A stretch of DNA of 64,000 nt, taken from contig PS015134.1 in assembly GCA_048213135.1 (NCBI GenBank), positions 62,001-126,000 on the forward strand, in the 5' to 3' direction. Both the position numbers and the translations under genes were made by a program. Source of the stretch: Reclinomonas americana ATCC 50394. Taxonomy: Eukaryota. Under the pieces are notes generated by a model, which saw only the letters and a list, made by a program, of their open reading frames with translations, searched no databases and was not told where the DNA came from. This document shows positions 1 through 64,000 of this stretch, one piece after another. Within the stretch, counting starts at the first letter, position 1; each line of letters opens with the position of its first letter.

Positions 1-385
1 CAGAGCGAGTTCATCTCGATTCTGGGTGCGATAGTGAGGCACCAAGATACACACAACGAGCAGATGCTCAAGTGACAACGAAACTTTCTCGCCAGGTCAT
101 ACTGCGGTGATCCGACAGCCGCCTCGCCACCATCCTTGCCACTTCTGGCCACCATAGGTTCTCTGCTTTTAACGGGGGGCAGAGCAAGAAACGCTTCAAT
201 CTCTGCACGCAGTGAAGAAGAGGGCGGAGGATGGACAGAGACTAACCCACTATCCAAGTCCACATGCAGCATGGCATTGGCTCGTGTCAGAGACTCCAAA
301 ATCCACTGGGTGGTGATGTAGGCAATCACGCTGACGGCCACCATGAAGAACGGACCAGAGAGGAGACCTCCTTCCTGCATGCGCA

Positions 386-478
<93 letters not shown>

Positions 479-481
479 CAC

Positions 482-529
<48 letters not shown>

Positions 530-711
530 TACGACTACACTACGACGACCGTACGACGTACGTACGTACGACGACGANNNNNNNNNNNNNNNNNNNNACA
601 CAGCGACAGCACGAACTAGCAATACATCACACCTCGGAATAGCATGCGGCGACACCGACGAATAGCCAACCTACCACCTCGCCACCACGTACGTGAGCAC
701 ACACACTCTCT

Positions 712-765
<54 letters not shown>

Positions 766-991
766 CAGCGCAACAGAATGTAGTTGAGGATGAAACAGTA
801 GCCAGTGAAGCTCCCGTACAAGCCACCGACCTGCACACAACACTCATTCAGCACACTCACACACACTCACACTCACTCTCTTATGTTCTCTCAACTGGAA
901 CAGTGGCTTCAGTGGGCGCTGTGCGAGACCGTGGTGAGTCGCTGACACCACCAGCGGTGCTCGAGAGCAAGCGTGAGCGCTCGTCGAGCAT
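1..991 (-). CDS. Amino-acid transporter, TMEM104/Aa_trans-like (5' exons; gene runs off the window start)
   Basis: Spliced exons MLDERSRLLS...TVP | VGGLYGSFTGYCFILNYIL | ...GVAACYSE | EGGLLSGPFFMVAVSVIAYITTQWILESLTRANAML resemble the first TM helices of TMEM104-type transporters. ATG at 991. Confidence 0.65.
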
Positions 992-1085
992 TTTATGTTC
1001 AAGTCCTGCAGCTGTCTGAGCGTCGACGTCTTCGATATCGGAGAAGCAACCAGGCAGCCAGGTGGATGTTGATGCTGAAGTTTAC

Positions 1086-4000
1086 TCATATCTTCAACCC
1101 CGATGTGCAGTCGCCGCTCGTCGCACACGCGGTCGCCGTCGACGTGGCCACCACGCCACTCTTTGGTACACACTGTTTTGTCGACGTAGTGAATGTCCAC
1201 GATCCGCACGCAGTCAACTGCGAGCACCACAGCGAGCATGCTTGTGGCCCAGTTGTTGTCTTAATGGCCCACGTGAGATCGCCGCCGGGTCGGTCTGCAT
1301 ACCAACAAGAAGCCACATCAGTCACGAATCCCTCATCTCTCATCTTCCGAAGAGCATTCACACTCACCGGTGCTGGTCTGGAACCCGCTGCTGTCATACG
1401 CCACCACACTCGTCTTGCGTCCCGACACCAAGCAGAAATGCGAGCCACACACGTTGCTGGTTTCTGAATTGGCGGCTACAGCCGGCACGGTGCTCTGCGT
1501 GCAACTGTAGTGAGCTAGTCGATTCCTCACAAGTTCCTGCTTATTACCGATCACGTGCCTTCAACGTGCACACACTCACTCCATACGTATTCGATGCCGC
1601 AGCAGCATCCAGGAACGTCCACGATCGACACAGTGAGGACTGGTCACATAATTCACAACACCCGACCTCGCTGGCAACAGAAGGCATCACAGCCAGGATC
1701 GCGCCGCCAGGTCGATCAACTGCCTCGAACTGGCACACTTCCAACGCCGCTGCTCGATTTGACGGAGATTGAGACGCCGATGGCCGACAACGGTGCACAG
1801 TGCGGAATCTCAACGCAACGAGCCACAATTCCATTCTGTACTGTTGCACAACCAGTATTCGTTGCTGTACACGCACAGCAATCACCGTCAGCATCGCATC
1901 TCTCTGACTGACACCCACAGCTGCGCAGAACGTGCGAGCCTAACGAGGAAATGAACATGACTGAGTGAAAGACACAGCACCCGACCACTTTCTCTTCCGT
2001 GGAGAGCGAGAGATACCCCAACAGGCCGTGCGTATCCCTCTCCTCAATAAATGCACACTCCACCATTCGACGCACACGCACACACTTCTCCACCCCTGAC
2101 ATCTCTGCGCTACAATCTTCACTCATTAACGTCGACACTGCGGCACGCTCGCACGCGAGGCGCAAGAAGAATAACCAACCATCACCTACAACTTCCCTTC
2201 TACTCTTTCCTTCCTTTCCGTTTCCCTCCCTTCCCCACCCACGTCACCAGGTCTATGGGACGTGGACTTGCATGTGGAGCACAAAACGCCAAACAACCCC
2301 TCTCCTCTTCCCCCCTTCTACCTTCTCCCTTCCCTCCCCATTGCGCACCATACACAATCGCGAACTGCTTGGTGTACGTCAGCGCGCCATCGCTCACTTG
2401 CACAAACACTTGCAGTCGCCGACTCAGTGGCGGAGCCACCGAGATTGTCAGTTGATTGCCGCCAACCAGACTGAACAGAGCCGCATGCACACCGCCGACA
2501 ATGCTGAATGTCGGCGTCTGTCCCGTATTGAGATCCACCATGCTCAGTGTGCCCACAGTGAATGGCACCGTGGCACTCGAGTACGTCTGCGCACCCGACA
2601 GGAGAATGTCACTCGGCGCCACATTTCCTGCATACCTCACTCGTTTAGCCAACACACGCACACTGGCCGGATGCGTCTCTGCAGTCTCTCCTCCCTCACC
2701 AATGGCGAATGCGGAGAGCGCCACATACGAGCTGGTCAAAGTCCATCGCGTGCACAACTCGTAGGTGCCAACAGCTACACCTGCCGCTCCAATCGTCAGC
2801 GTGATGCTGTTCGAGCTGCCGAATGCACTGCTGATGCGCGTGGATCCGACGAGAAGCACACTGTGGGGACCACCGAATCGCGCCGCTCCCACACACGCAC
2901 CATCGGCAGTGCCACTCACGCCAGCCGAGCCACAGATGGTCGTCACCGCACCGGCATAGGTCACTCGTCGAATGGTTTTGTTGATAAATTCGCCCACATA
3001 CACCACTTGGTTCGTGGCATCCACCGCGATGCCCGTGGGTTGATTGAACGAGGCTGCTGCACCCGTGGCATTGGCACTCCCCGACACACCGTTTCCCGCC
3101 AACGTGGTGACCACGGCCGCGGAGGTGACGGCACGCACAGCGTGGTTTGTCAACTGCAGCACACAGAGTGTCAAGAGTCAGCAGAATTTAACCTGTGATT
3201 ATGCATGCCTGCACACTCACATCGGCGACAAACATCGTTCCCGTGGATTGGTCAATGGCTAGATTGGCAACACTGCGCAAGGCGAGTGTGTTTGATGAGT
3301 GAAGGGAGAGAGGGAGGGAGGGAGGGAGAGACAGAGAGAGCACAAGAACGCACAGTTTGAACTGAGCTGCCACGCCTGTGCCATCCGCAAAGCCGCATGT
3401 GGTGCCAGCAAACGTGGTCACTGTGGCTGCAGGTGTGATGCGTCGAATGCGGCAGTTGCTGCCATCATCATCGCGTGCGCGCACGAGAGTGAGCGAGAGA
3501 GCAAGAGGCCGCAAGAAGAATGGATTACACAATCGACAGAGAAGACGAGTTGCATGTAATGCATGACACAACTTGTAATCGCCCACATACAAGTTGCCCA
3601 TGGCGTCCAGGGCCAGCCCCTGTTGAGAGAGCGCACACACTCAGTGCGTCAGCGCAGCACAGCAGCAAGCAGCGCCCTCTGTCGACGTCGCGCACGCACC
3701 AATGGTCTATTGAATCTTGCACTTGCGCCCACGCCGTCGGTCGTTCCCCATAAACCAGCCGTGCCCGCGAAGGTGGAGACAGTGGCTGGAGAGACACCAA
3801 TGGCGGCGGCATAGGGCGACCACTCAAATGAGTTGGCGGTGCCACCAGCGACATTGTTGGGATTCACCCACGCGTTGAGAGTGGCCGCCGAGCCAGTGAT
3901 GTTGTTGGCGACGGCGGTGGTCACTGTTTGCGCGTCTGTGGGAAAGTATGCGCGAAATGAGATAATGAGATAGAAACGTGCACTCATTCGCAGTGCGACA

Positions 4001-4103
4001 CGTGCACGCAACACGCTGTGCCGGCGAGCAAGTAGACGATGAGCGCGATGCTCAAGAGCGCACGCATAACACCCACTCGGGTGAACACGCGGAGAGTTGC
4101 CAT
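1086..4103 (-). CDS. Secreted/surface protein: signal peptide, NHL-repeat beta-propeller, cadherin-like domain, two PAN/apple domains (multi-exon)
   Basis: Exon 1 MATLRVFTRVGVMRALLSIALIVYLLAGTA-Y|AQ is signal-peptide-like. NHL repeats include VSTFAGTAGLWGTTDGVGASARFNRP and VTTLAGNGVSGSANATGAAASFNQPTGIAVD. Cadherin-like segment NVAPSDILLS...FSIVGG...VQVSDG. PAN-like segments DRPGG...CCELCDQSSLCRSWTF and DRPGGDL...CSLWCSQLTACGSWTF. Stop at 1086. Confidence 0.8.
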
Positions 4104-4407
4104 CTCGCACAAAAAACCCAGATGGAAACGGCTAGAACTCCGGGTTTGGCGCCAAATTAAGTTGGACGGATTCTTCGCGCTTCCCAGCCCGCTTCTTCAC
4201 TCGCAGCGCTGTGCCTGTCTCATACACAGTGCCCTCGGCAGATGGGCCAGTCGTCAAGGGCACCCGACTGTGTACAGTTGGCGAAATGGCGTGCAAATTC
4301 GCCGGAGTCCCATTCCCGCCGAAAAGCGATTTACTTCGCAGCACACGCGCACTGATCAGAATCGCGCTTCACGGGATAGCTTCCCACACCTGCGCACGAC
4401 AAAACGA
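4104..4407. promoter_or_regulatory. Putative bidirectional promoter
   Basis: About 300 bp separate the divergent ATGs at 4103(-) and 4408(+). Confidence 0.4.
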
Positions 4408-7400
4408 ATGAGCGACGCAGCAGCAGCGAGCGCAAGTGACGAGCGAGATGGCCAGATGGCCACCTCAGGTTCAACCTCACACACAACAACACACGCACTC
4501 GCACACACGCACGCACTCTGTCCCTCTCTCTGTCAGTTCTCGTTCTCTCACTCTCTCACACACTCACGCACACGCGCACGCCTGACGATTCGCTCACACT
4601 CACACTCACACACTCATACAGCGTCACCGACTTCATCCTCGACAGGCTCCTCGGGAGTGCCTCCGCCTCCCGCGCAATCGGCATCGGCGGCGGGTGCGGC
4701 GAGCACTGTACCAGCGACGGTTGTTGTCGCAGGCGCAGTCGATTCATCATCCTCTGTGTCATCATCATCATCGTCGCAATTGGCAGTCGGGGGAGCAGAG
4801 GTGACGGGGGAGAAGGCATCTGCTGGTGGTGGGACAGGAGTGTCCTCTACGGCGGCGGCGGCAGCAGCTGCGGGAAGCGGTGCGAGTGGAGTCGCGACGG
4901 GCGAAGTTGGGTGGAATGAGGGATTGAGGGGAGAGAGAGAGAGAGAANNNNNNNNNNNNNNNNNNNNNNNNNNNNNAAGTTGGGTGGAATGAGGGATTGA
5001 GGGGAGAGAGAGAGAGAGAGAAAAGGAAGAGCCTCATGTGGCGCACAGGCTCTGACAGAGGGAGACGCTCTCCATCTCCGCTCGTTTCTCGTGTTGTGAG
5101 CGAAGAAAAAACTCATGGGGACGCACGAAGACGCTCCATCTCCTCTCGATTCTCGCGCACAGAGAGAGAGGGAGAGTGAGAAGAGCGGGTGTAAACAGGA
5201 GTTCATGGGGCGCTCGTACGCTTCTGTAACGTCGCTCTCAGTCTCCGCGCACTTCTCACGCTGAGAGGGAGAGAGAGAGGCAGAGAATGGTAGCACAAGA
5301 AACCTTTGCATTGAGAGAAGGAACAGTGAGTGGGGGGAGAGAGAGGTGGAGAATTGGTCACCGCTCAGGCTCTTGCCTCTCTCCACCCTTGCTCGTTTCT
5401 TGCGTCGAGAGACAGTGGACGAGTGGGGAGGCAGAGAATGGGGCCACTCAGGCTCTTGTCCAGGCGGAGAAGGCCGCTTTGCCGCTCCACCTGCGGTCGC
5501 TTGTTGCACAGAGAGGCAGAGGAGGGGAGAAGATGGAGACGCAGAATAGGAGCTCCATTGCGCATCGCAGTGCTTCTCCAGGAGAAGGAGGCACGTTACT
5601 CGCCACCATCGCGCACAGAGAGAGAAAGACAGATAGAGAGTGGCAGATTGAGAACAACAGTTGCTCAGCAGACACGTTCCTCGGTACTCGTGTGACCGCT
5701 CTCACGCATTCTTTCTTCTCTCTCGCTCAGCGTGTTGCACACAATTCTCAACTCAGCTTCCGTCTCCTTCGCCCTTTCTCCCTCTCTCCCTGTCCTTCTC
5801 CCCGATTCCATCATTCTACGACGATTTCTCTTGCTCGAGTCGTCTCATCGCTCTCCCGCACAGTTGGTCCCGCTGTCGACATTCCTCGAAAGGTTCCAGT
5901 ACCTGGAGAAGGGCGGCCGTGAGAAATCCCCTGTGGTGTGCGTGGAGGGTGCGTCGGAGATCACTTGTCCACGAATTGCATGTTCGATATTGCATTTGAC
6001 TGTAGACCCGTGTGCAGGCATTGTCGTTCGCAAGCGGTCAAATAATCGTTGCGCGTTGGTTGTGTTTCCTCCCTTGATTGGTTCCTCGTGTAGCTGACGA
6101 GTGGGTTGGTGTGTGAAACGCAGCGCGATTGCACTTTGTGGACATTGGAGGAGATGGCGCGTAATGACTGTACTATTTTTGTCTCGCCGATTCTCGTGCT
6201 CACTTTGATGTGTGCGGGCGCAGGAGTTGAGAAGTTCCAGCTGATGTGCGATCAAAGGTGGGAGCGAAGAGAGAGAGAAAGGGGAGAGAGGGGAAGGGTG
6301 GAAAAGGAGTGGGAAAATCCTATTTTCTGCTCTGCAGTTTGTCGTCTCTGCGTTTGTGTTTCTGTCTCATTTCGCTTTCTCTCTCGAATTCCGACGTCAT
6401 TCTCGTCAGTGCATGTGGTATTTTCTCGATTAGCGAAAGGAATGTGGAGAAGGGGAAAGATAGATAAGGAGAAGTGAAGTGGGAAGGCTGATAGACGAGG
6501 GAGAATGAGACATGGGGATAGGAGGGAATGGACGGGCACACTCTCCAGTGAATTGTCGTCTCTCCCGTCGTCCCCCTCTATCCCCTTCTCTTCCACCTTT
6601 CCAATCCCCTGACTCTTATACCGTTCTCATCCTCCTTTCTCTTCCCCTCTTTCCCCCTCTTTCCCCCTCTCTTTCCCCCTCTTTCCCCCTCTCTTTCCTC
6701 CTCTCTCCCCCTCTTTCCCCCTCATTCCCCCTCTTTACCCCTCTTTACCCCTCCGCTCACTTCCCCTTGTCCATGCACAGAGAATTCGACGGCCAGCTGG
6801 CCGACTTTGTGCAGTCGCTGCAAGTTGGAGATCACCTGCGAGTCGAAGGCGTGGCAGGTACAGAGACCCCCCTTCTCCCATTTGTCCTCTCTCTCCCTCC
6901 TCCCTCCTTCTCAATCTTCTCCTCCAACGACAGCCCGTACCATGGCCGGCGAGGTCTCCCTCGTACCCCACCGCGTCCTCCACCATCGACCGGCACCGGC
7001 CGACGCCAACGGCATCGGACACCTCGTGCAACAAAAGTCACATCCGAACTACTCGCTGCCGCAGCCGACGATTTCGCTCTCCGAGTTCCGTGCGAGATAC
7101 GAAAAGCTCGAGGCCGGAGTGGACTGCACGCAGCACAAGATGGAGGTGATTCAGGGTGTGGTCGTGCGCAAGCGCACACTGAATGCCCGCCTGCACTTTG
7201 TCGACGTTCACGGAGATGGTGTCGAAAAGTTCCAGTTGCTGTGCGACCAAAAGTGCGTTGCTGTTTTGTGTGTCCTGCGGGGCGGGGTGAGGGTGACACG
7301 TCTCTCATTGCACCACGCGCGCGCAGTGTGTACCGCGGCAACGTCTCCTTCGCCGTGTCGGCTCTGCGCTTCGGGTACATGGTGCACGTTCAGGGCTTCC

Positions 7401-8665
7401 CAATAATGAGTGGCTCTGGTGAGTTGAGTCTGGCGCCGATCAAGATCACGGTGATTGCCACGAATGGATTGGTGAGTCTGGTAGTGCGAGGGAGGTGGCG
7501 TTCTGTGTGGTCACGTTCCCACCGCCTCTTGTGTCGCAGGGCGCACCGGTGTTCCCCGGTGGCCACGTGCCCAGCCACCTGCAGCCGACCATGAATCTCA
7601 GCGACTTCAAGGCGGCGTTCGACGACAAGCTGCAAGCCAACGACCGCCTGAAAGGCGAAGTGCACCGTGTGGTGGGCATGGTGCGCCAGAAGAGATGTAT
7701 CAACACTCGACTCTTTTTTGTGGACATTGCCAGCCTGTCACGCAATCAGACCGCCATGGTCGACAAGCTGCAGTTGATGGCGGATCAAAAGTGCGCACTC
7801 TCATCACCTCCCGTTGCCTCTCTTCCCCTTTGTTTCTCACCACCTCGCAGCGACTACCCCGGCCAACTGCCCGACCTCATGGAGTCGATCGAGCCAGGGG
7901 ATGTGGTGTTCGCTCAGGGCTACCCCGCCAAGTCGAACACGGGCGAGCTCAGTCTTGTACCGGCCTCCATTGTTATTTGCCCGAATCACACACGCCACGC
8001 GTCGCCCATGGTGCCGTCGGGAGTGGCCGCCACAGTACCTACGGGTGGCGTCCCGCTACCAGTCGGCGTCACCTTGTCGCCGCGTCTGAATCACGCGGCA
8101 GGCGGCGCACCTCATCCGCACCCGCATCACCACCACCCACACCCGCACCCTCATCACCCTCACATGCCGCATCCTCACGCGCACTTGCCGGGCCAGCCAC
8201 CAGCANNNNNNNNNNNNNNNNNNNNAGAGAGAGAGAGAGAGAGCGGAACGTGATACAAAGTGATGTTGCTGCTTGTGTGTGTGTGTGTGTGTGTGTTTGT
8301 GTGTTACTGTCTCTTTTCTTTTTCCTCATGCACAAGATGCACAATGCGACGACTAAAATGTGTATGTGTTTGCGAGTGTGAGAATGAGTGCGTGTGCTTG
8401 TTTGTGTTTGTGTGAGTATCAGAGTGTGAGAGAGAGTGTGTGTGTGTCTGTTGTTTGTATGTTTGTGTGTGTATGCATGAAAGTGAGGCAACGAGAATTG
8501 GGAGTGGCAGTGTTGTGAGTGAGGCTTTTTATTATATCCCAAGGTCATCAGAACGAGAATTGGTGGCAATTTGGCAGGTTTGCATCAAAATAAGCTGTAG
8601 CAGCTAAAGTGAGAATTGAGACAAACGAATTGCCGGGATTCATCTGTTTGTGCTTGCACGTTTGG

Positions 8666-8759
<94 letters not shown>

Positions 8760-8791
8760 NNNNNNNNNNNNNNNNNNNNNNGTAGTAGTAG

Positions 8792-8835
<44 letters not shown>

Positions 8836-9795
8836 ATTGCACACGTTGTATGCTGTGAAATTCGAAGCCGGGCACGCAAGAAAATCGTGATGACTCATCT
8901 TTTTTTCGCCACCCCAGGGCATGAATTCCGCGGCTCTCCCACCCGGGGCCTACCCGCCCGGCCCACCCGGCTCGTGGGTGGCCATGAGTCAATTCGCTCC
9001 ACATCCGCACGCCACGCCACCAGTGATGCGCGGTATGCCGGGTGCCATGGTCGGCAACGGGCACCGGGGAGGTGCTGGCGGTCGACATCGTTGCGTGCAC
9101 TCAGAAAGAGAAGGGCGTTTGGCGATCCGAGGCTGACTGCTCTTTTGTCTGTCGATGCAGGCGGCGGTGGCGGTGGTGGTGGCGGTGGCGGCGGCGGTCA
9201 CCACCAGCATCATCATCAACATCACGGACATCCGCACCAACATTCGCGCGGACCGATGCCGATGCATGCCGACAATGGTGCATACTATCAGGGAGGCCCC
9301 GATGGTGCAATGATGGTGCGTGTGAGTATTTGGGAGAAGGAGGGCGAGGGTCAGGGGAAAGGATGCGAGCATGAGATCTGAGATCGGTGTGGCATACACG
9401 GAATTTACATTCACGGTAGACAGAGCACAGACTCCTGCGAGATACAGCAAGTGCGTGTGTGCATGTTTGCGAGTGCGCGAGTGAGAGACGGAGGGCGTGA
9501 TGTGTGTTTGTGTGCATGATATCAAATGTGCGAGTGATTCTTAGAGCGGGCATTGTTTCCCTGTCTCCAGTGCCACTCACATGCTGATGCGCAGAACCCA
9601 CCACCCGGCCTTCCCGCGCCACAACTGCCTTCCGCTGCCGTCGGGTCCGCTCAGCCGCCACCACAACCCTCACAACCACAACAACAACAACCACCACCAC
9701 CACCGGCATCGTCAGTACCGGCGGCGGCAGGGGCAGGGGCATCACCCGCACCACCGGCCGCGGCCAACACTGCCTCCACCGACACCACCGCTTGA
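4408..9795 (+). CDS. Protein with three tandem LysRS-type anticodon-binding OB folds, plus Ser/Ala-rich N-terminal and His/Gly/Pro/Gln-rich C-terminal low-complexity tails
   Basis: Repeat 1: LSTFLERFQYLEKG..IVVRKRSNNPRLHFVDIGGDGVEKFQLMCDQ..LQVGDHLRVEG..GEVSLVP. Repeat 2: ISLSEFRARYEKLEAG..RKRTLNARLHFVDVHGDGVEKFQLLCDQ..VQGFPIMSGSGELSLAP. Repeat 3: MNLSDFKAAFDDKL..QKRCINTRLFFVDI..IEPGDVVFAQGYPAKSNTGELSLVP. Each follows the eukaryotic LysRS N-terminal OB-domain pattern. Confidence 0.8.
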
Positions 9796-10724
9796 GGCCC
9801 CTGAGCCCTCCAGGAAGAGGACCGCAGTCTGTATATAGCTACATGCACAAAGAAACACACACGCGCGCACTCACTTGTCTAGCCTATCCATTCGACAGTG
9901 AGCGCGTGTAAAACGACAGCCACAAAGTGTATAATTCAAGGACAGTTGCAGAGGCGATCAGCAGGTGGGTGCAATTGGAGGGAGGTCTCATTTCTCAATC
10001 ACACCATCAAATGCAGAGATCATCGTCGGGTGGGTGCAGGCCTTCTTGTAGCATTGCAGCAGAAGTTGAAGAGAAGATTAGTGTGAGGCAGGTGTCTTGT
10101 TCTTTCTCTGCAGCATTGAGAAGATCATTGGGTGGAGGGAGACAGTCCTTCTCTCTGTCACATCGCCAGCTGAGAAATGATCATACGGGGAGGCCTCCTT
10201 GCATAGTCGCTGAGGAGATATGCAGGTCTCTTTCTCTATTGCGCTCCAAGTTGTGGCGAGCGCAGGTCTCATGATCATTGTTTTGCAGCACCAGGTTATG
10301 TTTGGCAGCAGAAGTTGCAGAGAAGATCATTGGGAGCGAGGCCTCCTTTCTCTGTCACAGCATCGGATGCAGAGATGCTCGTCGGGTGAGCGCAGATCTC
10401 CTCTGTGTAGCGGCAGTTGTTTACGGAGACGATGAGCGTGAGGCAGTTGACTTGTTCTATCTAGAAGCATCGTTCGAATGCTCCTTGCTGCGCTGATGGC
10501 ACCGGAACTAATGTCGAATAGCTGCCTCTCTGCAAGAGAAGGGACTGCAGGAAGCAAACTCAACGTCGAGGAAGGTTTCGCAGGTGCAATCAACACTCTT
10601 TTCTCCGAGTTTCAAGCCTTGGCTAGTACACAACACAGGCTACTTGACACTGGAGACAGTTAAAGACTGAGAAAGCGACTGAAGTCCGCACAAGAGTCAT
10701 TGTTGTCCTCTTCAAATCTCAATC

Positions 10725-11036
10725 ATGCGTCGCGCAGTCGTTCATGTCGCTCACGAATCAGTGGTGCGTGATGTGACCAAGGTGGCGGCGAGTGCGCCCG
10801 GCCTCTTTGTGCTCTTCACTGGTGCCAAGGTCAATGTCGGAGGTCAAGGTGTGTGTGTCAAAGAACAGTGATTGACTGTTTGCTTGAGTCTCTTGTCTCT
10901 CTCTCTCTCTCATGTGTGGTGTGAGTGGTGGTGCAGAGCGCAGCTGGTGCCCGGATTGTGTGAGTGCGGAGCCGCTGATTGAGGAGGCCTTTAGCTCGTT
11001 GAGTGGAATGAGGGAGAGGGAGAGGGAGAGAGAGAG

Positions 11037-11124
<88 letters not shown>

Positions 11125-11151
11125 GAGGAGGAGAGAGAGAGAGAGGAGGAG

Positions 11152-11202
<51 letters not shown>

Positions 11203-11548
11203 NNNNNNNNNNNNNNNNNNNNCACCTCTCCAATGTCGACGGCATCGAGTCGGGCGACGTTCCGTTCCTGGTGTGCGATCTGCCGCGTGAGCCGTACAAG
11301 CAGGCGGATTTCCACTTGCGCCGAGACCCGCTGATCAAGCTGACGTGCGTGCCCACACTGGCGTTTGTCACTGGAGGCGCGAGAGTTGTGTCTGCCTGTT
11401 GAAGATGTATGTGTGTGTGTGCGCGCTGTTCTGACCTCTTTTTGTGTGTGTGCGCGCGGGGCAGCCTCGCGTTCTGTTCAAGCTGGAAGAGCCGTCGTCG
11501 GCGGATGATTTCGTGCCGGTGCTCACTGCGCTGGAGGATTTCCAGTGA
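10725..11548 (+). CDS. TXNDC17: Thioredoxin-related protein 14 (TRP14/TXNDC17)
   Basis: Exons MRRAVVHVAHESVVRDVTKVAASAPGLFVLFTGAK.. | RSWCPDCVSAEPLIEEAF | ..FHLRRDPLIKLTCVPTL.. | PRVLFKLEEP..DFQ*. The WCPDC active site is diagnostic. Confidence 0.9.
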
Positions 11549-12226
11549 GCTTCTCTGACTTCTTGCAATCCGCGTGCGTGCATGTTTTTTTCTGCTCGTA
11601 CAGTACACATGGTTATTGTGCAAAGGCCAGAGGTGGGGGAAAGGGCTCTGCAACGTGCTCACAGGTGCTTTGGTGACCTTCGTGCAGTCGGCGAGACCTG
11701 TTATCAAGCAATCCACGCTCCTCCCGATACAGTGGTGTTGTGGTGAGGGGAACGCGGTGTGGCTGCAGCGTGTGGGAGTGATCAGCGATGCTTGTGGCTG
11801 TGTGTGCCTCTTGCTTGCTCGGCACTGGCCCGGATTTCGCTTGCCTGTCCCTTCCACGCGGAGCGTGTCGTTCGTGTGTGTGAGCAATATGCGTTGCGGA
11901 AGCCAATGGACAGAGGACACAATGAGAGCCATGTCCTCCATTCACAAGCAGTCACATCACAGACCTCGGCAACACCTCTCTCGAGATCGAGCAGANNNNN
12001 NNNNNNNNNNNNNNNNNNNNNNNNNNNNNNNNNNNNNNNNNNNNNNNNNNNNNNNNNNNNNNNNNNNNNNNNNNNNNNNNNNNNNNNNNNNNNNNNNNNN
12101 NNNNNNNNNNNNNNNNNNNNNNNNNCACCGCCGTCGATCAACAACCTCCACCGCTCATGCCGTCCGCGTGCAGTTCAGTGGGATGCAGTTTTCATTTGCC
12201 TCCCTTCTCTTTCCCCTCCGGCACTA

Positions 12227-13704
12227 CTACAGATACGCCACGTGGTGTAGTAGCGCCTCGCTGTGCGTCTTCTCAAACTTGCTAATGGCATCCTCAATGT
12301 CCGCATCGAGGTCTTCGCACCCTCGCAACTGTGCGTCGCAAGTCAGCGAACAGTAAGAGAGAAGAGTGGGAGAGAAAGGGAGAGAGACAATAGTAGAAAC
12401 AGTGCGCTCATTCACCCGCCTCAGCGACAGTCGAAATCGACGCACAGCTGCGCCACCGCCGCCGCTGAGAGGGAGAGAGACAGGAGAAATACTCTCATCC
12501 GCCCCAGCGACAAACCAATTCACAGAAATCGACACACAGCTGCGCCGCTGAATGGAGAGAGGAGCGACAGAAAGAATCGGAGAGAGTGTAGAGAGAGAGA
12601 GAGAGAGAGAGACAACAGCAAAACGGTGCGCCCCTTCACCCACCAGAGCGGCAACTNNNNNNNNNNNNNNNNNNNNTTCTGAGAGTAACTGCGTGGGCGG
12701 TACAAGGGGAAGGACAAGGGGAAGGGAGTGAGGGGTGAAGAGAGAGTGGAAAGGGAGAGAGAGGGGTGAATAGATGTTGGAAGTGAGTGAGCAAAGAGAG
12801 AGTGGGAAGGCAGTGAGGGATGGAACGTGAGAGAGGGGGCGGGAAGTGGAGATGAGAGAGAGAGAGAGAGAGAGAGAAGAGAGAGAAGGGTAGGCTGCGT
12901 GGGAGGACAAGGAGAAGCAATAAAGTCTGTGACTGGAGGTGAGGAAAGAGTGAACATCAGGGCTCCGCGATGGCGACCACGTAAGAAGCGCAACAGTCTT
13001 GGGTCCTTGTCTGACAGATCCTGATACATGAACTCGTACGGTGTGCCAAAGTCGTACACGTTGGGCGTGTCTATTGAGGGACCAGGGAGCTTCACGCGAT
13101 CGCCGGTGCCTGCGAGAGAGCGAAAAAGGGCAACGAATGCAATCAGTGAGAGGGTGTGAAGGCACAAAGGGAGATGAGGAGGAGAGAGAAGGGCAAAGGA
13201 CTGGAGTGGCTGGAGGGGAGCGAAGGCAGAGAAGAGAGAAAGGAGGAGAGAGAAGGGCAAAGGACTGGAGTGGCTGGAGGGGAGCGAAGGCAGAGAAGAG
13301 AGAAAGGAGGAAAGAAGGGCAAAGGACTTGAGTGCATGGAGGGGAACGAAGGCAGAGAAGAGAGAAAGGAGGTGAGATGCAACGAGGGAAGGCGGAGTGA
13401 GTGACAGAGAGAGAGAGATTGACAAGAGCAACAGAGCGAGTGAAGACACAAAGGGAGAGGAGGAGGAGAAGGGCAACGGACTTGAGTGGCTGGAGAGAGG
13501 GAATGGAGGAGAGAGAAGGGCAAAGGATGCACTTGAGAGAAGGCAGAGTGAGAGGGAGAGAGAGATCGGCAGTGACAAGAAGAACAGCGAGAGCAGTGGC
13601 AGAAAAGATGAGGGAGAAGAGCGAGGAATGCATACAGTGAGCGAGTGAGCGAAGCAGAGTGTGACAGAGAGGGCAGTGGCAAGAGTAAGCGAGTGTTGAC
13701 AGTG

Positions 13705-13798
<94 letters not shown>

Positions 13799-13970
13799 NN
13801 NNNNNNNNNNNNNNNNNNNNNNNNNNNNNNNNNNNNNNNNNNNNNNNNNNNNNNNNNNNNNNNNNNNNNNNNNNNNNNNNNNNNNNNNNNNNNNNNNNNN
13901 NNNNNNNNNNNNNNNNNNNNNNNNNNNNNNNNNNNNNNNNNNNNNNNNNNNNNNNNNNNNNNNNNNNNNN

Positions 13971-14032
<62 letters not shown>

Positions 14033-14233
14033 CTCTCTCTCTCTCTCAGTCTCTCTCTCCCTCCCTCCCTCTCTCTCTCATCTCTCTCCCTCCCTCCCTC
14101 CCTCCCTCTCTCTCACTCACTCACCAAACGAGCTCACTCTAAACCCCCGCTCATGCAACGCCAAGTGCGCAGCCATTGAGCGATTCTGGTTGGAGGAGCA
14201 CACAACAGCCACATGAAACTGTTGACCTTGCAT
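12227..14233 (-). CDS. SSU72: RNA polymerase II CTD phosphatase Ssu72 (middle exons lost in gaps)
   Basis: [23 protein letters not shown] contains the CX5R motif. Further exons [32 protein letters not shown] and C-terminal [33 protein letters not shown]. Confidence 0.92.
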
Positions 14234-14965
14234 GTTGACAAGTGACTATTAAAAAAATCTGATGGATCTCTTCTATCTAATTTCTGAGACTTTTTGTGCC
14301 ACGTTGTCCACAAAGAACCAATTGTCGAAATTTCAATGGCCGACCATTCTCAGTCCTCGAGCTCAGCAGGCAGCGGTGATATCGTCCAGTGCAGCTGGGG
14401 CATTAGCGCAGAGCTGTGGAACCCCAAAGTTGAAGCGCAAGCGGAAGTCTCCGGCCCAGCGGAATCGCTAGTTACCGATTGGTATACTTAGGTTTCCAGA
14501 GTGAGAAACGACCAGGAGCCACTTCAATGTCCTTTCAGTTGTCCTGTTCGTTTTCACTCTTCTTTTGCTCTTGGTTCACTAGTGGAAAGCCATCAACAGC
14601 GTTGTTTCGAATTTTGCAAACAAGTTCATGCAAGTCGCGGTTGTCGGGTCTTTACTTGGCGGTGCCTTGTACAGCTTGTATGTGTGGTTGGGTTCCAAGA
14701 AATCTCAGTGACTGCTTGGACCGACTGCGACCTGCGCATGCAGCTCACAACGTCGACCTCTCGCTTGCAATGCGCCATGCTGCCGATGCAGCCGTAACAT
14801 TCATTGGAGAAATGAAGTCGCAGCTGAAAGGTACTATTACTGTTGCTGCTATTGTTGTTTTTTTGGTGAAAGAACGCGGCGGAGTCGCGGAAACAAAGAC
14901 TTCGGCATCGTCCTCGCGTCCCGCAACGCCTCTCGTACAAAAATCTCAAACACAATCACACGCGA

Positions 14966-18308
<3,343 letters not shown>

Positions 18309-18486
18309 AGAGAGGAAATCGAAAAAGAAGCAGGGTGCTTTTTATGGGTATCATGTTTTTTTCTCAGTTTCTTGTAAAATCGCCATATCGTCTGTTATCA
18401 ACCCTCAGAATGCGAGGATAGGTGTGGGGGAAGCAGTGAGTGTGAGCGGGCACAAAAAAGGAAAATAAATGGAAAAAAAAAAGAAG

Positions 18487-18558
18487 AGCTCGTACGTGGA
18501 GTCGAACCACGGCTACAGGATTCAGAGTCCTATGTCATAACCGTTAGACCATACGAGC
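18487..18558 (-). tRNA. trnQ-CUG: tRNA-Gln(CUG)
   Basis: 72-nt cloverleaf: acceptor GCTCGTA/TACGAGC, anticodon arm TAGGA-CTCTGAA-TCCTG, T arm CGTGG-TTCGACT-CCACG. A poly-T Pol III terminator follows. Confidence 0.95.
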
Positions 18559-19231
18559 TGTTGATTCTCACTGTCCACAAAGAGGATGGCAACGCTGCAC
18601 TCGCAAAAGAAGGAATCCTTGCTTTGTTTTCTTCCATTGCCGGCACTTTGCTCTCACTCTTCCACCTCGGCCACACTCCCCGTGAGAATTCTTTATAAAA
18701 TCAAGTGAAAATTGCGCCAAATTTCGAGCATTCGGCTTGTCCAGGATCCGCGACAATCATTAGCCAAGGCCAACAAGGCATAAGCACCAGTCTAGGCAGT
18801 GCTCCTCCTTCTTCGGGGCCACATCTTCCGACCGCTTTCCGCACCCTTCCGCCAATTTCCCGCACATTCCTCCGTTCCGCCGCCTTTCCCGGTCACTCCT
18901 CCTTCCTTCTCTCGTTTCCTACATTCCTCCTCCTTCAACCACACTCTCCTCCTCTCACCTTGCACTCCTGTCCCCCTCCTTCTCTCGCTTCCCTCATTCC
19001 TCCTCCTTCAACCACACTCCTCCTCCTCTTATCGCCTTTCACTTCTGTCCCCCACATTCCCTCCTCCTTTAGCTTCCCTTTCCCTTTCCCCATCCTCTGC
19101 TTCCCCCCCAATGCCACTATTTCGAGTCCAACTTTACTGCCAATTCACCCCCACCATGAAATCAAAAGAACCTCGCGCGCGTCTTGACTTTTTTCCCGTT
19201 CCCCCGCTCCAGCTATTACCACGCACGACAA

Positions 19232-19823
19232 TTATTTGACCATGCTGCGGTGCGCAATGGGAGTGTAAGCGACCCACATTCAACAACAAGGAAGCGAGGA
19301 GTGTCGGTGCACGAAACTTGTAAATGTACTGCGCGCCGAGCGAGAGAGAGAGAAAAGAGAGGAGTGAGTGTGAGCAGCAGCATAAATGGTCGTGGCGTGT
19401 TGACAAGCAAACTCGCCCCGGCAATCGCCAACACCAGCACAATGCAACAAATGTCGATGCACAGGCGTCCGGGGCCGCGAATCTATGGAACGAAAATCAG
19501 CAATGAGTGTGACGAAGCGAGCAAGTCATACCGCTCATCTCCCACTCGTCTCTCATCTCTCACACACATACACAAACACGATCTGTATCTCTCCAGCACT
19601 ACCTCTCTCTCCCCAAAGTGTTTCGTATGCACAGTCCCTCTCATTTCCCCCCATCTATTCTGCACGCACGCCACAAACAGAATATCTCTCTTCTGCCGGC
19701 GCACAACGCCCTCTCTATAATTCCCTGAATGATCTGGTTTCCTGCGTTCCCTTCCCCCACTCTCTCACTCCCAGTCGCTTCCTGCTCGCTTGATTTCTTG
19801 TCTCTCATGCTCTCTCTCTCTCA

Positions 19824-19858
<35 letters not shown>

Positions 19859-21156
19859 CGTTCCTTGCATCGCTCTCACACATATTTATCTGCGTTTCTG
19901 GCTTTCCGCAATCATATCCCCCTCTTTCCCTGTCGCTTCCTGCCTCTCTCTCGCTCTCACCTCTCTCGCTCTCTCTCCCTCTCCGTCCGTTCCTTTCATC
20001 GCACTCTCGGCCCTCTCGCGTATACTCTCTGAATGTTCTGCTTTCCCGCACTCATTTCCTCTCTCTCACTCTCTCTCACTCCCTGTCGCTTCACGCTCTC
20101 TTGATTCCTCTCTCTCTCGCCTTCGCCTTCCCTCCCTCCTTTTCCCTACTTTCCCCTCCTTTCCCCATCACCCCCTTCCCCGTCACCCTCCCTCCCCCGC
20201 GCACCTTCGACAGCACATCCTTCATCTTCCTGTTGATCGACACCAACTGCGAGTTGACATTCTCCGTGTGCGACTCCACGCGATCCAGCAGCAGTGATTG
20301 ACGATCGAGTTGCTGTGTGGCAGCATTGAGAAGACGCAAAATGAGTGAAGAAGGTCCTTCGCACACCAACCTCTCCCAGTGCCCGTGACTGCTCCTTCAG
20401 CGTCGTCACGCGTCTGCCAAACTCGTCGAGGCCGGAATTCTACGCAGGTAGACACATCAGCAATCTCTCTCCTGCCCTCCCCCCATCACCGCCAGTCCAC
20501 GCAACGATGGCCTTGTCCTTGCGCGTGCGAATGGCCTCGAACTCGGTGAGATCGATCTGCTCCAACTGCGACACCGTTGGATCGCCTGCAATCAACCGAC
20601 GCACGGGTTACCACAACGGAGATAACTCTTTCCCCTCACAGCAGAACATCACGAAACGATCAAGAAACGCCGCGCCGACGTCGGAGAAGCCGCGACCCGC
20701 GCCGCCGCGTCGCATGGCCTCCTCAGCTCCCTCTGCCGACCCGGTGCTGGTGAGGGCGCGCTTGAAGTTCGCCACCTCCTCCACGTGCTTCGTCAGCAGT
20801 TGGATGTCGGCTTTCCTCATGCTCAACATGCGCTGTCCCTCGTCGTCGTTCTGCGAGGAGAGCGGTGAGGGGAAGGGAAGGGTGAGGGAAGGGAAGGGTG
20901 AGGGAGAGAGGACAGGAGAGAGAAGAAAAGAGAGAGGACAGGAGAGAGAAGAAGAGAGAGAAGAGAGAGGAGAGAGAGATAGAGAGCACGGAAGAAAAAC
21001 AGAGACAGGTTCAAAAAGAAATAAATATTGAATGGCAAGAAAGATAGATAGACACACAGGCACACACGCACGCACGCGCAGGGAGGGAGACAGGCAGGGA
21101 GAGAGAGAGAGGAGAGACAGAGAAAACGGAGCCGACTGTTTCAGACACACACACAC

Positions 21157-21201
<45 letters not shown>

Positions 21202-21439
21202 AGAGAGACATGGGAGGGAGAGAAGAGAGAGAGGAAGAGTGCACGAAAGAAAAACAGAGACAGGTTCAAATACAATAAATAGAGAATGGCAACAACGAGA
21301 TATAGACACACAGGCACACACGCACGCACACACAGGGAGGGAAACAGGGAGGGAGAGAGAGAGGAGAGAGACAAGAAGAGAGAGTGAAAAAGGGACTTTG
21401 AAACGGACAGAGAATAAGGATCCGACTGATTCAGACACG

Positions 21440-21486
<47 letters not shown>

Positions 21487-22430
21487 GTAGGGCAGAGAAG
21501 AGGCGCAGAGACACTGCGTCAATGTCGTTCTCCCACTCTTTGTGCGTCGCTGTCGCTCTACCAGAGAGAGAGAGAGAGAGAGCAGACCTTCTTCAATTTC
21601 CTCTCCTGATTGTCCACCATGCGTTGCATCTCCGAGAGGAAGCGATTAATGTTCTCATCCTCTGCGCGGGGCGTGAGTCACGAGAATTCTAGAGATGGAG
21701 CGGTGCGCGGACGCAACGTCTTGCAATCGCCTGATGCAACTCGAGCTTCTTGCCAGACCTGTCGCCATTCCTTCGCAATTCCTGTCGCTCCTTGAGCAAC
21801 TGTGCGAGATTAGAAGTGAGTACGAAGGGTGGGAAAGGGCGATATAAAGGCTCGCGCAGGAACACAAGGAGGGAACAAGAATGTAGGTGTAAGATGGAAT
21901 GTTGATTGCGCTCCTGGAAATGAGAGGCGCGTGGCAACACGAAAGAAGAACAGACGGAAGTAGAGCAGCCGTAAAAAGAGAATACGAATGCAAGAAAGGC
22001 AACTCGGGCAAAATGAGAGAAAAGGCCACAGAGGAGAAGCGCGAGATCTGAGAGATCGGTGATTTTGAGAGACGGAAAAACAGCGTGCGGAGACAGAGGA
22101 GAAAAGAACGAGGAGAAGGGTAGCAGAGCAAGAACTCAACGCGAGAGAAGTGAACACACGAGAGAGGTGCATGCGAAGGGAGAGAAGAATTAAACAGGAA
22201 GCGCGGTAGAGCAAGCTCAGTTGGCGCAAGATCGCAGTACTCAAGAGCAGAGCCCACTCCTTCTTCCCTTCCCTTCTCTCCCCAGCAACCCACCCGTCGC
22301 TGATCCGCCAGCGCCTCCGCCAACCACAGCTTGCGCTGATCGAATGGGTCCAACGTGGCCTCCGCCTCCTGTCGCTCCCGTTCCTCGTACGTCATTTCGT
22401 CGGCGATCGGGTCGTGGATGTCCTGGGTGA
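19232..22430 (-). CDS. SYP7: SYP7/Syntaxin-71-like SNARE (5' end unresolved)
   Basis: SNARE motif NSGLDEFGRRVTTLKEQSRALGE|QLDRQSLLLDRVESHTENVNSQLVSINRKMKDVLSK. The C-terminal anchor IRGPGRLCIDICCIVLVLAIAG|YIYN|MVK* matches the SYP7 tail pattern. Confidence 0.82.
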
Positions 22431-22589
22431 GGGGAAAGGAGAGGGACACAGTGAGGACAAGGGATGGTGTGCGTGCATCTCAACTGTGCCTCTCGCCTCT
22501 CCGATAACGATGATGAGTGGATCAGCGCAGAAGAATGTGAAGCTATAGTGCGCAGAGAGAAAGCGGCATACACACATAGTACTGTGTGC

Positions 22590-22641
<52 letters not shown>

Positions 22642-23030
22642 GAAAGAGAGAGCATGATGCGAGGAACGTGAAGAATCGATGGGCTCAATGAATTCACCGC
22701 ACGGGCAGCACCGGGTCAACACAAAGGAGCGCGACAACTCACTGAAAGCGATCACGAATGCCAGCGACCATCACTCCACCACTCTCCCTCACACAGACAC
22801 ACCACATGCACAAGAGCGCGACAGATTGTACAACTCGAGAGATGCGATCGCATTCACTCAATCGCATTCGCCAGCAACACCCACCACACGTCTCCCACAC
22901 AAGCACAAAAGCACACACTCACACACGTTCTCGCACAATGCGCATATATTTGCCCCAGCAAACCTCAGTCCTCTTCAAACGCGTTCGCTCATTCCTCTGC
23001 CTCTCTGTCTCTCCATCTCTCTCTCTCTCT

Positions 23031-23080
<50 letters not shown>

Positions 23081-23308
23081 CTCTCACACTACTTCGTATT
23101 GTTATTCGACACGACGACCAACCTACAACTCTACTTCGTCCTCCCTGTCGTTACGTAACCGTACTCGTCCNNNNNNNNNNNNNNNNNNNNNNNNNNNNNN
23201 NNNNNNNNNNNNNNNNNNNNNNNNNNNNNNNNNNNNNNNNNNNNNNNNNNNNNNNNNNNNNNNNNNNNNNNNNNNNNNNNNNNNNNNNNACTACGTACGT
23301 ACGTACTA

Positions 23309-23346
<38 letters not shown>

Positions 23347-23394
23347 CACTACTCTCTACCTACTACACTACTACTACTACTACACACACTACTA

Positions 23395-23454
<60 letters not shown>

Positions 23455-23819
23455 GCACACAATGCACAAATATTTACATCTGCAAACCCCAATCACAACT
23501 CTCCACACACGCACAACACAAACCTCTCTCTCTCTCTCTCTATCCCTCTTCTCTCTCCATCTGCACCTCTCTCCCCTCACACACACTCCCCCACTCTCTT
23601 GTCTTCTTCCGCGCGCTGACATTGCACACACTTTCACCTCGAGCACGCACTCACCAACAAATGCCCACACATGACCCGCATACGCGGATCCTGCAAGCTA
23701 CGCAGAAACTGTGCGGTCTTTGGTGGACGATTGAGCGCCACCGAGGATGCCGTGATCATCTTGCCTCCTCCTGCTCCTCCGCTGCTTCCTCCTCCTGCTG
23801 TGCGCGCTGCACCATATCC

Positions 23820-24320
23820 ACTGCCACTGCCTCCTCCTGCGGCCGCCGCAGAGGAGGAGGCGGTGCCGCGGAGAAGCGGCGCGGTCGGGCTTGACATTCA
23901 AGTGAATGATTCGTTTGTTCGTTCATCGGGGCTCCGATTGATTTTCCGGCTTGTGGTGGATCTGGAACTATGCCACTTTGACGGTGGAGGCTTCTGCGTA
24001 TAATGGAGCTGTGCTATGGTATGCAGCGGGTCCGGAGAGCGGAGAAAGTTGAATTGCCGATCTCGAATTGTGTGCATTTTGAATTCGAAGTTGATCGTCG
24101 CGCGCGCTGCTCCATATGCTGTAACTTCCTCCTGCGGCCGCCGCTGAGGAGGAGGAGGAGGCGGTGCCGCGGAGAAGCGGCCCGGTCGGGCTTGACAATC
24201 AAGTGGTGATGCTTGTTCGTTCGAATTCATCGGGGCTCCGATTGATTTTCCGGCTTGTGGTGGAGGAACCACGCCACTTTGATGGTGGAGGCTTCTTCTG
24301 CGTATAAAACAGCTGTGCTA
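23820..24320. repeat. Diverged tandem duplication, unit about 300 bp
   Basis: The block gcggtgccgcggagaagcgg..gggcttgaca..catcggggctccgattgattttccggcttgtggtgga..ggtggaggcttc occurs at about 23860-24000 and 24160-24305. Confidence 0.8.
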
Positions 24321-24485
24321 TGGATCGACCTTGATCATGAAGTCGATCTTGTGTACTTCTAGAAACGTCTAGCGACCATTTCTCCGTGGTTTGCACTTCC
24401 TCGTTGTCGTACTCTTATCGCAATATACAATCGGATGCATCTCTGCCTCGAATTGCCTCTTTTTTGTTTTACTCTGCATCCACTC

Positions 24486-26168
24486 TCAATCGCGCTGCGT
24501 TCCAGCTTGCAGCATCTCCGCCTCTTGCACCACAATATCTCGCACCTGCCGCAAAATGGCGTCACGTTCGGCGGGATCTGTCACCACCTCGACGCGCACT
24601 GTCGTCAGCATGTCGTCAGCGCGCTCCGTCACGAGCCGGGTCGAACCAATGGTCTTGTCTTTCAAAAACAGCGTAACAATACGCCGAGGATTGCTGCTGC
24701 CGCTGCTGCTGCCACCTGCTTCCGTTCTCAGCATGTCGCCAGCAATGCTTACCGTGTGCAGTGTCGACTGAGCCAGATAGTACACATTGTACCGGGCGTG
24801 CAGGTGGCGACTGAGGACACGCAGGTGTTTGCCGGGCAGTGACTCCAGCACGACGCCGTCGTCGTCGGCCGCCAAAACACCGCCGCGGAACAGTTTCACC
24901 GTCAAGTGTGCCTGCGAGTTGCCCGACGCAACAATTTCATACGTGTAGTTGTTGTACTGGCCAGCCAGCACCATACTGGCGACGTTGGCATTGTGATTGT
25001 GGGGCACCGTTTCGCTGGCGTCGTCTAACATGTGGATGCGGATCTGGTACGGCCATTCGTCGGCCTCTTTCGGCATCCAGTGCACGCGTGTCATCACGCG
25101 CCGCTCGGCGCCAACGGCCGCAGTCGTGTAGAGACGATCGACAAGCAAACTTGACGACAGGTGGCCGCCTTGCTGGAAAAACACGATCAGCGCCTCGCCA
25201 ATCTCGCGCACCCGGTGAATGTCGGAGGGCAGCAGCTTGCGAACGGACCTCGACTGCAGCAGCTCGGCCAAACGCCGCTTGGCCAGCTCGACATGTGATT
25301 CAATAATGGCCAGCTGCGTGAGACCCAACAGCGTTCGAGAGGCGGCACGACGCACGCCGCTAACCACGTCGTCCAACTGCTGCTGCCGCTGCGGTCGCGG
25401 AATCGATTCATAGCGCAACCGTCCGCGCACCTCCACCGGTGTCCGCGGTGCTGGCTCCTCCAGGTAGGCAGTGGTAACGACGCTGCCGCGTCGCACCAGA
25501 TGCACAATGGCTGTCGGCTCGTGCACCGTCACGCAGTACATGGTGCCAGCGGTGATGTGCTGACACCGTCCAACACCAACGCAGCTGCGACTCGGCTCGT
25601 CGAGGCGGCGCAGCTCCATGTCATCGCGGTTTTTTTCCGGTAAACGCTTCTCGCTGCCGACGATGACGAGGGAGCGAATCATCATCTCCGTGATGATCGA
25701 CACGGTCTTGATGGTGAACTCGCCAAAGAGCACCGTCATGTGGTGGTCGTGCGAGAGTGACTCGTCGGGCAACACGCGATCGACCTCGGGCATCTCGACA
25801 AACACCACATAATCTTCGGGATTGGCGCAGAACGGTGACGGCGAACACGGCGAGTCTTCCAGCGAGGAGTCAAAGTGGCTGCCCGGGAGCAGGCCCTCGC
25901 CACCAATGTCGTGCAGGGCGCAGTCATCTTCGGCACTCCGCAGCAGGTTGCGGATGTTAACGGTGAGTCGACGGCACGACAATTTGTCGTCGCAGGCAAA
26001 GGCATTATCGTACTTTGTCACCGCATGCGCGAGACGCTCGCTGGAATCAGCCAGCGAGCGCAGACAACGCACGACGGTGCGGAGAAGTGCGACCTCTGCG
26101 GCGGCTGTGGCAGGAAGGGGTGAGCAGAGGAGCCAGGAGTGCATGACAGAGAGAGAGAAAGACTGCAA
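24486..26168 (-). CDS. Largely intronless cupin-fold protein (one intact and one degenerate cupin-like domain)
   Basis: 560-aa ORF. The C-terminal IRIHML..VPHNHNANVASMVLAGQY..YYLAQSTLHTV..IVTLFL fits an HxH...H cupin. The upstream SHDHHMTVLFGEF..TAGTMYCV is a weaker copy. The true start may lie in a small upstream exon. Confidence 0.65.
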   Translation of the reverse strand: MQSFSLSVMHSWLLCSPLPATAAAEVALLRTVVRCLRSLADSSERLAHAVTKYDNAFACDDKLSCRRLTVNIRNLLRSAEDDCALHDIGGEGLLPGSHFDSSLEDSPCSPSPFCANPEDYVVFVEMPEVDRVLPDESLSHDHHMTVLFGEFTIKTVSIITEMMIRSLVIVGSEKRLPEKNRDDMELRRLDEPSRSCVGVGRCQHITAGTMYCVTVHEPTAIVHLVRRGSVVTTAYLEEPAPRTPVEVRGRLRYESIPRPQRQQQLDDVVSGVRRAASRTLLGLTQLAIIESHVELAKRRLAELLQSRSVRKLLPSDIHRVREIGEALIVFFQQGGHLSSSLLVDRLYTTAAVGAERRVMTRVHWMPKEADEWPYQIRIHMLDDASETVPHNHNANVASMVLAGQYNNYTYEIVASGNSQAHLTVKLFRGGVLAADDDGVVLESLPGKHLRVLSRHLHARYNVYYLAQSTLHTVSIAGDMLRTEAGGSSSGSSNPRRIVTLFLKDKTIGSTRLVTERADDMLTTVRVEVVTDPAERDAILRQVRDIVVQEAEMLQAGTQRD

Positions 26169-26647
26169 CGTTGTGTGTGTGTGTAGGGAGTGGCAGCACG
26201 GACAACAAGGAGGAGCACAACAACAACAACATGTGACGGGTCGAACCTTGTTCAGTGGTTGCAGCCATGTGCTCCGAAAAAGCGATAGAAATGCAACAGA
26301 GCGAAGAAAACCCGGCAGACAGATATCTGATGATGATGTATCTGACGACAGGACTCGTCATGACCGGAAACTTCGACTCGTTCAAGAGACCCCACCTGCT
26401 GCGGCTGGCCATTATGGGCCATGGACTCGATGGGGGATGGCTGGCGATGGGCTTGATGATCGATGGCTTCAATTGTTGTTCCGATATCGATTCTCGTGCG
26501 TTTCAATTTCGCTGGTGAGATCCAGCTTGCCAATCCTGCAGGCTGCTCGTTGCCTTACATCGCCTGCTTCCTATCGCCGGATGTGTTGCTTGTCAGCATG
26601 CCACACACATTCCAGCGATTCGCTTTGCGTCTACATAAGCGTTTCCA

Positions 26648-27274
26648 TTGTCCACAGCGATGTACCTGCGCGCCGTGAGCCTGCTCTCCGCTGTCGGCGC
26701 ATCGTGGATCGTCGGTGGTGTGGTCACTCCCCCGCGTGCCGCAGAGGATGATGACGTGCAGCTGTACCACGCACTGCAGAGCCTCCGAAACGCATCCTCG
26801 TTGGAACCGACCAAGGTGCTGGAGGCTGCCAACGTGCTCAGCGCTCGCGGCTTGCTGCATAACACACCCACAAGCATGCGCTTATTCTACTCCACCACCG
26901 CGCACCTCTCGATCCTCGCCATGCTCGTGAATCGGACGCGCCAGCTCGCCTGCGGCTCCTACGCCTCCACCAGTGGCGTGAACTCGGTGGCCCTCGTCGG
27001 TGCCACGAGCGTCGGCAAGTCCACGATGCTGCGCCTGTACGCCGACCTGTGCCGCCACATCGAGCCCTCGGTGATCCCGGTCTACATCAACTTCACCGAC
27101 GTCTTGGTCGCACGCACCGCCACTCTCCGATTCATCGGCGAGTATGCCGTGGAGGCCATGCGAGTCGCCGGCGTCCCCGTCACGGAGACAGCGGATCGCG
27201 GTCTACTCAAGTGCGTGGAAGACAAGTTGGAGCGGGAGAATCAACACCTGTTGCTGCTCGTCGACGAGCTAGAC
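26648..27274 (+). CDS. P-loop NTPase (AAA+/STAND-like), truncated by an assembly gap
   Basis: Walker A ALVGATSVGKST, intervening strand VIPVYINF and Walker B LLLLVDELD. Intronless up to the gap. Confidence 0.75.
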
Positions 27275-27446
27275 CNNNNNNNNNNNNNNNNNNNNNNNNN
27301 NNNNNNNNNNNNNNNNNNNNNNNNNNNNNNNNNNNNNNNNNNNNNNNNNNNNNNNNNNNNNNNNNNNNNNNNNNNNNNNNNNNNNNNNNNNNNNNNNNNN
27401 NNNNNNNNNNNNNNNNNNNNNNNNNTGCGCGTGCGCGCGCGTCACC

Positions 27447-30400
27447 TTAGCGCTGAATCTCGACCTTCCTGCGCGCCGTGCCAATGTCGCACGAGTTGAC
27501 CTTGGCAGCAAAGCGCAACGACGACACACTCTCCAGCAGATGCAGCATGGCCGGCGAAATGTTGACAAACATGAGCGTCTTGGAGTTGCCGCCGAGCGAC
27601 TTTTGCAGCAGGTAGGTGAGGCGCGAGTTACGGTACGGCACGTGGGTCGACTTGTTGGCCAGTGCGGCAATCACATCGCCCAGGCACGACAGCGACTTGT
27701 TAATGTGCTGCGTCTCCAGACGGCGGTCGCCCGTGTGTTGCGTCTGCTTCAGGCGCTCCGAGCCGGCCAAATCGATGAGGTTCAGCAGGCCCTCGGAGAC
27801 GGCGCCGGTCTGCAAGGGGGGAAAAGAGGAAAGGGGAAAAGAGGGAAAGGTAAGTAAGGGGATAAAGGGAAAGGGGGAAGGGGAAGGGGGATAAAGGGGA
27901 CGAGGGGAAGGGCACAGGGGTGAAGAAGGACAAGAGGTGATAGAAAGGGAAGAGGAGAGAGAGAGAGAGCAGAGGGAGAAATGGCAGAGGTGAGAGAGTA
28001 AGGACACATGTGGGAGACAAGAACAGAGAAAAAGGGCACGCGAGAGAAAGGACACACGAGGAAAATGGCAGAGGGAGAGGAAACAACGGGCGATGTGAGA
28101 GAAAAGCACAGACGACAAAGGGCAGAGGCAAGACAGGACAGAGGAGAGACAAGACATAGTAAGCAGGATGATGTGAACGAACAACATGGAGAAGGGAAAT
28201 GGCAAGAAAAAAGTGAGGAGGAGGCGAGAATGGATAGAGGTGCGGAAAAAGAAAGAGCACGAGTACGACACACAGCAGATACAACACGTTGAGGAGCACC
28301 AGCATCGCAACACCCTCGGGAAGTAAAGAAGTGAACGCCGAGGAAAGCGAGCCAATGTTAGTAGAATGCCCCTCTCTCCCCCTTCTCCCTCCCTCCAACC
28401 TTCTCCCTCTCCACTATCTTCCTCCCCACACACCTGATGATTGTGTCCCTTGATGTACAGCTGGAACACAGAGTGCGAGCGCGACGAGTTGGCATTGAGC
28501 TTGGTCGCGGCCCACGAACGCTGCCGACTGGCGCGGATGAGCAAGTCGTGCACCTCAGCCGGATCACGCACGGGCACTGCAGTGGATGAGGAAGAGGAAA
28601 TTGAGTGCGCTGCACAACTCAGCAGGGCAAGCGAAGAGCAGCACGCAACAGAGTTCGAGATTGGAGACCGACACACTGCCGTCGCCATTCTGCTTGATGT
28701 CGTACTTGAGGTTGGTGCCGGGTTCGGCGAGCAGATCGCGAATCTGCTCGTTGTAGATTTCCAAAAAGCTGCGCAGAGAGGGAGGCGAGTGAGAAAAGGA
28801 GCAGAGATAAGGACAGAAAGTGTTCTCTCGCTCACCACTCACTTTCACCGCAGCTCTCTCTCATCGCTCACTTCTCGCTCTCTCGCTCTCACTCTCACCG
28901 CTCGCTTCCCAGCTCACTCTCGCCGCTCGCTTCCCAGCTCACTCTCACCGCTCGCTTCTCTCTCTCTCTCTCTCTCTCTCTNNNNNNNNNNNNNNNNNNN
29001 NAGGGGGAAAGGGTGAGCAACAGGGAAAGGAGGGGGATTGAAGGGAAAGGCAAAGAGGGAGGGAAAGGGAGAAAAAAGTGACAGTGTGTAAGAATGGTAA
29101 TCACATTCCCTCTCCTGTTCTCTCTGAGTGAGTGAGCGAGTGTGAGCGAGAGAGGAGAGAGAAGAGAGAGAGGAAAGAGCGCATCTTCTCTTAATCCGCC
29201 TCGCTCTTTCTCTGAGCGAGTGAACGTGTGCTTGCGTGCGGAGAGGAAGTAGTCTCTAATCGCAGTCTTCTCTCACCCTCATTCTTTGTGTGCATGTGCG
29301 AGAGATGGAGAAGGAGAAGCAGCACACAGACCTGCAAGTTCTTCAGTCTCTCTCACACTGTGTGTGTGAGTGAGAGGTCTCTTGTGTCACGTTCTTTTCA
29401 CTGTCTTCTCTCTCTTCCTCCCTTTCTCATGTTCCTTGTGTGCCTACGCGCAAGTGCGTGTGTGCAAGAGCGCGTCGAGAGAGAATAAGAAGCACAGAGA
29501 CCTGTCTCAGAGGTCTATCTCTCTAGGTGCACAAGTGTGTGAGTCAGTGGAGTGAGAGGTCTCTTTTCTCACGTTTCTCTGTCGTGTGAATGAGTGAGAT
29601 CTCTCTCCCTTCTGCTCCTTCTCCTTCTCTCACTCTCTGACTGTGCAAGAGCGTGTTGAGAGAGAGAGAGAGAATAAAGCACAGAGACCTGTCTCAAGTT
29701 CTCTCTGACTGTGCACGAGTGAGCGAGAGGTCTATCTCTCTCAGTGTGTGTCAGTGAGGTCTCTTTTCTCACGCGTTTCTGTCTCCTCCTCGCTCTCTGA
29801 GTGTTCGTGTGAATGAGCGAGAGGTCTTACTCTCTCCCCCTTCTGTTCTCCCTCTCCTTCTCTCACACTCTGACTGTGCAAGAGCGTGTTGAGAGAGAGA
29901 GAGAGAATAAAGCACAGAGACCTGTCTAAAGTTCTCTCTGACTGTGCACGAGTGAGCGAGAGGTCTATCTCTCTCAGTGTGTGTCAGTGAGGTCTCTTTT
30001 CTCACGTTCTTCTCTCCCTCTCTGAGCGTGTGAATGAGTGAGAAGTCTTACTCTCTCCCCCTTCTGTTCTCCCTCTCTTTCTCTCACTCTCTGACTGTGC
30101 ACGAGTGTGTTAAGAGAGAGAGAGAGTGGAGTGAGACCGTTATGGCACGCGCACACACGAGTGTCAACTGTGCAAGTGTGTGTGTGCGTCATAGTGCTTG
30201 TGTAACGCAACACTCTCAATGGCGGCAACGCTCGAGGCTGATGAGGTGGCGGCGGTGGCAGAGGCAGACGAGGGGCGCGCGGGCACTCCAGAAACGCTCA
30301 TGCCCTGTGTGTGCACAACGTGAGACAACAGACTCTGTGTGTGTGTGACGACTTTCTTTCTTTCTTTACGCACTGTCTGTGTGTGTGTGTGCTCTCGTTC

Positions 30401-30763
30401 ACGAGTAACTTGTGCGTGGTAACGTAGAAAAAAACGACTTTTTTCTGTTGTGAGTGTGTGTGTGGTGAAAGTGAGTGGGCATCTCGGACATCACCCTGGC
30501 CGTCCTTTCTCTCTCTTGCAGTGCGTGTCTGCCTCTGCGTGTCTGCCTGTGTGTGCTAGTGGGTGTGGCATGCACGCAACTCGGTGGACGTGAAGGGTGT
30601 GTGTTGTTTTTTGTGGACAACTGTCCGTGTGTGTGTCATGACTCATCATTTCCTTTCTGATTCCATTCTCTCTGTGTTGCAGCGCGGGTGTGTGTGCGTG
30701 TTTGGTTGCATCTGAGTTGCACGGCGAGGGTGCGTGAGTTGGCGTCGTTCGCTCATCTGCCAT
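27447..30763 (-). CDS. Kinesin-14 (C-terminal motor, Kar3/Ncd/KIFC type); middle exons in gap, 5' exons tentative
   Basis: [68 protein letters not shown] and [11 protein letters not shown]. The motor domain ends at the stop at 27447. Confidence 0.9.
29300..30120. repeat. Intronic tandem repeat, unit about 240 bp, 3-4 copies
   Basis: Recurrent gcacagagacctgtctc..ctctctgactgtgcacgagtgagcgagaggtctatctctctcagtgtgtgtcagtgaggtctcttttctcacg. Confidence 0.8.
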
Positions 30764-30805
30764 GTTCATTGTTGTGGTGCCTTGGCAACTCAGGTGCATG
30801 TGACA

Positions 30806-30877
30806 GCTCGTATGGTCTAACGGTTATGACATAGGACTCTGAATCCTGTAGCCGTGGTTCGACTCCACGTACGAGCT
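30806..30877 (+). tRNA. trnQ-CUG: tRNA-Gln(CUG), identical to the copy at 18487-18558
   Basis: Same 72-nt sequence, followed by ttattttttatttttt. Confidence 0.95.
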
Positions 30878-31201
30878 CTTATTTTTTATTTTTTCCCTCG
30901 CCAGCGCAGTGATCGCTCATGGCCCCAGTGCACTACCGAGCATGAGGAATGTTGCGTGGCATGACGGATCTGTGCTCGAAAGTGAAAAATACGGAAATGT
31001 CAATATCGATATTGGCAAAATCGCCCAGCACCTCTATGCCATCCAGCAAGCAGCTGCAGTCTTATTCTCTAAGTCCAACTGCACCTGCATCCGACACCGG
31101 CACTTGCATCCGACACCGCCACTGAGGGACGTCGCGTATTTCGAATTCAAAAACTCGAGAACTGCTGAACAACAACCAGCAAACAAGCAACAGCTGTCTT
31201 G

Positions 31202-34200
31202 ATGACCGAGTTCAACCGTATCCAAAACATCAACACAGACACCAACCTTGAGGCAGCAGCAGGTTCCTTGTGGGTGTGTTCGCTCTCGGAGCTCCGATCG
31301 CGAACAAGTCGAGAACTGCGCATGCGATCCTCACCGAGAATCATACACCTCTGTACTCCACAAATCATGAGCATCACAAACGAACAGGCACGCACAGTTC
31401 AACCACGTGCACGCTGATGAACGGTTCTCGACGTCGGCATATGCATGCGCTGCGCATGCAGTTGTTCGAATTCGAAGGTTTGAGAGTGAATGCACATACA
31501 CACAGGAAAACCTACCGCTGTCCCCAGACAGGTGTTTGTGTTGATTTCTCTTGCAGAAACGCCAGCATGTATGCCGTCTCGACTTTTTCTCGCTTGNNNN
31601 NNNNNNNNNNNNNNNNTCCCTCATTCGTGAGAGCTGGCAGTTGTCTCTATTCTTCTCTCAGAGTCACTGTGTGCCTCTTCGGAGTGGGTTTGGATGCTGT
31701 TGTCTCTTAGCCTCTCTCACTTGCGGAGAGCGTCAAACAGAGAGTTGTCATCTCCACATGTTCATAGTCTCTCTCCTTCTCTCAGAGTCACTGTGTGTCT
31801 CTTCAGAGAGTGGCTTTGCATGCTTGACTCTCAGTCGTTCAGTTCTCTCGCTTGCTCACTGAGAACGAGAGAGAACGGAGAGTGTCAAACAGAGAGTTGT
31901 CACGTCGTCTCCATTTATTCGTTGTCTCTCTCCTTCTCCCAGAGGCACTGTGTGTCTCTTCGGAGAGTGGGTTTGGATGCTGTTGCCTCTCGGTCATTCA
32001 GTCGCTCTCTCACTTGCTCACTGAACAGAGAGCGTCATACAATGAGTTGTCTCCTCATCTCCATATGTTCATTGTCTCTTTTCTTCTCTCAGAGTCACTG
32101 TGTGTCTCTTCGGAGAGTGGGGTTGGATGCAGTTTCCGCCTGCTCTAGTCGTTCAGTGTCTCTCACTTGCTCACTTGGAACGACAGAGAGTTGTCTCGTC
32201 GTCTCCATTTATTTCATTGTCTCTCTCCTTCTCTCGCTCTCTCATAGTCACCGTGTGTCTCTTCGGAGAGTGGGTTTGGATGCAGGTGCCTTCCCTCCAC
32301 CGCACTCGATACGTCGTGAGTGATTGCATGTTCCTCTTGTCGTCTCACGTCTCCCTCGTTCCCCCGCGCTCATTGAGACCGATCGAGAAGCAGAGTCGTC
32401 CGGTGCTCAGAACGAGAGAGAAAAGTGGAACGGGAAATTGAGTTCTCTTGTTGTCTCTCTCGTTTGCTCGTCTCTGTTTCTCTCTCGCTCATTGAGAGCG
32501 TCAGACGGAAGGCACTTGTTTGTTCCGTTCGCTGAGAACGAGATTGCCGAAGTTGCCTCGTCGTTTCAGTTTCCTGTTCTTTGAGTCTTTCGCGCGGGAG
32601 AAGCAACAGGCCAAGTGCATGCTTGTAGTTCTCTCTCTCTCTCTCACTCTCTCTCAACCTCTCTCCCCTTGTCTCACCCTCAGGTATTCACCAACGTCGA
32701 CACCCTTGTCGAGTTCACCACCACACTGGAGGACTGCGGCGCGTGGTTGTACACCTCGGCGCGTGTGGAGCACACGTACACGTCGGTGAATCGGGCGCCG
32801 GATCATCAGAAGCTGACGGTGACTGTCGACTGGCCGCAGGCGAGGGCGAGCTGGTTTGATCGCTTGTTTGGCAGGCTGGTGAGGGGGGAGGAAGGAATGG
32901 ATGAGAAGCATGTGAACCCTGCACGTGGATGTGTTTGCCCGTTATGCTGTTGATCTCTCTCGGTATTCTCTATCTCACTTTCTCCCTTTGCTATTTCTCT
33001 CTTTCTCGTCCCTTGTTGCTCTCTCTCTCTCTCTCATCCGTTCTTTTTGTGTGCGCTGGCTGCCTTTCCTCCAACTGTCTCGCTATTCGTCTCTTTCTCC
33101 CTCTCGTTCCCGTTTCTCTCTCTCTCTCTCATTCTTTCTTATGAGACAATTGCGTCATACTTTGCGTCTCTTTCCCCTCTCATTCACTGATTTCTCTCTC
33201 CATCTCATTCTTTCGTTTGTGTTCATTGCGTGTCGTTCCTCATCTGTCTCCATGCATCTCACTCCCCATTTCGTTCTCTTTCTTTTTCGTTCTCCTACCT
33301 CCCTGTCGTTCTCCCTCCCTGTCGTTCTCCGACCTTCCTGTCGTTCTCCTACCTCCATCTCGTCATCCTACCTTCCTATCTTTCTCTCTCTCTCTCTCTC
33401 TCTTGTTCTCCCCCTCTCTCTCTCGTTCTATCTCTATCTCGTTCCCCTCTGTTTCGTTCTCCTACCTCCCTCTGTCCCCTTCTCTCCCATTTCTCTCTCT
33501 ATGTATCCGCCTTCATTCGCGCATTCTCTCTCTTTTTAAACACTCATCGCAGTTCGGCCAAACCTACCCCTCCGCATCGCTGTGCCTGCGCATTCCCGAG
33601 AGCGCCGATCTCGACGTGCACTCCTCCAACGGCGATCTCTTTCTCACGGGCGCCTTTCGCGGTGGTCCGTCCCTCCGCCAATCTCCTCTCACCGACACTG
33701 CCTCCCTCACCCTTGCGTGTCACAGGCAATCTTAACATAAGAGCGCACGACGGCAGTGTCAACTGCGATCAGCTGTGCGGTGTGTCGCACAACGCCAATG
33801 TCGAGGAGGGCGTCTTGTCGATTGGCCTGCTCGACGGCGCGCAGAATCAGGTTTGTCAGCATGTAATCCATACTCGGCGAGATAGCTGGCAGAGAGAGAA
33901 TGAGAAAGAGAGACGATGGGAGGCAGGGAGAAAGGAAGAGAGGGAGAAAGAGGGAAAGGAAGAATCGAAGGCGGGAGAGACAGAATAAGCAGGAAAAGGA
34001 AAGAGAAACTGTTGACAAGAGACAGCGAGGGTCGCGCGGACAGAAGCAAATGCACGCGCGTGAGATTAGAACCAGCATTGGAAGCCACGTGCTCCCACAA
34101 GAAAATGCACTCCGACATTGAAACTCAGAGCACAGAGAAGAGGGTAAGGGGAGAGAGTGGGAGAGAAAACGTGAGGGACGTGTGTAAGAAGTGCTTGTTG

Positions 34201-35561
34201 CAGAACGAATTGCTTTCGTTGTTGTCGTCTCACATCTCCCTGCTCGACAGCTCTCGAGTGACGAGCGCAACATCGAGATTGGTCGCATCGAGGGCGGCAA
34301 CACCATTCTGCGCTCCGACGAAGGCAGCATCTTCTTCGAGCTCACGGAGAACGGCAACGTCGATGCCAAGACCGAGGAGGGGCATGTGGAGGTGCGTGCG
34401 GGGGAGGAGAAGGGTGTTTGTAATAGGGCAGTCGACGTCTCCTTTCCCCACCCTCACTTGCGTCAATCTCACTTTCACCTCCACTTCTTCCCAATTTGTT
34501 GTGGCCGTTTCTTGTTGTTACCCTGCTGCGTTCTCTTTTCTGTGTCCTGTCGCCCGCGGTGAACGTAGATCGTGGCGATCTCATTGTACAAGCGTGTCGT
34601 TGAAGGGTGCGTTCTCAGGCGCCTTAACCACCTGTGAGCACGCGAAAGTCAGTGAGTCCCTTCTTCTGTCTCCTTCAGTGCTTTTCCGGCCTTCCTCTTC
34701 TTACATGTGCTTTGAAAATACCTGTTGACAGACAAGAGCATGTAGTGTATTCATTCCTCGCTTGCATGACTATTGCACTTGCACCCTCTGACCCTTGTTC
34801 GCACCGTTGCACTGCGACATGCTTGCAGACGTCAAGCTCTCGCTCTTTGTCTCGCACTGTTGCGCATTAATGGCAAGCAACATGGCACGCAGAGCGTGAC
34901 CGATTCTACAATGTTGGCAGTCCGACGAGCTTGCAAGCACCTCTCTCTCTCTCTCTCTCGCTATTACATTCTTTGCTGAGCAGTCTNNNNNNNNNNNNNN
35001 NNNNNNCACCGAGAACGTTTTTTTCTTTTTCGAAGTGTTTGCAGAAGTCTGTCTTCGCTTCCTGTCAGTTTGTCTCTCTTTTTCTCTGTAGCGCATCCGT
35101 TGCAGGGCCCTCGACGAGCAGACGCTCCACTGCACGCACATTGTTAATGCTTTGCTTTCATCGAGCTCATTCCCCTCCTCCCTTCCCCCCTCCAAGGCCA
35201 ACCTCGTCAACAACCGCTTCGGCACAATCCGCCTCGAGTCCGTCGAGCGCGACGTCCTCCTGCTCACCAACCCCCTCTGCCGCGCCAATCTGCACGTGCT
35301 GGGACCGCTGAGCACCCTCAAGTATCCAAGAAAACGCATCTCGTTTGATGACGATTGTTGCGTTCCGTGCTTCCATGTGCCGTGCATTTCTTCCCCACTC
35401 GTCTTAACAGTGCTCCGCCCGCAGTGCACACTGAGGGCGAGGCAGCAGAGGCGCACAACCACAAGAAGCCGCACCTGGGTCGCATGAATGGCGGCGACGC
35501 GAGTGGCAAGCGTGAAATCACGCTGAAAGCCCGCACCATGATTATCCGCATGGGCGGCTGA
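31202..35561 (+). CDS. DUF4097-like (putative adhesin, beta-strand repeat) protein, multi-exon
   Basis: Exons LCLRIPESADLDVHSSNGDLFL, NLNIRAHDGSVNC, NANVEEGVLSI and TILRSDEGSIFFELTENGNVDAKTEEGHVE show the xxSxNGxI beta-repeat pattern. The gene ends HLGRMNGGDASGKREITLKARTMIIRMGG*. The start is tentative. Confidence 0.65.
31620..32290. repeat. Intronic tandem repeat, unit about 140-160 bp, about 5 copies
   Basis: Recurrent ctctcagagtcactgtgtgtctcttcggagagtgggtttggatgc. Confidence 0.8.
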
Positions 35562-35695
35562 GGCGTGGCGATGGGCGAGTGTTTGTACAAAAGGACGAGC
35601 GGTAGCACCGAATGAATGAAGTGTGTTTTCTTTAGGGCACGCCTCTCGTCATCTCATTTTTCATTCACCACGAGACACACAGAGCGCGCGACAAC

Positions 35696-36672
<977 letters not shown>

Positions 36673-36917
36673 CCTCGCTCCGACGACAGTTGAAAGACGG
36701 AGATTGAACGTCGAGGTCTTTTGTCAGACGTTGTCTACGCAGGTCACTGTCGCGCTGTTTCCTTTGACAGCTGCATCGCTGAGCACTTTGCGCAGAGAGT
36801 ACTGTTGCTATAAACTTGAAGAAGGTTGATGCCCGACGTCGGCATTTATTGCCTCCTGGGGGGACGCGACTGAGAACAACAAACGAAAGCAGAGATCAAA
36901 GCATACGAGCACACACA

Positions 36918-39900
36918 ATGTCGGTGTGTGTGTTTGTTATCTTCTCTCACTTCTCTTCCCCTCCTCCTTGTGTGTGCTTACTGCTCTTGTTTGACACAGT
37001 TCTCTGTGAACGTGAGTGCGGCGCATGATTCGTCGCTGTCGGTGGTGGTGGAAGGCTTGTCGGGCATGTCCACTCTCGCGGACTTGCTGCGCGATGCCAC
37101 TCGCCTGCTGCGGGAGAAGAATGGAGATGACGGGATGGAGATTGTGGGAGTGGAGAAGCCGATGCAGTTTGACATCAACCTTGCTGCTGGGGTGCCTCTC
37201 GCAGCATTCGGCATCAACTCTTCCACTCATCTCGTCGTCTGTGTGACTCTTGGCGTGGCGTCGAGTGGACGGAGTGGGAGTGGGAGTGGAAGGTATGTGT
37301 CTGGGATGTGTTTGCGAATCATCTCTCTGCGCCAAACATGCAAGTCACTCTCATGTCCTCGCACAGCAACTCGGAGCGAGTGACTCGGTGTGTTTCCTCT
37401 CTTGCCCTCGTCAGAATCTGTCTCCCTCCCTTGTTCTTCCACTCAAATCGAGTCGATGCTGACTGTGTTGTGTGCATGTGCAGCATGATCAACTCGCAGC
37501 GCATCAACATGGCGTTTGAGGTGGTGGAGGAGGCCGCGCGCCTGCGCTGCCAAAGCGCTCTGGCGCAGTTCAGTCGCGATCATTCCGACTTTGATGTGCG
37601 GGCGTGGGTTTCGACTTTCACGCCTGCCGGCATGGATGCGACAGCAGTGAAGTTGTGGCGTGATCGGCATGCGCCATACAAAGGATGGCAGGTCAAGCTT
37701 TTCAAGGAAGTGTATCCGGTGGTGTTTGACTGGCGCGCGGCATTCGATGCCGATCTCACATCCGACCCCTCTTGTGACGCATTTGACGCGACGGCTCTCA
37801 CCTCCATAATGCTGTATGGCGGCTTTGTCGACGAGGACGGTCGCAAGCTGCGGCTGATTGACGATGCCGATGAACGCAAGGCTGTGGAACACCTGCGCGA
37901 GGTACGAAACGAGTTGGTGCACGGGTCATCGGCGTGGACAGAGGCCATTGTGAAAGATAATCTCGACGACGGTGGCGTGTTTCTCTCACTTCTCTACAAG
38001 CTGCACCTTCCTGCTGCTACAGTTGACCAGTTGGCAACACGGATTCGTGAGGCCCGCCACCTCGACTTCAGCGTCAGCACCTTCGAGGAGCGATTGCATC
38101 GACTGGCTGTGCGTGAGCTCTCGTTCTACCAACACGACGAGAGTGTGCGCAAGGACATGGAGATGTATGTGCCACTGCTGTGCTCCCGTGAGCGTGACGT
38201 TTCGTCGAGTGACAAGTTGACAGATCTGTTGGCGGAGGTGGATGCTTTCCTCTCTGACACCAACACCAACCAGCATGTGCTGGTGCTCTTCGGTAACAGT
38301 GGAGCTGGCAAGACCACCACCATGTCCGTACTGGCCGAGCGAGCTTGGCGGCAGTGGCAGGCGGGAGAGGGTAGACGAGTGCCTGTGCGTGTGCCTCTTG
38401 GTGCGCTGCGCAATGCTGATGAGCGATTGTTGGAAGAGGCACTGGAGCGACTGTCACCTGAATTGGGATTCAGCGAGACGGATGTGCGACGGTTGAAGGA
38501 GGAACCACTACTGTTGTTGCTTGACGGGTACGATGAGTTGTACCGTGGTGTGAATCTGTTTGTCAAGAACCAATTGGATGCGTCTGTGTGTCCCAACTTG
38601 AAGGTGATTATCACCTGCCGCGGCGATTATGCACTGACGGCACTGGGTAGTGTGGCGCAGTATCGACGGTATTTTGCACCGGTGGATGCACGAGGACAGT
38701 TGTGCATGCAGCAGCTGATGGAGCGACACATTGCACCATTCAGTCCGGAGCAGATTGAGAAGTACTGTGAGCGACTGGTACAAGTGGGCGTTGATGATGA
38801 AGTGCGATGGTCGACTGCCGAAGAGTACATTCGTGCACTGAAGGGTGTGCATGGACTGGATGCACTGGTGTCGAATCCGTTCCTGTTGGCTGTGGTGGCT
38901 CATGTGTTGCCAGAGTTGGTGGTTAGTGGTGTGCAGCGACCTACTCGGTGTGATGTGTTTGACCAATTCATTCGACAGTGGATCGAGAGAGAGCAGGACA
39001 GGCAGACTTGCCTTGGTGCGACGCGTGTGCCGAGTGAGGAGACGTGCCTCGCTTTCTGTGAGGGACTGGCACGGTTGATGCATGAGAGGAATGCGGTGCG
39101 TGTGTCTGTGACAGAGAGTCGATCAGGTGACGACGGAGAGGAGGATGACGACTTTGGTGGTGCACCACTTGAGTTGCGACGAGTGCAGGAGGGACCATTT
39201 GACAAGTTCCTCGGTCACAAGAACCAGCATGTGCGAGTATGCTGTCCGATTGTGCGACGATATGGTACGACGCAGTGGGGATTCGTGCACCTGTCGTTGC
39301 TTGAGCACTGTGTGGCACGTCATGTGTTTGCGTTGGAGACGTGGGATGCAGACAGGATGTTGACTGTGCAAGATGTGCAGCAGCATGTGTTGGCAGTGCA
39401 ACTGCTGAACGATCGACCATCACTGGTGGAACAGTTGGCAGAGGTGGTGCGACGGTCTCCTATACTGCAAGCGAGACTGTGGGAGGTGATGGAGTTGTCG
39501 CGTGAGGTGGATGAGGAGCGGGTGGTGACGGCAGCAGCGAATGCGGCGACGGTGCTGTGCGCTGCTGAAGTGTCGTTCAGTGGACGAGATCTGTCAGGTG
39601 TGAGAGTGCGGGGTGCGGATTTGAGAGACGCGGTGATGCACAGGACGGTGTGGAGGGGAGCGGATTTGAGAGACGTGAATGTGTGCATGGCGTATGCGAG
39701 GGAGGCGGATTTCAGCGAGGCTGATGTGAGGGGTGTAAAGTGGCCGAGGAAGCCGATGATGAGGCACACTATGTGGGTGACATCTGTCGCTATCACTCCC
39801 GATGGTCTCCACATCGTGAGTGGCAGCTGGGACAACACAGTTAGAGCTTGGTCACTGGCGAGTGGGGAAGAAGTGAGTCGGTTCGAGGGACACACTGGAC

Positions 39901-41201
39901 GAGTAATGTCAGTCGCCGCAACCCCCGATGGCCGGCATATTGTGAGCGGGGGCGAGGACAAAATAGTGCGAGTGTGGTCACTGGCGAGTGGGGAGGAAGT
40001 ACGAAAGTTGCAGGGTCACCATGACTGGGTACAGTCTGTTGCCGTCACTCCCGATGGTCAACACATTGTGAGTGGAGGTCAGGACAGCACTGTCCGGGTC
40101 TGGTCACTGGCGAGTGGTGTGGAAGTGGTGCAGTTTGACGATCGCACTGACAAAGTGTGGGCCGTCGCTGTCCTTCCCGACAGTCAACAGGTGGTGAGTG
40201 GGAGTTGGGACGACACTGTTCGTTTGTGGTCACTGGCGAGTGGAACAGAAGTTCGACGATTTAAAGGTCACGGTGGCTCTGTGTGGTCCCTTGCTGTCAC
40301 GCCCGATGGTAAGCACATTGTGAGTGGTGGAGCTGACGGAGTAGTGCATGTGTGGTCACTGGCAAGTGGGGAGGAGGTGCGACGATTCGAGGGACACGCT
40401 GATAGGGTGTGGTCGGTTGCAGTCACTCCCGATGGGCAGCACATTGTCAGCGGAAGCCAGGACAAGACTATCCGGGTGTGGTCGATGGCGAGCGGTAAGG
40501 AAATGCGCCGCTTGGAGGGTCACACTGACTCGGTGAACTCTGTCTCCGTCCACCCCAACGGTGTGCATATCGTGAGTGGGAGTGGAGACACTACTATTCG
40601 CTTGTGGTCAGTGTCGAAAGATGGTGAAGAGGCTCGAAGGTTGGAGGGGCACACCAACGTGGTGTCCTGTTTCGCTGTCACTTCCGATGGACTTTTCATG
40701 GTGACCGGGAGTGAAGATAGAACACTGCGCGTGTGGTCTGTGGTGACCGGAGAGGAGATGCGACGGATGGATGGCCATGCCTACCCTGTAGTTTCTGTCG
40801 CTATCACTCCCAACGGTCAGCACGCCGTGAGTGGTAGTGAAGCTGGGGAGTTGCGAATGTGGTCACTTGCAACCGGCGATGAAGTGTGGCATTGCGAGTT
40901 GAAAGTTTGGGGACTTAAATCCGTAGCCGTTACTGCCGATGGCACATGTGTTGTTGCGGGCTTCAAGGATGCCGCTACGCGCATGTGGTCACTTATTGAC
41001 GACTCTGAGAAGATATGGGATCCTGAGACTCAGTTGCACTCACCCGCAGTGTCAGAATTTGTCATTCGCCTCTGTGGCGACACAATCGTCATTGTTCCTC
41101 GCAATCGACGCGGCGAGCCAGTCGAGCGCATTTTCGGCTCGTTTCTGACTGACTTTACTGGCGCACTGGGAATGGATCAGGGCGATGTGACTTCGCCTTG
41201 A
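36918..41201 (+). CDS. NLR-like STAND protein: ubiquitin-like + HEPN + NACHT + pentapeptide repeats + 10 WD40 repeats
   Basis: Three exons: MS | Ubl exon about 37000-37292 | 3.7-kb exon 37484-41201. HEPN: FDATALTSIM..VEHLREVRNELVHG. Walker A LFGNSGAGKTT and Walker B LLLLDGYDEL. Winged-helix-type WGFVHLSLLEH. Pentapeptides FSGRDLSGVRVRGADLRDAV. Ten 42-aa WD40 units. Confidence 0.92.
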
Positions 41202-41385
41202 TGATTCATTAAGGATCAGCACCCTCAATGTCTTGCGGTGACGGCGCCCGTGCAGCCACAGCAGCTGGCTGAGGACTCTTCTCATCCAGTTCATCCCACT
41301 TGCTGCGAAGTGAAAGAGAATCAATAAACTGAGGGAGCAACAGAGGAAACACGTCCGAGAGCTGACAGATAGATGAACACGCGTA

Positions 41386-41473
<88 letters not shown>

Positions 41474-41778
41474 TAGAGAGCGCGCGCGTACGTACGTACG
41501 TACGTACGTAACGTAACGTACGTACGTACGTCGTACGTACGACGTACGTACGTACGTACGACGTACGACGTANNNNNNNNNNNNNNNNNNNNNNNNNNNN
41601 NNNNNNNNNNNNNNNNNNNNNNNNNNNNNNNNNNNNNNNNNNNNNNNNNTACTAACTACTCTACGTACACTACCTACGTACACCTACTACTCCGTACTAC
41701 GTACTACTCTCCTCTCTCTCTCTCTCTCTCTCCTCTCCTCCTCTCTCTCTCTCTCTCTCTCTCTCCTCTCCTCCCTCC

Positions 41779-41813
<35 letters not shown>

Positions 41814-42103
41814 TCATCCGCGACACTCACCTCCAATGATTCCCGTGATTCCTGCATGCATACACATGCATCAGTTGTCTCTCTCTCACAAACACACGCA
41901 CCCCCGCGCACACCTCCCCCATCACTCACCCAACGCCAGTCGCGCCTGCTTGCTCAACGACAGATACCACTTAGCAACGCCCGACATTCTCCACTCACAC
42001 TCACTCAACAACACAAGCAAATGAAAATGCGACAACTCTGTGACAGGATTTTTTTCGACAAAGTTCACTCGCCCTCATTCACCCTCACCCTCTCCCTCTC
42101 TAT

Positions 42104-45100
42104 CTATGCACTGCGGAACAGCTCGCGGAACTGCGGATACTGCTGCTCAATCGCATCAATCGTCTTCCGGATGTTCTCGAGCTTGGCATTCGGTACCTCC
42201 TTGGCCAGATCTGCACCCGCGCTGCTGAGCACCAAACACACGCACATCGCACGTTGAAAACAACCCAAACCTTCCAAGTCAAACACGACCACAGATGGCG
42301 AGTACTTGCTCTTGAGGTACACCAGTGCCGCATACACCTCGTCCTGGTGCTCCACGCTGTGCGCACTCAGGGAGTCAGAAACCAAGCACTCGCTCTCCTC
42401 CTTCTCCCCCCGAGCCACGCAACAACAAGCGATCCGACTGCACAATCTGCTTGTGCGCCGCCACCACATGCTCCAAGTTGACACCCTGCAGCCGACCGCA
42501 CCGATTGCAGTACACCTCCGCCCGCGTCAGGAAGCGATCGCTGTACTTGTCCTTGAACCACTGCGGCAGGAGCTTCTCGGGGATGGTTTTGCACACTTGC
42601 CGAATGGTTTCGGCGGTGATGCCGACGGCGTCGTGGATCACTGGCGGGAATGAGCCCAGGAGAGAGAGAGAGGAGGTAAAGGAGACGCAACAGCCGAGCT
42701 TTGGCTTGACTTCCTCGTCGATGCAATAGTCGACAACGAACATGATGCATGCGCCGGCGCGGGTGGGTGGCGTGTTTCTGCGGAGGCGGGAAGTGTGTGA
42801 GGTGAGAGGGGAGAGAGAGGGGAGAGCAGCGAGAGGGGGAGAGGGAAGAAGGGAAAGAGAGGGGGGGAGAGAGAGGGGGAGCAGTGAGAGGGGGGGCAGT
42901 GAGAGGGGGAGAGCGAGAGGGGGAGAGCGAGGGGAGAGCGAGTGGGGGGAGAGCGAGTGGGGTGAGAGCGAGAGGGGAGAGCGAGAGGGGGAGAGCGAGA
43001 GGGGNNNNNNNNNNNNNNNNNNNNNNNNNNNNNNNNNNNNNNNNNNNNNNNNNNNNNNNNNNNNNNNNNNNNNNNAGAGCGAGAGGGGGAGAGCGAGAGG
43101 GGGAGAGCGAGAGGGGGAGAGCGAGAGGGGAGAGCAAGAGGGGGAGAGCGACAGGGGGAGAGCGAGAGGGGGAGACGAGTGGGGGAGCAGCGAGTGAAGG
43201 AGAGCGAGAGGGGGGTGCGAGAGGGGGAGAGCGAGAGAGAGGAGGGAGCAGCGAGAGGAGAAAGCGAGAGAGGAAGCCACAAGAATAAGAATCGTCTCAT
43301 CCTACTCATCACTATCACTCCTCGTCAATCAACGCAACCCCAAAGCAATCGGCCGCTCGCTGTCACTGGCGTTGATGCGCTCAATCGACTTGAAGACCTC
43401 CTCCGCGGCGCGAATCAGGTATTGCGGCAAGCGCATCTTGGCACTGAAACGGGACTGCAATCCCCGAGTCGGCATATGACACCAAGAGACACAAGCTCCT
43501 TATTGCACGCACCACATAGGATTCCGTGGCCAGTGAATCCGCAATCTTCGCGGGTCCAGTCTCCACTGCCTCGGGGGCGCCCGGCACGTCGTCGTCCTTC
43601 ATCGCCGCTCGTACCTTCGTTAGCACTTGCGAGAAGTCGCGCTTCTCAATGTTGGACAGGGCGCACATTTCTGTGGCAGAAACGGGTATGGGGAAGTGGG
43701 CTTACTGATCCTGGTGCGGTCTCGTTCGTCTGCTGCTCAACCCCTCTTCTCGTCATCCCTGCTGTACATGTTCTCACTGTTGCTAATCATTATCTGCTTG
43801 CGTGTCTTCTTCGCCTTCTTCTGCATATGTTCTCCGCCCATTATCATCTTCTCGTAATTCCTCCTGTAAAGATTCTCCCTCTTGCTTAATCATCTTGTTC
43901 TTCGTCTTCTTCGCCTCTTCCTCCTGTGCATCTGCATGTCGTGCATGATTATCCTCTCAGTCTCTCACCTTCCTCCTGCATATGTTCACCTTATTGCTCA
44001 TCGTCATCATTCTCTTAGCCTTGCCCTTTTCTTCTCTTTCATGCTGTACATCATCACGTCTCAATCTCTCGCCTTCCTCACGCATATGTTCTCCGTATTG
44101 CTTATCTCCATTATATTCTTCGCCTTCTTCGCCCTTTTCTCTTCTCCGTCATCTTGTTCAACAATTTCTTCGCCTTCTTCTGAAGGTCCTCTTCTGGCTT
44201 ATCACCACCCCTTCTGCACCATCGTCGCCCTTCTTCTTCATATACTTCCCACCTTTTTCGCCCTCTTCTCCTTTCTGTATACTGTCATCTTGTTCATCAT
44301 CACCCCGTTCATATTCCTTCTCGTATTCTTCTTTCTCTTCCCTTTCTTCCCTCTTCTTCCCCCACACACGCACCCTTGATCGACCGCGTGACATTGTGCT
44401 TCCTGCACGCCAACATCAGCAGCGTGGACACAATCGGCTTCAGCTGTCGCCTCTTGGCCTTGTCGGGCATGTTGAGGTTGATGAACTTGTCCAGCGCCTC
44501 TGCCTGCATGCACAGATGAGGACACGAGCACCGTCAGACACACAAGAATATGGCTTTATCTACGCACGACTGCACTCAAAACAACTCATTCAGGCATACA
44601 CACATGCGAAGATACACCACAGAAATATACAGACGCCAATATCCACACACATTGTGCTCTCCAAACGGAACGCAAATAGAGCGCACACCCAATCAGAGCC
44701 ATGCGCACAGCTCACAACCTCTCCATTAATCTACTCTTCGACTCAAACAGACTCTTTCTCTTCATCCCCATGCCCCTCCACGAACCCGCACTGCATGGCA
44801 ATGGAAAAGTCAGCAAGCACATCCTCTCAAACAGGGACGACTTCTGCGTGCGCACCTTGCTGAGAAAACGATCCACGCTCCGCCACCGCATTGATCTCCG
44901 ACTCGGCATCCATGCGCAGCTTGTCCAGTTTGTTTCTCTGCGACGCATGATGAGCAAAAAGCCTTTTCCTCCTCTCCCTCTTGTGAAACCCACCGTATTC
45001 TTCATCTGCGCACGCGCGAGCGCCGTCTTTGGCCCTCCCGTGATGCCGGTCGACAGGTCCTCCGGGTGCAACGAGTCGGTGGCCGCCTGTGCACAAGAGA

Positions 45101-45397
45101 TGTGAGGCAGAATGCAGGAATCGACAGGGGAGCGGAATGGCACGCAACTCCCACACGACTCCTGTCTTCCTCCTCGTCAAAATTGCGCCACTCTGGCCGC
45201 TCGTCAATCAGCGTGAAGGGTTGCACGGTGCCGCAGCGAAGGCACACGCTGTCGCCGTCCGATGCGCCTGCATGGTGAGGAGGAAGAAGGGAGAGAAGCG
45301 AGTGAGTCGAGTTGTCGGAGGGAGCGTTCTACACGCTCACACTCTGTACGTATGCGTCAGTGCAGCTGTCACCAAGGCATCGTGTATAGGACTCTCA

Positions 45398-45432
<35 letters not shown>

Positions 45433-46271
45433 ATGGTGGGGAAGGGAGGCGAGACACCGCTAGTGAAGTGTGCAGCGAGTGAGAGTGAGCGAGACAAGTG
45501 CAGGTCGCCTGGATGTGCATCTTGGATTGTATTCGAGGGAGGGAGAGAAGGATTGAGAAGAGAGGAAAGGCAACTTCAGTGACGTGTGCATCGAGTAAGT
45601 GTGAGCGAGACAAGTGAAGGTCACCAGGATGTGCATGTGGGATTGAACTCATGAAAGGATGGGAGGGAAGGAACGAAGGAAGAGAGCGAGAGAGAGAGAG
45701 AGAGGAACGGAGTACGCACAGCCAGCACTTGTCTCACTCGCACACACTCGATGCAAACGTCACTCGAGGTGTCTCACCTCTCTCCATCATTCTCTCTCTC
45801 TCTCTCCCTTTCCCTTTCTCTCCCTCTCCCTTTCTCCCTGCTGTCGCCGCCCATCGCAATTGCAAGCCAAGTTGCATGCATCGTGGTGAATTGCATCAAA
45901 CTCTCTCAATCACTTGTCTTGCTTCACTCTGCGCACACGTCACTGGCGGTGTCTGGACTCCCTTCCCACCCATTCTCTCTCTCTCTCTCTCTCTCTGCTC
46001 TTGTGAGTCCAACCAAGGATGCACATCCTGGAGCCTGCACTTGTCTCACTCACACTTACTCGCTGCATGTCACTGAAGGTGTCTCGCTCCCTCCTTTTCT
46101 CTCTTTCTCTCTCCCTCTCTCCCCCCCTTTCTCCCAGCTGTCGCCGCCCGCGCAATTGCGAGCAAAGTAGCATGCATCGTGTGACTTGCATTCACTCGCA
46201 CACTCACTCTCAATCACTGTCTTGCTCTCTCTGTGCACACTGCACTGGCGGTGCCTCACCTCCCTTCTCCA

Positions 46272-46308
<37 letters not shown>

Positions 46309-46411
46309 CGAGTCCAATCCAAGATGCACATCGTGTTGACCTGCACTTGTCTCACACATGCACTTTATGCACATTTCACCGCAGGTATCTCACCTCCCTT
46401 CTCCACAGTCA

Positions 46412-46496
<85 letters not shown>

Positions 46497-47524
46497 NNNN
46501 NNNNNNNNNNNNNNNNNNNNNNNNNNNNNNNNNNNNNNNNNNNNNNNNNNNNNNNNNNNNNNNNNNNNNNNNNNNNNNNNNNNNNNNNNNNNNNNNNNNN
46601 NNNNNNNNNNNNNNNNNNNNNNNNNNNNNNNNNNNNNNNNNNNNNNNNNNNNNNNNNNNNNNNNNNNNNNNNNNNNNNNNNNNNNNNNNNNNNNNNNNNN
46701 NNNNNNNNNNNNNNNNNNNNNNNNNNNNNNNNNNNNNNNNNNNNNNNNNNNNNNNNNNNNNNNNNNNNNNNNNNNNNNNNNNNNNNNNNNNNNNNNNNNN
46801 NNNNNNNNNNNNNNNNNNNNNNNNNNNNNNNNNNNNNNNNNNNNNNNNNNNNNNNNNNNNNNNNNNNNNNNNNNNNNNNNNNNNNNNNNNNNNNNNNNNN
46901 NNNNNNNNNNNNNNNNNNNNNNNNNNNNNNNNNNNNNNNNNNNNNNNNNNNNNNNNNNNNNNNNNNNNNNNNNNNNNNNNNNNNNNNNNNNNNNNNNNNN
47001 NNNNNNNNNNNNNNNNNNNNNNNNNNNNNNNNNNNNNNNNNNNNNNNNNNNNNNNNNNNNNNNNNNNNNNNNNNTGTGTGTGTGTGTGTGTGTGTGTCTC
47101 CCTCTCTCTCTTGTGAGTCCAATCCAAGATGCACATCCTGATGACTGCACTTGTCTCACACGCACACACTATATGCACACGTCACAGAGGTATCTCACCT
47201 CCCTTCTCCACAGCCCCTCCCTACGTCTCTCTCTCTCAGTCTCTCAGACTCTCTCTCTCTCTCTATGCACACGTCACTGCAGACGTCTCGCCTTCCTTCT
47301 CTCTCCCTTCCCCCTTTACCCCTTTACCCCTTCCCCCTTTGCCTTCCCCCCTTTTGCCTCGTTCCGCAACGTTCATCAAACTCCGTGTACCCACACAACG
47401 TACACCTCTCCTCCCTCAACAACTCCAACTCATGATCCACACCCGCCGTCGCCGCAGCACCCGCCCGTGCAGGCGCCCTCATCGCCGGAGGACCCATTGA
47501 CGACGAAGAAGAAGAAGAGGCCAT
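42104..47524 (-). CDS. TFIIB-family factor with a C-terminal extension
   Basis: Zn ribbon CTLC..|..DGDSVCLRCG split by a 2.1-kb intron. B-reader EWRNFDEEEDRSRVG. Cyclin repeat 1: IVSTLLMLACRKHNVTRSIKEM. Repeat 2: SRFSAKMRLP..ACIMFV..AVGITAETIRQVCK. About 100 further residues follow. Confidence 0.85.
45440..47290. repeat. Direct plus inverted repeat array inside the long TFIIB-like intron
   Basis: gagacaagtgcaggtcgcctggatgtgcatcttggattg (about 45490) is the near reverse complement of ccaatccaagatgcacatc..ctgcacttgtctc at about 46010, 46315 and 47120. Confidence 0.75.
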
Positions 47525-48163
47525 TCTCAGCTCTCAGTCACTTCTGTTGCAATCAAACGCGAATGGGACACTGTTAGTTTGACGTCACACTCTCTCTCCC
47601 CAGCAAACACCTATAGTCACCTGTTCCCCTTTGTGCACGTGCTGCATTTGCAGCTTGCATTTCTTGCGCAAGAGCGCCGTCCGATATCGATATCCTCGAC
47701 GTTCGACGTCGAGTCATGATCAGCGCGCTCAATAAAGCATCGCCCAGTTGCATTAACAACAAACAAAAGACTTCATTCACCACATGCGACAATTGTCCAC
47801 AAACCCCTTGCTGGCAATGACCTGGGCACACCAACAAAACAAAACACTTCTTTCAGTCCAAAAATCCCTTGCTATTGCCGCGCCAACGATGACCAAGGCA
47901 CCAACTACCATAGTCTTCTCCAAACAGTCATCTTCCCTTAAGCTTTCAGGAGGCACAAGCAATCGCGTGCTGGCTGGTGTGGTCCAGGACTTCGAATCAT
48001 GGCGCAAAAGTGATCATGATTCAGCATTCATAAAAACAAATAACACACAACCTCTTCTCCAACAGCCATCTTTCCTTTCAGGAGGCATATGCATGTAAAA
48101 GCTTTGCACAACCAGCCCATTCTTCTCTCTTGTCCTTCTCCTGCACTTCCCCCTTCCTTTCGG

Positions 48164-49783
48164 ATGTCCAACAACGACCCCCCTCTCCCCCCCTCCCTCC
48201 TCTCCCCGCTCCTCCACGCCACCTCCACCTACGACGCCCACGACTACGCCCTCGCCGCCACCCTCCTCTCCTCCTGCATCACCGCCCTCCGCGAGGCCGG
48301 CCACGGCGACCACGAGCACACCCTCCGCGCCTCACACACGCACGGCCTCGCCCTCCTCTCCACTGGCGACTATGCACAGGCAATCACCGTGCTGCAAGAG
48401 ACACTGGAGAGGCGGCATCGCATCGACGGAGCGGATCATCGCGCCTCACTGCTGGTGGCCGGCGACTTGGGAAGTGCACTGTACACATGCGGTGGTCGTG
48501 TGCTGGAGGCAGTTGCGGTGCTGCGGGACACAGTGGAGCGACAGCAGCGCGTGTTCTCGGTGCACGTGGAGGACGAGGAGGCGCAGGCACTGAATACATT
48601 GCATGACTTGGCGCTGGCGGTGGAGGCGAGCGGGGATCGCGTGGCGGCGATTGCCATCAATCGGGATGTGCTACGGCGGCGTGCGCAGCTGTTGGGCGAC
48701 GATCACCCGCTGACCATGGTCACGGCGCATAACTTGGGCGTGAGCTTGTCGCGCGAGGGAGGCGAGTGGAGGGAGGAGGCGTTGCGCGTGTTGCAGGAGA
48801 CCATGACGCGTCGGCTGGGCGTGCTGGGTGCGGACCACCAGCACACGCTATTGACGGCGGCCGAGGTCGGCACGGCGTTGCTGGAGCAGGGGCAGCACGC
48901 CGACGCTGTAAACGTGCTGCGTGTGGTCTACGAGCGGCAACTCGCGCTGTTGCCGCCGTACTGTCGCGATGTGCTCGTCACGCATCGCTCGCTGGCCGAG
49001 GCGCTGACGGCCGTGGTCAATGTCGACGATCCGGTCACGAGTGGCGAGGCGGTGCGGGTGAGTCGTGAGCTGGTGCATCGTGAGCATCGTTCGGTCGGCC
49101 CCGATCACGTGCAGGCGCTGATCAGTGCGCACAATTGCGCGGTGCTGCTGATGCCCTTCCCCGAGCACGCCCCAGAGGCACTGCTGCTGTTCGAGGACAC
49201 GCTGGAGCGGCGGAGGAGGGTGCTGGGCGTCGACGACCGCTGCACCCTCAGCACGGCCACGCACTTTTGCATCCTATTACGCGGGTTGCCGGAGCGGCAT
49301 GCGGAGGCCGTGGAGTTGCTGCGCGACACCGTGCAGCGACAGCAGAGGGTACTGCCGGAGAACGACACCGACACGCAGCGCACCACCAATTTCCTCTGCC
49401 TCGCCCTCAACGAGGCGGGTCGGCACGAGGAGGCCGCCGTGCTGTGTCGGGACTTGCTGGCGTGCCGGCGGCAGGTGCTGGGCGACGACCACGTGGACAC
49501 GCTCACCAGCGCCTTTAATCTGGCACTCTTTCTGCGCGGAACCGCCGAGGCCGTGCAAATGCTCGAGGACACGCTGGAGAGATCGCGGCGCGTGTTTGGC
49601 GAGAATCACTGGCTGACGGCGAGTGTGGTGCGGCAATTGGAGGGGGTGGCGGTGGTGGGAGAAGGAGGAGGAGTAAGAGGAGAAGAAGGAGAAGAGGGGG
49701 TTGAGGAAGGAGGAGGTCCGGAGGGGGAGGAGGGGGGAGAGAGGATGGAGGAGGGGGTAGAGAACGCGGGCGTGGATGTATGA
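48164..49783 (+). CDS. Intronless stand-alone TPR protein (KLC/NB-ARC-TPR-type repeats) with an acidic tail
   Basis: About 11 repeats of the type RRVLGxDHxxTLxxAxNLA (e.g. RAQLLGDDHPLTMVTAHNLG, RRQVLGDDHVDTLTSAFNLA). No NTPase motif in the ORF. Confidence 0.88.
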   Translation: MSNNDPPLPPSLLSPLLHATSTYDAHDYALAATLLSSCITALREAGHGDHEHTLRASHTHGLALLSTGDYAQAITVLQETLERRHRIDGADHRASLLVAGDLGSALYTCGGRVLEAVAVLRDTVERQQRVFSVHVEDEEAQALNTLHDLALAVEASGDRVAAIAINRDVLRRRAQLLGDDHPLTMVTAHNLGVSLSREGGEWREEALRVLQETMTRRLGVLGADHQHTLLTAAEVGTALLEQGQHADAVNVLRVVYERQLALLPPYCRDVLVTHRSLAEALTAVVNVDDPVTSGEAVRVSRELVHREHRSVGPDHVQALISAHNCAVLLMPFPEHAPEALLLFEDTLERRRRVLGVDDRCTLSTATHFCILLRGLPERHAEAVELLRDTVQRQQRVLPENDTDTQRTTNFLCLALNEAGRHEEAAVLCRDLLACRRQVLGDDHVDTLTSAFNLALFLRGTAEAVQMLEDTLERSRRVFGENHWLTASVVRQLEGVAVVGEGGGVRGEEGEEGVEEGGGPEGEEGGERMEEGVENAGVDV

Positions 49784-49839
49784 ATGGAGTAATGTTTTGT
49801 TGAAAGCGTGTGGAGGTGTGCCGTGCAGTTTTTCTGATC

Positions 49840-50420
49840 ATGGGCAGTGTTCTTGAGTCCTGTGCTCCCTTCCACCTTTCCGCTTCTCATCCCTCACCCT
49901 CTTGTACGCCAAATCACTATCTTCTTCCTCCCTCACGTCTACCTTCTCGAGGAGGGGGAGATAATGTGGCTGTGATTGGTGATGTTTATTTCGTCACTCC
50001 GAGCAGTGTTCTTGAGTCCTGTGCTCCCTACCTCCTTTTTGCTTCTCATTCCTCACCCTCTTGTACGCCAAGTCACTATCTTCTTCCTCCCTCACGTCTA
50101 CCTTCTCGAGGAGGGGGAGATAATGTGGGTGCGGATGCAAATGGAGCGATATTTTGTGGAGGTCGTGGTGTTGCACGCAGTTTCTTGGATCTGATCGCTT
50201 CGCTGAGCTGTGTTCTTGAGTCCTGTACTTGCTTCCTCCTTTTTGCTTCTCGTCCCTCACTCTCTTTGTGCGCCAAACCAGTGTCTCATCCACCCTCGCT
50301 GTTTTCTTCTCGAGCGGGGAGATAATGCATCCGTGGACGTGAATGGTGGTGTTTGTTTCGTCGCTCCGGCTCCTCTTCTCATTCCTCGCCCTCTTGTACG
50401 CCAAAGCACTCTTCCCTCTC
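49840..50420. repeat. Intergenic tandem repeat, unit about 160-190 bp, 3-4 diverged copies
   Basis: Recurrent gtgttcttgagtcctgtgctccc..cttgtacgccaa..ttctcgaggagggggagataatgtgg. Confidence 0.8.
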
Positions 50421-50997
50421 CTCACTGTCCGTCCCTGACTTCCTGTCTGTCTCCTGCAATCTCTTCCATCGCTCAGCGAGCAGAGCATGGCTCTTTCCTT
50501 CTCGCGCTGGCAGTACAGTCCTCGGGCATCACGATCCTTGAAAGTTAAGCGATGCCTTGACTTGCTCCTAAGGTCGGTACTGGTGATTGTCTGCGTAAGG
50601 CGGGACTTGCACGTCGAATGCTGCACAAGGAGCAACGCATGAGAGGGACGTTGACAGAGACAACTGGAGCGCAGGCTTCGGAATGGCGGCCTCCAACAGG
50701 TGCTTCGACATGCGCTTCCACCCCAGCAAACAGTGGCCGCTATTCAAAGAGATGCATGGCCCACCCCAATGCACTCCGCCGGTCATACCCAGCTGCCGCA
50801 CTGTGGGCTCTGCTCTTCCTGGCCACCTCCAATCGGTTTAAAGTTTCACTTGACCATGGGCGTGGGCACTTGACCCTTGGCAGAGCTCCTGGGGCTAAAG
50901 CTCGTCAAAAGCCCTTCAAGTACTGTACTGGAAACGTCGCAATCCACTCTGTCCCACTTCCTCGTTCTCCGACCGGACTTGTCTCCACCAACAAAGC

Positions 50998-51852
50998 ATG
51001 CACATCCTCGCCTCTCGCGTCCCCACTCGCCTCCTCCACTCACCTCTCTCCTCCTCTTCCTCCTCTTCCTCCTCTTCCATTCCCTGGCTGATCGCTTTTG
51101 ATCTGGAGGGCCCACTGTTGACAACTTCCGATGCTGCTTCCTCTCACAAGCCGCCCTCCTTCTCACTATCGCTGTCGCCCACTGACTATCGCACGGTTGC
51201 GTTGATGTGAAAGAGAGTGCGAAGAGAGTGAGTTGCTGATCGCTTGTCATTGCAGTTGTCTCCGACATCGATCGATGTGTGGATTCGGTGAGAAGCGATC
51301 GCCCGTCCTGCTCTTCTGCACATCCCCTGACGAGTGCGTTCTCTCTCTGTATGAGTCACAGTCATGGTCTGCGTGAGTGGTTGCACGGGAGTTGGGCGTC
51401 GACTGTGAACGCTCGTTTCGCCGTGCTCTGTGCATCGCCCGACGGTACGCTGTGATGTCAATCGCACGCAGCGCCAGTGCTGTCAGTCTCACTGACGTAT
51501 GGCAGAGTTTTGTCGGCGAGTGGTCGCCGAGTTGGATCCGCACCAGCGACTCTTTGACAAGGTCCTCTGCCGCGATTCATGCAGGTCAGTTGTTGTCGTT
51601 CCGCACCCTCTGATGCGTATCGCCCATCGAGTGCAGATTGGAAGGACTGCAGCGCGTTCGCGATCTAATGGCCCTCCAGCACCCACTCGATCGCGTCGTG
51701 TACGTCACCGCCGATCCACTGGCGTGCCCGGCAGAGCAGCGATCGCGCATGCTGCTGGTGCCACCCATGTCGGGCAACGCCGACGACGATGCGCAGGCGT
51801 TGCGCGAGCTCAGCAGTCGCTTGCATCATCGTCTTGCGCAAGAGGAGCAATG
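50998..51852 (+). CDS. NIF/FCP1-SCP family phosphatase-like protein with degenerate catalytic motif
   Basis: Exons WLIAFDLEGPLLTT | IDVWIR|HGLREWL | FCRRVVAELDPHQRLFDKVLCRDSC | QRVRDLMALQHPLDRVVYVTADP..LLVPPMSGNADDDAQALREL follow the NIF domain pattern. The 5' end may extend upstream. Confidence 0.7.
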
Positions 51853-51906
51853 AAAACGCGACGACATCCGAGGGATTTCAGAGAAAGAGAAACAAGTCAG
51901 CATTTT

Positions 51907-54900
51907 TCACTGCGCAGCAGCAGCAGCAGTTGCTGGAGGTGGTGCTTGAGGTGTTGCCGTTTTCGCCGCCTGTCCGCCAGCAGGTGAGGCGGTGGCCGGT
52001 CTCCTGCCGGCTGCAGAGGGCGGCGGACTGCGTTGGCGTGTCGGCGAGGCGGCGGAGCGTGGCGGTGACTTGTTCTTGGCCGCGTAGTCGCGGTAGTACT
52101 GCTGCAGCGAGTCGGACGACTCGTCGGCTGTCTCGTCGCCCTCCTTTTGTGCACATATCGAGTCAGGGACATGCATGCATGAAGACGTACAGGGGACGGA
52201 AGCGCAACTTTGTGCAGCCGCGGTCGAAAATCGAGCTTTGGTTGCCACTTTTCGCGCATCTTCTCCAACTCGGCTTGCCGCTTGGTCAGATCGGCGGCGG
52301 CTAGTCGCTCAAAAACGCCGCTGGCGGGTTCTGGGGAGCGGGGGAAGGAAGGGTGAGGGAAAGGGGGTGAACGGGAAAGGGTGAACGGGAAAGGGGGAAA
52401 GGGGAAGGGGAGTAAGGGAGTTGTGCACTCTTTTCTGCGTGTCTCTCTCTCTTCTTCTCGTTAATCCCACAAGATCGATTGCGGCAGTATCACCATGTGA
52501 GAGTGAAGTGGCGCTCATCTTATCTCTCTATCTCAAGGTGACTTCTTCCTGCTCTTCTCGTCTCGCTCACTCAATCTCTCTTGCCATAGTGTCAAGATGC
52601 AGACGCACAAATGTGAGAGTAAGAAGGAGCTCGCTCCAGTCCACAATCAACAAATCTTTCTTCGCTGACTAACGCACTCAGTCGCGTGCTCCCAAAGCCT
52701 CTCTCTCTCTCTGTATGTCTCTCACGCACTCTCCAGTCCACAATCAACAAATCTCTCTTCGCTCGTCACTGATTAACGCACTCAGTCGCGTGCTCTCAGT
52801 CTCTCTCTCTCTGTATGTCTCTCACGTACTCTTTCTCTACTTTTGTGCCAACCTCCCGCCAATAGCACAGGGACCAGCAAAATACTCTTCTCCTTCTCAC
52901 ATGTTATTTCTCCTGTCGAATCTGTGCGTCTTGCCACTCAGCCACATGCACAGCAGAACGAGGTTAAAGCAACACATCTCGCGCGCCCGTGACTCGCTCT
53001 CTCTCTCTCTCTCTCTCTCTTTTCCTTTTTACACTCTCTTCCCGCCAGACTGACGGTAAGGTAAGAGTGCAGAAACTGATCTCTCTTCGACCGTCACTCA
53101 CGCGCGCTCTCTCTCTTTCCTGTTTTCGCGGATGCACGATACAACGAGAACGCAACAAAAGCTCTCACTTCTCACGCTCTCTCTGTCTCTCTTTCCCTTA
53201 AATGCTTCTTTCCACCCCGCCAGAGGTACGGAAACATGTGGATACTCTGTCTCTCTCTCTCGCATNNNNNNNNNNNNNNNNNNNNNNNNNNNNNNNNNNN
53301 NNNNNNNNNNNNNNNNNNNNNNNNNNNNNNNNNNNNNNNNNNNNNNNNNNNNNNNNNNNNNNNNNNNNNNNNNNNNNNNNNNNNNNNNNNNNNNNNNNNN
53401 NNNNNNNNNNNNNNNNNNNNNNNNNNNNNNNNNNNNNNNNNNNNNNNNNNNNNNNNNNNNNNNNNNNNNNNNNNNNNNNNNNNNNNNNNNNNNNNNNNNN
53501 NNNNNNNNNNNNNNNNNNNNNNNNNNNNNNNNNNNNNNNNNNNNNNNNNNNNNNNNNNNNNNNNNNNNNNNNNNNNNNNNNNNNNNNCCCGCGTCGCGCA
53601 GGCGCATCGGCATTCGACCATCGTCGCACTCGGGTCACCGCATGCGCGGTCCGGCGGCCGCCGGCAAGCACGACGCATGGGGTCGCCTGCACGAGAGCCT
53701 GACGGAGAACTCCAAGAACCGCTCGAGGCAGAGTGCGGAGATTCGGCGTGCGTCGTCGCCGGTGCCCATGGCGTCGCTGGATGTCACCACACCGGACAGC
53801 AAGAAGGGGAAGCGAGCGCAGTCGGCGTCGGCTACCAAGAGGAAGGCGCATGGTGAGAAAGAGAGGAGAAGGGGGATTAAAGGGGAAGGGGGAGAAGGGG
53901 GGGAGACAGGGAAGGGAGAGGGGGGAAGGGGGGAGGGGGAAGGGAGAAGAAACGAGAGGGGACGAAGAGAGAGATTTTCTGCTGCTTTATCTCCGTGCTT
54001 CTGGCAGGGAGGACGGGGCAGGAAGGGGAGAGAAAAGGAGTGTNNNNNNNNNNNNNNNNNNNNNNNNNNNNNNNNNNNNNNNNNNNNNNNNNNNNNNNNN
54101 NNNNNNNNNNNNNNNNNNNNNNNNNNNNNNNNNNNNNNNNNNNNNNNNNNNNNNNNNNNNNNNNNNNNNNNNNNNNNNNNNNNNNNNNNNNNNNNNNNNN
54201 NNNNNNNNNNNNNNCGTGAGATATCAAAAAAAGGGCGTGCGACATGCGGTGGACGACGCAACTGATCGTACTCGCGCCGCAGCTTGGCCTCCTTGACGCG
54301 ATCAATCGCCTCGCTCATGCACTCCAACTTGTGCAACGCATCCTCCCACTTGTTCGTCGGCGTCACCACCACACCGCGCACATTAATCTGACTCGCCGAC
54401 ACATTAAAGGGAAAGTACAGCGGAGTGTCGGGGTTCAGTCGCGCCAATCGCTTCTGCTTCTTCTTGACCGAGGCCGGCGGCTGCACGGGGTCCGAGTCGA
54501 GAACTTCTTGCACGAGGCTCGGTCCGCGGCGGGTGGTGCCGGAGGAGGAGGCCTTTTTCTGTGGCAGGGAAAGGGGGAAGAAAGAGAGAAGGGGTGGTGA
54601 GCGAGGGCGAAAGAGAATGAGGAGGGAGGAAGCAAAAGAGATGAAGAGTGGGTGTTGAATAGCCAGCGAGTGATGGAGAAAGAACAAATGAACGCAGTAT
54701 CGAGAACAGACGGCCAGGTAGAGTGAAAGATAAGAGGACACGGTGAGTAGCCAGGAAGCTGAGGCAGCAAAGGAGGACAGCAAACGAAGCAGAAACTGAA
54801 GCGAAAAAGGCAGCATGGAGCAGCGGGCACAAGCAACTGGAGAAGAACAACGAGAGGGACGGAAACCCCACAGCGCTCGGCGAGCAGCAAAGATCGAATG

Positions 54901-56070
54901 CCACTCAAGCAGGAGCGAGTGCCCAGTGAAACGGAACAGAGTACACAAGCTGCTGGAGAAGAACAGAAAGAGAGTTATGCGCATGGAGGTGAATGGGAAA
55001 CGGAACAGAGTGCACAAGCTGCTAGAGAGGAACAGCAAGAGAGTTATGCGCATGGAGGAGCGTGGGAAACGGAATAGAGTGCACACGCTGCTGGAGAAGA
55101 ACAGTTATGCGCATGGAGGTGAGTGGGAAACGGAACACAGAGTGCACAAGCTGCTAGAGAGGAACAGCAAGAGAGTTATGCGCATGGAGGAGCGTGGGAA
55201 ACGGAACAGAGTGCACAAACTGCTGGAGAAGAACAGCAATAAAGTTATGCGCACGGAGGTGAGTGAGAAACGGAACAGAGTGCACAAGCGACAGAGACGA
55301 ACAACAAGAGAGTTATGCGCGTGGGAGATGGAATAGAGTGCACAAGCTGCTGGAGAAAAACAAGAGAGTTATGCGCATGGAGGTGACTGGGAAACGGAAC
55401 ACAGAGCGCACAAGCCACTGGAGAAGAACAGCAAGAGAGTTATGCGCATGGTGGTAAGTGGGAAACGAAACAGAGTGCACAGACTGCTGGAGAAGAACAG
55501 CAAGAGAGTTATGCGCATGGAGGTGAGTGGAAAACGGAACAGAGGACACAAGCAACAGACAGAGGGCAGTGAGTGGAGAAGACAGAGGAGAATGCAGAGG
55601 GGGACGACTGTAAAGAGAAGAAACGAGAGTGGAGAAGCAAAACGCACTGATGGTGACGCGCTCCCGTTTCCTGCCTGTACATGAGGAGGCGACGAGTCCT
55701 CACTGGGCGCAGACGCAGGAGCAGCAGCTGATGTCTTGTGCTGCTGCTGTTGTTGTTGAGGAGACATAAAGGCAGAGGGAGCTTGTGAGGGCGGCGACCA
55801 CATCAGTGAGTCGGTGTCAGTGGGTGCGTCGGCACCACCCTGTAATGAGAGAGAGAGAGAGAGAGAAGAGGGGGAGTGAGTGAGTGAGTGAGTGAGTGAG
55901 TNNNNNNNNNNNNNNNNNNNNATCATCATGCAGCTGTGGATTAGTAAAGTTGTTGTTGTTGTTGTTGTTGTTGGAGAGAGCTTGCAATTGTGAAGCACTT
56001 GCAATCGCCAGTTGTCGAATTCGTCGGAATCTCTCTTGTGCAACGACTCCCCCCGCTTTGCGTGTTTCAC
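51907..56070 (-). CDS. Uncharacterised low-complexity, basic multi-exon protein (fragmented by gaps)
   Basis: Exons PTDTDSLMWSPPSQ.., KKASSSG..KWEDALHKLECMSEAIDRVKEAKLRREYDQ, GVFERLAAADLTKRQAELEKMREKWQPKLDFRPRLHK and terminal KEGDET..AAAAAQ*, with plausible splice sites. Confidence 0.55.
54930..55550. repeat. Intronic minisatellite, unit about 59-60 bp, about 10 copies
   Basis: gaaacggaacagagtgcacaagctgctggagaagaacagcaagagagttatgcgcatggagg repeated head to tail. Confidence 0.9.
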
Positions 56071-56337
56071 GGATCTGAACCCAACGTTGCATCATGCTTG
56101 CCTGGCTTTGGTCTTCAGCCAGCGCAGCACGCGTCTGCTTGTTCGAAGTTGACGTCGCAAAACGCTCCCGAACGCATCCAGGCTGCCATGCTTTGCGAGT
56201 GAGTCCTTCAGCTGCTTATTCCTGTTACCCCACCCTGCACACATTGGACCCGCATGCACATCGAGACTTCCTTCGACGTGCATGCATTGCATATGTCCCG
56301 TCTAGTATCAATCACTCGTCGAGCTCGATCGCAGCGC

Positions 56338-57686
56338 ATGAGTGCCGGCTGTGGCGCCTTCTGCCGGCGCAACTGTCAGAAGAAAGACCTCCTCCTCTTG
56401 TTTCGTGATCCCTCACGGATCTACCTCTCTCCCCCTCGCACTCTCACTCTCTCCTCTCAATCAGTTGGCTTCCACTATTCGTCGCACTGGCCATCTTCAT
56501 CGGCTTTGCCGCCTACTACACAACGTTACGTGCATCGCCTCTCTAACGCAGATAGACATGCACAATGCACTCATTGCATCATCAATCGTCATTCATCAGT
56601 CGCCTCGTTGAATCGCATCGCAATCCGACGTGGACCGTCACGCCCGACTATCTCGGCTCCAGTTCCCGTTCTCTCTCTCTCGCCCCTCCCCTCTCCCTCT
56701 CCCCCTCCTCTCACTCGCAGCAACACAGATGTCAACTTCCCGGGCATGGCAGCCTGCGTGTACGCCCCACTGTCCGTGGTCGATGCATCGCAGTTGCCGG
56801 CCCTGCAGTGCGTTCTGACACTGGAGAACGATCTGGGAGCGCAGTGCCCGCCCAACTTTGTGTTGCGTTGTCCACGATCCTGTCCGTTTCGTTGCTGCCC
56901 GTGGGCTGAGCGAGAGAGAGAGAGCACGCAGCTGGCCAAGTCAGAGCACCGCGGTGTATGTGGCGACCGTGTCGTACACGCCGGACTCTGGCGCCAACAT
57001 CTACTGCTGGATGCTGAACATGTTCTCGCCGCTCATCACGTTTGGCTTTGTCGGCCAATCGTCGCGATCGATTGTGCTCGGCTGGCTGCAGGATCCTTTG
57101 GTGAGGATCGATGTGTGATCGCATCTCTTTCCCCTCCCCTCTCACTCCTTTGACTCACAGCACATTATGGAAACCAGCCCACTGCTCATCTTCATGTTCA
57201 CACCGCGCGCCGGTCTCGATCCTGCAACAATGACGATTCCATTCACGCCAGTTGCGCTCTCCCACCCTTCTCTCTCTCTCTCNNNNNNNNNNNNNNNNNN
57301 NNNNNNNNNNNNNNNNNNNNNNNNNNNNNNNNNNNNNNNNNNNNNNNNNNNNNNNNNNNNNNNNNNNNNNNNNNNNNNNNNNNNNNNNNNNNNNNNNNNN
57401 NNNNNNNNNNNNNNNNNNNNNNNNNNNNNNNNNNNNNNNNNNNNNNNNNNNNNNNNNNNNNNNNNNNNNNNNNNNNNNNNNNNNNNNNNNNNNNNNNNNN
57501 NNNNNNNNNNNNNNNNNNNNNNNNNNNNNNNNNNNNNNNNNNNNNNNNNNNNNNNNNNNNNNNNNNNNNNNNNNNNNNNNNNNNNNNNNNNNNNNNNNNN
57601 NNNNNNNNNNNNNNNNNNNNNNNNNNNNNNNNNNNNNNNNNNNNNNNNNNNNNNNTACCGTACCGTACCGTCCGTCCGTCCTCCTC

Positions 57687-57746
<60 letters not shown>

Positions 57747-59924
57747 TCTTTGTTTCTCTCTCACACATTTCTCTCACACGTTCGTCTGTAGAACGCCTCC
57801 ACCATCCCCTTCTACGACTGGGGCTGGAAGACCCTCTTCCAGAACCCGCAGAGCCTCAATGTCGTCACCATCACCAACGGCGCCGACAGTCTGCTCAACA
57901 TTCGGCCAGAGCAGTACAACTTTGTGGACACTTCGCAGTCGTTCACTGGCTACCAGTTGCGCATTCGCTGCTCTCAGTCGTGCATCAAGAGCTTCGCAGT
58001 TCACCACCATTTCGTCGCAGGTGTCAAGTCAGCCAAGGGTTGCTCGGCGGTGCATTCGGTGAGAATGTTGCGGCGACCTTCCTTGTCGGCTCCAGCAGTC
58101 CAACGTACAACAAGTTGCGTGTGCGATTGCTGCGTAGTCATGTTGGTGTGCTGTTTTGTTCACGACGCGTGTGCATGTGCAGGTTTTCAGAGGCGTGTTT
58201 GGTGCTGCGTTCTCTCGTCGATGACTACTCGTGTGCTCACACTCTTCATTGCGCAGACGCCGATTACCGTCAGCGATTACTTTGGCTTCCTGGTTGGCAT
58301 TGCTGGTGGTGAGTCCCTGCACGGCGCATGCACTCTGAGAGGTGTCTGCTCTCCAGAGCTTGCTTCGCTGCTGTCAGTTCACTGCCGCGTTTGCTCCTCC
58401 TGATGTGTCGCTCTCTCACTCGTTCTTTCATTTTCTGTTTGTCTTCGCGAAATAGTGTTTCACTCTCGTGTAGTTGTGTCTCACGATGCCCTGCCGTAGT
58501 CATCTCACTCTGCTTCTCTCTCTCCTCTTCTGTCTGATTCATCGTGTCGGAATGTCTCTCAGTTGCTCGACTTCTGTCTCTCAGACTCGGGCGCTCTCTG
58601 TTCACTTTCTGTCGTCCTTCCATCTCCTCTCTTNNNNNNNNNNNNNNNNNNNNNNNNNNNNNNNNNNNNNNNNNNNNNNNNNNNNNNNNNNNNNNNNNNN
58701 NNNNNNNNNNNNNNNNNNNNNNNNNNNNNNNNNNNNNNNNNNNNNNNNNNNNNNNNNNNNNNNNNNNNNNNNNNNNNNNNNNNNNNNNNNNNNNNNNNNN
58801 NNNNNNNNNNNNNNNNNNNNNNNNNNNNNNNNNNNNNNNNNNNNNNNNNNNNNNNNNNNNNNNNNNNNNNNNNNNNNNNNNNNNNNNNNNNNNNNNNNNN
58901 NNNNNNNNNNNNNNNNNNNNNNNNNNNNNNNNNNNNNNNNNNNNNNNNNNNNNNNNNNNNNNNNNNNNNNNNNNNNNNNNNNNNNNNNNNNNNNNNNNNN
59001 NNNNNNNNNNNNNNNNNNNNNNNNNNNNNNNNNNNNNNNNNNNNNNNNNNNNNNNNNNNNNNNNNNNNNNNNNNNNNNNNNNNNNNNNNNNNNNNNNNNN
59101 NNNNNNNNNNNNNNNNNNNNNNNNNNNNNNNNNNNNNNNNNNNNNNNNNNNNNNNNNNNNNNNNNNNNNNNNNNNNNNNNNNNNNNNNNNNNNNNNNNNN
59201 NNNNNNNNNNNNNNNNNNNNNNNNTCTCTCTCTCCTCTTCTCGTCTCGTAGTTCTACTCGTCGTCGGTAGTAGTCTCTCACGTTGTCTCGTACTCTCGTC
59301 TCTCTAGACTCGGCGGCTCTCTGTTCTACTTTCTTCGTCGTCCTTCCTACTCTCCTCTCTCTCTCTCTCTCTCTCCACTGCAGCCCAATTGTTCTTACTC
59401 TTCTCCCTTGAACTCCCACGCTTCCCGTTTCGTATCCTCTCTTCTGTGTTCCATTCACTTGCTCATCCTCCTTTCCCCTAGTTTCTCTCTTAACCTGCGT
59501 CTGTTCGCTTTCGAACATCTCACGATTGTTTGCCCTGCTGTATCCGTCTCTCTATCTGCTTCTCTTCCTCCATCGTGTCGGAATATGTCGCTGCTGCTCG
59601 ACTTCTGTCTTTTCTTTGTGTCTCTGACTCGGTCGCTCTCTGTCTGCCTCTCTCTTCTTCGTGTTTTGTTCTTCGCTTTGTCCGTGTTTTCTTGCGCCTC
59701 AGCGCTCCCCGCCCTTCCCCTTATCAGGCTGCGGCTTCGCCTACCGCATGATGTACGTGTTCGGCAGCTGGCTCCTGCGCTCGAGCCGCCAGCACAAGAA
59801 GACCGACAACTCCTCCAGCGACACTCCGCAGACCGCCATCGAGCTGCGCGAACCGCTGATGGTGGACTCTGCGCGAAGATTACGAGGCGGCGAGACCGAT
59901 CAGCGATTCGTGGACGCCACATAG
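56338..59924 (+). CDS. Two-TM membrane protein with a large beta-rich ectodomain; DEG/ENaC- or PAC(TMEM206)-like channel candidate
   Basis: MSAGCGAFCRRNCQKKDLLLF|WLPLFVALAIFIGFAAYYT (TM1), then RLVESHRNPTWTVT..VNFPGMAAC, about 220 aa of ectodomain, TPITVSDYFGFLVGIAGG|CGFAYRMMYVFGSWLL (TM2) and a cytosolic tail ending FVDAT*. Confidence 0.7.
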
Positions 59925-60102
59925 ACTGGCGTCGCTGCAAGTGAACAGCCAAACACACTTCTCTCTCATCTGCGAACATAATTTAGCACTGCCATTCATT
60001 TCCTTCCCCGCGCACACGCAGCTTCACGACGCGCGCCACCTCTCACTTGCACTCCGCCAGTGTGGCTGGCAGTAGCACATAGAACAATCTACTTTTTTGA
60101 AA

Positions 60103-60163
60103 ATCTGAGACACACCCAAGACAGGAGCGAGTAATCTCCATCTTTGACGGGCGTGCTCGTCAC
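60103..60163 (-). promoter_or_regulatory. SECIS element (type II, GUGA core variant) in the 3' UTR of the selenoprotein gene
   Basis: Minus-strand sequence GTGAC gagcacgccc gtc AAA gatggag attactcg ctcctgtc tt gggtgtgtctc AGAT. It has a UGAC/AGAU quartet, a 10-bp helix II with one bulge, apical AAA and a mini-stem. Confidence 0.85.
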
Positions 60164-60257
60164 ACGATGAGCAGGTTGGCGCGCTCGCGAAACCGCGGCG
60201 CTGCAGGAAAAACAAGGAAAGATACAGCCCTCCGCGACGCGGAGACGCCGAGGCAAA

Positions 60258-61011
60258 TCACTTCATGCCCTCCGTCGTCGTGCCAGCCACTTGCTTGCGA
60301 GCCAGCATGACCACCTAGCACACACACAATCAGAGACTGACAAGGGAAAAGATAAATGGATAAGAGACGCAACTTCACCAGGCCGCGGCCACCGCCGCTG
60401 CTTCAGCTTGGAAAACAGCAGTGTGCCCGTGTCCACTCGACCCAAATACACCTCCAATGCACCCGACGGCGGGGACTCTGGGTTGCCTGTGCACGAGAAG
60501 AGGTAAGAATTACAGGGAGGGGCGATGTTGACTTTCTCTTTGAGGGCACGTCGCTCGCTCTGGTCTCACTGTGTCGCTCGCGGTATCGCTCGCTGTGCTC
60601 TCTCTCTCTGTGTGTCGTTCGCTGTGCTCTCGCTGTGTCGCTCTGCTCTCTCTCACTTTGTGTCTNNNNNNNNNNNNNNNNNNNNTCGCTCTGCTCTCTC
60701 TCGCTCTGCTCTCTCTCTCGCTCTGCTCTCTCGCTGTGTCGCTCGCTGTGCTCTGCTCTCTCTCTCTCTCTCTCGCTATACCTCTGTGTGTGTGTCGCTC
60801 GCTGTGCTCTCGCTGTGTCGCTCTGCTCTCTCTCTCTCTCGCGCTCTGCTCTCTCTCTCTCTCGCGCGCTCTGCTCTCTCTCGCGCTCTGCTCTCTCTCG
60901 CGCTCTGCTCTCTCGCGCTCTGCTCTCTCGCGCTCTGCTCTCTCGCGCACTGCACTCTCGCGCTCTGCTCTCTCGCGCTCTGCTCTCTCGCGCTCTGCTC
61001 TCTCACGCTCT

Positions 61012-61044
<33 letters not shown>

Positions 61045-61439
61045 TCTCTCTCTCCCTCCCCCCTCTCTCACTCCCTCCCTCTCCACCCTCCCTTCTCCCT
61101 TCCTCCCCTCCACCACACACACTCACCCACAACCACAGATCCCGGAAGCGCTTCCTTGAGCTCCTCAGCGAGCTCCTGGAAAGCGCCATAGTAACCTCAG
61201 GAAGCTATATCAAAACACACCAAATAATCAATCAATCAATCAATCTCTCCCCTCACTGTCACACAACAATAAACGCAACTACAGAAGAGAATGCTAAAGT
61301 ACTGTCCATTGCCTTGCGGCTGTTTACACAATCACACAGAGAGCAAGTGAGACAGACAAAAACGCGCGCGAATCTTCTTCTCTCACAGACACTCACTCAC
61401 CACAGAGTCGATCGCGTCACCCGATTGCCCGCTTCCCAT
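60258..61439 (-). CDS. Rdx-family (SelW/SelT/MIEN1-like) selenoprotein with CxxU motif
   Basis: Five exons give MGSGQSGDAIDSV|PQGNGQYFSILFCT|SUGYYGAFQELAEELKEALPGSVVVG|NPESPPSGALEVYLGRVDTGTLLFSKLKQRRWPRPGE|VVMLARKQVAGTTTEGMK*. In-frame TGA at 61197-61199, Rdx motifs GxxEV and FSK, and a SECIS about 95 nt after the stop. Confidence 0.9.
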
Positions 61440-61541
61440 GAGACCTACTCATACACACACACAGAGTAAGCTTGTGAGAGAACTCGGAGTCTCCACTCTC
61501 CGATCATAAGCGCACCTCTCTCGTGGCCTCTCGTGTGTCCT

Positions 61542-63128
61542 TCAACTCCACCAAAAGGACACTGAAAAGCTCACTTGCAGCGAGCGTACATAGTGCCAAT
61601 AGTGCGGCGGCATGTAGAGCATATCCCCACGCTCCAGCGTGCACTCCCAGAACGGCACGCCGGCAAAGAGGGGGAAGGCGACGTCGACGTCGGGGTTCGC
61701 GACGTCGATCAGGCTGGTGTTGTGCAGCATGCTGTCGGGGCGCGGGTACAGGCGCGTGGAATGTGCGGGTGAGTAGATGCGGATGAGCTTGCTGCCGACG
61801 GTTTGGCAGAGGAGGTTGTGGTGCGGGTCGTGGTGGAGGGGGGAGATGGTGCCGCGCGGTCCGAACCAGGCGTTGCGGGTGAAGACGGCACCGGTGCCGA
61901 GGGCGCGGCAGTAGGGCGGAGTGACGATGTCGTGCTGTAGTCGGGGGATCTGGTCGAAGAGCGTGTGCTGCGCGAGGTAGCCGCGTTCCTCGTTCGGGTG
62001 CAGCACGAAGCGATCGACAAAGTCGAGCAGCGGCATTAGTCGCTGCGACCAGCCCTCGGCGACGTAGTGTTGGCCGACCTCTGCGCAAAAAGGCGACAGT
62101 GGGCAAAGTGAATAGAAGGGCGGAGCGGCGGCTGCGAACAGACCAACGGGGACGGTGCGATGGCCGGCCACTCGTTTCAAGTACGCCATGTTGGCCCAGC
62201 TGTGGTCCGCCGACATGCACGGCCACTCCTGCAACGCTCGTGCACTATAAGCCATGATGCGCAGTGGGTGCCGGTGATGAGGCACGCCTCACCTGCATGC
62301 ATCCACGCAACAGCGCCGGTCGCATCGGTGTGAAACACTCCCTCTCAAACTCCTCCACCGACGGGCACTCCAACACCAGCAACTCCAATCGCTCCGATCC
62401 AGGCGGCACTGAGAGCTCCACCTCTTCGTCCATCACGAACGAGTGAGCATCCAGGCGCAGCGCAGAAGACGAGACAACTGCACACCATCGCGCTCCAGAC
62501 TGGCAATCTCTATATTGTCTTCTTCTCCCCCTTGCGCATCGTCCTCGCGATTCGTATCGCGCAGCTCCTCCACCAGCTCCAACAGCTCAAAGGCCTCCTC
62601 GCGAAACATATTCGCGCCCATGATCAGCGCCATGTCAATCGTCCGCGAGACCTCACACAATCGATGCGAGTTAAAGCGATGCAATCGACCTGTGCGCCAC
62701 GTGCTAAGAGACAGACTCGGAAAGATGAGAGGAGGAGATGTGAGGGAGAGAGAGAGACCTTGCTCCTCATCCATCAACAGCTCGATCTTGGCCAGTGCCA
62801 GCGAGGCTGCAGCATAGGCATCTCGCCAGGCGACATTGACACGATGCCACACTCCCACATGCAGCTGCTCCCAGGCAAGGATCTGTGCCTCCACTGCACA
62901 CTTGCGTGCTTCCCTCGATTGGCCACGACGGTCAGCGAGCAAAGAGTGCACGCGTTGCAGGAGTGACACGACGAGTGTGCCGTATGATTCCGGTGGTTGC
63001 AGTTGCGCGAGGAGTGTGTCCCATTGGTGCTGCAGCTCGTCAGAGACTGTGTCGGTGGTGGTGTGGTGTGGACGGTGGCCGGCTGGATGCAGCGTGAGGG
63101 TGCCGTGTGGGGTGTACTCCAGGTGCAT
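61542..63128 (-). CDS. KDM8: JmjC-domain hydroxylase JMJD5/KDM8
   Basis: AWEQLHVGVWHRVNVAWRDAY, IDMALIMG, GYLAQHTLFDQIPRL, NAWFGPRGTISPLHHDP (HxD) and GDMLYMPPHYWHYVRSL..SVSFWWS*. Confidence 0.92.
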
Positions 63129-64000
63129 TTCTTGAGAGGGACAAGTTGTCCCGATGATGGACGACGGAGGAGACGTCGCTGACACTGTCGAGGTGATGTA
63201 AGTGCGTGTAATCCATCATTGAACCGCGCTGTTGGCCCACACAGCCTGCCTGTGTTCGTCAAGATCTTGTCGGCGATCACTCATTGTTGTACATGTCAGT
63301 GAATGGTGATTGAGTGGACCTAGTCATCAAGACGATGCACAAGGTGTTGTCGTTGGCACGGCTGCAGAGCCGTAGCAGTTCCTCAGATCCAGAACGGGAC
63401 GAGCAGAAATGTTAAAGAACACCATGCCGGGTTAAGTAGCGTGCAGAATGGCAGAAGTCCACAGTCAGTGGGCGGAAAGCAGCAGCACAACAACTGTGAT
63501 CCAATGAAGTGCTCGCAAGACGCTGCAGAGGACCACGCCAGAGCTCTCCAGATCCGACATGAACAACAGAATAGTGCGCTTCCACCCGGTGCCCCTTATC
63601 AACAGCCGCGATCCAATAAAGACCGTGTACAGGAGTGACACAACTCGGCCCGGATCCAAATCCCGACAGAAATGTGCACAACGGCGAAGAAGACAAACGC
63701 AGTGGGCAGAGCACACCGGATCCAAGACGAAAACGTGCAAGACGGGAAAGATGACTCGGGCAGCGGGCAGGGCAACGCCGAGTCCGGATCAAAGAAAAAG
63801 AATGTTCAGCATCGCTGTCGTCACACCTTGAAAGCTCTCTCCCTTTCTGTGCCTCCCACCACTTGTCAACAGTGTATATACGTACATTCGCTGCTGCGCG
63901 CTGCAGCAGCATCCATTCAGAGTTTCTCGGTGTGAGCAGTGTGCTCACAACGGGTACTGCAGACAGCACAGATACAGAGTGAGCACACAATTGATCTAGA

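Follow-up and report, generated by a model that had tools for sequence, protein, structure and literature searches.

Gene structure

The window, a 64,000-nt stretch of Reclinomonas americana ATCC 50394 (assembly GCA_048213135.1, contig PS015134.1, positions 62,001-126,000 of the forward strand), contains on its + strand a gene that we model as three tandem modules of the LysRS anticodon-binding domain (ABD) type followed by a low-complexity tail. The model runs from 5864 to 8205 in nine exons (Table 1), with 443 open codons and no stop codon within it, and seven of its eight introns have GT-AG ends. The remaining one, the third intron of the first unit (R1), is the weak point of that unit, which is coherent only with a GC donor at 6157; a GT donor at 6161 creates a stop codon and was rejected, and the model therefore takes the GC donor. 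A 1-nt assembly error would be an alternative to the GC donor at this site.

At the 5′ end, exon 1 has a possible alternative acceptor at 5839/5840, and its frame stays open upstream to 5696 with no ATG over that distance. A fourth unit upstream was considered and rejected: tblastn gave no signal before 5864, and the reading frame at 4036-4992 holds low-complexity sequence only.

Table 1. Positions of the units, exons and assembly gaps of the three-module gene, numbered from the first letter of the window; residue names such as R136 refer to equivalents of human LysRS residues.
Feature	Position	Strand	Description
Unit R1	5864-6986	+	Spread over 6 exons
Unit R2	7071-7462	+	2 exons
Unit R3	7591-7989	+	2 exons
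Linkers between units	6987-7070 and 7463-7590	+	20-28 residues
Model exon 1	5864-5948	+	Helix of unit R1 (LVPLSTFLERFQYLEKG...VCVE)
Model exon 2	6018-6047	+	30 nt; R1 strand 1, GIVVRKRSNN; R136 equivalent, codon 6035-6037
Model exon 3	6124-6156	+	33 nt; R1 PRLHFVDIGGD; F144 equivalent 6135-6137; GC donor at 6157
Model exon 4	6224-6257	+	34 nt; R1 GVEKFQLMCDQ; Q155 equivalent 6238-6240; followed by a 523-nt phase-2 intron
Model exon 5	6781-6857	+	R1 barrel, second half (REFDGQLADFVQSLQVGDHLRVEGVA)
Model exon 6	6934-7252	+	End of R1 (GEVSLVP), linker 1, R2 helix and strands 1-3; R1 E195 equivalent 6951-6953; R2 equivalents of R136 7173-7175, F144 7197-7199, Q155 7233-7235
Model exon 7	7327-7471	+	R2 barrel, second half (GELSLAP; E195 equivalent 7421-7423), start of linker 2
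Model exon 8	7540-7790	+	Linker 2, R3 helix and strands 1-3; R3 equivalents of R136 7693-7695, F144 7717-7719, Q155 7771-7773
Model exon 9	7851-8205	+	R3 barrel, second half (GELSLVP; E195 equivalent 7945-7947), barrel end ~7989; from 7990 a Pro/His-rich tail entering the gap
Assembly gap	8206-8225	.	20 N, inside or right after exon 9
Second N run	8760-8781	.	22 N
Predicted tail exon	8918-9080	+	Pro/Gly/Met/His-rich; frame picked by composition, other frames open too
Predicted tail exon	9161-9315	+	Poly-Gly, His/Gln-rich
Predicted last exon	9595-9795	+	Pro/Gln/Ala-rich; TGA at 9793-9795

Three duplicated modules

Each 132-residue unit consists of one helix and a five-stranded OB barrel, and the period between units is exactly 132 residues: in the numbering of the model, the DQ pair lies at 59, 191 and 323, and GE[LV]SL at 92, 224 and 356. 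The first-pass annotation had placed three tandem LysRS-type OB units here, and all three are found at that place, with the endings that it gave (GEVSLVP in R1, GELSLAP in R2, GELSLVP in R3). Its helix motif ISLxEFxxxYxxL stands exactly in R2 (ISLSEFRARYEKL) and inexactly in R1 (PLSTFLERFQYL) and R3 (MNLSDFKAAFDDKL). It had also read an intron after DQ in all three units as a sign of internal duplication, and this holds: an intron interrupts the codon right after DQ in every unit, always in phase 2 (6258-6780, 523 nt; 7253-7326, 74 nt; 7791-7850, 60 nt).

This shared phase-2 intron supports the origin of the three modules by internal duplication. By their sequences the units are old duplicates, with pairwise identity of 35-41%, pairwise dN of 0.58-0.70 and dS of 1.2-1.7; dN is below dS.

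Relationship of the modules to LysRS

Searches of PDB sequences returned LysRS almost throughout. All 14 matches to the exon at 6936-7253 were LysRS (best E 0.0015), as were 16 of the 17 to unit R3 translated with its in-frame 60-nt intron included (best 7e-5) and 18 of the 20 to a family-only profile built from pieces of the window and the relative P0001 described below (best 1.8e-8; the other two at E > 1). None of these 51 matches, taken at E up to 10, belonged to AspRS, AsnRS, RPA, SSB or other OB families. Against a local LysRS-ABD profile built from 11 LysRS N-domains, the spliced units scored 54.6, 56.9 and 69.5 bits, and the best of 3000 shuffled sequences (2703 of which scored at all) reached 7.2 bits. 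The LysRS-specific N-terminal helix is retained in the alignment of all three units.

An AlphaFold model of R3 (pLDDT 82) comprises a helix and five strands. Compared with the PDB by Foldseek, it matched eukaryotic LysRS at every one of the ranks listed (1-50, with further chains of entries already listed omitted), at E of 4e-10 to 6e-9 and with an rmsd of ~2 Å in all but one of the rows listed; RPA, SSB and POT1-like folds were absent from these ranks. The fold model is biased towards LysRS, because its alignment contained LysRS rows.

In the ESM Atlas, 30 of 30 feature matches lay in PF01336 clusters. Pfam PF01336 itself scored 19.6 bits (E 8.9e-4) against a curated cut-off of 27, covering the second half only of unit 3 with its intron retained, and 16 bits on the exon alone. 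The tRNA_bind family of Pfam (the OB of Trbp111, Arc1p and EMAP II) had no match at E up to 10 in the pieces of the window scanned.

These results support derivation of the modules from LysRS and not from generic OB folds. The annotation had proposed this derivation, to be checked by an HMM search, and the profile scores bear it out along with the PDB matches and the Foldseek rows; a closer match to generic ssDNA-binding OB folds, which it had named as contrary evidence, was looked for and did not appear in the PDB sequence searches (E up to 10) or among the listed Foldseek matches.

Absence of a catalytic core and the low-complexity tail

When two core-bearing LysRS proteins (P0010 and P0011, matching PF00152 at 170 and 291 bits) were searched against the 64 kb by tblastn, they matched only the OB region at 7310-7977, and their catalytic parts gave chance-level matches only (E > 2), elsewhere in the window. 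Together with the low-complexity translation after unit 3, this bears out the earlier observation that a class II catalytic domain is lacking, here for the assembled window.

Between the R3 barrel and the gap lie 72 Pro/His-rich residues, and similar sequence continues beyond the gap to the stop at 9793-9795. On the gene model with its predicted exons, the tail would total ~245 residues, rich in Pro, Gly, Ala and His and disordered, in keeping with the low-complexity continuation that had been noted. Other open frames of the tail exons, rich in Arg, Trp and Cys, were set aside on composition alone, and a Pfam scan of the tail exons returned no family match. Two short N runs had been flagged in this part of the gene at 8205 and 8760; both are there, with coordinates corrected to those of Table 1. 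The window contains 25 N runs, 13 of them exactly 20 N, a size that resembles a placeholder.

The anticodon pocket

In human LysRS, according to an excerpt of PMC11643047, U35 and U36 are read by R136, F144, Q155 and E195, U33 and the modified wobble base by K141, N159, R161, T191 and K193, and base 37 by the linker from ABD to core (H215, H217, F218). HMMER alignments and the alignment of the units place R, F, Q and E at the four U35/U36 positions in all three units. The L142 equivalent is likewise kept in all three, and that of M157 is M, L and M in R1, R2 and R3, respectively.

Across the three units, most of the polar residues expected to read U33 and the wobble base have given way to others: the K141 equivalent is R and the N159 equivalent D throughout, and in R1, R2 and R3 that of R161 is R, N and N, that of T191 is T, S and S, and that of K193 is A, S and T. 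The base-37-reading linker has no counterpart, each unit leading instead into a linker of 20-28 residues or into the tail. RNA or tRNA binding, which the first-pass annotation had suggested, is plausible from the equivalents of R136, F144, Q155 and E195 retained in every unit; strict specificity for tRNA-Lys is doubtful, because the readers of the wobble base and U33 are mostly replaced.

Relatives and rarity

A single-sequence search of 1.84 billion cluster representatives, whose reach extended to only 11 proteins with a LysRS-type N-domain (a class II core match in 3, OB alone in 8), found one relative, P0001. This 171-aa fragment comes from an 826-bp environmental contig and is the sole member of its cluster. 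P0001 has the order end-of-unit, linker, unit, is 47% identical to R2 and has RTLNARLHFVDV in common with it. Its pocket retains R, F and Q, and the E is found in the GELS of the preceding unit. Searched alone, P0001 had no Pfam family match, and neither of its two weak PDB matches was LysRS.

No longer protein in the protein collection matched either the exon at 6936-7253 or P0001, and profile A1, run against near-length proteins of the collection, matched P0001 itself and nothing else. In metagenome contigs, 121 stretches fitted a pattern of this profile, none of which was confirmed by tblastn. Within the reach of single-sequence search, the family looks very rare. Full-text searches of the literature yielded no account of a class IIb anticodon-binding domain as a free-standing protein, single or tandem, and a search with PF01336 terms returned unrelated papers only.

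Discussion

The protein is probably a non-catalytic binder of tRNA or RNA with a previously undescribed layout. The U35/U36 pocket is kept, most readers of U33 and the wobble base are lost and the base-37 linker is absent, and we therefore propose a non-catalytic binder of UU anticodon loops. In the reading that we favour, with moderate confidence, the spliced gene encodes three anciently duplicated LysRS ABDs and a tail, without the core, and its product would be a multivalent binder of UU(35-36) anticodon loops. The retained pocket of each barrel would grip anticodon bases U35 and U36; the target would be tRNA-Lys, with position 34 read in a relaxed fashion; and the tail may serve self-association or docking onto partners. 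Put more broadly, the predicted targets would be xUU anticodon loops or U-rich RNA.

A narrower version of this proposal, which we think quite unlikely, would make the protein a dedicated carrier or store of tRNA-Lys, with three anticodon clamps to capture xUU tRNAs and a tail to bring them to a place or condensate. As a carrier it might be a non-enzymatic counterpart of preMsk1p and preKARS2, moving cytosolic tRNA-Lys into an organelle; as a buffer it might withhold tRNA-Lys from translation or from the priming of retroelements.

The pocket evidence itself can be turned towards a different target. Since the UU readers are kept, the readers of the wobble base and U33 mostly changed and the base-37 linker absent, the barrels might belong to a general binder of U- or T-rich stretches of ssRNA or ssDNA, comparable to tandem OB arrays such as RPA, with LysRS ancestry mere history and no link to tRNA. 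Three barrels on flexible linkers with a low-complexity tail do resemble a typical layout of RNA-binding proteins. We nonetheless regard this as possible but unlikely: RPA, SSB and other OB families are absent from the PDB sequence searches at E up to 10, such families are likewise missing from the Foldseek matches listed (ranks 1-50), and the N-terminal helix specific to LysRS is kept in each of the three units. Loss of function would be another way to account for the gene, as a decaying duplicate (a pseudogene or exon-shuffled relic) that yields no functional protein. The division of unit 1 into exons of 30-34 nt with a required GC donor, the start codon or 5′ exon not found and the absence of the protein from the protein collections searched are in line with this, but 443 codons are open, seven of eight introns are GT-AG, and units at 35-41% identity and dS > 1.2 still keep their core motifs with dN below dS. 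The 47%-identical relative elsewhere, which shares the unit-linker-unit order, also argues against decay, which we consider very improbable.

Least probable of all, in our estimate, is that the locus represents a genuine LysRS gene, whole or in part, its core hidden in the 20-N gaps, lying on another scaffold or missed by the model. The assembly is a draft, the exons downstream are predicted, both gaps lie inside the gene, and 13 of the 25 N runs have the placeholder-like size of exactly 20 N, all of which would fit this reading. In the aligned LysRS sequences, however, a short conserved linker leads from the barrel to the core, a place taken here by 72 Pro/His-rich residues, with similar low-complexity sequence past the gap to the stop; tblastn with core-bearing LysRS finds no core in the 64 kb, and the LysRS layout is not one of three consecutive barrels.

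If the barrels bind xUU anticodon loops, as the favoured reading predicts, the protein would be a natural anticodon reader that does not charge tRNA, relevant to the trafficking and buffering of tRNA and the control of translation in protists, and possibly of use as a modular tRNA-Lys binding reagent. Were the carrier or store reading true, it would be the first case in which an anticodon-reading module of a class II synthetase stands free and serves a non-catalytic use.

Comparison with known systems

Stand-alone proteins derived from synthetases are well known and include editing domains, catalytic-core paralogues and OB cofactors of the Trbp111/Arc1p type. PoxA/EpmA (GenX), a LysRS paralogue named in PMC3532385, is derived from LysRS and has lost one of the two parts of the enzyme. 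It is the mirror image of the protein described here, with the catalytic core kept and the anticodon-binding domain lost.

The closest counterpart of the modules is the ABD of eukaryotic class IIb LysRS (human 9dpl, 3bju and 4dpg; Plasmodium 4h02; Loa loa 5hgq), whose helix-plus-OB module is alike by sequence and predicted fold and whose U35/U36 readers R136, F144, Q155 and E195 recur in each of the three units. The protein differs from LysRS in having three copies of the ABD instead of one, no catalytic core or ABD-to-core linker in the assembled window, mostly replaced readers of the wobble base and U33, and a long low-complexity tail. Trbp111, Arc1p, AIMP1/EMAP II and Trypanosoma MCP1 are also OB-based and are not synthetases; free-standing cofactors of this kind in synthetase complexes bind tRNA and assist synthetases (PMC12021450). 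The OB of Trbp111, Arc1p and EMAP II, however, is of another family (tRNA_bind), present once in each protein and often joined to a GST-like domain, and this group holds tRNA at the acceptor or elbow side and not at the anticodon. Finally, the mitochondrial LysRS precursors preMsk1p of yeast and preKARS2 of human carry tRNA-Lys(CUU) for import, as an excerpt of PMC3683045 relates; they too are LysRS-derived and carry tRNA-Lys without charging it, whereas for the Reclinomonas protein binding is predicted, and they consist of a whole synthetase with a presequence, where here there is the ABD only, three times over.

Architecture of the three-unit gene

Joining nine exons on the + strand (5864-8205) yields 443 stop-free codons, the product of which contains three tandem units, R1, R2 and R3, each a helix followed by an OB barrel of the lysyl-tRNA synthetase (LysRS) anticodon-binding domain (ABD) type. 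Their repeat period of exactly 132 residues bears out the tandem arrangement proposed in the first-pass annotation: DQ recurs at product residues 59, 191 and 323 and GE[LV]SL at 92, 224 and 356, with linkers of 28 (R1-R2) and 20 residues (R2-R3). The intron that it placed after DQ is likewise present in 3/3 units, in phase 2 and splitting the following codon, whereas the helix motif that it quoted is exact in R2 only, with variants in R1 and R3. GT-AG ends are found in seven of the eight introns, which are 60-76 nt long apart from one of 523 nt; the intron after 6156, in R1, requires a GC donor, since splicing at a GT four bases downstream yields a stop. No start codon was located, the frame being open upstream to 5696 with no ATG, and the first model exon has an alternative acceptor at 5839/5840. 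The window is eukaryotic-looking (G+C ~55%, short introns, GA and GT microsatellites, 25 N runs).

Coordinates of the three-unit gene and of other features in the window
Feature	Position	Strand	Basis or remarks
Unit R1	5864-6986	+	Gene model
Unit R2	7071-7462	+	Gene model
Unit R3	7591-7989	+	Gene model
Model exon 1	5864-5948	+	Gene model
Model exon 2	6018-6047	+	Gene model
Model exon 3	6124-6156	+	Gene model
Model exon 4	6224-6257	+	Gene model
Model exon 5	6781-6857	+	Gene model
Model exon 6	6934-7252	+	Gene model
Model exon 7	7327-7471	+	Gene model
Model exon 8	7540-7790	+	Gene model
Model exon 9	7851-8205	+	Gene model
Inferred tail exon	8918-9080	+	Frame picked by composition; other frames also open
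Inferred tail exon	9161-9315	+	Frame picked by composition; other frames also open
Inferred tail exon with TGA stop	9595-9795	+	Frame picked by composition; other frames also open
STAND-type NTPase-WD40 protein	37173-41201	+	Unbroken 1342-codon frame; at least 9 WD40 repeats (PF00400, E 5.6e-93), preceded, by eye, by a P-loop NTPase part and pentapeptide-like repeats
TPR_12 and TPR_10 repeats	48044-49783	+	Intronless 579-codon open frame; E 4.5e-38, 2.9e-35
Cupin_8/JmjC-type hydroxylase domain	61542-62288	-	Exon; E 8.6e-37
Kinesin motor domain	27447-28838	-	PF00225, E 9.4e-53; two aligned stretches in one stop-free frame, intron apparently read through between them
Open frame, 623 codons	24486-26357	-	Without a Pfam match (E up to 0.001)
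Open frames with repeated ...AGxGxxGxxDG... units	2200-4131	-	Resemble NHL or six-bladed propeller repeats; only Pfam match Arylesterase, weak (E 1.7e-4)
tRNA-Gln(CTG)	18486-18558	-	
tRNA-Gln(CTG)	30806-30878	+	

No tRNA-Lys gene was found in the 64-kb window.

The units are derived from LysRS

A PDB sequence search with the exon at 6936-7253, half a unit, returned LysRS in 14/14 matches (best E 0.0015), and R3, whose 60-nt intron keeps the frame and so allows a search with the whole unit, returned it in 16 of 17. With a family-only profile (four window pieces and P0001, a 171-residue environmental relative), LysRS made up 18 of the 20 PDB matches (best 1.8e-8), the other two having E >1; AspRS, AsnRS, RPA and SSB were absent from these 20. 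Against a LysRS-ABD profile, made from the 11 LysRS-type N-domains that an R3 search of cluster representatives retrieved, the spliced units score 54.6, 56.9 and 69.5 bits (top of 3000 shuffles, 7.2); the R1 and R2 scores are independent of the profile's construction, that of R3 not fully so since the 11 proteins were retrieved with it. Pfam PF01336 reaches 19.6 bits on intron-interrupted R3 versus a cut-off of 27, aligning the second half only. The AlphaFold model of R3 (pLDDT 82) comprises a helix and five strands, with the read-through intron as a low-confidence loop, and eukaryotic LysRS fills every row among the Foldseek matches listed (ranks 1-50); the model leans to LysRS because its alignment contained LysRS rows. 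The LysRS origin first read from the sequence is thus upheld by the PDB searches, profile scores and Foldseek comparison, and generic OB folds, the competing origin named at that stage, are not the better match.

Catalytic core and tail

The same annotation had noted no class II catalytic domain and a low-complexity continuation, and both hold in the assembled window. Searches by tblastn (E up to 10) with P0010 and P0011, LysRS proteins with a confirmed core (PF00152), found no core in the 64 kb, matching 7310-7977 only, beyond chance-level hits at E >2. After the third barrel come 72 Pro/His-rich residues and a 20-N gap (8206-8225); the three inferred exons beyond it would add 172 residues before a TGA stop, giving a 244-residue tail of 22% Pro, 17% Gly, 14% Ala and 12% His. 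As a length of exactly 20 N recurs in 13 of the window's 25 N runs, the gap size is probably a placeholder; its true size may differ, and sequence may be hidden there. The 29-N gap at 4948-4976 bears the same ~40 nt on both flanks (aagttgggtggaatgagggattgagg... then GA repeat) and looks like an unclosed overlap, not missing sequence. Directly 3' of the gene's stop (~9960-10500, +), several loose repeats of ~100-130 nt each are visible by eye (for example, ...gcagagatc/gctcgtcgggtg.gcgcag...).

The UU pocket is retained

An Arg/Phe/Gln trio that reads U35 is a general feature of class IIb enzymes. PMC11643047, on the cryo-EM structure of human LysRS with tRNA-Lys3, describes F144 stacking on U35 and U36, to which R136, Q155 and E195 bond; K141, N159 and R161 as readers of U33 and modified base 34; T191 and K193 as meeting the 2-thio group; L142, F144 and M157 as packing on base 34; and H215, H217 and F218, in the ABD-core linker, as reading base 37. 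We transferred this numbering through HMMER alignments to human chains and an alignment of the units. R136, F144, Q155, E195 and L142 are identical in R1, R2 and R3, and M157 is Met, Leu and Met, respectively. K141 is Arg and N159 Asp throughout, R161 is Arg, Asn and Asn, T191 is Thr, Ser and Ser, and K193 is Ala, Ser and Thr; the base-37-reading linker has no counterpart in the protein. By these residues and the absent linker, 3/3 units retain the UU pocket, and the features behind the specificity of LysRS for the modified wobble base are largely lost.

Age and relatives

The units share 35-41% pairwise identity, with between-unit dS of 1.2-1.7 and dN of 0.58-0.70, and therefore represent old duplications in which amino-acid change has been held back, the dN/dS ratio being rough because dS is near saturation. 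Between R1 and R2, the first barrel half, which bears the Arg, Phe and Gln, is by eye much better conserved than the second. A HMMER search with R3 of 1.84 billion cluster representatives gave 12 matches at E up to 0.001, 11 with a LysRS-type N-domain; ten of these 11 pass the PF01336 cut-off, with P0009 below it at 21.6 bits. Pfam finds the core clearly in P0010 and P0011 and weakly in P0012; the other eight have the OB domain only and are LysRS fragments by appearance. The best match, P0001 (E 1e-9), comes from an environmental contig of 826 bp, where its open frame runs from the end of one unit through a linker into the next, so that at least one further organism has the tandem layout. P0001 shares 47% identity with R2, including a 12-residue identical stretch, and lacks the intron after DQ; alone, it matches no Pfam family, and neither of its two weak PDB matches is LysRS. 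Protein-collection and metagenome-contig searches with the window exon, P0001 and the family profile gave no further relatives; the family's apparent rarity is relative to a weak single-sequence search, which reached 11 LysRS-type proteins only.

Proposed function

We favour, with some reserve, a non-catalytic multivalent binder of UU(35-36) anticodon loops or, failing that, U-rich single strands, working with its tail; our confidence in the anatomy of the gene is higher than in this mechanism. The three barrels would bind anticodon loops whose bases 35 and 36 are both U, and the tail would serve self-association or docking. A tRNA-independent binder of U-rich RNA or DNA is distinctly less probable; in its favour, the wobble features are largely gone, and the residues that contact U35 and U36 are all kept.

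The boldest reading, a carrier or store for tRNA-Lys, is unlikely; it is modelled on the mitochondrial LysRS precursor, a non-charging carrier in tRNA-Lys import according to PMC3683045. That the gene is a pseudogene seems improbable, beside its stop-free codons and restrained amino-acid change. A true LysRS, mis-assembled, we consider very improbable: the 20-N gap could hide sequence, but in the LysRS proteins aligned here the core follows the barrel by a short conserved linker, an arrangement absent after R3.

Comparison with known systems

Free-standing or tandem LysRS anticodon domains are undescribed in the full-text literature searched, whose coverage stops short of supplements and subscription journals. 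The three-unit protein is placed outside the LysRS enzyme family, the core being absent from the assembled window, and outside the Trbp111/Arc1p OB family, which the scanned window pieces did not match in Pfam (E up to 10). PoxA/EpmA keeps the core without an ABD, and is thus the mirror image of the three-unit protein. PoxA/EpmA is named in PMC3532385. By likeness, we propose that the three-unit protein would work as a synthetase-derived tRNA-binding accessory protein.

Follow-up and report, generated by a model that had tools for sequence, protein, structure and literature searches.

The locus is an intact gene of a eukaryote that has GT-AG introns, and its product is a STAND/NLR-like receptor. 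It lies in a 64-kb stretch of Reclinomonas americana ATCC 50394 DNA (contig PS015134.1) that was analysed as a whole and is called the window below. From the NACHT domain onwards the domain order can be read directly, and the N-terminal domain carries an RNELVH motif and an above-chance match of residues 93–170 to a HEPN_Swt1 profile. Judged from its sequence, the likeliest identity for that domain is a HEPN RNase of Swt1/Abi2 type that has diverged, with the candidate residues D101...R141-N142-x3-H146. On balance, the product is read as a probable small header followed by an all-helical N-terminal domain, a NACHT domain, pentapeptide repeats and ten WD40 blades, encoded as follows.

36918..36923, + strand: putative start mini-exon ATG TCG, as read in the sequence, with a GTGTGT donor behind it
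36924..36999, + strand: putative intron 1, 76 nt, CT-rich, with CTTAC ~18 nt before a CAG acceptor
37000..37292, + strand: header exon (P0002), 97 full codons and 2 bases; possible beta-grasp/ubiquitin-like domain, then a Gly/Ser linker
37293..37483, + strand: putative intron 2, 191 nt, with an AAG|GTATGT donor, a pyrimidine tract and CTGAC ~22 nt before a CAG acceptor
37484..41201, + strand: main exon, intact, 1238 codons from ATG 37485 to a stop at 41199–41201
37761..37994, + strand: HEPN-like core, residues 93–170, within an all-helical N-terminal domain of residues 1 to ~240
37905..37922, + strand: RNELVH, candidate Rx4H catalytic motif, residues 141–146, with a polar residue right after R
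38277..38657, + strand: NACHT NTPase domain (Pfam PF05729, E 3.6e-10, 40.3 bits against a cut-off of 26.7)
39567..39674, + strand: pentapeptide repeats (Pfam PF00805, E 1.3e-6, 28.3 bits against a cut-off of 20.2)
39753..41015, + strand: ten WD40 units, sensor propeller(s) (Pfam WD40, E 2.9e-93, 302.8 bits, 9 stretches)

The main exon belongs to a single open frame at 37173–41201 on the + strand, with the ATG at 37485 inside it, and its codon usage scores +0.195 per codon. Bacterial contamination was rejected: the codon usage is common to the neighbouring genes, and the gene stands between intron-bearing eukaryotic genes. The upstream ORFs at 31631–34728 matched no Pfam family and gave no indication of additional exons. 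An Rfam search returned two tRNAs and nothing else, and a PHROGs search returned no match.

As originally predicted, the long exon encodes an intact NACHT domain, pentapeptide repeats and ten WD40 repeats, each recognised by Pfam above its cut-off. Walker A motifs follow the pattern GxxxxGK[ST] and NACHT-type Walker B motifs the pattern hhhhDGxDE; here they read GNSGAGKT (residues 270–277) and LLLLDGYDE (residues 343–351), respectively. NCBIfam pentapeptide models gave weak matches over the region of PF00805. The ten WD40 units recur with a period of 42–43 residues and share a mean pairwise identity of 49% (maximum 74%), with variability focused on a few positions. With NACHT, pentapeptide and WD40 matches above the Pfam cut-offs, the proposed NLR/STAND architecture is supported.

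Three distant matches in all were found for the NACHT region. The closest (P0004) is 29% identical across NACHT and is built as kinase-NACHT-pentapeptide-WD40; the second (P0005) is built as NACHT-pentapeptide-WD40-ankyrin, while the build of the third (P0006) differs, being HD-NACHT-FGE. Neither of the two NACHT-pentapeptide-WD40 relatives has the HEPN-like head. The occurrence of metagenomic proteins in which NACHT, pentapeptide and WD40 units are joined to other heads or partners (kinase, ankyrin) is consistent with head-swapping on a common chassis and with a possible bacterial origin.

Upstream of the main exon, the original prediction joined a header to the gene through two introns. Its elements are present: the header frame (beginning FSVNVS) is open, ATGTCG|GTGTGT, CACAG|TTC, AAG|GTATGT and TGCAG|C are all found, and the phases fit. 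The putative start mini-exon has an A at -3 and a phase-0 donor in frame with the header, and putative intron 1 resembles the window's kinesin intron, which likewise begins with GTGTGT, is CT-rich and contains CTTAC. The junction is not unique. There are 44 stop-free, frame-compatible GT..AG pairs, the best donor has three compatible acceptors, and intron 2 has frame-compatible alternative acceptors at 37366 and 37414; since such alternatives exist, phase compatibility of the header junction is uninformative.

Over its 97 codons the header has gene-like codon usage, with a log-likelihood ratio of +18.8 nats; among 8128 non-genic windows, only 0.38% reach that value. Per codon, the header frame scores +0.194 inside the exon versus -0.201 upstream of the intron 1 acceptor, and it drops to -0.334 just past the intron 2 donor; the main frame ahead of ATG 37485 scores -0.085. 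The first in-frame Met of the header is codon 23, and codons 1–22 score +6.8 nats, so a start further upstream is needed. The header exon is probably translated and spliced to the main exon, and may serve in regulation, in localisation or as an adaptor.

A somewhat unlikely alternative is that the header lies outside this protein, with translation starting at ATG 37485 and 37000–37292 serving as a 5'-UTR exon, an upstream ORF, a separate small gene or an exon of some isoforms. Several observations would fit such an arrangement: ATG 37485 stands one base past the putative intron 2 acceptor, reference HEPN_Swt1 domains begin within ~15 residues of the protein start, the header had no homologue or family in the searches made, its second half scores +0.025 per codon only, and the 44 frame-compatible junctions make agreement of phase uninformative. 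Against it stand the header's rarely matched codon usage, which turns negative exactly outside the proposed splice sites, and the coding-like score of its first 22 codons, which have no start of their own. The header also ends at a strong AAG|GTATGT donor, after which the main exon is the next coding sequence on the same strand.

The header matched no Pfam family at E<=1, gave one unrelated match at E 0.82 when searched against the PDB with phmmer, and had no homologue in the sequence searches. A single-sequence AF2 model has a beta-beta-alpha-beta-beta order at low confidence (pLDDT 48.5), and Foldseek on this model retrieved no ubiquitin-like (Ubl) match, its best matches being kinase N-lobes at E>=0.4. 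The named ESM Atlas neighbours were all ubiquitin, Rad60-SLD or DUF2604, at 0.85–0.87, where values below 0.9 count as leads only. Building a DUF2604 Ubl profile found matches in 1 of 261 prokaryote genomes, too few for a profile. Pfam contains a Crinkler N-terminal model. Assignment of the header to a ubiquitin-like, Crinkler-type family was thus not sustained: there was no Pfam match, no LxLFLAK-type motif in the translation and no Foldseek Ubl match. Precedents for a Ubl with HEPN or an effector exist in sacsin, where both Ubl and HEPN occur in one protein (PMC3710099), and in Crinkler-type proteins, where a Ubl header is placed on conflict effectors (review PMC5289972); they would apply if the header were a Ubl, a fold that is putative here. 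From the models, a ubiquitin-like fold is only a lead, and an extra ubiquitin-like first exon on this gene is plausible.

The N-terminal domain was examined at the level of motif, profile and fold. The RxxxxH motif lies exactly where it had been placed, as RNELVH. In HEPN domains a polar residue (N/D/H) typically follows directly after the R of Rx4-6H, and the motif sits at a helix end just before a loop (PMC3710099). In the N-terminal 240 residues, an RxxxxH arose in 53% of 20000 shuffles and an R[NDH]xxxH in 10%; the former is chance level, and RxxxxH alone was rejected as evidence of HEPN. HEPN_Swt1 (PF18731) was the sole Pfam match of residues 1–240 at E<=10, covering residues 128–149 (E 0.085, 13.6 bits). 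Because this lies under the gathering cut-off of 27.5 bits, the domain was filed as HEPN-like, nearest to HEPN_Swt1, and not as a member. Searches with PADLOC (5027 models) gave three matching families, all three of them HEPN, over residues 122–158 at E 0.005–0.025. In the ESM Atlas, the top clusters were HEPN_Swt1 (0.81) and HEPN_DZIP3 (0.78), again leads only below 0.9, and the best ten family-bearing matches belonged to one single family or clan.

A custom profile was built from 29 non-identical HEPN_Swt1 domains of Actinomycetota genomes. Residues 93–170 scored 15.4 bits against it (versus 26–168 bits for true HEPN_Swt1 members), a score reached by none of 3000 shuffles (maximum 10.8), and the reversed query scored -0.5 bits; hhalign gave P 5.9e-4 and a probability of 28.9%. 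The signal is concentrated in 16 residues (135–150), which alone score 9.6 bits, each flank alone scoring ~0, and residues 1–92 showed no similarity to the profile (their score was reached by 737 of 2000 shuffles). Among the reference domains, R and H are invariant (29/29) and N follows R in 22 of 29; the query matches five of the nine columns conserved in at least 20 of 29 (D101, R141, N142, H146 and L167), with D101 aligning, in a weak part of the alignment, with a D found in 24 of 29. HEPN domains have a second conserved acidic residue ahead of the motif, for which D101 is a candidate.

Around the motif, the sequence agrees best with bacterial Ava_2192-type proteins, which join HEPN_Swt1 to a DUF499 AAA+ ATPase. 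In these, as here, the HEPN domain is at the extreme N-terminus before the NTPase, beginning within ~15 residues of the start; the ATPase is DUF499 there and NACHT here. Query residues L137, R138, V140, R141, N142 and H146 are the commonest residues of the corresponding HEPN_Swt1 columns, E139 ranks second by frequency in its own column, and D101 matches too. The query differs in having neither the in-motif W and A of the family nor its F at column 118.

Structural and homology searches with the N-terminal domain gave little. In a HEPN fold, four helices form an up-down bundle and the motif closes helix 3. The AF2 model is all-helical, with the motif ending helix 127–145 before a loop, at low confidence (pLDDT 47.8), and Foldseek on this model found no HEPN and nothing at E<=0.001, only chance-level helical-repeat matches. 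Neither a word-indexed search nor a metagenome scan yielded homologues of the domain, a phmmer search of 1.84 billion representatives returned one match (a spurious 10-fold repeat protein) and a PDB sequence search was empty. The predicted HEPN RNase head thus stood at the level of motif and profile, and not at that of curated thresholds or of a Foldseek match.

We consider it unlikely that these 240 residues are instead a helical domain particular to the lineage, one that serves as an adaptor or regulator without RNase activity and in which RNELVH is a chance occurrence or a decayed remnant and signalling proceeds by partner recruitment, like that of Death-fold or helical NLR heads. This account would draw on the motif frequencies in shuffled sequences, the Pfam score under the cut-off, the 16 residues that hold most of the profile score together with the dissimilar residues 1–92, and the low-confidence model and Foldseek searches that lend no fold support to HEPN; inactive HEPN versions also exist, Swt1 among them (PMC3710099). 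It would leave unexplained a custom-profile score that no shuffle reached and the placement of D, R, N and H each at conserved HEPN columns, and it conflicts with the indication of HEPN alone by Pfam, the ESM Atlas and PADLOC, three independent libraries or methods. The effector position N-terminal to the NTPase also matches that of described HEPN-NACHT/HEPN-STAND proteins, and from the sequence evidence the domain is, with reasonable confidence, a HEPN domain.

Set beside known systems, the novelty first attached to this gene was overstated, since HEPN-NACHT/STAND fusions are in print for animals and bacteria. HEPN-NACHT fusions of animals were described by Anantharaman et al. (2013, PMC3710099), who read them as coupling sensing to RNA cleavage and reported lineage-specific expansions, one of them in the unicellular Capsaspora. 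HEPN is also listed among the effector heads of bacterial NACHT/STAND proteins (Kibby et al., preprint 10.1101/2022.07.19.500537), and WD40 propellers are among the sensors of antiviral STAND proteins (PMC13581612). The gene is accordingly a sequence-orphan example of the already catalogued HEPN-NACHT/HEPN-STAND design and no new category.

With bacterial bNACHT/STAND proteins it shares the order of head, NACHT and repeat sensor, and its nearest metagenomic relatives are similarly built; it differs in its eukaryotic, intron-bearing context, its possible added 5' exon and its distance from even the nearest relative (29% identity). With animal HEPN-NACHT proteins of the CXorf38 (Swt1-like) and DZIP3/hRUL138 HEPN families it shares a HEPN head, here a probable one, on NACHT in a eukaryote. 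The animal proteins combine these with Death, CARD, ankyrin, LRR or TPR partners, whereas this protein has pentapeptide and WD40 repeats, and, with Pfam HEPN_DZIP3 giving no match and HEPN_Swt1 one under its cut-off, membership of either family is at most putative. Fungal HET-E/NWD NLRs resemble it in placing NACHT ahead of WD40 repeats that are alike within the protein and vary mainly at a few positions. Unlike them, it has no HET domain (Pfam, residues 1–240, E<=10) and carries pentapeptide repeats between NACHT and WD40, and its WD40 repeats, at a mean identity of 49%, are not near-identical.

Based on the established behaviour of STAND NTPases and HEPN domains, we infer a mechanism in which the WD40/pentapeptide part would keep the protein off until ligand binding. 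Nucleotide-dependent oligomerisation of NACHT would then bring the N-terminal HEPN domains together, pairing their Rx4H sites into an active metal-independent RNase, and cleavage of RNA would either stop an invader or kill or arrest the cell. By analogy with such proteins, the gene may have a role in defence or cell death.

A housekeeping or regulatory STAND NTPase, such as an RNA-processing or signalling scaffold, is a quite improbable alternative to an immune or cell-death receptor: HEPN also occurs in core RNA processing (Las1 and Swt1, for example; PMC3710099), certain NACHT-WD40 proteins of eukaryotes, TEP1 for one, have no immune-receptor role (Kibby preprint 10.1101/2022.07.19.500537) and no paralogue of the gene, let alone an expansion, lies within the 64-kb window, yet orthologues would be expected of such a gene and none was found for the head, with three distant matches for the NACHT region, and head-swapping on one chassis together with similar WD40 blades of focal variability is typical of conflict systems.

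The most far-reaching version of the receptor reading, which we hold rather doubtful when taken whole, is that a eukaryote captured a bacterial-type HEPN-NACHT-pentapeptide-WD40 receptor and that this then gained a ubiquitin-like header by exon addition. The header would gate or target the RNase head, for instance through coupling to the ubiquitin system or control of localisation, alternative use of the internal ATG would give rise to headed and headless isoforms, and such Ubl-HEPN-NLR death receptors would form a lineage-specific, sequence-orphan family of their own.

In its main exon the gene offers a convenient single-exon candidate for tests of ligand-triggered HEPN activation. Should the head prove to be an active HEPN RNase, the sensor-NTPase-RNase design would be present in a single-celled eukaryote that belongs to neither animals nor fungi. 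As the nearest relatives of its chassis are prokaryote-like, the gene would, if this is true, bear on how frequently eukaryotes have borrowed bacterial STAND receptors and on how borrowed receptors were later modified, here possibly by the addition of an exon.

The window is eukaryotic scaffold DNA of 55% G+C with 25 N runs (3045 bases in all). On its + strand, a single frame is stop-free from 37173 to 41201 and, counted from the ATG at 37485, encodes a product of 1238 residues, P0001. Pfam searches and pattern searches and counts of this product gave the following features:

P0001, + strand: NACHT domain, Pfam 40.3 bits against a cut-off of 26.7, E 3.6e-10
P0001, + strand: pentapeptide repeats, Pfam 28.3 bits against a cut-off of 20.2
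P0001, + strand: WD40 repeats, Pfam 302.8 bits in 9 stretches
aa 270 of P0001, + strand: Walker A motif (pattern count)
aa 343 of P0001, + strand: Walker B motif of NACHT type (pattern count)
37905-37922, + strand: RNELVH, aa 141-146 of P0001 (pattern search)

The original prediction of an intact NACHT domain, pentapeptide repeats and 10 WD40 repeats in the long exon was borne out, all three Pfam scores being above the cut-off or strong and ten WD40 units with a period of 42-43 residues being counted; the predicted RxxxxH at 37905-37922 is RNELVH, at exactly those coordinates. P0001 carries the RNELVH motif and, from the NACHT domain onward, the order NACHT, pentapeptide repeats, WD40. The WD40 blades (39753-41015, + strand) share pairwise identities of 31-74% (mean 49%) and differ from one another mainly at some eight positions of the 42-aa unit. 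Focal variability of this kind is reminiscent of fungal NWD/HET-E sensors, in which it is far more extreme. Within the 64-kb window, no paralogue of the receptor gene was found.

A search with the NACHT region (aa 200-700) identified three distant proteins:

P0004: kinase head on the same NACHT-pentapeptide-WD40 body, 29% identity, E 1.9e-28
P0005: NACHT-pentapeptide-WD40, then ankyrin repeats
P0006: HD-NACHT-FGE build

These relatives display the usual swapping of heads on a STAND chassis, and they look prokaryote-like.

The head of P0001 (its N-terminal 240 residues) contains the RxxxxH on which a HEPN RNase effector had been predicted. This motif was present in 53% of 20000 shuffles of the same residues, and the narrower R[NDH]xxxH in 10% of them, and strict RxxxxH strings occur nine times in P0001 as a whole, six times within WD40 blades. 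RxxxxH alone thus carries no meaning for HEPN in this protein, and the question becomes whether the context of the motif is HEPN-like. At E<=10, the sole Pfam family matched by aa 1-240 was HEPN_Swt1 (aa 128-149, E 0.085). When the head was compared with the 5027 PADLOC models, all three that matched were HEPN-bearing (CARF_HEPN twice and RTasHEPN; aa 122-158, E 0.005-0.025). The top clusters in an ESM Atlas feature search were HEPN_Swt1 (0.81) and HEPN_DZIP3 (0.78), scores under 0.9 being leads only.

A custom HEPN_Swt1 profile was built from 29 non-identical domains extracted from 30 PF18731 reference places, which came from 401 Actinomycetota genomes (28 genomes matched at E<=0.001). This profile aligned to aa 93-170 with 15.4 bits, a score reached by none of 3000 composition-preserving shuffles (maximum 10.8); the reversed sequence scored -0.5, and other 240-aa segments of P0001 lacking the motif scored at most -0.6 or not at all. 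Alignment of the head to the references with hhalign again covered aa 93-170 (P 5.9e-4, probability 28.9%). In the reference domains the R and H are invariant (29/29) and N follows R in 22/29; of the nine columns in the aligned span conserved in at least 20 of 29, the query agrees in five (D101, R141, N142, H146 and L167). In HEPN domains, according to Anantharaman et al. 2013 (PMC3710099), R is typically followed by N, D or H, a further conserved acidic residue precedes the motif in many families, and helix 3 terminates in the motif, which leads into a loop. In a single-sequence AF2 model of the head (pLDDT 47.8), the motif closes helix 127-145 and a loop follows directly.

Most of the custom profile score came from aa 135-150 (9.6 bits alone, the flanks contributing about 0 alone), and aa 1-92 have no similarity to the HEPN_Swt1 profile, with 737 of 2000 shuffles reaching their score. 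Foldseek with the low-confidence head model returned nothing at E<=0.001, and no homologue of the head was found by word-indexed search, by phmmer over 1.84 billion representatives or in a metagenome scan. Since the head missed the Pfam cut-off (13.6 versus 27.5 bits), it is not assigned to PF18731. Of the predicted HEPN RNase, then, the above-chance profile match and the agreement at the R, N and H columns stand, whereas a Pfam-level or Foldseek match does not; overall, the head is probably a HEPN domain.

Upstream of the main exon (37484-41201), the frame proposed as a separate header exon is stop-free (37000-37290; translation P0002), and both this open frame and the splice-site strings quoted in its support are present in the sequence. 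A codon-usage log-odds score, for which the training set was limited to the NACHT-WD40 part and the adjacent TPR gene, gave the header +0.194 per codon (+18.8 total), a total reached by 0.38% of 8128 non-genic 97-codon windows and by 0.68% of the 1318 stop-free ones. Immediately before the proposed acceptor this frame scored -0.201 per codon, and directly past the donor -0.334; the main frame before ATG 37485 scored -0.085. As the score is high inside the exon, negative outside it and rare in non-genic windows, the header very probably encodes protein, with a coding signal confined between the proposed splice sites. Its second half is weakly coding (+0.025 per codon). Header codons 1-22 are coding-like (+6.8) and the first in-frame ATG comes only at codon 23; the putative two-codon first exon (36918-36923) is simply the nearest candidate for the missing start.

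Between the header and the main exon, 44 GT..AG pairs are stop-free and frame-compatible. The best donor is AAG/GTATGT at 37293, with three compatible acceptors (intron ends 37366, 37414 and 37483). A local reference for splice sites is provided by another gene in the window:

27447-28838, - strand: kinesin motor gene, Pfam E 9.4e-53

Conserved motifs of this gene are separated by ~624 nt that contain no stop; the interruption runs from a CAG/GTGTGT donor to a TTGCAG acceptor, with a CT-rich body and a CTTAC element in between. The organism splices, and both introns proposed for the receptor gene have signals of the same kind. The kinesin intron is CT- and GA-rich and open in frame, such that a plain ORF list reads through it. 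A headless protein, or a mixture of headed and headless isoforms, is possible, because ATG 37485 lies directly past the proposed acceptor and because HEPN_Swt1 starts no more than ~15 residues from the protein start in the reference proteins. Splicing of the header to the main exon is the likelier arrangement. Both flanks of the gene (36130-36260 and ~41400-41500) hold long microsatellites, of (CA)n/(GT)n and of (CT)n type, as well as N runs; the assembly around the gene is fragmented, which leaves some room for further upstream exons.

For the header, a ubiquitin-like, Crinkler-type domain had been proposed. Every named ESM neighbour is a ubiquitin, Rad60-SLD or DUF2604 cluster (0.85-0.87, below 0.9 and so leads only), the ESM Atlas 'recognition' value is typical of real proteins, and a low-confidence AF2 model (pLDDT 48.5) has the order beta-beta-alpha-beta-beta. 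The C-terminal strand pattern is somewhat like that of ubiquitin. Against this, the header matched no Pfam family at E<=1, PDB sequences gave no Ubl, and there was no Ubl match in Foldseek, where kinase N-lobes ranked on top (E>=0.4); sequence libraries and the metagenome scan yielded no homologues. The ubiquitin-like fold is therefore kept as a tentative lead, slightly short of an even chance. The header lacks LxLFLAK, described in the review PMC5289972 as the defining motif of Phytophthora Crinkler headers, and a Crinkler link is not supported.

Several other features were seen in the window. About 7 kb downstream of the receptor gene, an ORF (48044-49783, + strand) matches TPR_12 (E 4.5e-38) and TPR_10 (E 2.9e-35); only the NLR gene has a better codon score in the window. 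Sensors of NB-ARC/STAND proteins are frequently built from repeats of this type. The sequence upstream of this ORF showed no NTPase domain, but 46497-47074 is an N run. Two tRNA-Gln(CTG) genes (18486-18558, - strand; 30806-30878, + strand; Rfam 62.8 bits each) lie ~12 kb apart on opposite strands and may be an inverted duplication. On the - strand, 62436-63215 matches the KDM8-like N-terminal ARM repeat (E 2e-16), followed by a candidate CT-rich intron of ~57 nt (AAG/GTCTCT...CTTAG); 24489-26357 is open over 623 codons, has gene-like codon usage (+77 nats) and matches no Pfam family, and it could belong to the kinesin gene as its tail or be an orphan gene; and an ORF at 2203-3177 weakly matches beta-propellers of NHL and arylesterase type (E 1.7e-4 to 9e-3).

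Related designs have been described. In cephalochordates and cnidarians, PMC3710099 reports HEPN domains of the CXorf38 family (Swt1-like) joined to NACHT and Death domains. It also reports HEPN domains of the DZIP3 family combined with NACHT, CARD, LRR and others, a group expanded in Nematostella, oyster and Capsaspora, and a bacterial build of N-terminal HEPN, STAND ATPase and TPR. Its authors read HEPN-NACHT/STAND fusions as coupling sensing to RNA degradation. The Kibby et al. preprint names HEPN as one of the enzymatic heads that bacterial NACHT proteins carry, and PMC13581612 documents bacterial STANDs with WD40 sensors. Full-text searches returned no paper on HEPN NLRs of protists, and the portions of the HEPN-NACHT-WD40 and HEPN-NLR effector-domain literature that they retrieved hold no description of this protein. 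The design is thus already known, and P0001 is probably a sequence-orphan case of the described HEPN-NACHT/STAND architecture in a eukaryote of unicellular type, perhaps extended by a header exon.

Taken together, the observation behind the original prediction is partly confirmed and its interpretation partly supported. The most likely mechanism follows from what is established for STAND proteins and HEPN domains: the sensor repeats would hold the NTPase off before ligand binding; NACHT oligomerisation would then bring the heads together, allowing paired HEPN sites to cut RNA, and through this cleavage the infected or incompatible cell would be arrested or die.

What the first reader, a model, noticed from the sequence alone, without database searches (positions are those of the whole stretch)
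60103..61439. Hidden selenoprotein with an intron-split CxxU motif and an N-myristoylation signal
Seen: TGT A|gttgcg...ag|CT TCC TGA GGT TAC yields C-T-S-U-G-Y in an Rdx-type sequence, and a well-formed SECIS lies downstream. The N-terminus MGSGQS fits the MGxxxS myristoylation consensus. ORF finders miss the gene because of the UGA and tiny exons. Established: SelW/SelT/SelH use CxxU. Inference: a membrane-tethered Rdx selenoprotein, and evidence that this organism has Sec machinery.
Basis: partly seen in the sequence, partly recalled or inferred. Interest (0 to 1): 0.8.

Follow-up and report, generated by a model that had tools for sequence, protein, structure and literature searches.

The report
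SelW-like selenoprotein with predicted lipid anchor
A small five-exon gene of an unidentified single-celled eukaryote very likely reads an internal UGA "stop" as selenocysteine to make a SelW-type redox protein, an ordinary kind of gene, whose one unusual trait is an N-terminal sequence that may attach a fatty acid and hold it near membranes.

Summary
On the minus strand, five exons (61439-60258) give a 108-residue protein with C-T-S-U-G-Y; an intron falls inside the Thr codon and the TGA is at 61199-61197. Exons 3 and 4 each match only the Rdx/SelWTH profile, in order. A GUGA-core type II SECIS starts 94 nt after the stop. A second copy on contig C245 keeps the coding sequence (2 of 327 bases differ), the TGA and the SECIS, while introns 2-4 diverge. 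The host encodes tRNA-Sec, SecS, SPS, eEFSec, SBP2 and N-myristoyltransferase, plus TGA-containing GPx and thioredoxin reductase genes with their own SECIS elements. Selenoprotein status is about 93% likely; no RNA run was listed. Myristoylation rests on the MGSGQS motif alone: no relatives were found to test conservation and there is no nearby second anchor, so 'membrane-tethered' is about even odds. I found no myristoylated Rdx protein in print, but lipid-anchored MIEN1, plant Trx h2 and GPX4/5 are precedents. Earlier scan notes report other selenoproteins in this genome and Rdx selenoproteins elsewhere; none shown to me had this N-terminus.

The parts
61401..61439 (-). Exon 1 coding part (13 codons): start ATG and the MGSGQS N-myristoylation motif
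   Evidence: Only in-frame ATG between the upstream gene's stop (61542) and the TGA; identical in C245; GTGAGT donor follows
61320..61400 (-). Intron 1, 81 nt, GTGAGT...CAG; holds two in-frame TGA codons
   Evidence: Only 1 substitution against C245, so divergence gives it little support
61280..61319 (-). Exon 2: end of the linker, predicted first beta-strand, Cys26 and the first base of the Thr27 codon
   Evidence: identical in C245
61205..61279 (-). Intron 2, 75 nt, GTTGCG...TAG, phase 1, splitting the CxxU motif
   Evidence: 22 substitutions and 8 gap columns against C245, where it is 67 nt and would shift the frame if retained; GTTGCG donors in 2 of 19 control introns
61127..61204 (-). Exon 3: T-S-U-G-Y and the first helix of the Rdx fold
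   Evidence: PF10262 positions 9-31, 13.8 bits; TIGR02174 positions 8-30, 16.5 bits
61197..61199 (-). In-frame TGA, codon 29, predicted selenocysteine
   Evidence: kept in C245; the exon read from the rival acceptor without S-U-G gives no profile match
60487..61126 (-). Intron 3, 640 nt, GTGAGT...CAG, mostly simple repeats with a short N gap
   Evidence: 804 nt in C245
60374..60486 (-). Exon 4: beta-hairpin half of the Rdx fold (SGALEV; LFSKL...WP), with a basic patch at residues 79-87
   Evidence: PF10262 positions 40-65, 15.3 bits; TIGR02174 positions 38-65, 18.3 bits; charges
60315..60373 (-). Intron 4, 59 nt, GTTGCG...TAG (CAG in C245)
   Evidence: 5 substitutions and a 1-nt insertion against C245. 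Not confirmed by homology: the retained form also matches the profile
60258..60314 (-). Exon 5 coding part: last helix, tail and TGA stop (60260-60258)
   Evidence: identical in C245
60089..60174 (-). Type II SECIS: 5-bp helix I, GUGAC/AGAU core (60163-60159 and 60106-60103), 11-bp helix II with one bulge, unpaired AAA after 13 nt, 7-bp apical mini-stem with an 8-nt loop
   Evidence: the single C245 difference turns a G-U pair of helix I into A-U

Best explanation
A SelW/SelW2-like Rdx-family selenoprotein gene of a Sec-using protist. Shown from sequence: the exons, the TGA at the second position of the profile's CxxC/U motif, a 3' SECIS, and the host's decoding genes. Inferred from established eukaryotic Sec biology: after splicing, SBP2 binds the SECIS kink-turn, eEFSec delivers Sec-tRNA, UGA29 is read as Sec, and the product is an 11.5-kDa thioredoxin-like oxidoreductase. 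It would cycle between a Cys26-Sec29 selenenylsulfide and the reduced form, acting on protein thiols and being re-reduced by glutathione or thioredoxin. When selenium is short, termination at UGA29 would give a 28-residue peptide. Inferred with less certainty (about 0.6): Met1 is removed and Gly2 is myristoylated. A roughly 20-residue acidic, probably flexible linker then holds the redox domain loosely and reversibly on the cytosolic face of membranes, as described for plant Trx h2; the basic patch at residues 79-87 is a possible second contact. The confidence below is for the selenoprotein part.
For: Open 108-codon chain with GT-AG introns. Exons 3 and 4 each hit only PF10262 and TIGR02174, in order; dropping S-U-G loses the hit. 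C245 copy: 2 of 327 coding bases differ, no indels; intron 2 has 22 substitutions and a length not divisible by three. SECIS stable, rare in host DNA and conserved. Host tRNA-Sec, SecS (19, 102), SPS (20, 75), eEFSec (21, 99), SBP2 (86: E 1.1e-14 to 7zjw_B). Two other host genes with TGA at the catalytic site and a SECIS behind. N-terminus fits MGxxxS, found at 9 of 5,679 open ATGs in host DNA; N-myristoyltransferase present.
Against: Each exon alone is weak (E 0.002-0.07) and below the curated cut-offs; the joined protein could not be scanned. No Rfam SECIS match and the SECISearch Default pattern fails. The two copies are so close that conservation of the TGA and SECIS is weak evidence of selection. 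No relative from another organism was found. Exon 1 has no homology support, and an out-of-frame ATG lies 13-17 nt upstream in both copies. No Cys or basic cluster lies near the N-terminus. PSTK was not searched.
Confidence: 0.93

Rival explanations
1. A real Rdx selenoprotein that is soluble: MGSGQS is either not acylated, or it is acylated but the single myristate does not keep the protein on membranes. This differs from the best explanation only in localisation.
For: No Cys for palmitoylation and no Lys/Arg before residue 43; Asp at 8 and 11. That one myristate binds membranes only weakly is recalled knowledge. Conservation could not be tested. The looser PROSITE-type motif occurs at 44 of 5,679 open ATGs.
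Against: The strict motif with Ser6 is rare by chance (9 of 5,679) and sits on an extension of about 20 residues before the domain. Myristoylation was reported to be responsible for ER/Golgi localisation of Trx h2 (PMC8147087, passages). The host's Sec-GPx also starts with an acylation motif.
Confidence: 0.45
2. Intron 2 is spliced to the in-frame GAG acceptor at 61195, removing T-S-U-G. The product reads C-S-Y-Y, has no Sec, and the hairpin is incidental or a relic.
For: The alternative acceptor exists, is in frame and is present in both copies. It could also be used as a minor isoform.
Against: It is not the first AG after the branch-like TTGAT motifs 24-36 nt upstream of the TAG. 0 of 19 hand-picked control acceptors are GAG, all 19 are CAG, and TAG interchanges with CAG at intron 4 between the copies. 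The product loses the profile match. A conserved SECIS would be unexplained.
Confidence: 0.04
3. The TGA is a true stop: a pseudogene or a 28-residue peptide, with a chance hairpin downstream.
For: Weak single-exon E-values; no Rfam match; no relatives found.
Against: Both copies keep the frame through three more exons. The TGA sits where the family has Cys or Sec. SECIS-like hits outside TGA genes were 3 in 641,836 bases. The decoding machinery and two other TGA-plus-SECIS genes are present.
Confidence: 0.03

Closest known systems
SELENOW / SELENOW2 (Rdx family; PF10262, TIGR02174)
   Same: Compact Rdx domain with CxxU-G-Y near the N-terminus, UGA plus 3' SECIS. SelW is reported in most selenoprotein-containing eukaryotes (PMC2375036, passages) and is widespread in algae (PMC7539508, passages).
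   Different: About 20 extra N-terminal residues beginning with an MGxxxS motif; C-T-S-U rather than the C-G-A-U of mammalian SelW (recalled). Orthology to W1 or W2 was not tested.
MIEN1 / Rdx12 (C17orf37)
   Same: Rdx fold behind a flexible N-terminal stretch of about 20 residues (PMC3527542, passages); lipid-anchored (PMC6738349, passages); sister group of SELENOW2 with Sec forms in fishes (PMC13134290, passages).
   Different: MIEN1 is geranylgeranylated at a C-terminal CAAX box and is confined to jawed vertebrates. This protein has no CAAX (its only Cys is 26) and the predicted lipid is at the other end.
N-myristoylated thioredoxin-fold enzymes: Arabidopsis Trx h2, GPX4/GPX5; human TXNRD1_v3
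   Same: A redox enzyme placed on membranes by an N-terminal acylation motif (PMC8147087; PMC12315940; for TXNRD1_v3 I saw only the title in a reference list).
   Different: Different families. The plant proteins use Cys. None is an Rdx protein.
Ostreococcus-type SECIS
   Same: G before the core and a long apical mini-stem, described for almost all O. tauri elements (PMC2375036, passages).
   Different: Nothing essential; this shows the SECIS form is known. It does not place the organism.
SELENOT and SELENOH
   Same: Rdx family, CxxU; SelT has x-S-U-G-Y (recalled).
   Different: No signal peptide or hydrophobic insert (highest 19-residue hydropathy 0.86), and no basic N-terminal nuclear signal.

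Membership tests
Eukaryotic selenoprotein gene | In-frame UGA at a position where relatives have Cys or Sec | tested here: met
   Exon 3 aligns from S28-U29 to TIGR02174 positions 8-9 and PF10262 positions 9-10; the hit is lost without S-U-G
Eukaryotic selenoprotein gene | SECIS in the 3' UTR: UGAN/KGAW core, unpaired adenines, two helices | tested here: met
   UGAC/AGAU core with GA/GA quartet, AAA, passes Loose+ but not Default; 334 nt from the UGA in the spliced model; the 3' core reads AGAU rather than KGAW; no Rfam match
Eukaryotic selenoprotein gene | Host has tRNA-Sec, SecS, SPS, eEFSec, SBP2 | tested here: met
   Each in two host copies
Eukaryotic selenoprotein gene | Host has PSTK | not tested
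Eukaryotic selenoprotein gene | Spliced mRNA keeps the UGA and Sec is incorporated | not testable with these tools
   Needs RNA reads and 75Se labelling or mass spectrometry
Rdx (SelW/SelT/SelH/Rdx12) | CxxC/U motif after the first strand, with collinear match to the family profile | tested here: met
   Two exons, one family each, positions 8-30 and 38-65 (38-72 with the following residues) of 74
Rdx (SelW/SelT/SelH/Rdx12) | Whole-protein score above the curated cut-off | not testable with these tools
   The spliced product could not be scanned. Exon scores add to 34.8 bits against 34.2 (TIGR02174) and 29.1 against 22.6 (PF10262), without exon 2; a rough sum only
Rdx (SelW/SelT/SelH/Rdx12) | tGxFEI/V stretch in the C-terminal half (motif recalled from Dikiy et al. 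2007, not read) | tested here: met
   Present in variant form, S-G-A-L-E-V, inside the profile-matched part of exon 4
Rdx (SelW/SelT/SelH/Rdx12) | Thioredoxin-like fold | not tested
   No model was made; PDB sequence searches with exon pieces found nothing
MIEN1/Rdx12 | C-terminal CAAX prenylation box | tested here: not met
   Cys only at 26; the modelled C-terminus has no Cys
SELENOT | Signal peptide and hydrophobic insert between the two halves of the fold (recalled) | tested here: not met
   Highest 19-residue hydropathy 0.86; the profile halves are adjacent
SELENOH | Basic N-terminal nuclear signal (recalled) | tested here: not met
   First Lys/Arg at residue 43
SELENOW/SELENOW2 | Groups with W1 or W2 in a tree | not testable with these tools
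   No eukaryotic Rdx sequences were retrieved
N-myristoylated protein | Gly2 with a permitted residue 3 and Ser6 | tested here: met
   Matches the PROSITE-type pattern as I recall it; both copies
N-myristoylated protein | Host N-myristoyltransferase | tested here: met
   PF01233 at E 1.5e-26 on C89
Stably membrane-anchored myristoylated protein | Second signal near the N-terminus (palmitoylable Cys or polybasic run) | tested here: not met
   None before residue 26; acidic residues at 8 and 11
N-myristoylated protein | Motif conserved in relatives | tested here: inconclusive
   Identical in the C245 copy, which is 99% identical overall; no other relative found

The most novel reading that the evidence does not exclude
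The Rdx family acquired a lipid anchor twice at opposite ends: C-terminal prenylation in vertebrate MIEN1 and N-terminal myristoylation here. This protist then keeps a membrane-bound selenium redox set, with this myristoylated CxxU protein and the Sec-GPx that starts M-G-C-G-S-S working on the same membranes, the Rdx protein possibly serving as the local reductant or thiol regulator in lipid-peroxide defence.
Probability: 0.25. Interest if true: 0.62.

Novelty: new variant of a known kind. Interest (0 to 1): 0.4.

Why it matters
As a selenoprotein it is ordinary: SelW-type genes are widespread in Sec-using eukaryotes and are routinely missed by annotation, and Sec use in this genome is also shown by other genes. 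The point of interest is the N-terminal acylation motif. Substrates of Rdx proteins are poorly known, and a naturally membrane-targeted, Sec-containing member would parallel prenylated MIEN1 and give a simple test (G2A, U29C, U29S) of whether Rdx chemistry acts at membranes. The long-apex SECIS elements here and in the GPx gene also show why default SECIS searches undercount protist selenoproteomes.

Tried and rejected
RNA evidence: no RNA holder listed, so no reads were laid; this is no evidence either way. Relatives: none in the word-indexed protein search with exon 4 or with the exon 3 region; the exhaustive search with exon 4 returned 1 protein, an FG-GAP repeat protein judged a chance match; ESM Atlas no usable hit; PDB none; plasmids 2 chance matches at E 2-4; metagenome contigs 1 locus of 496 candidates, a chance match in bacterial DNA without an Rdx gene. 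All these queries were short exon pieces, so they do not show that relatives are absent. Own-genome search with PF10262 gave 2 weak matches that are not Rdx genes and missed this gene itself, so paralogues with small exons cannot be excluded. Rfam SECIS_1 found nothing in the genome and PF08806 nothing; both searches are insensitive here. A covariance model from the two copies found nothing significant in 8 loci (best E 0.35) and did not recover the GPx SECIS properly (E 9.7). A SECIS-like hit 6 kb beyond the window lies inside what reads as a ubiquitin-protease gene (recalled motifs) and was counted as a false positive. Retention of intron 2 was rejected because it is 67 nt in C245. Fusion with the upstream JmjC gene was rejected because that gene ends in its own stop at 61542. 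Literature: 'selenoprotein + myristoylation + Rdx' 1 paper, 'selenoprotein + myristoylat + selenocysteine + SECIS' 8, 'selenoprotein W + myristoyl' 15; by listing, and by passages for PMC7539508, none describes a myristoylated Rdx protein. The library lacks most subscription papers, including Dikiy et al. 2007, and supplements of algal selenoproteome papers were not read. No structure or complex was predicted. The organism was not identified.

Full report
Observation. The finding lies on the minus strand of a compact, intron-rich eukaryotic region, between a JmjC/KDM8-like gene on the same strand (Cupin_8 E 3e-34 and ARM_KDM8_N E 3e-12; stop at 61544-61542) and a convergent gene whose last frame ends near 59924. 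Five exons, 61439-61401, 61319-61280, 61204-61127, 60486-60374 and 60314-60258, join to 327 nt and 108 residues with one internal TGA at codon 29 (61199-61197) and a terminal TGA. The introns are 81, 75, 640 and 59 nt, all GT-AG.

Is the gene model right? The donors of introns 2 and 4 are both GTTGCG, which looks odd but occurs in 2 of 19 introns that I placed by hand in the host's SecS, SPS and GPx genes and checked by open frame (picked by eye, so not an unbiased sample). A DNA search of the own genome found a second copy on contig C245, probably the other haplotype, since the machinery genes also come in pairs. The copy has the same 327-nt coding length with 2 differences (one silent, one Leu to Met) and no indels. 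Intron 2 has 22 substitutions and is 67 nt, intron 4 has 5 substitutions and a 1-nt insertion, and intron 3 is 804 nt. That pattern marks introns 2-4 as non-coding. Intron 1 differs at only 1 of 81 bases, so it rests on other grounds: a GTGAGT donor, two in-frame TGAs inside it, and 61439 being the only in-frame ATG between the upstream stop and the Sec codon. An out-of-frame ATG lies 13 nt (window) or 17 nt (C245) upstream; whether it is transcribed is unknown. No RNA run could be laid on the region.

Family. Exon 3 read with TGA=U and exon 4 each match one family only: Pfam Rdx positions 9-31 (13.8 bits) and 40-65 (15.3 bits), and TIGR02174 CXXU_selWTH positions 8-30 (16.5 bits) and 38-65 (18.3 bits). 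Each score is weak and below the cut-off; their order and the rough sums (29.1 against 22.6; 34.8 against 34.2) make chance unlikely. The spliced protein itself could not be scanned. It lacks the hydrophobic segments of SelT, the basic N-terminus of SelH and the CAAX box of MIEN1 (the SelT and SelH criteria are recalled), so it is best called SelW/SelW2-like, without a tested orthology.

The rival acceptor. An in-frame AG 9 nt downstream (GAG, 61195) would delete T-S-U-G. It is not the first AG after the branch-like motifs; all 19 control acceptors are CAG and none GAG; TAG is interchangeable with CAG at intron 4 between the copies; and the exon read from this acceptor gives no profile match. 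I give it about 4% as the main form.

SECIS. Ninety-four nt after the stop begins GUGAC, an 11-bp helix II with one bulge, unpaired AAA after 13 nt, a 7-bp mini-stem with an 8-nt loop, and AGAU, closed by a 5-bp helix I. It folds at -24.5 kcal/mol, z -2.59, with 3 of 200 shuffles as stable. The only C245 difference within it converts a G-U pair to A-U; one such change is weak support. Against it: no Rfam SECIS family matched, and in my re-implementation of the SECISearch patterns printed in the supplement of PMC3753652 (passages) it fails Default and passes Loose+. Loose+ gave 321 raw hits in 300,494 host bases, 6 at -20 kcal/mol or better, and this is the only one of the 6 with apical adenines. 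My own scan found only this element and its copy in 233,768 bases; widened, it gave 7 hits in 641,836 bases (window plus 36 partly overlapping loci): this element twice, the GPx and one thioredoxin reductase element, and 3 not tied to a TGA gene; it missed the second thioredoxin reductase copy. Both scans were tuned after seeing the elements. A G before the core and a long mini-stem are described as typical of Ostreococcus SECIS elements (PMC2375036, passages), so the form is known.

Host machinery. tRNA-Sec with anticodon TCA occurs on C170 and C194 (72.3 bits); the C170 copy lies among intron-bearing genes. SecS, an intron-bearing Cys-type SPS, eEFSec and SBP2 (2 of 14 L7Ae matches; E 1.1e-14 to human SBP2, 7zjw_B) each occur twice. 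The assembly also holds long contigs with intronless selD and GPx genes (C1, C2), which I take to be bacterial and left out. Two further host genes have TGA at the catalytic position and a SECIS behind: a GPx and a large thioredoxin reductase ending C-S-T-U-G. Earlier scan notes list the latter and three more selenoprotein kinds in this genome; I checked only the reductase. PSTK was not searched.

Myristoylation. M-G-S-G-Q-S fits MGxxxS; the strict form occurs at 9 and the looser PROSITE-type form at 44 of 5,679 open ATGs in host DNA (true starts may be richer in MG). N-myristoyltransferase is present. There is no Cys or basic run near the N-terminus; residues 8 and 11 are Asp, the protein is slightly acidic (pI 5.4), and the only basic cluster is at 79-87. 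No relative was found to test conservation, all with short queries. I put acylation at about 0.6 and lasting membrane residence at about even odds. The host's Sec-GPx begins M-G-C-G-S-S in both copies, a motif that would allow both myristate and palmitate.

Mechanism. Shown: anatomy and machinery. Inferred from established Sec biology: SECIS-SBP2-eEFSec decoding of UGA29 yields a thioredoxin-like oxidoreductase with a Cys26/Sec29 centre acting on protein thiols. Inferred, less certain: myristate on Gly2 and a flexible acidic linker present the domain on cytosolic membrane faces, reversibly.

Comparison and novelty. It works like SELENOW/SELENOW2, which is widespread (PMC2375036; PMC7539508; passages). 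A lipid-anchored Rdx protein is known: MIEN1 is geranylgeranylated (PMC6738349, passages), has a flexible N-terminal stretch (PMC3527542, passages) and keeps Sec in fishes (PMC13134290, passages). N-myristoylated redox enzymes are known in plants (Trx h2, PMC8147087; GPX4/5, PMC12315940; passages) and, by title only, human TXNRD1_v3. Three full-text searches showed no myristoylated Rdx protein, and 0 earlier scan findings held all of my five search words. The class is therefore a new variant of a known kind, on the strength of a predicted trait; without the acylation it is simply a new member.

Verdict. Real gene, very probably a selenoprotein (0.93); membrane tethering unproven; interest 0.4.

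Noticed in passing
G000:C22 minus strand, about 75100-70580 (L048); second copy G000:C760 plus strand from about 11150 (L049): Glutathione peroxidase with TGA at the catalytic position, beginning M-G-C-G-S-S (myristoyl plus palmitoyl type motif) in both copies. Its SECIS has a GUGAC core, a perfect 13-bp helix II and two apical hairpins, and passes neither published SECISearch pattern in my re-implementation.
   Followed up: partly
G000:C496 about 112800-113600 (L051) and G000:C384 (L052): Large thioredoxin reductase ending C-S-T-U-G with an AUGA-type SECIS that passes the Default pattern in both copies; already noted by earlier scan reports.
   Followed up: partly
G000:C1079 1-2750 (L026) and G000:C1146: Selenophosphate synthetase in Cys form that appears fused, through an intron, to an upstream NifS-like aminotransferase class V domain. 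NifS-SPS fusions are reported in Acanthamoeba and Naegleria as horizontal acquisitions (PMC4561486, passages).
   Followed up: partly
window 61542 to about 63140, minus strand: KDM8/JMJD5-like JmjC gene whose stop lies only 102 nt upstream of the selenoprotein ATG, so its 3' end and the selenoprotein's promoter must share or overlap that space.
   Followed up: no
window 61452 (and 17 nt upstream of the start in C245): Out-of-frame ATG just upstream of the start codon in both copies; in the window it would open a short frame overlapping exon 1, a possible translational control if transcribed.
   Followed up: no
G000:C1, C2: Megabase contigs with intronless selD and GPx genes, apparently co-assembled bacteria; most host genes examined occur twice, suggesting separately assembled haplotypes.
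   Followed up: no
window about 56200-59924, plus strand: Convergent multi-exon gene ending about 165 nt beyond the SECIS; the two frames I scanned had no Pfam match.
   Followed up: no
window about 54800-55600: Imperfect repeat array giving recurring 'RNRVHKLLEKN'-like frames on both strands; not examined.
   Followed up: no
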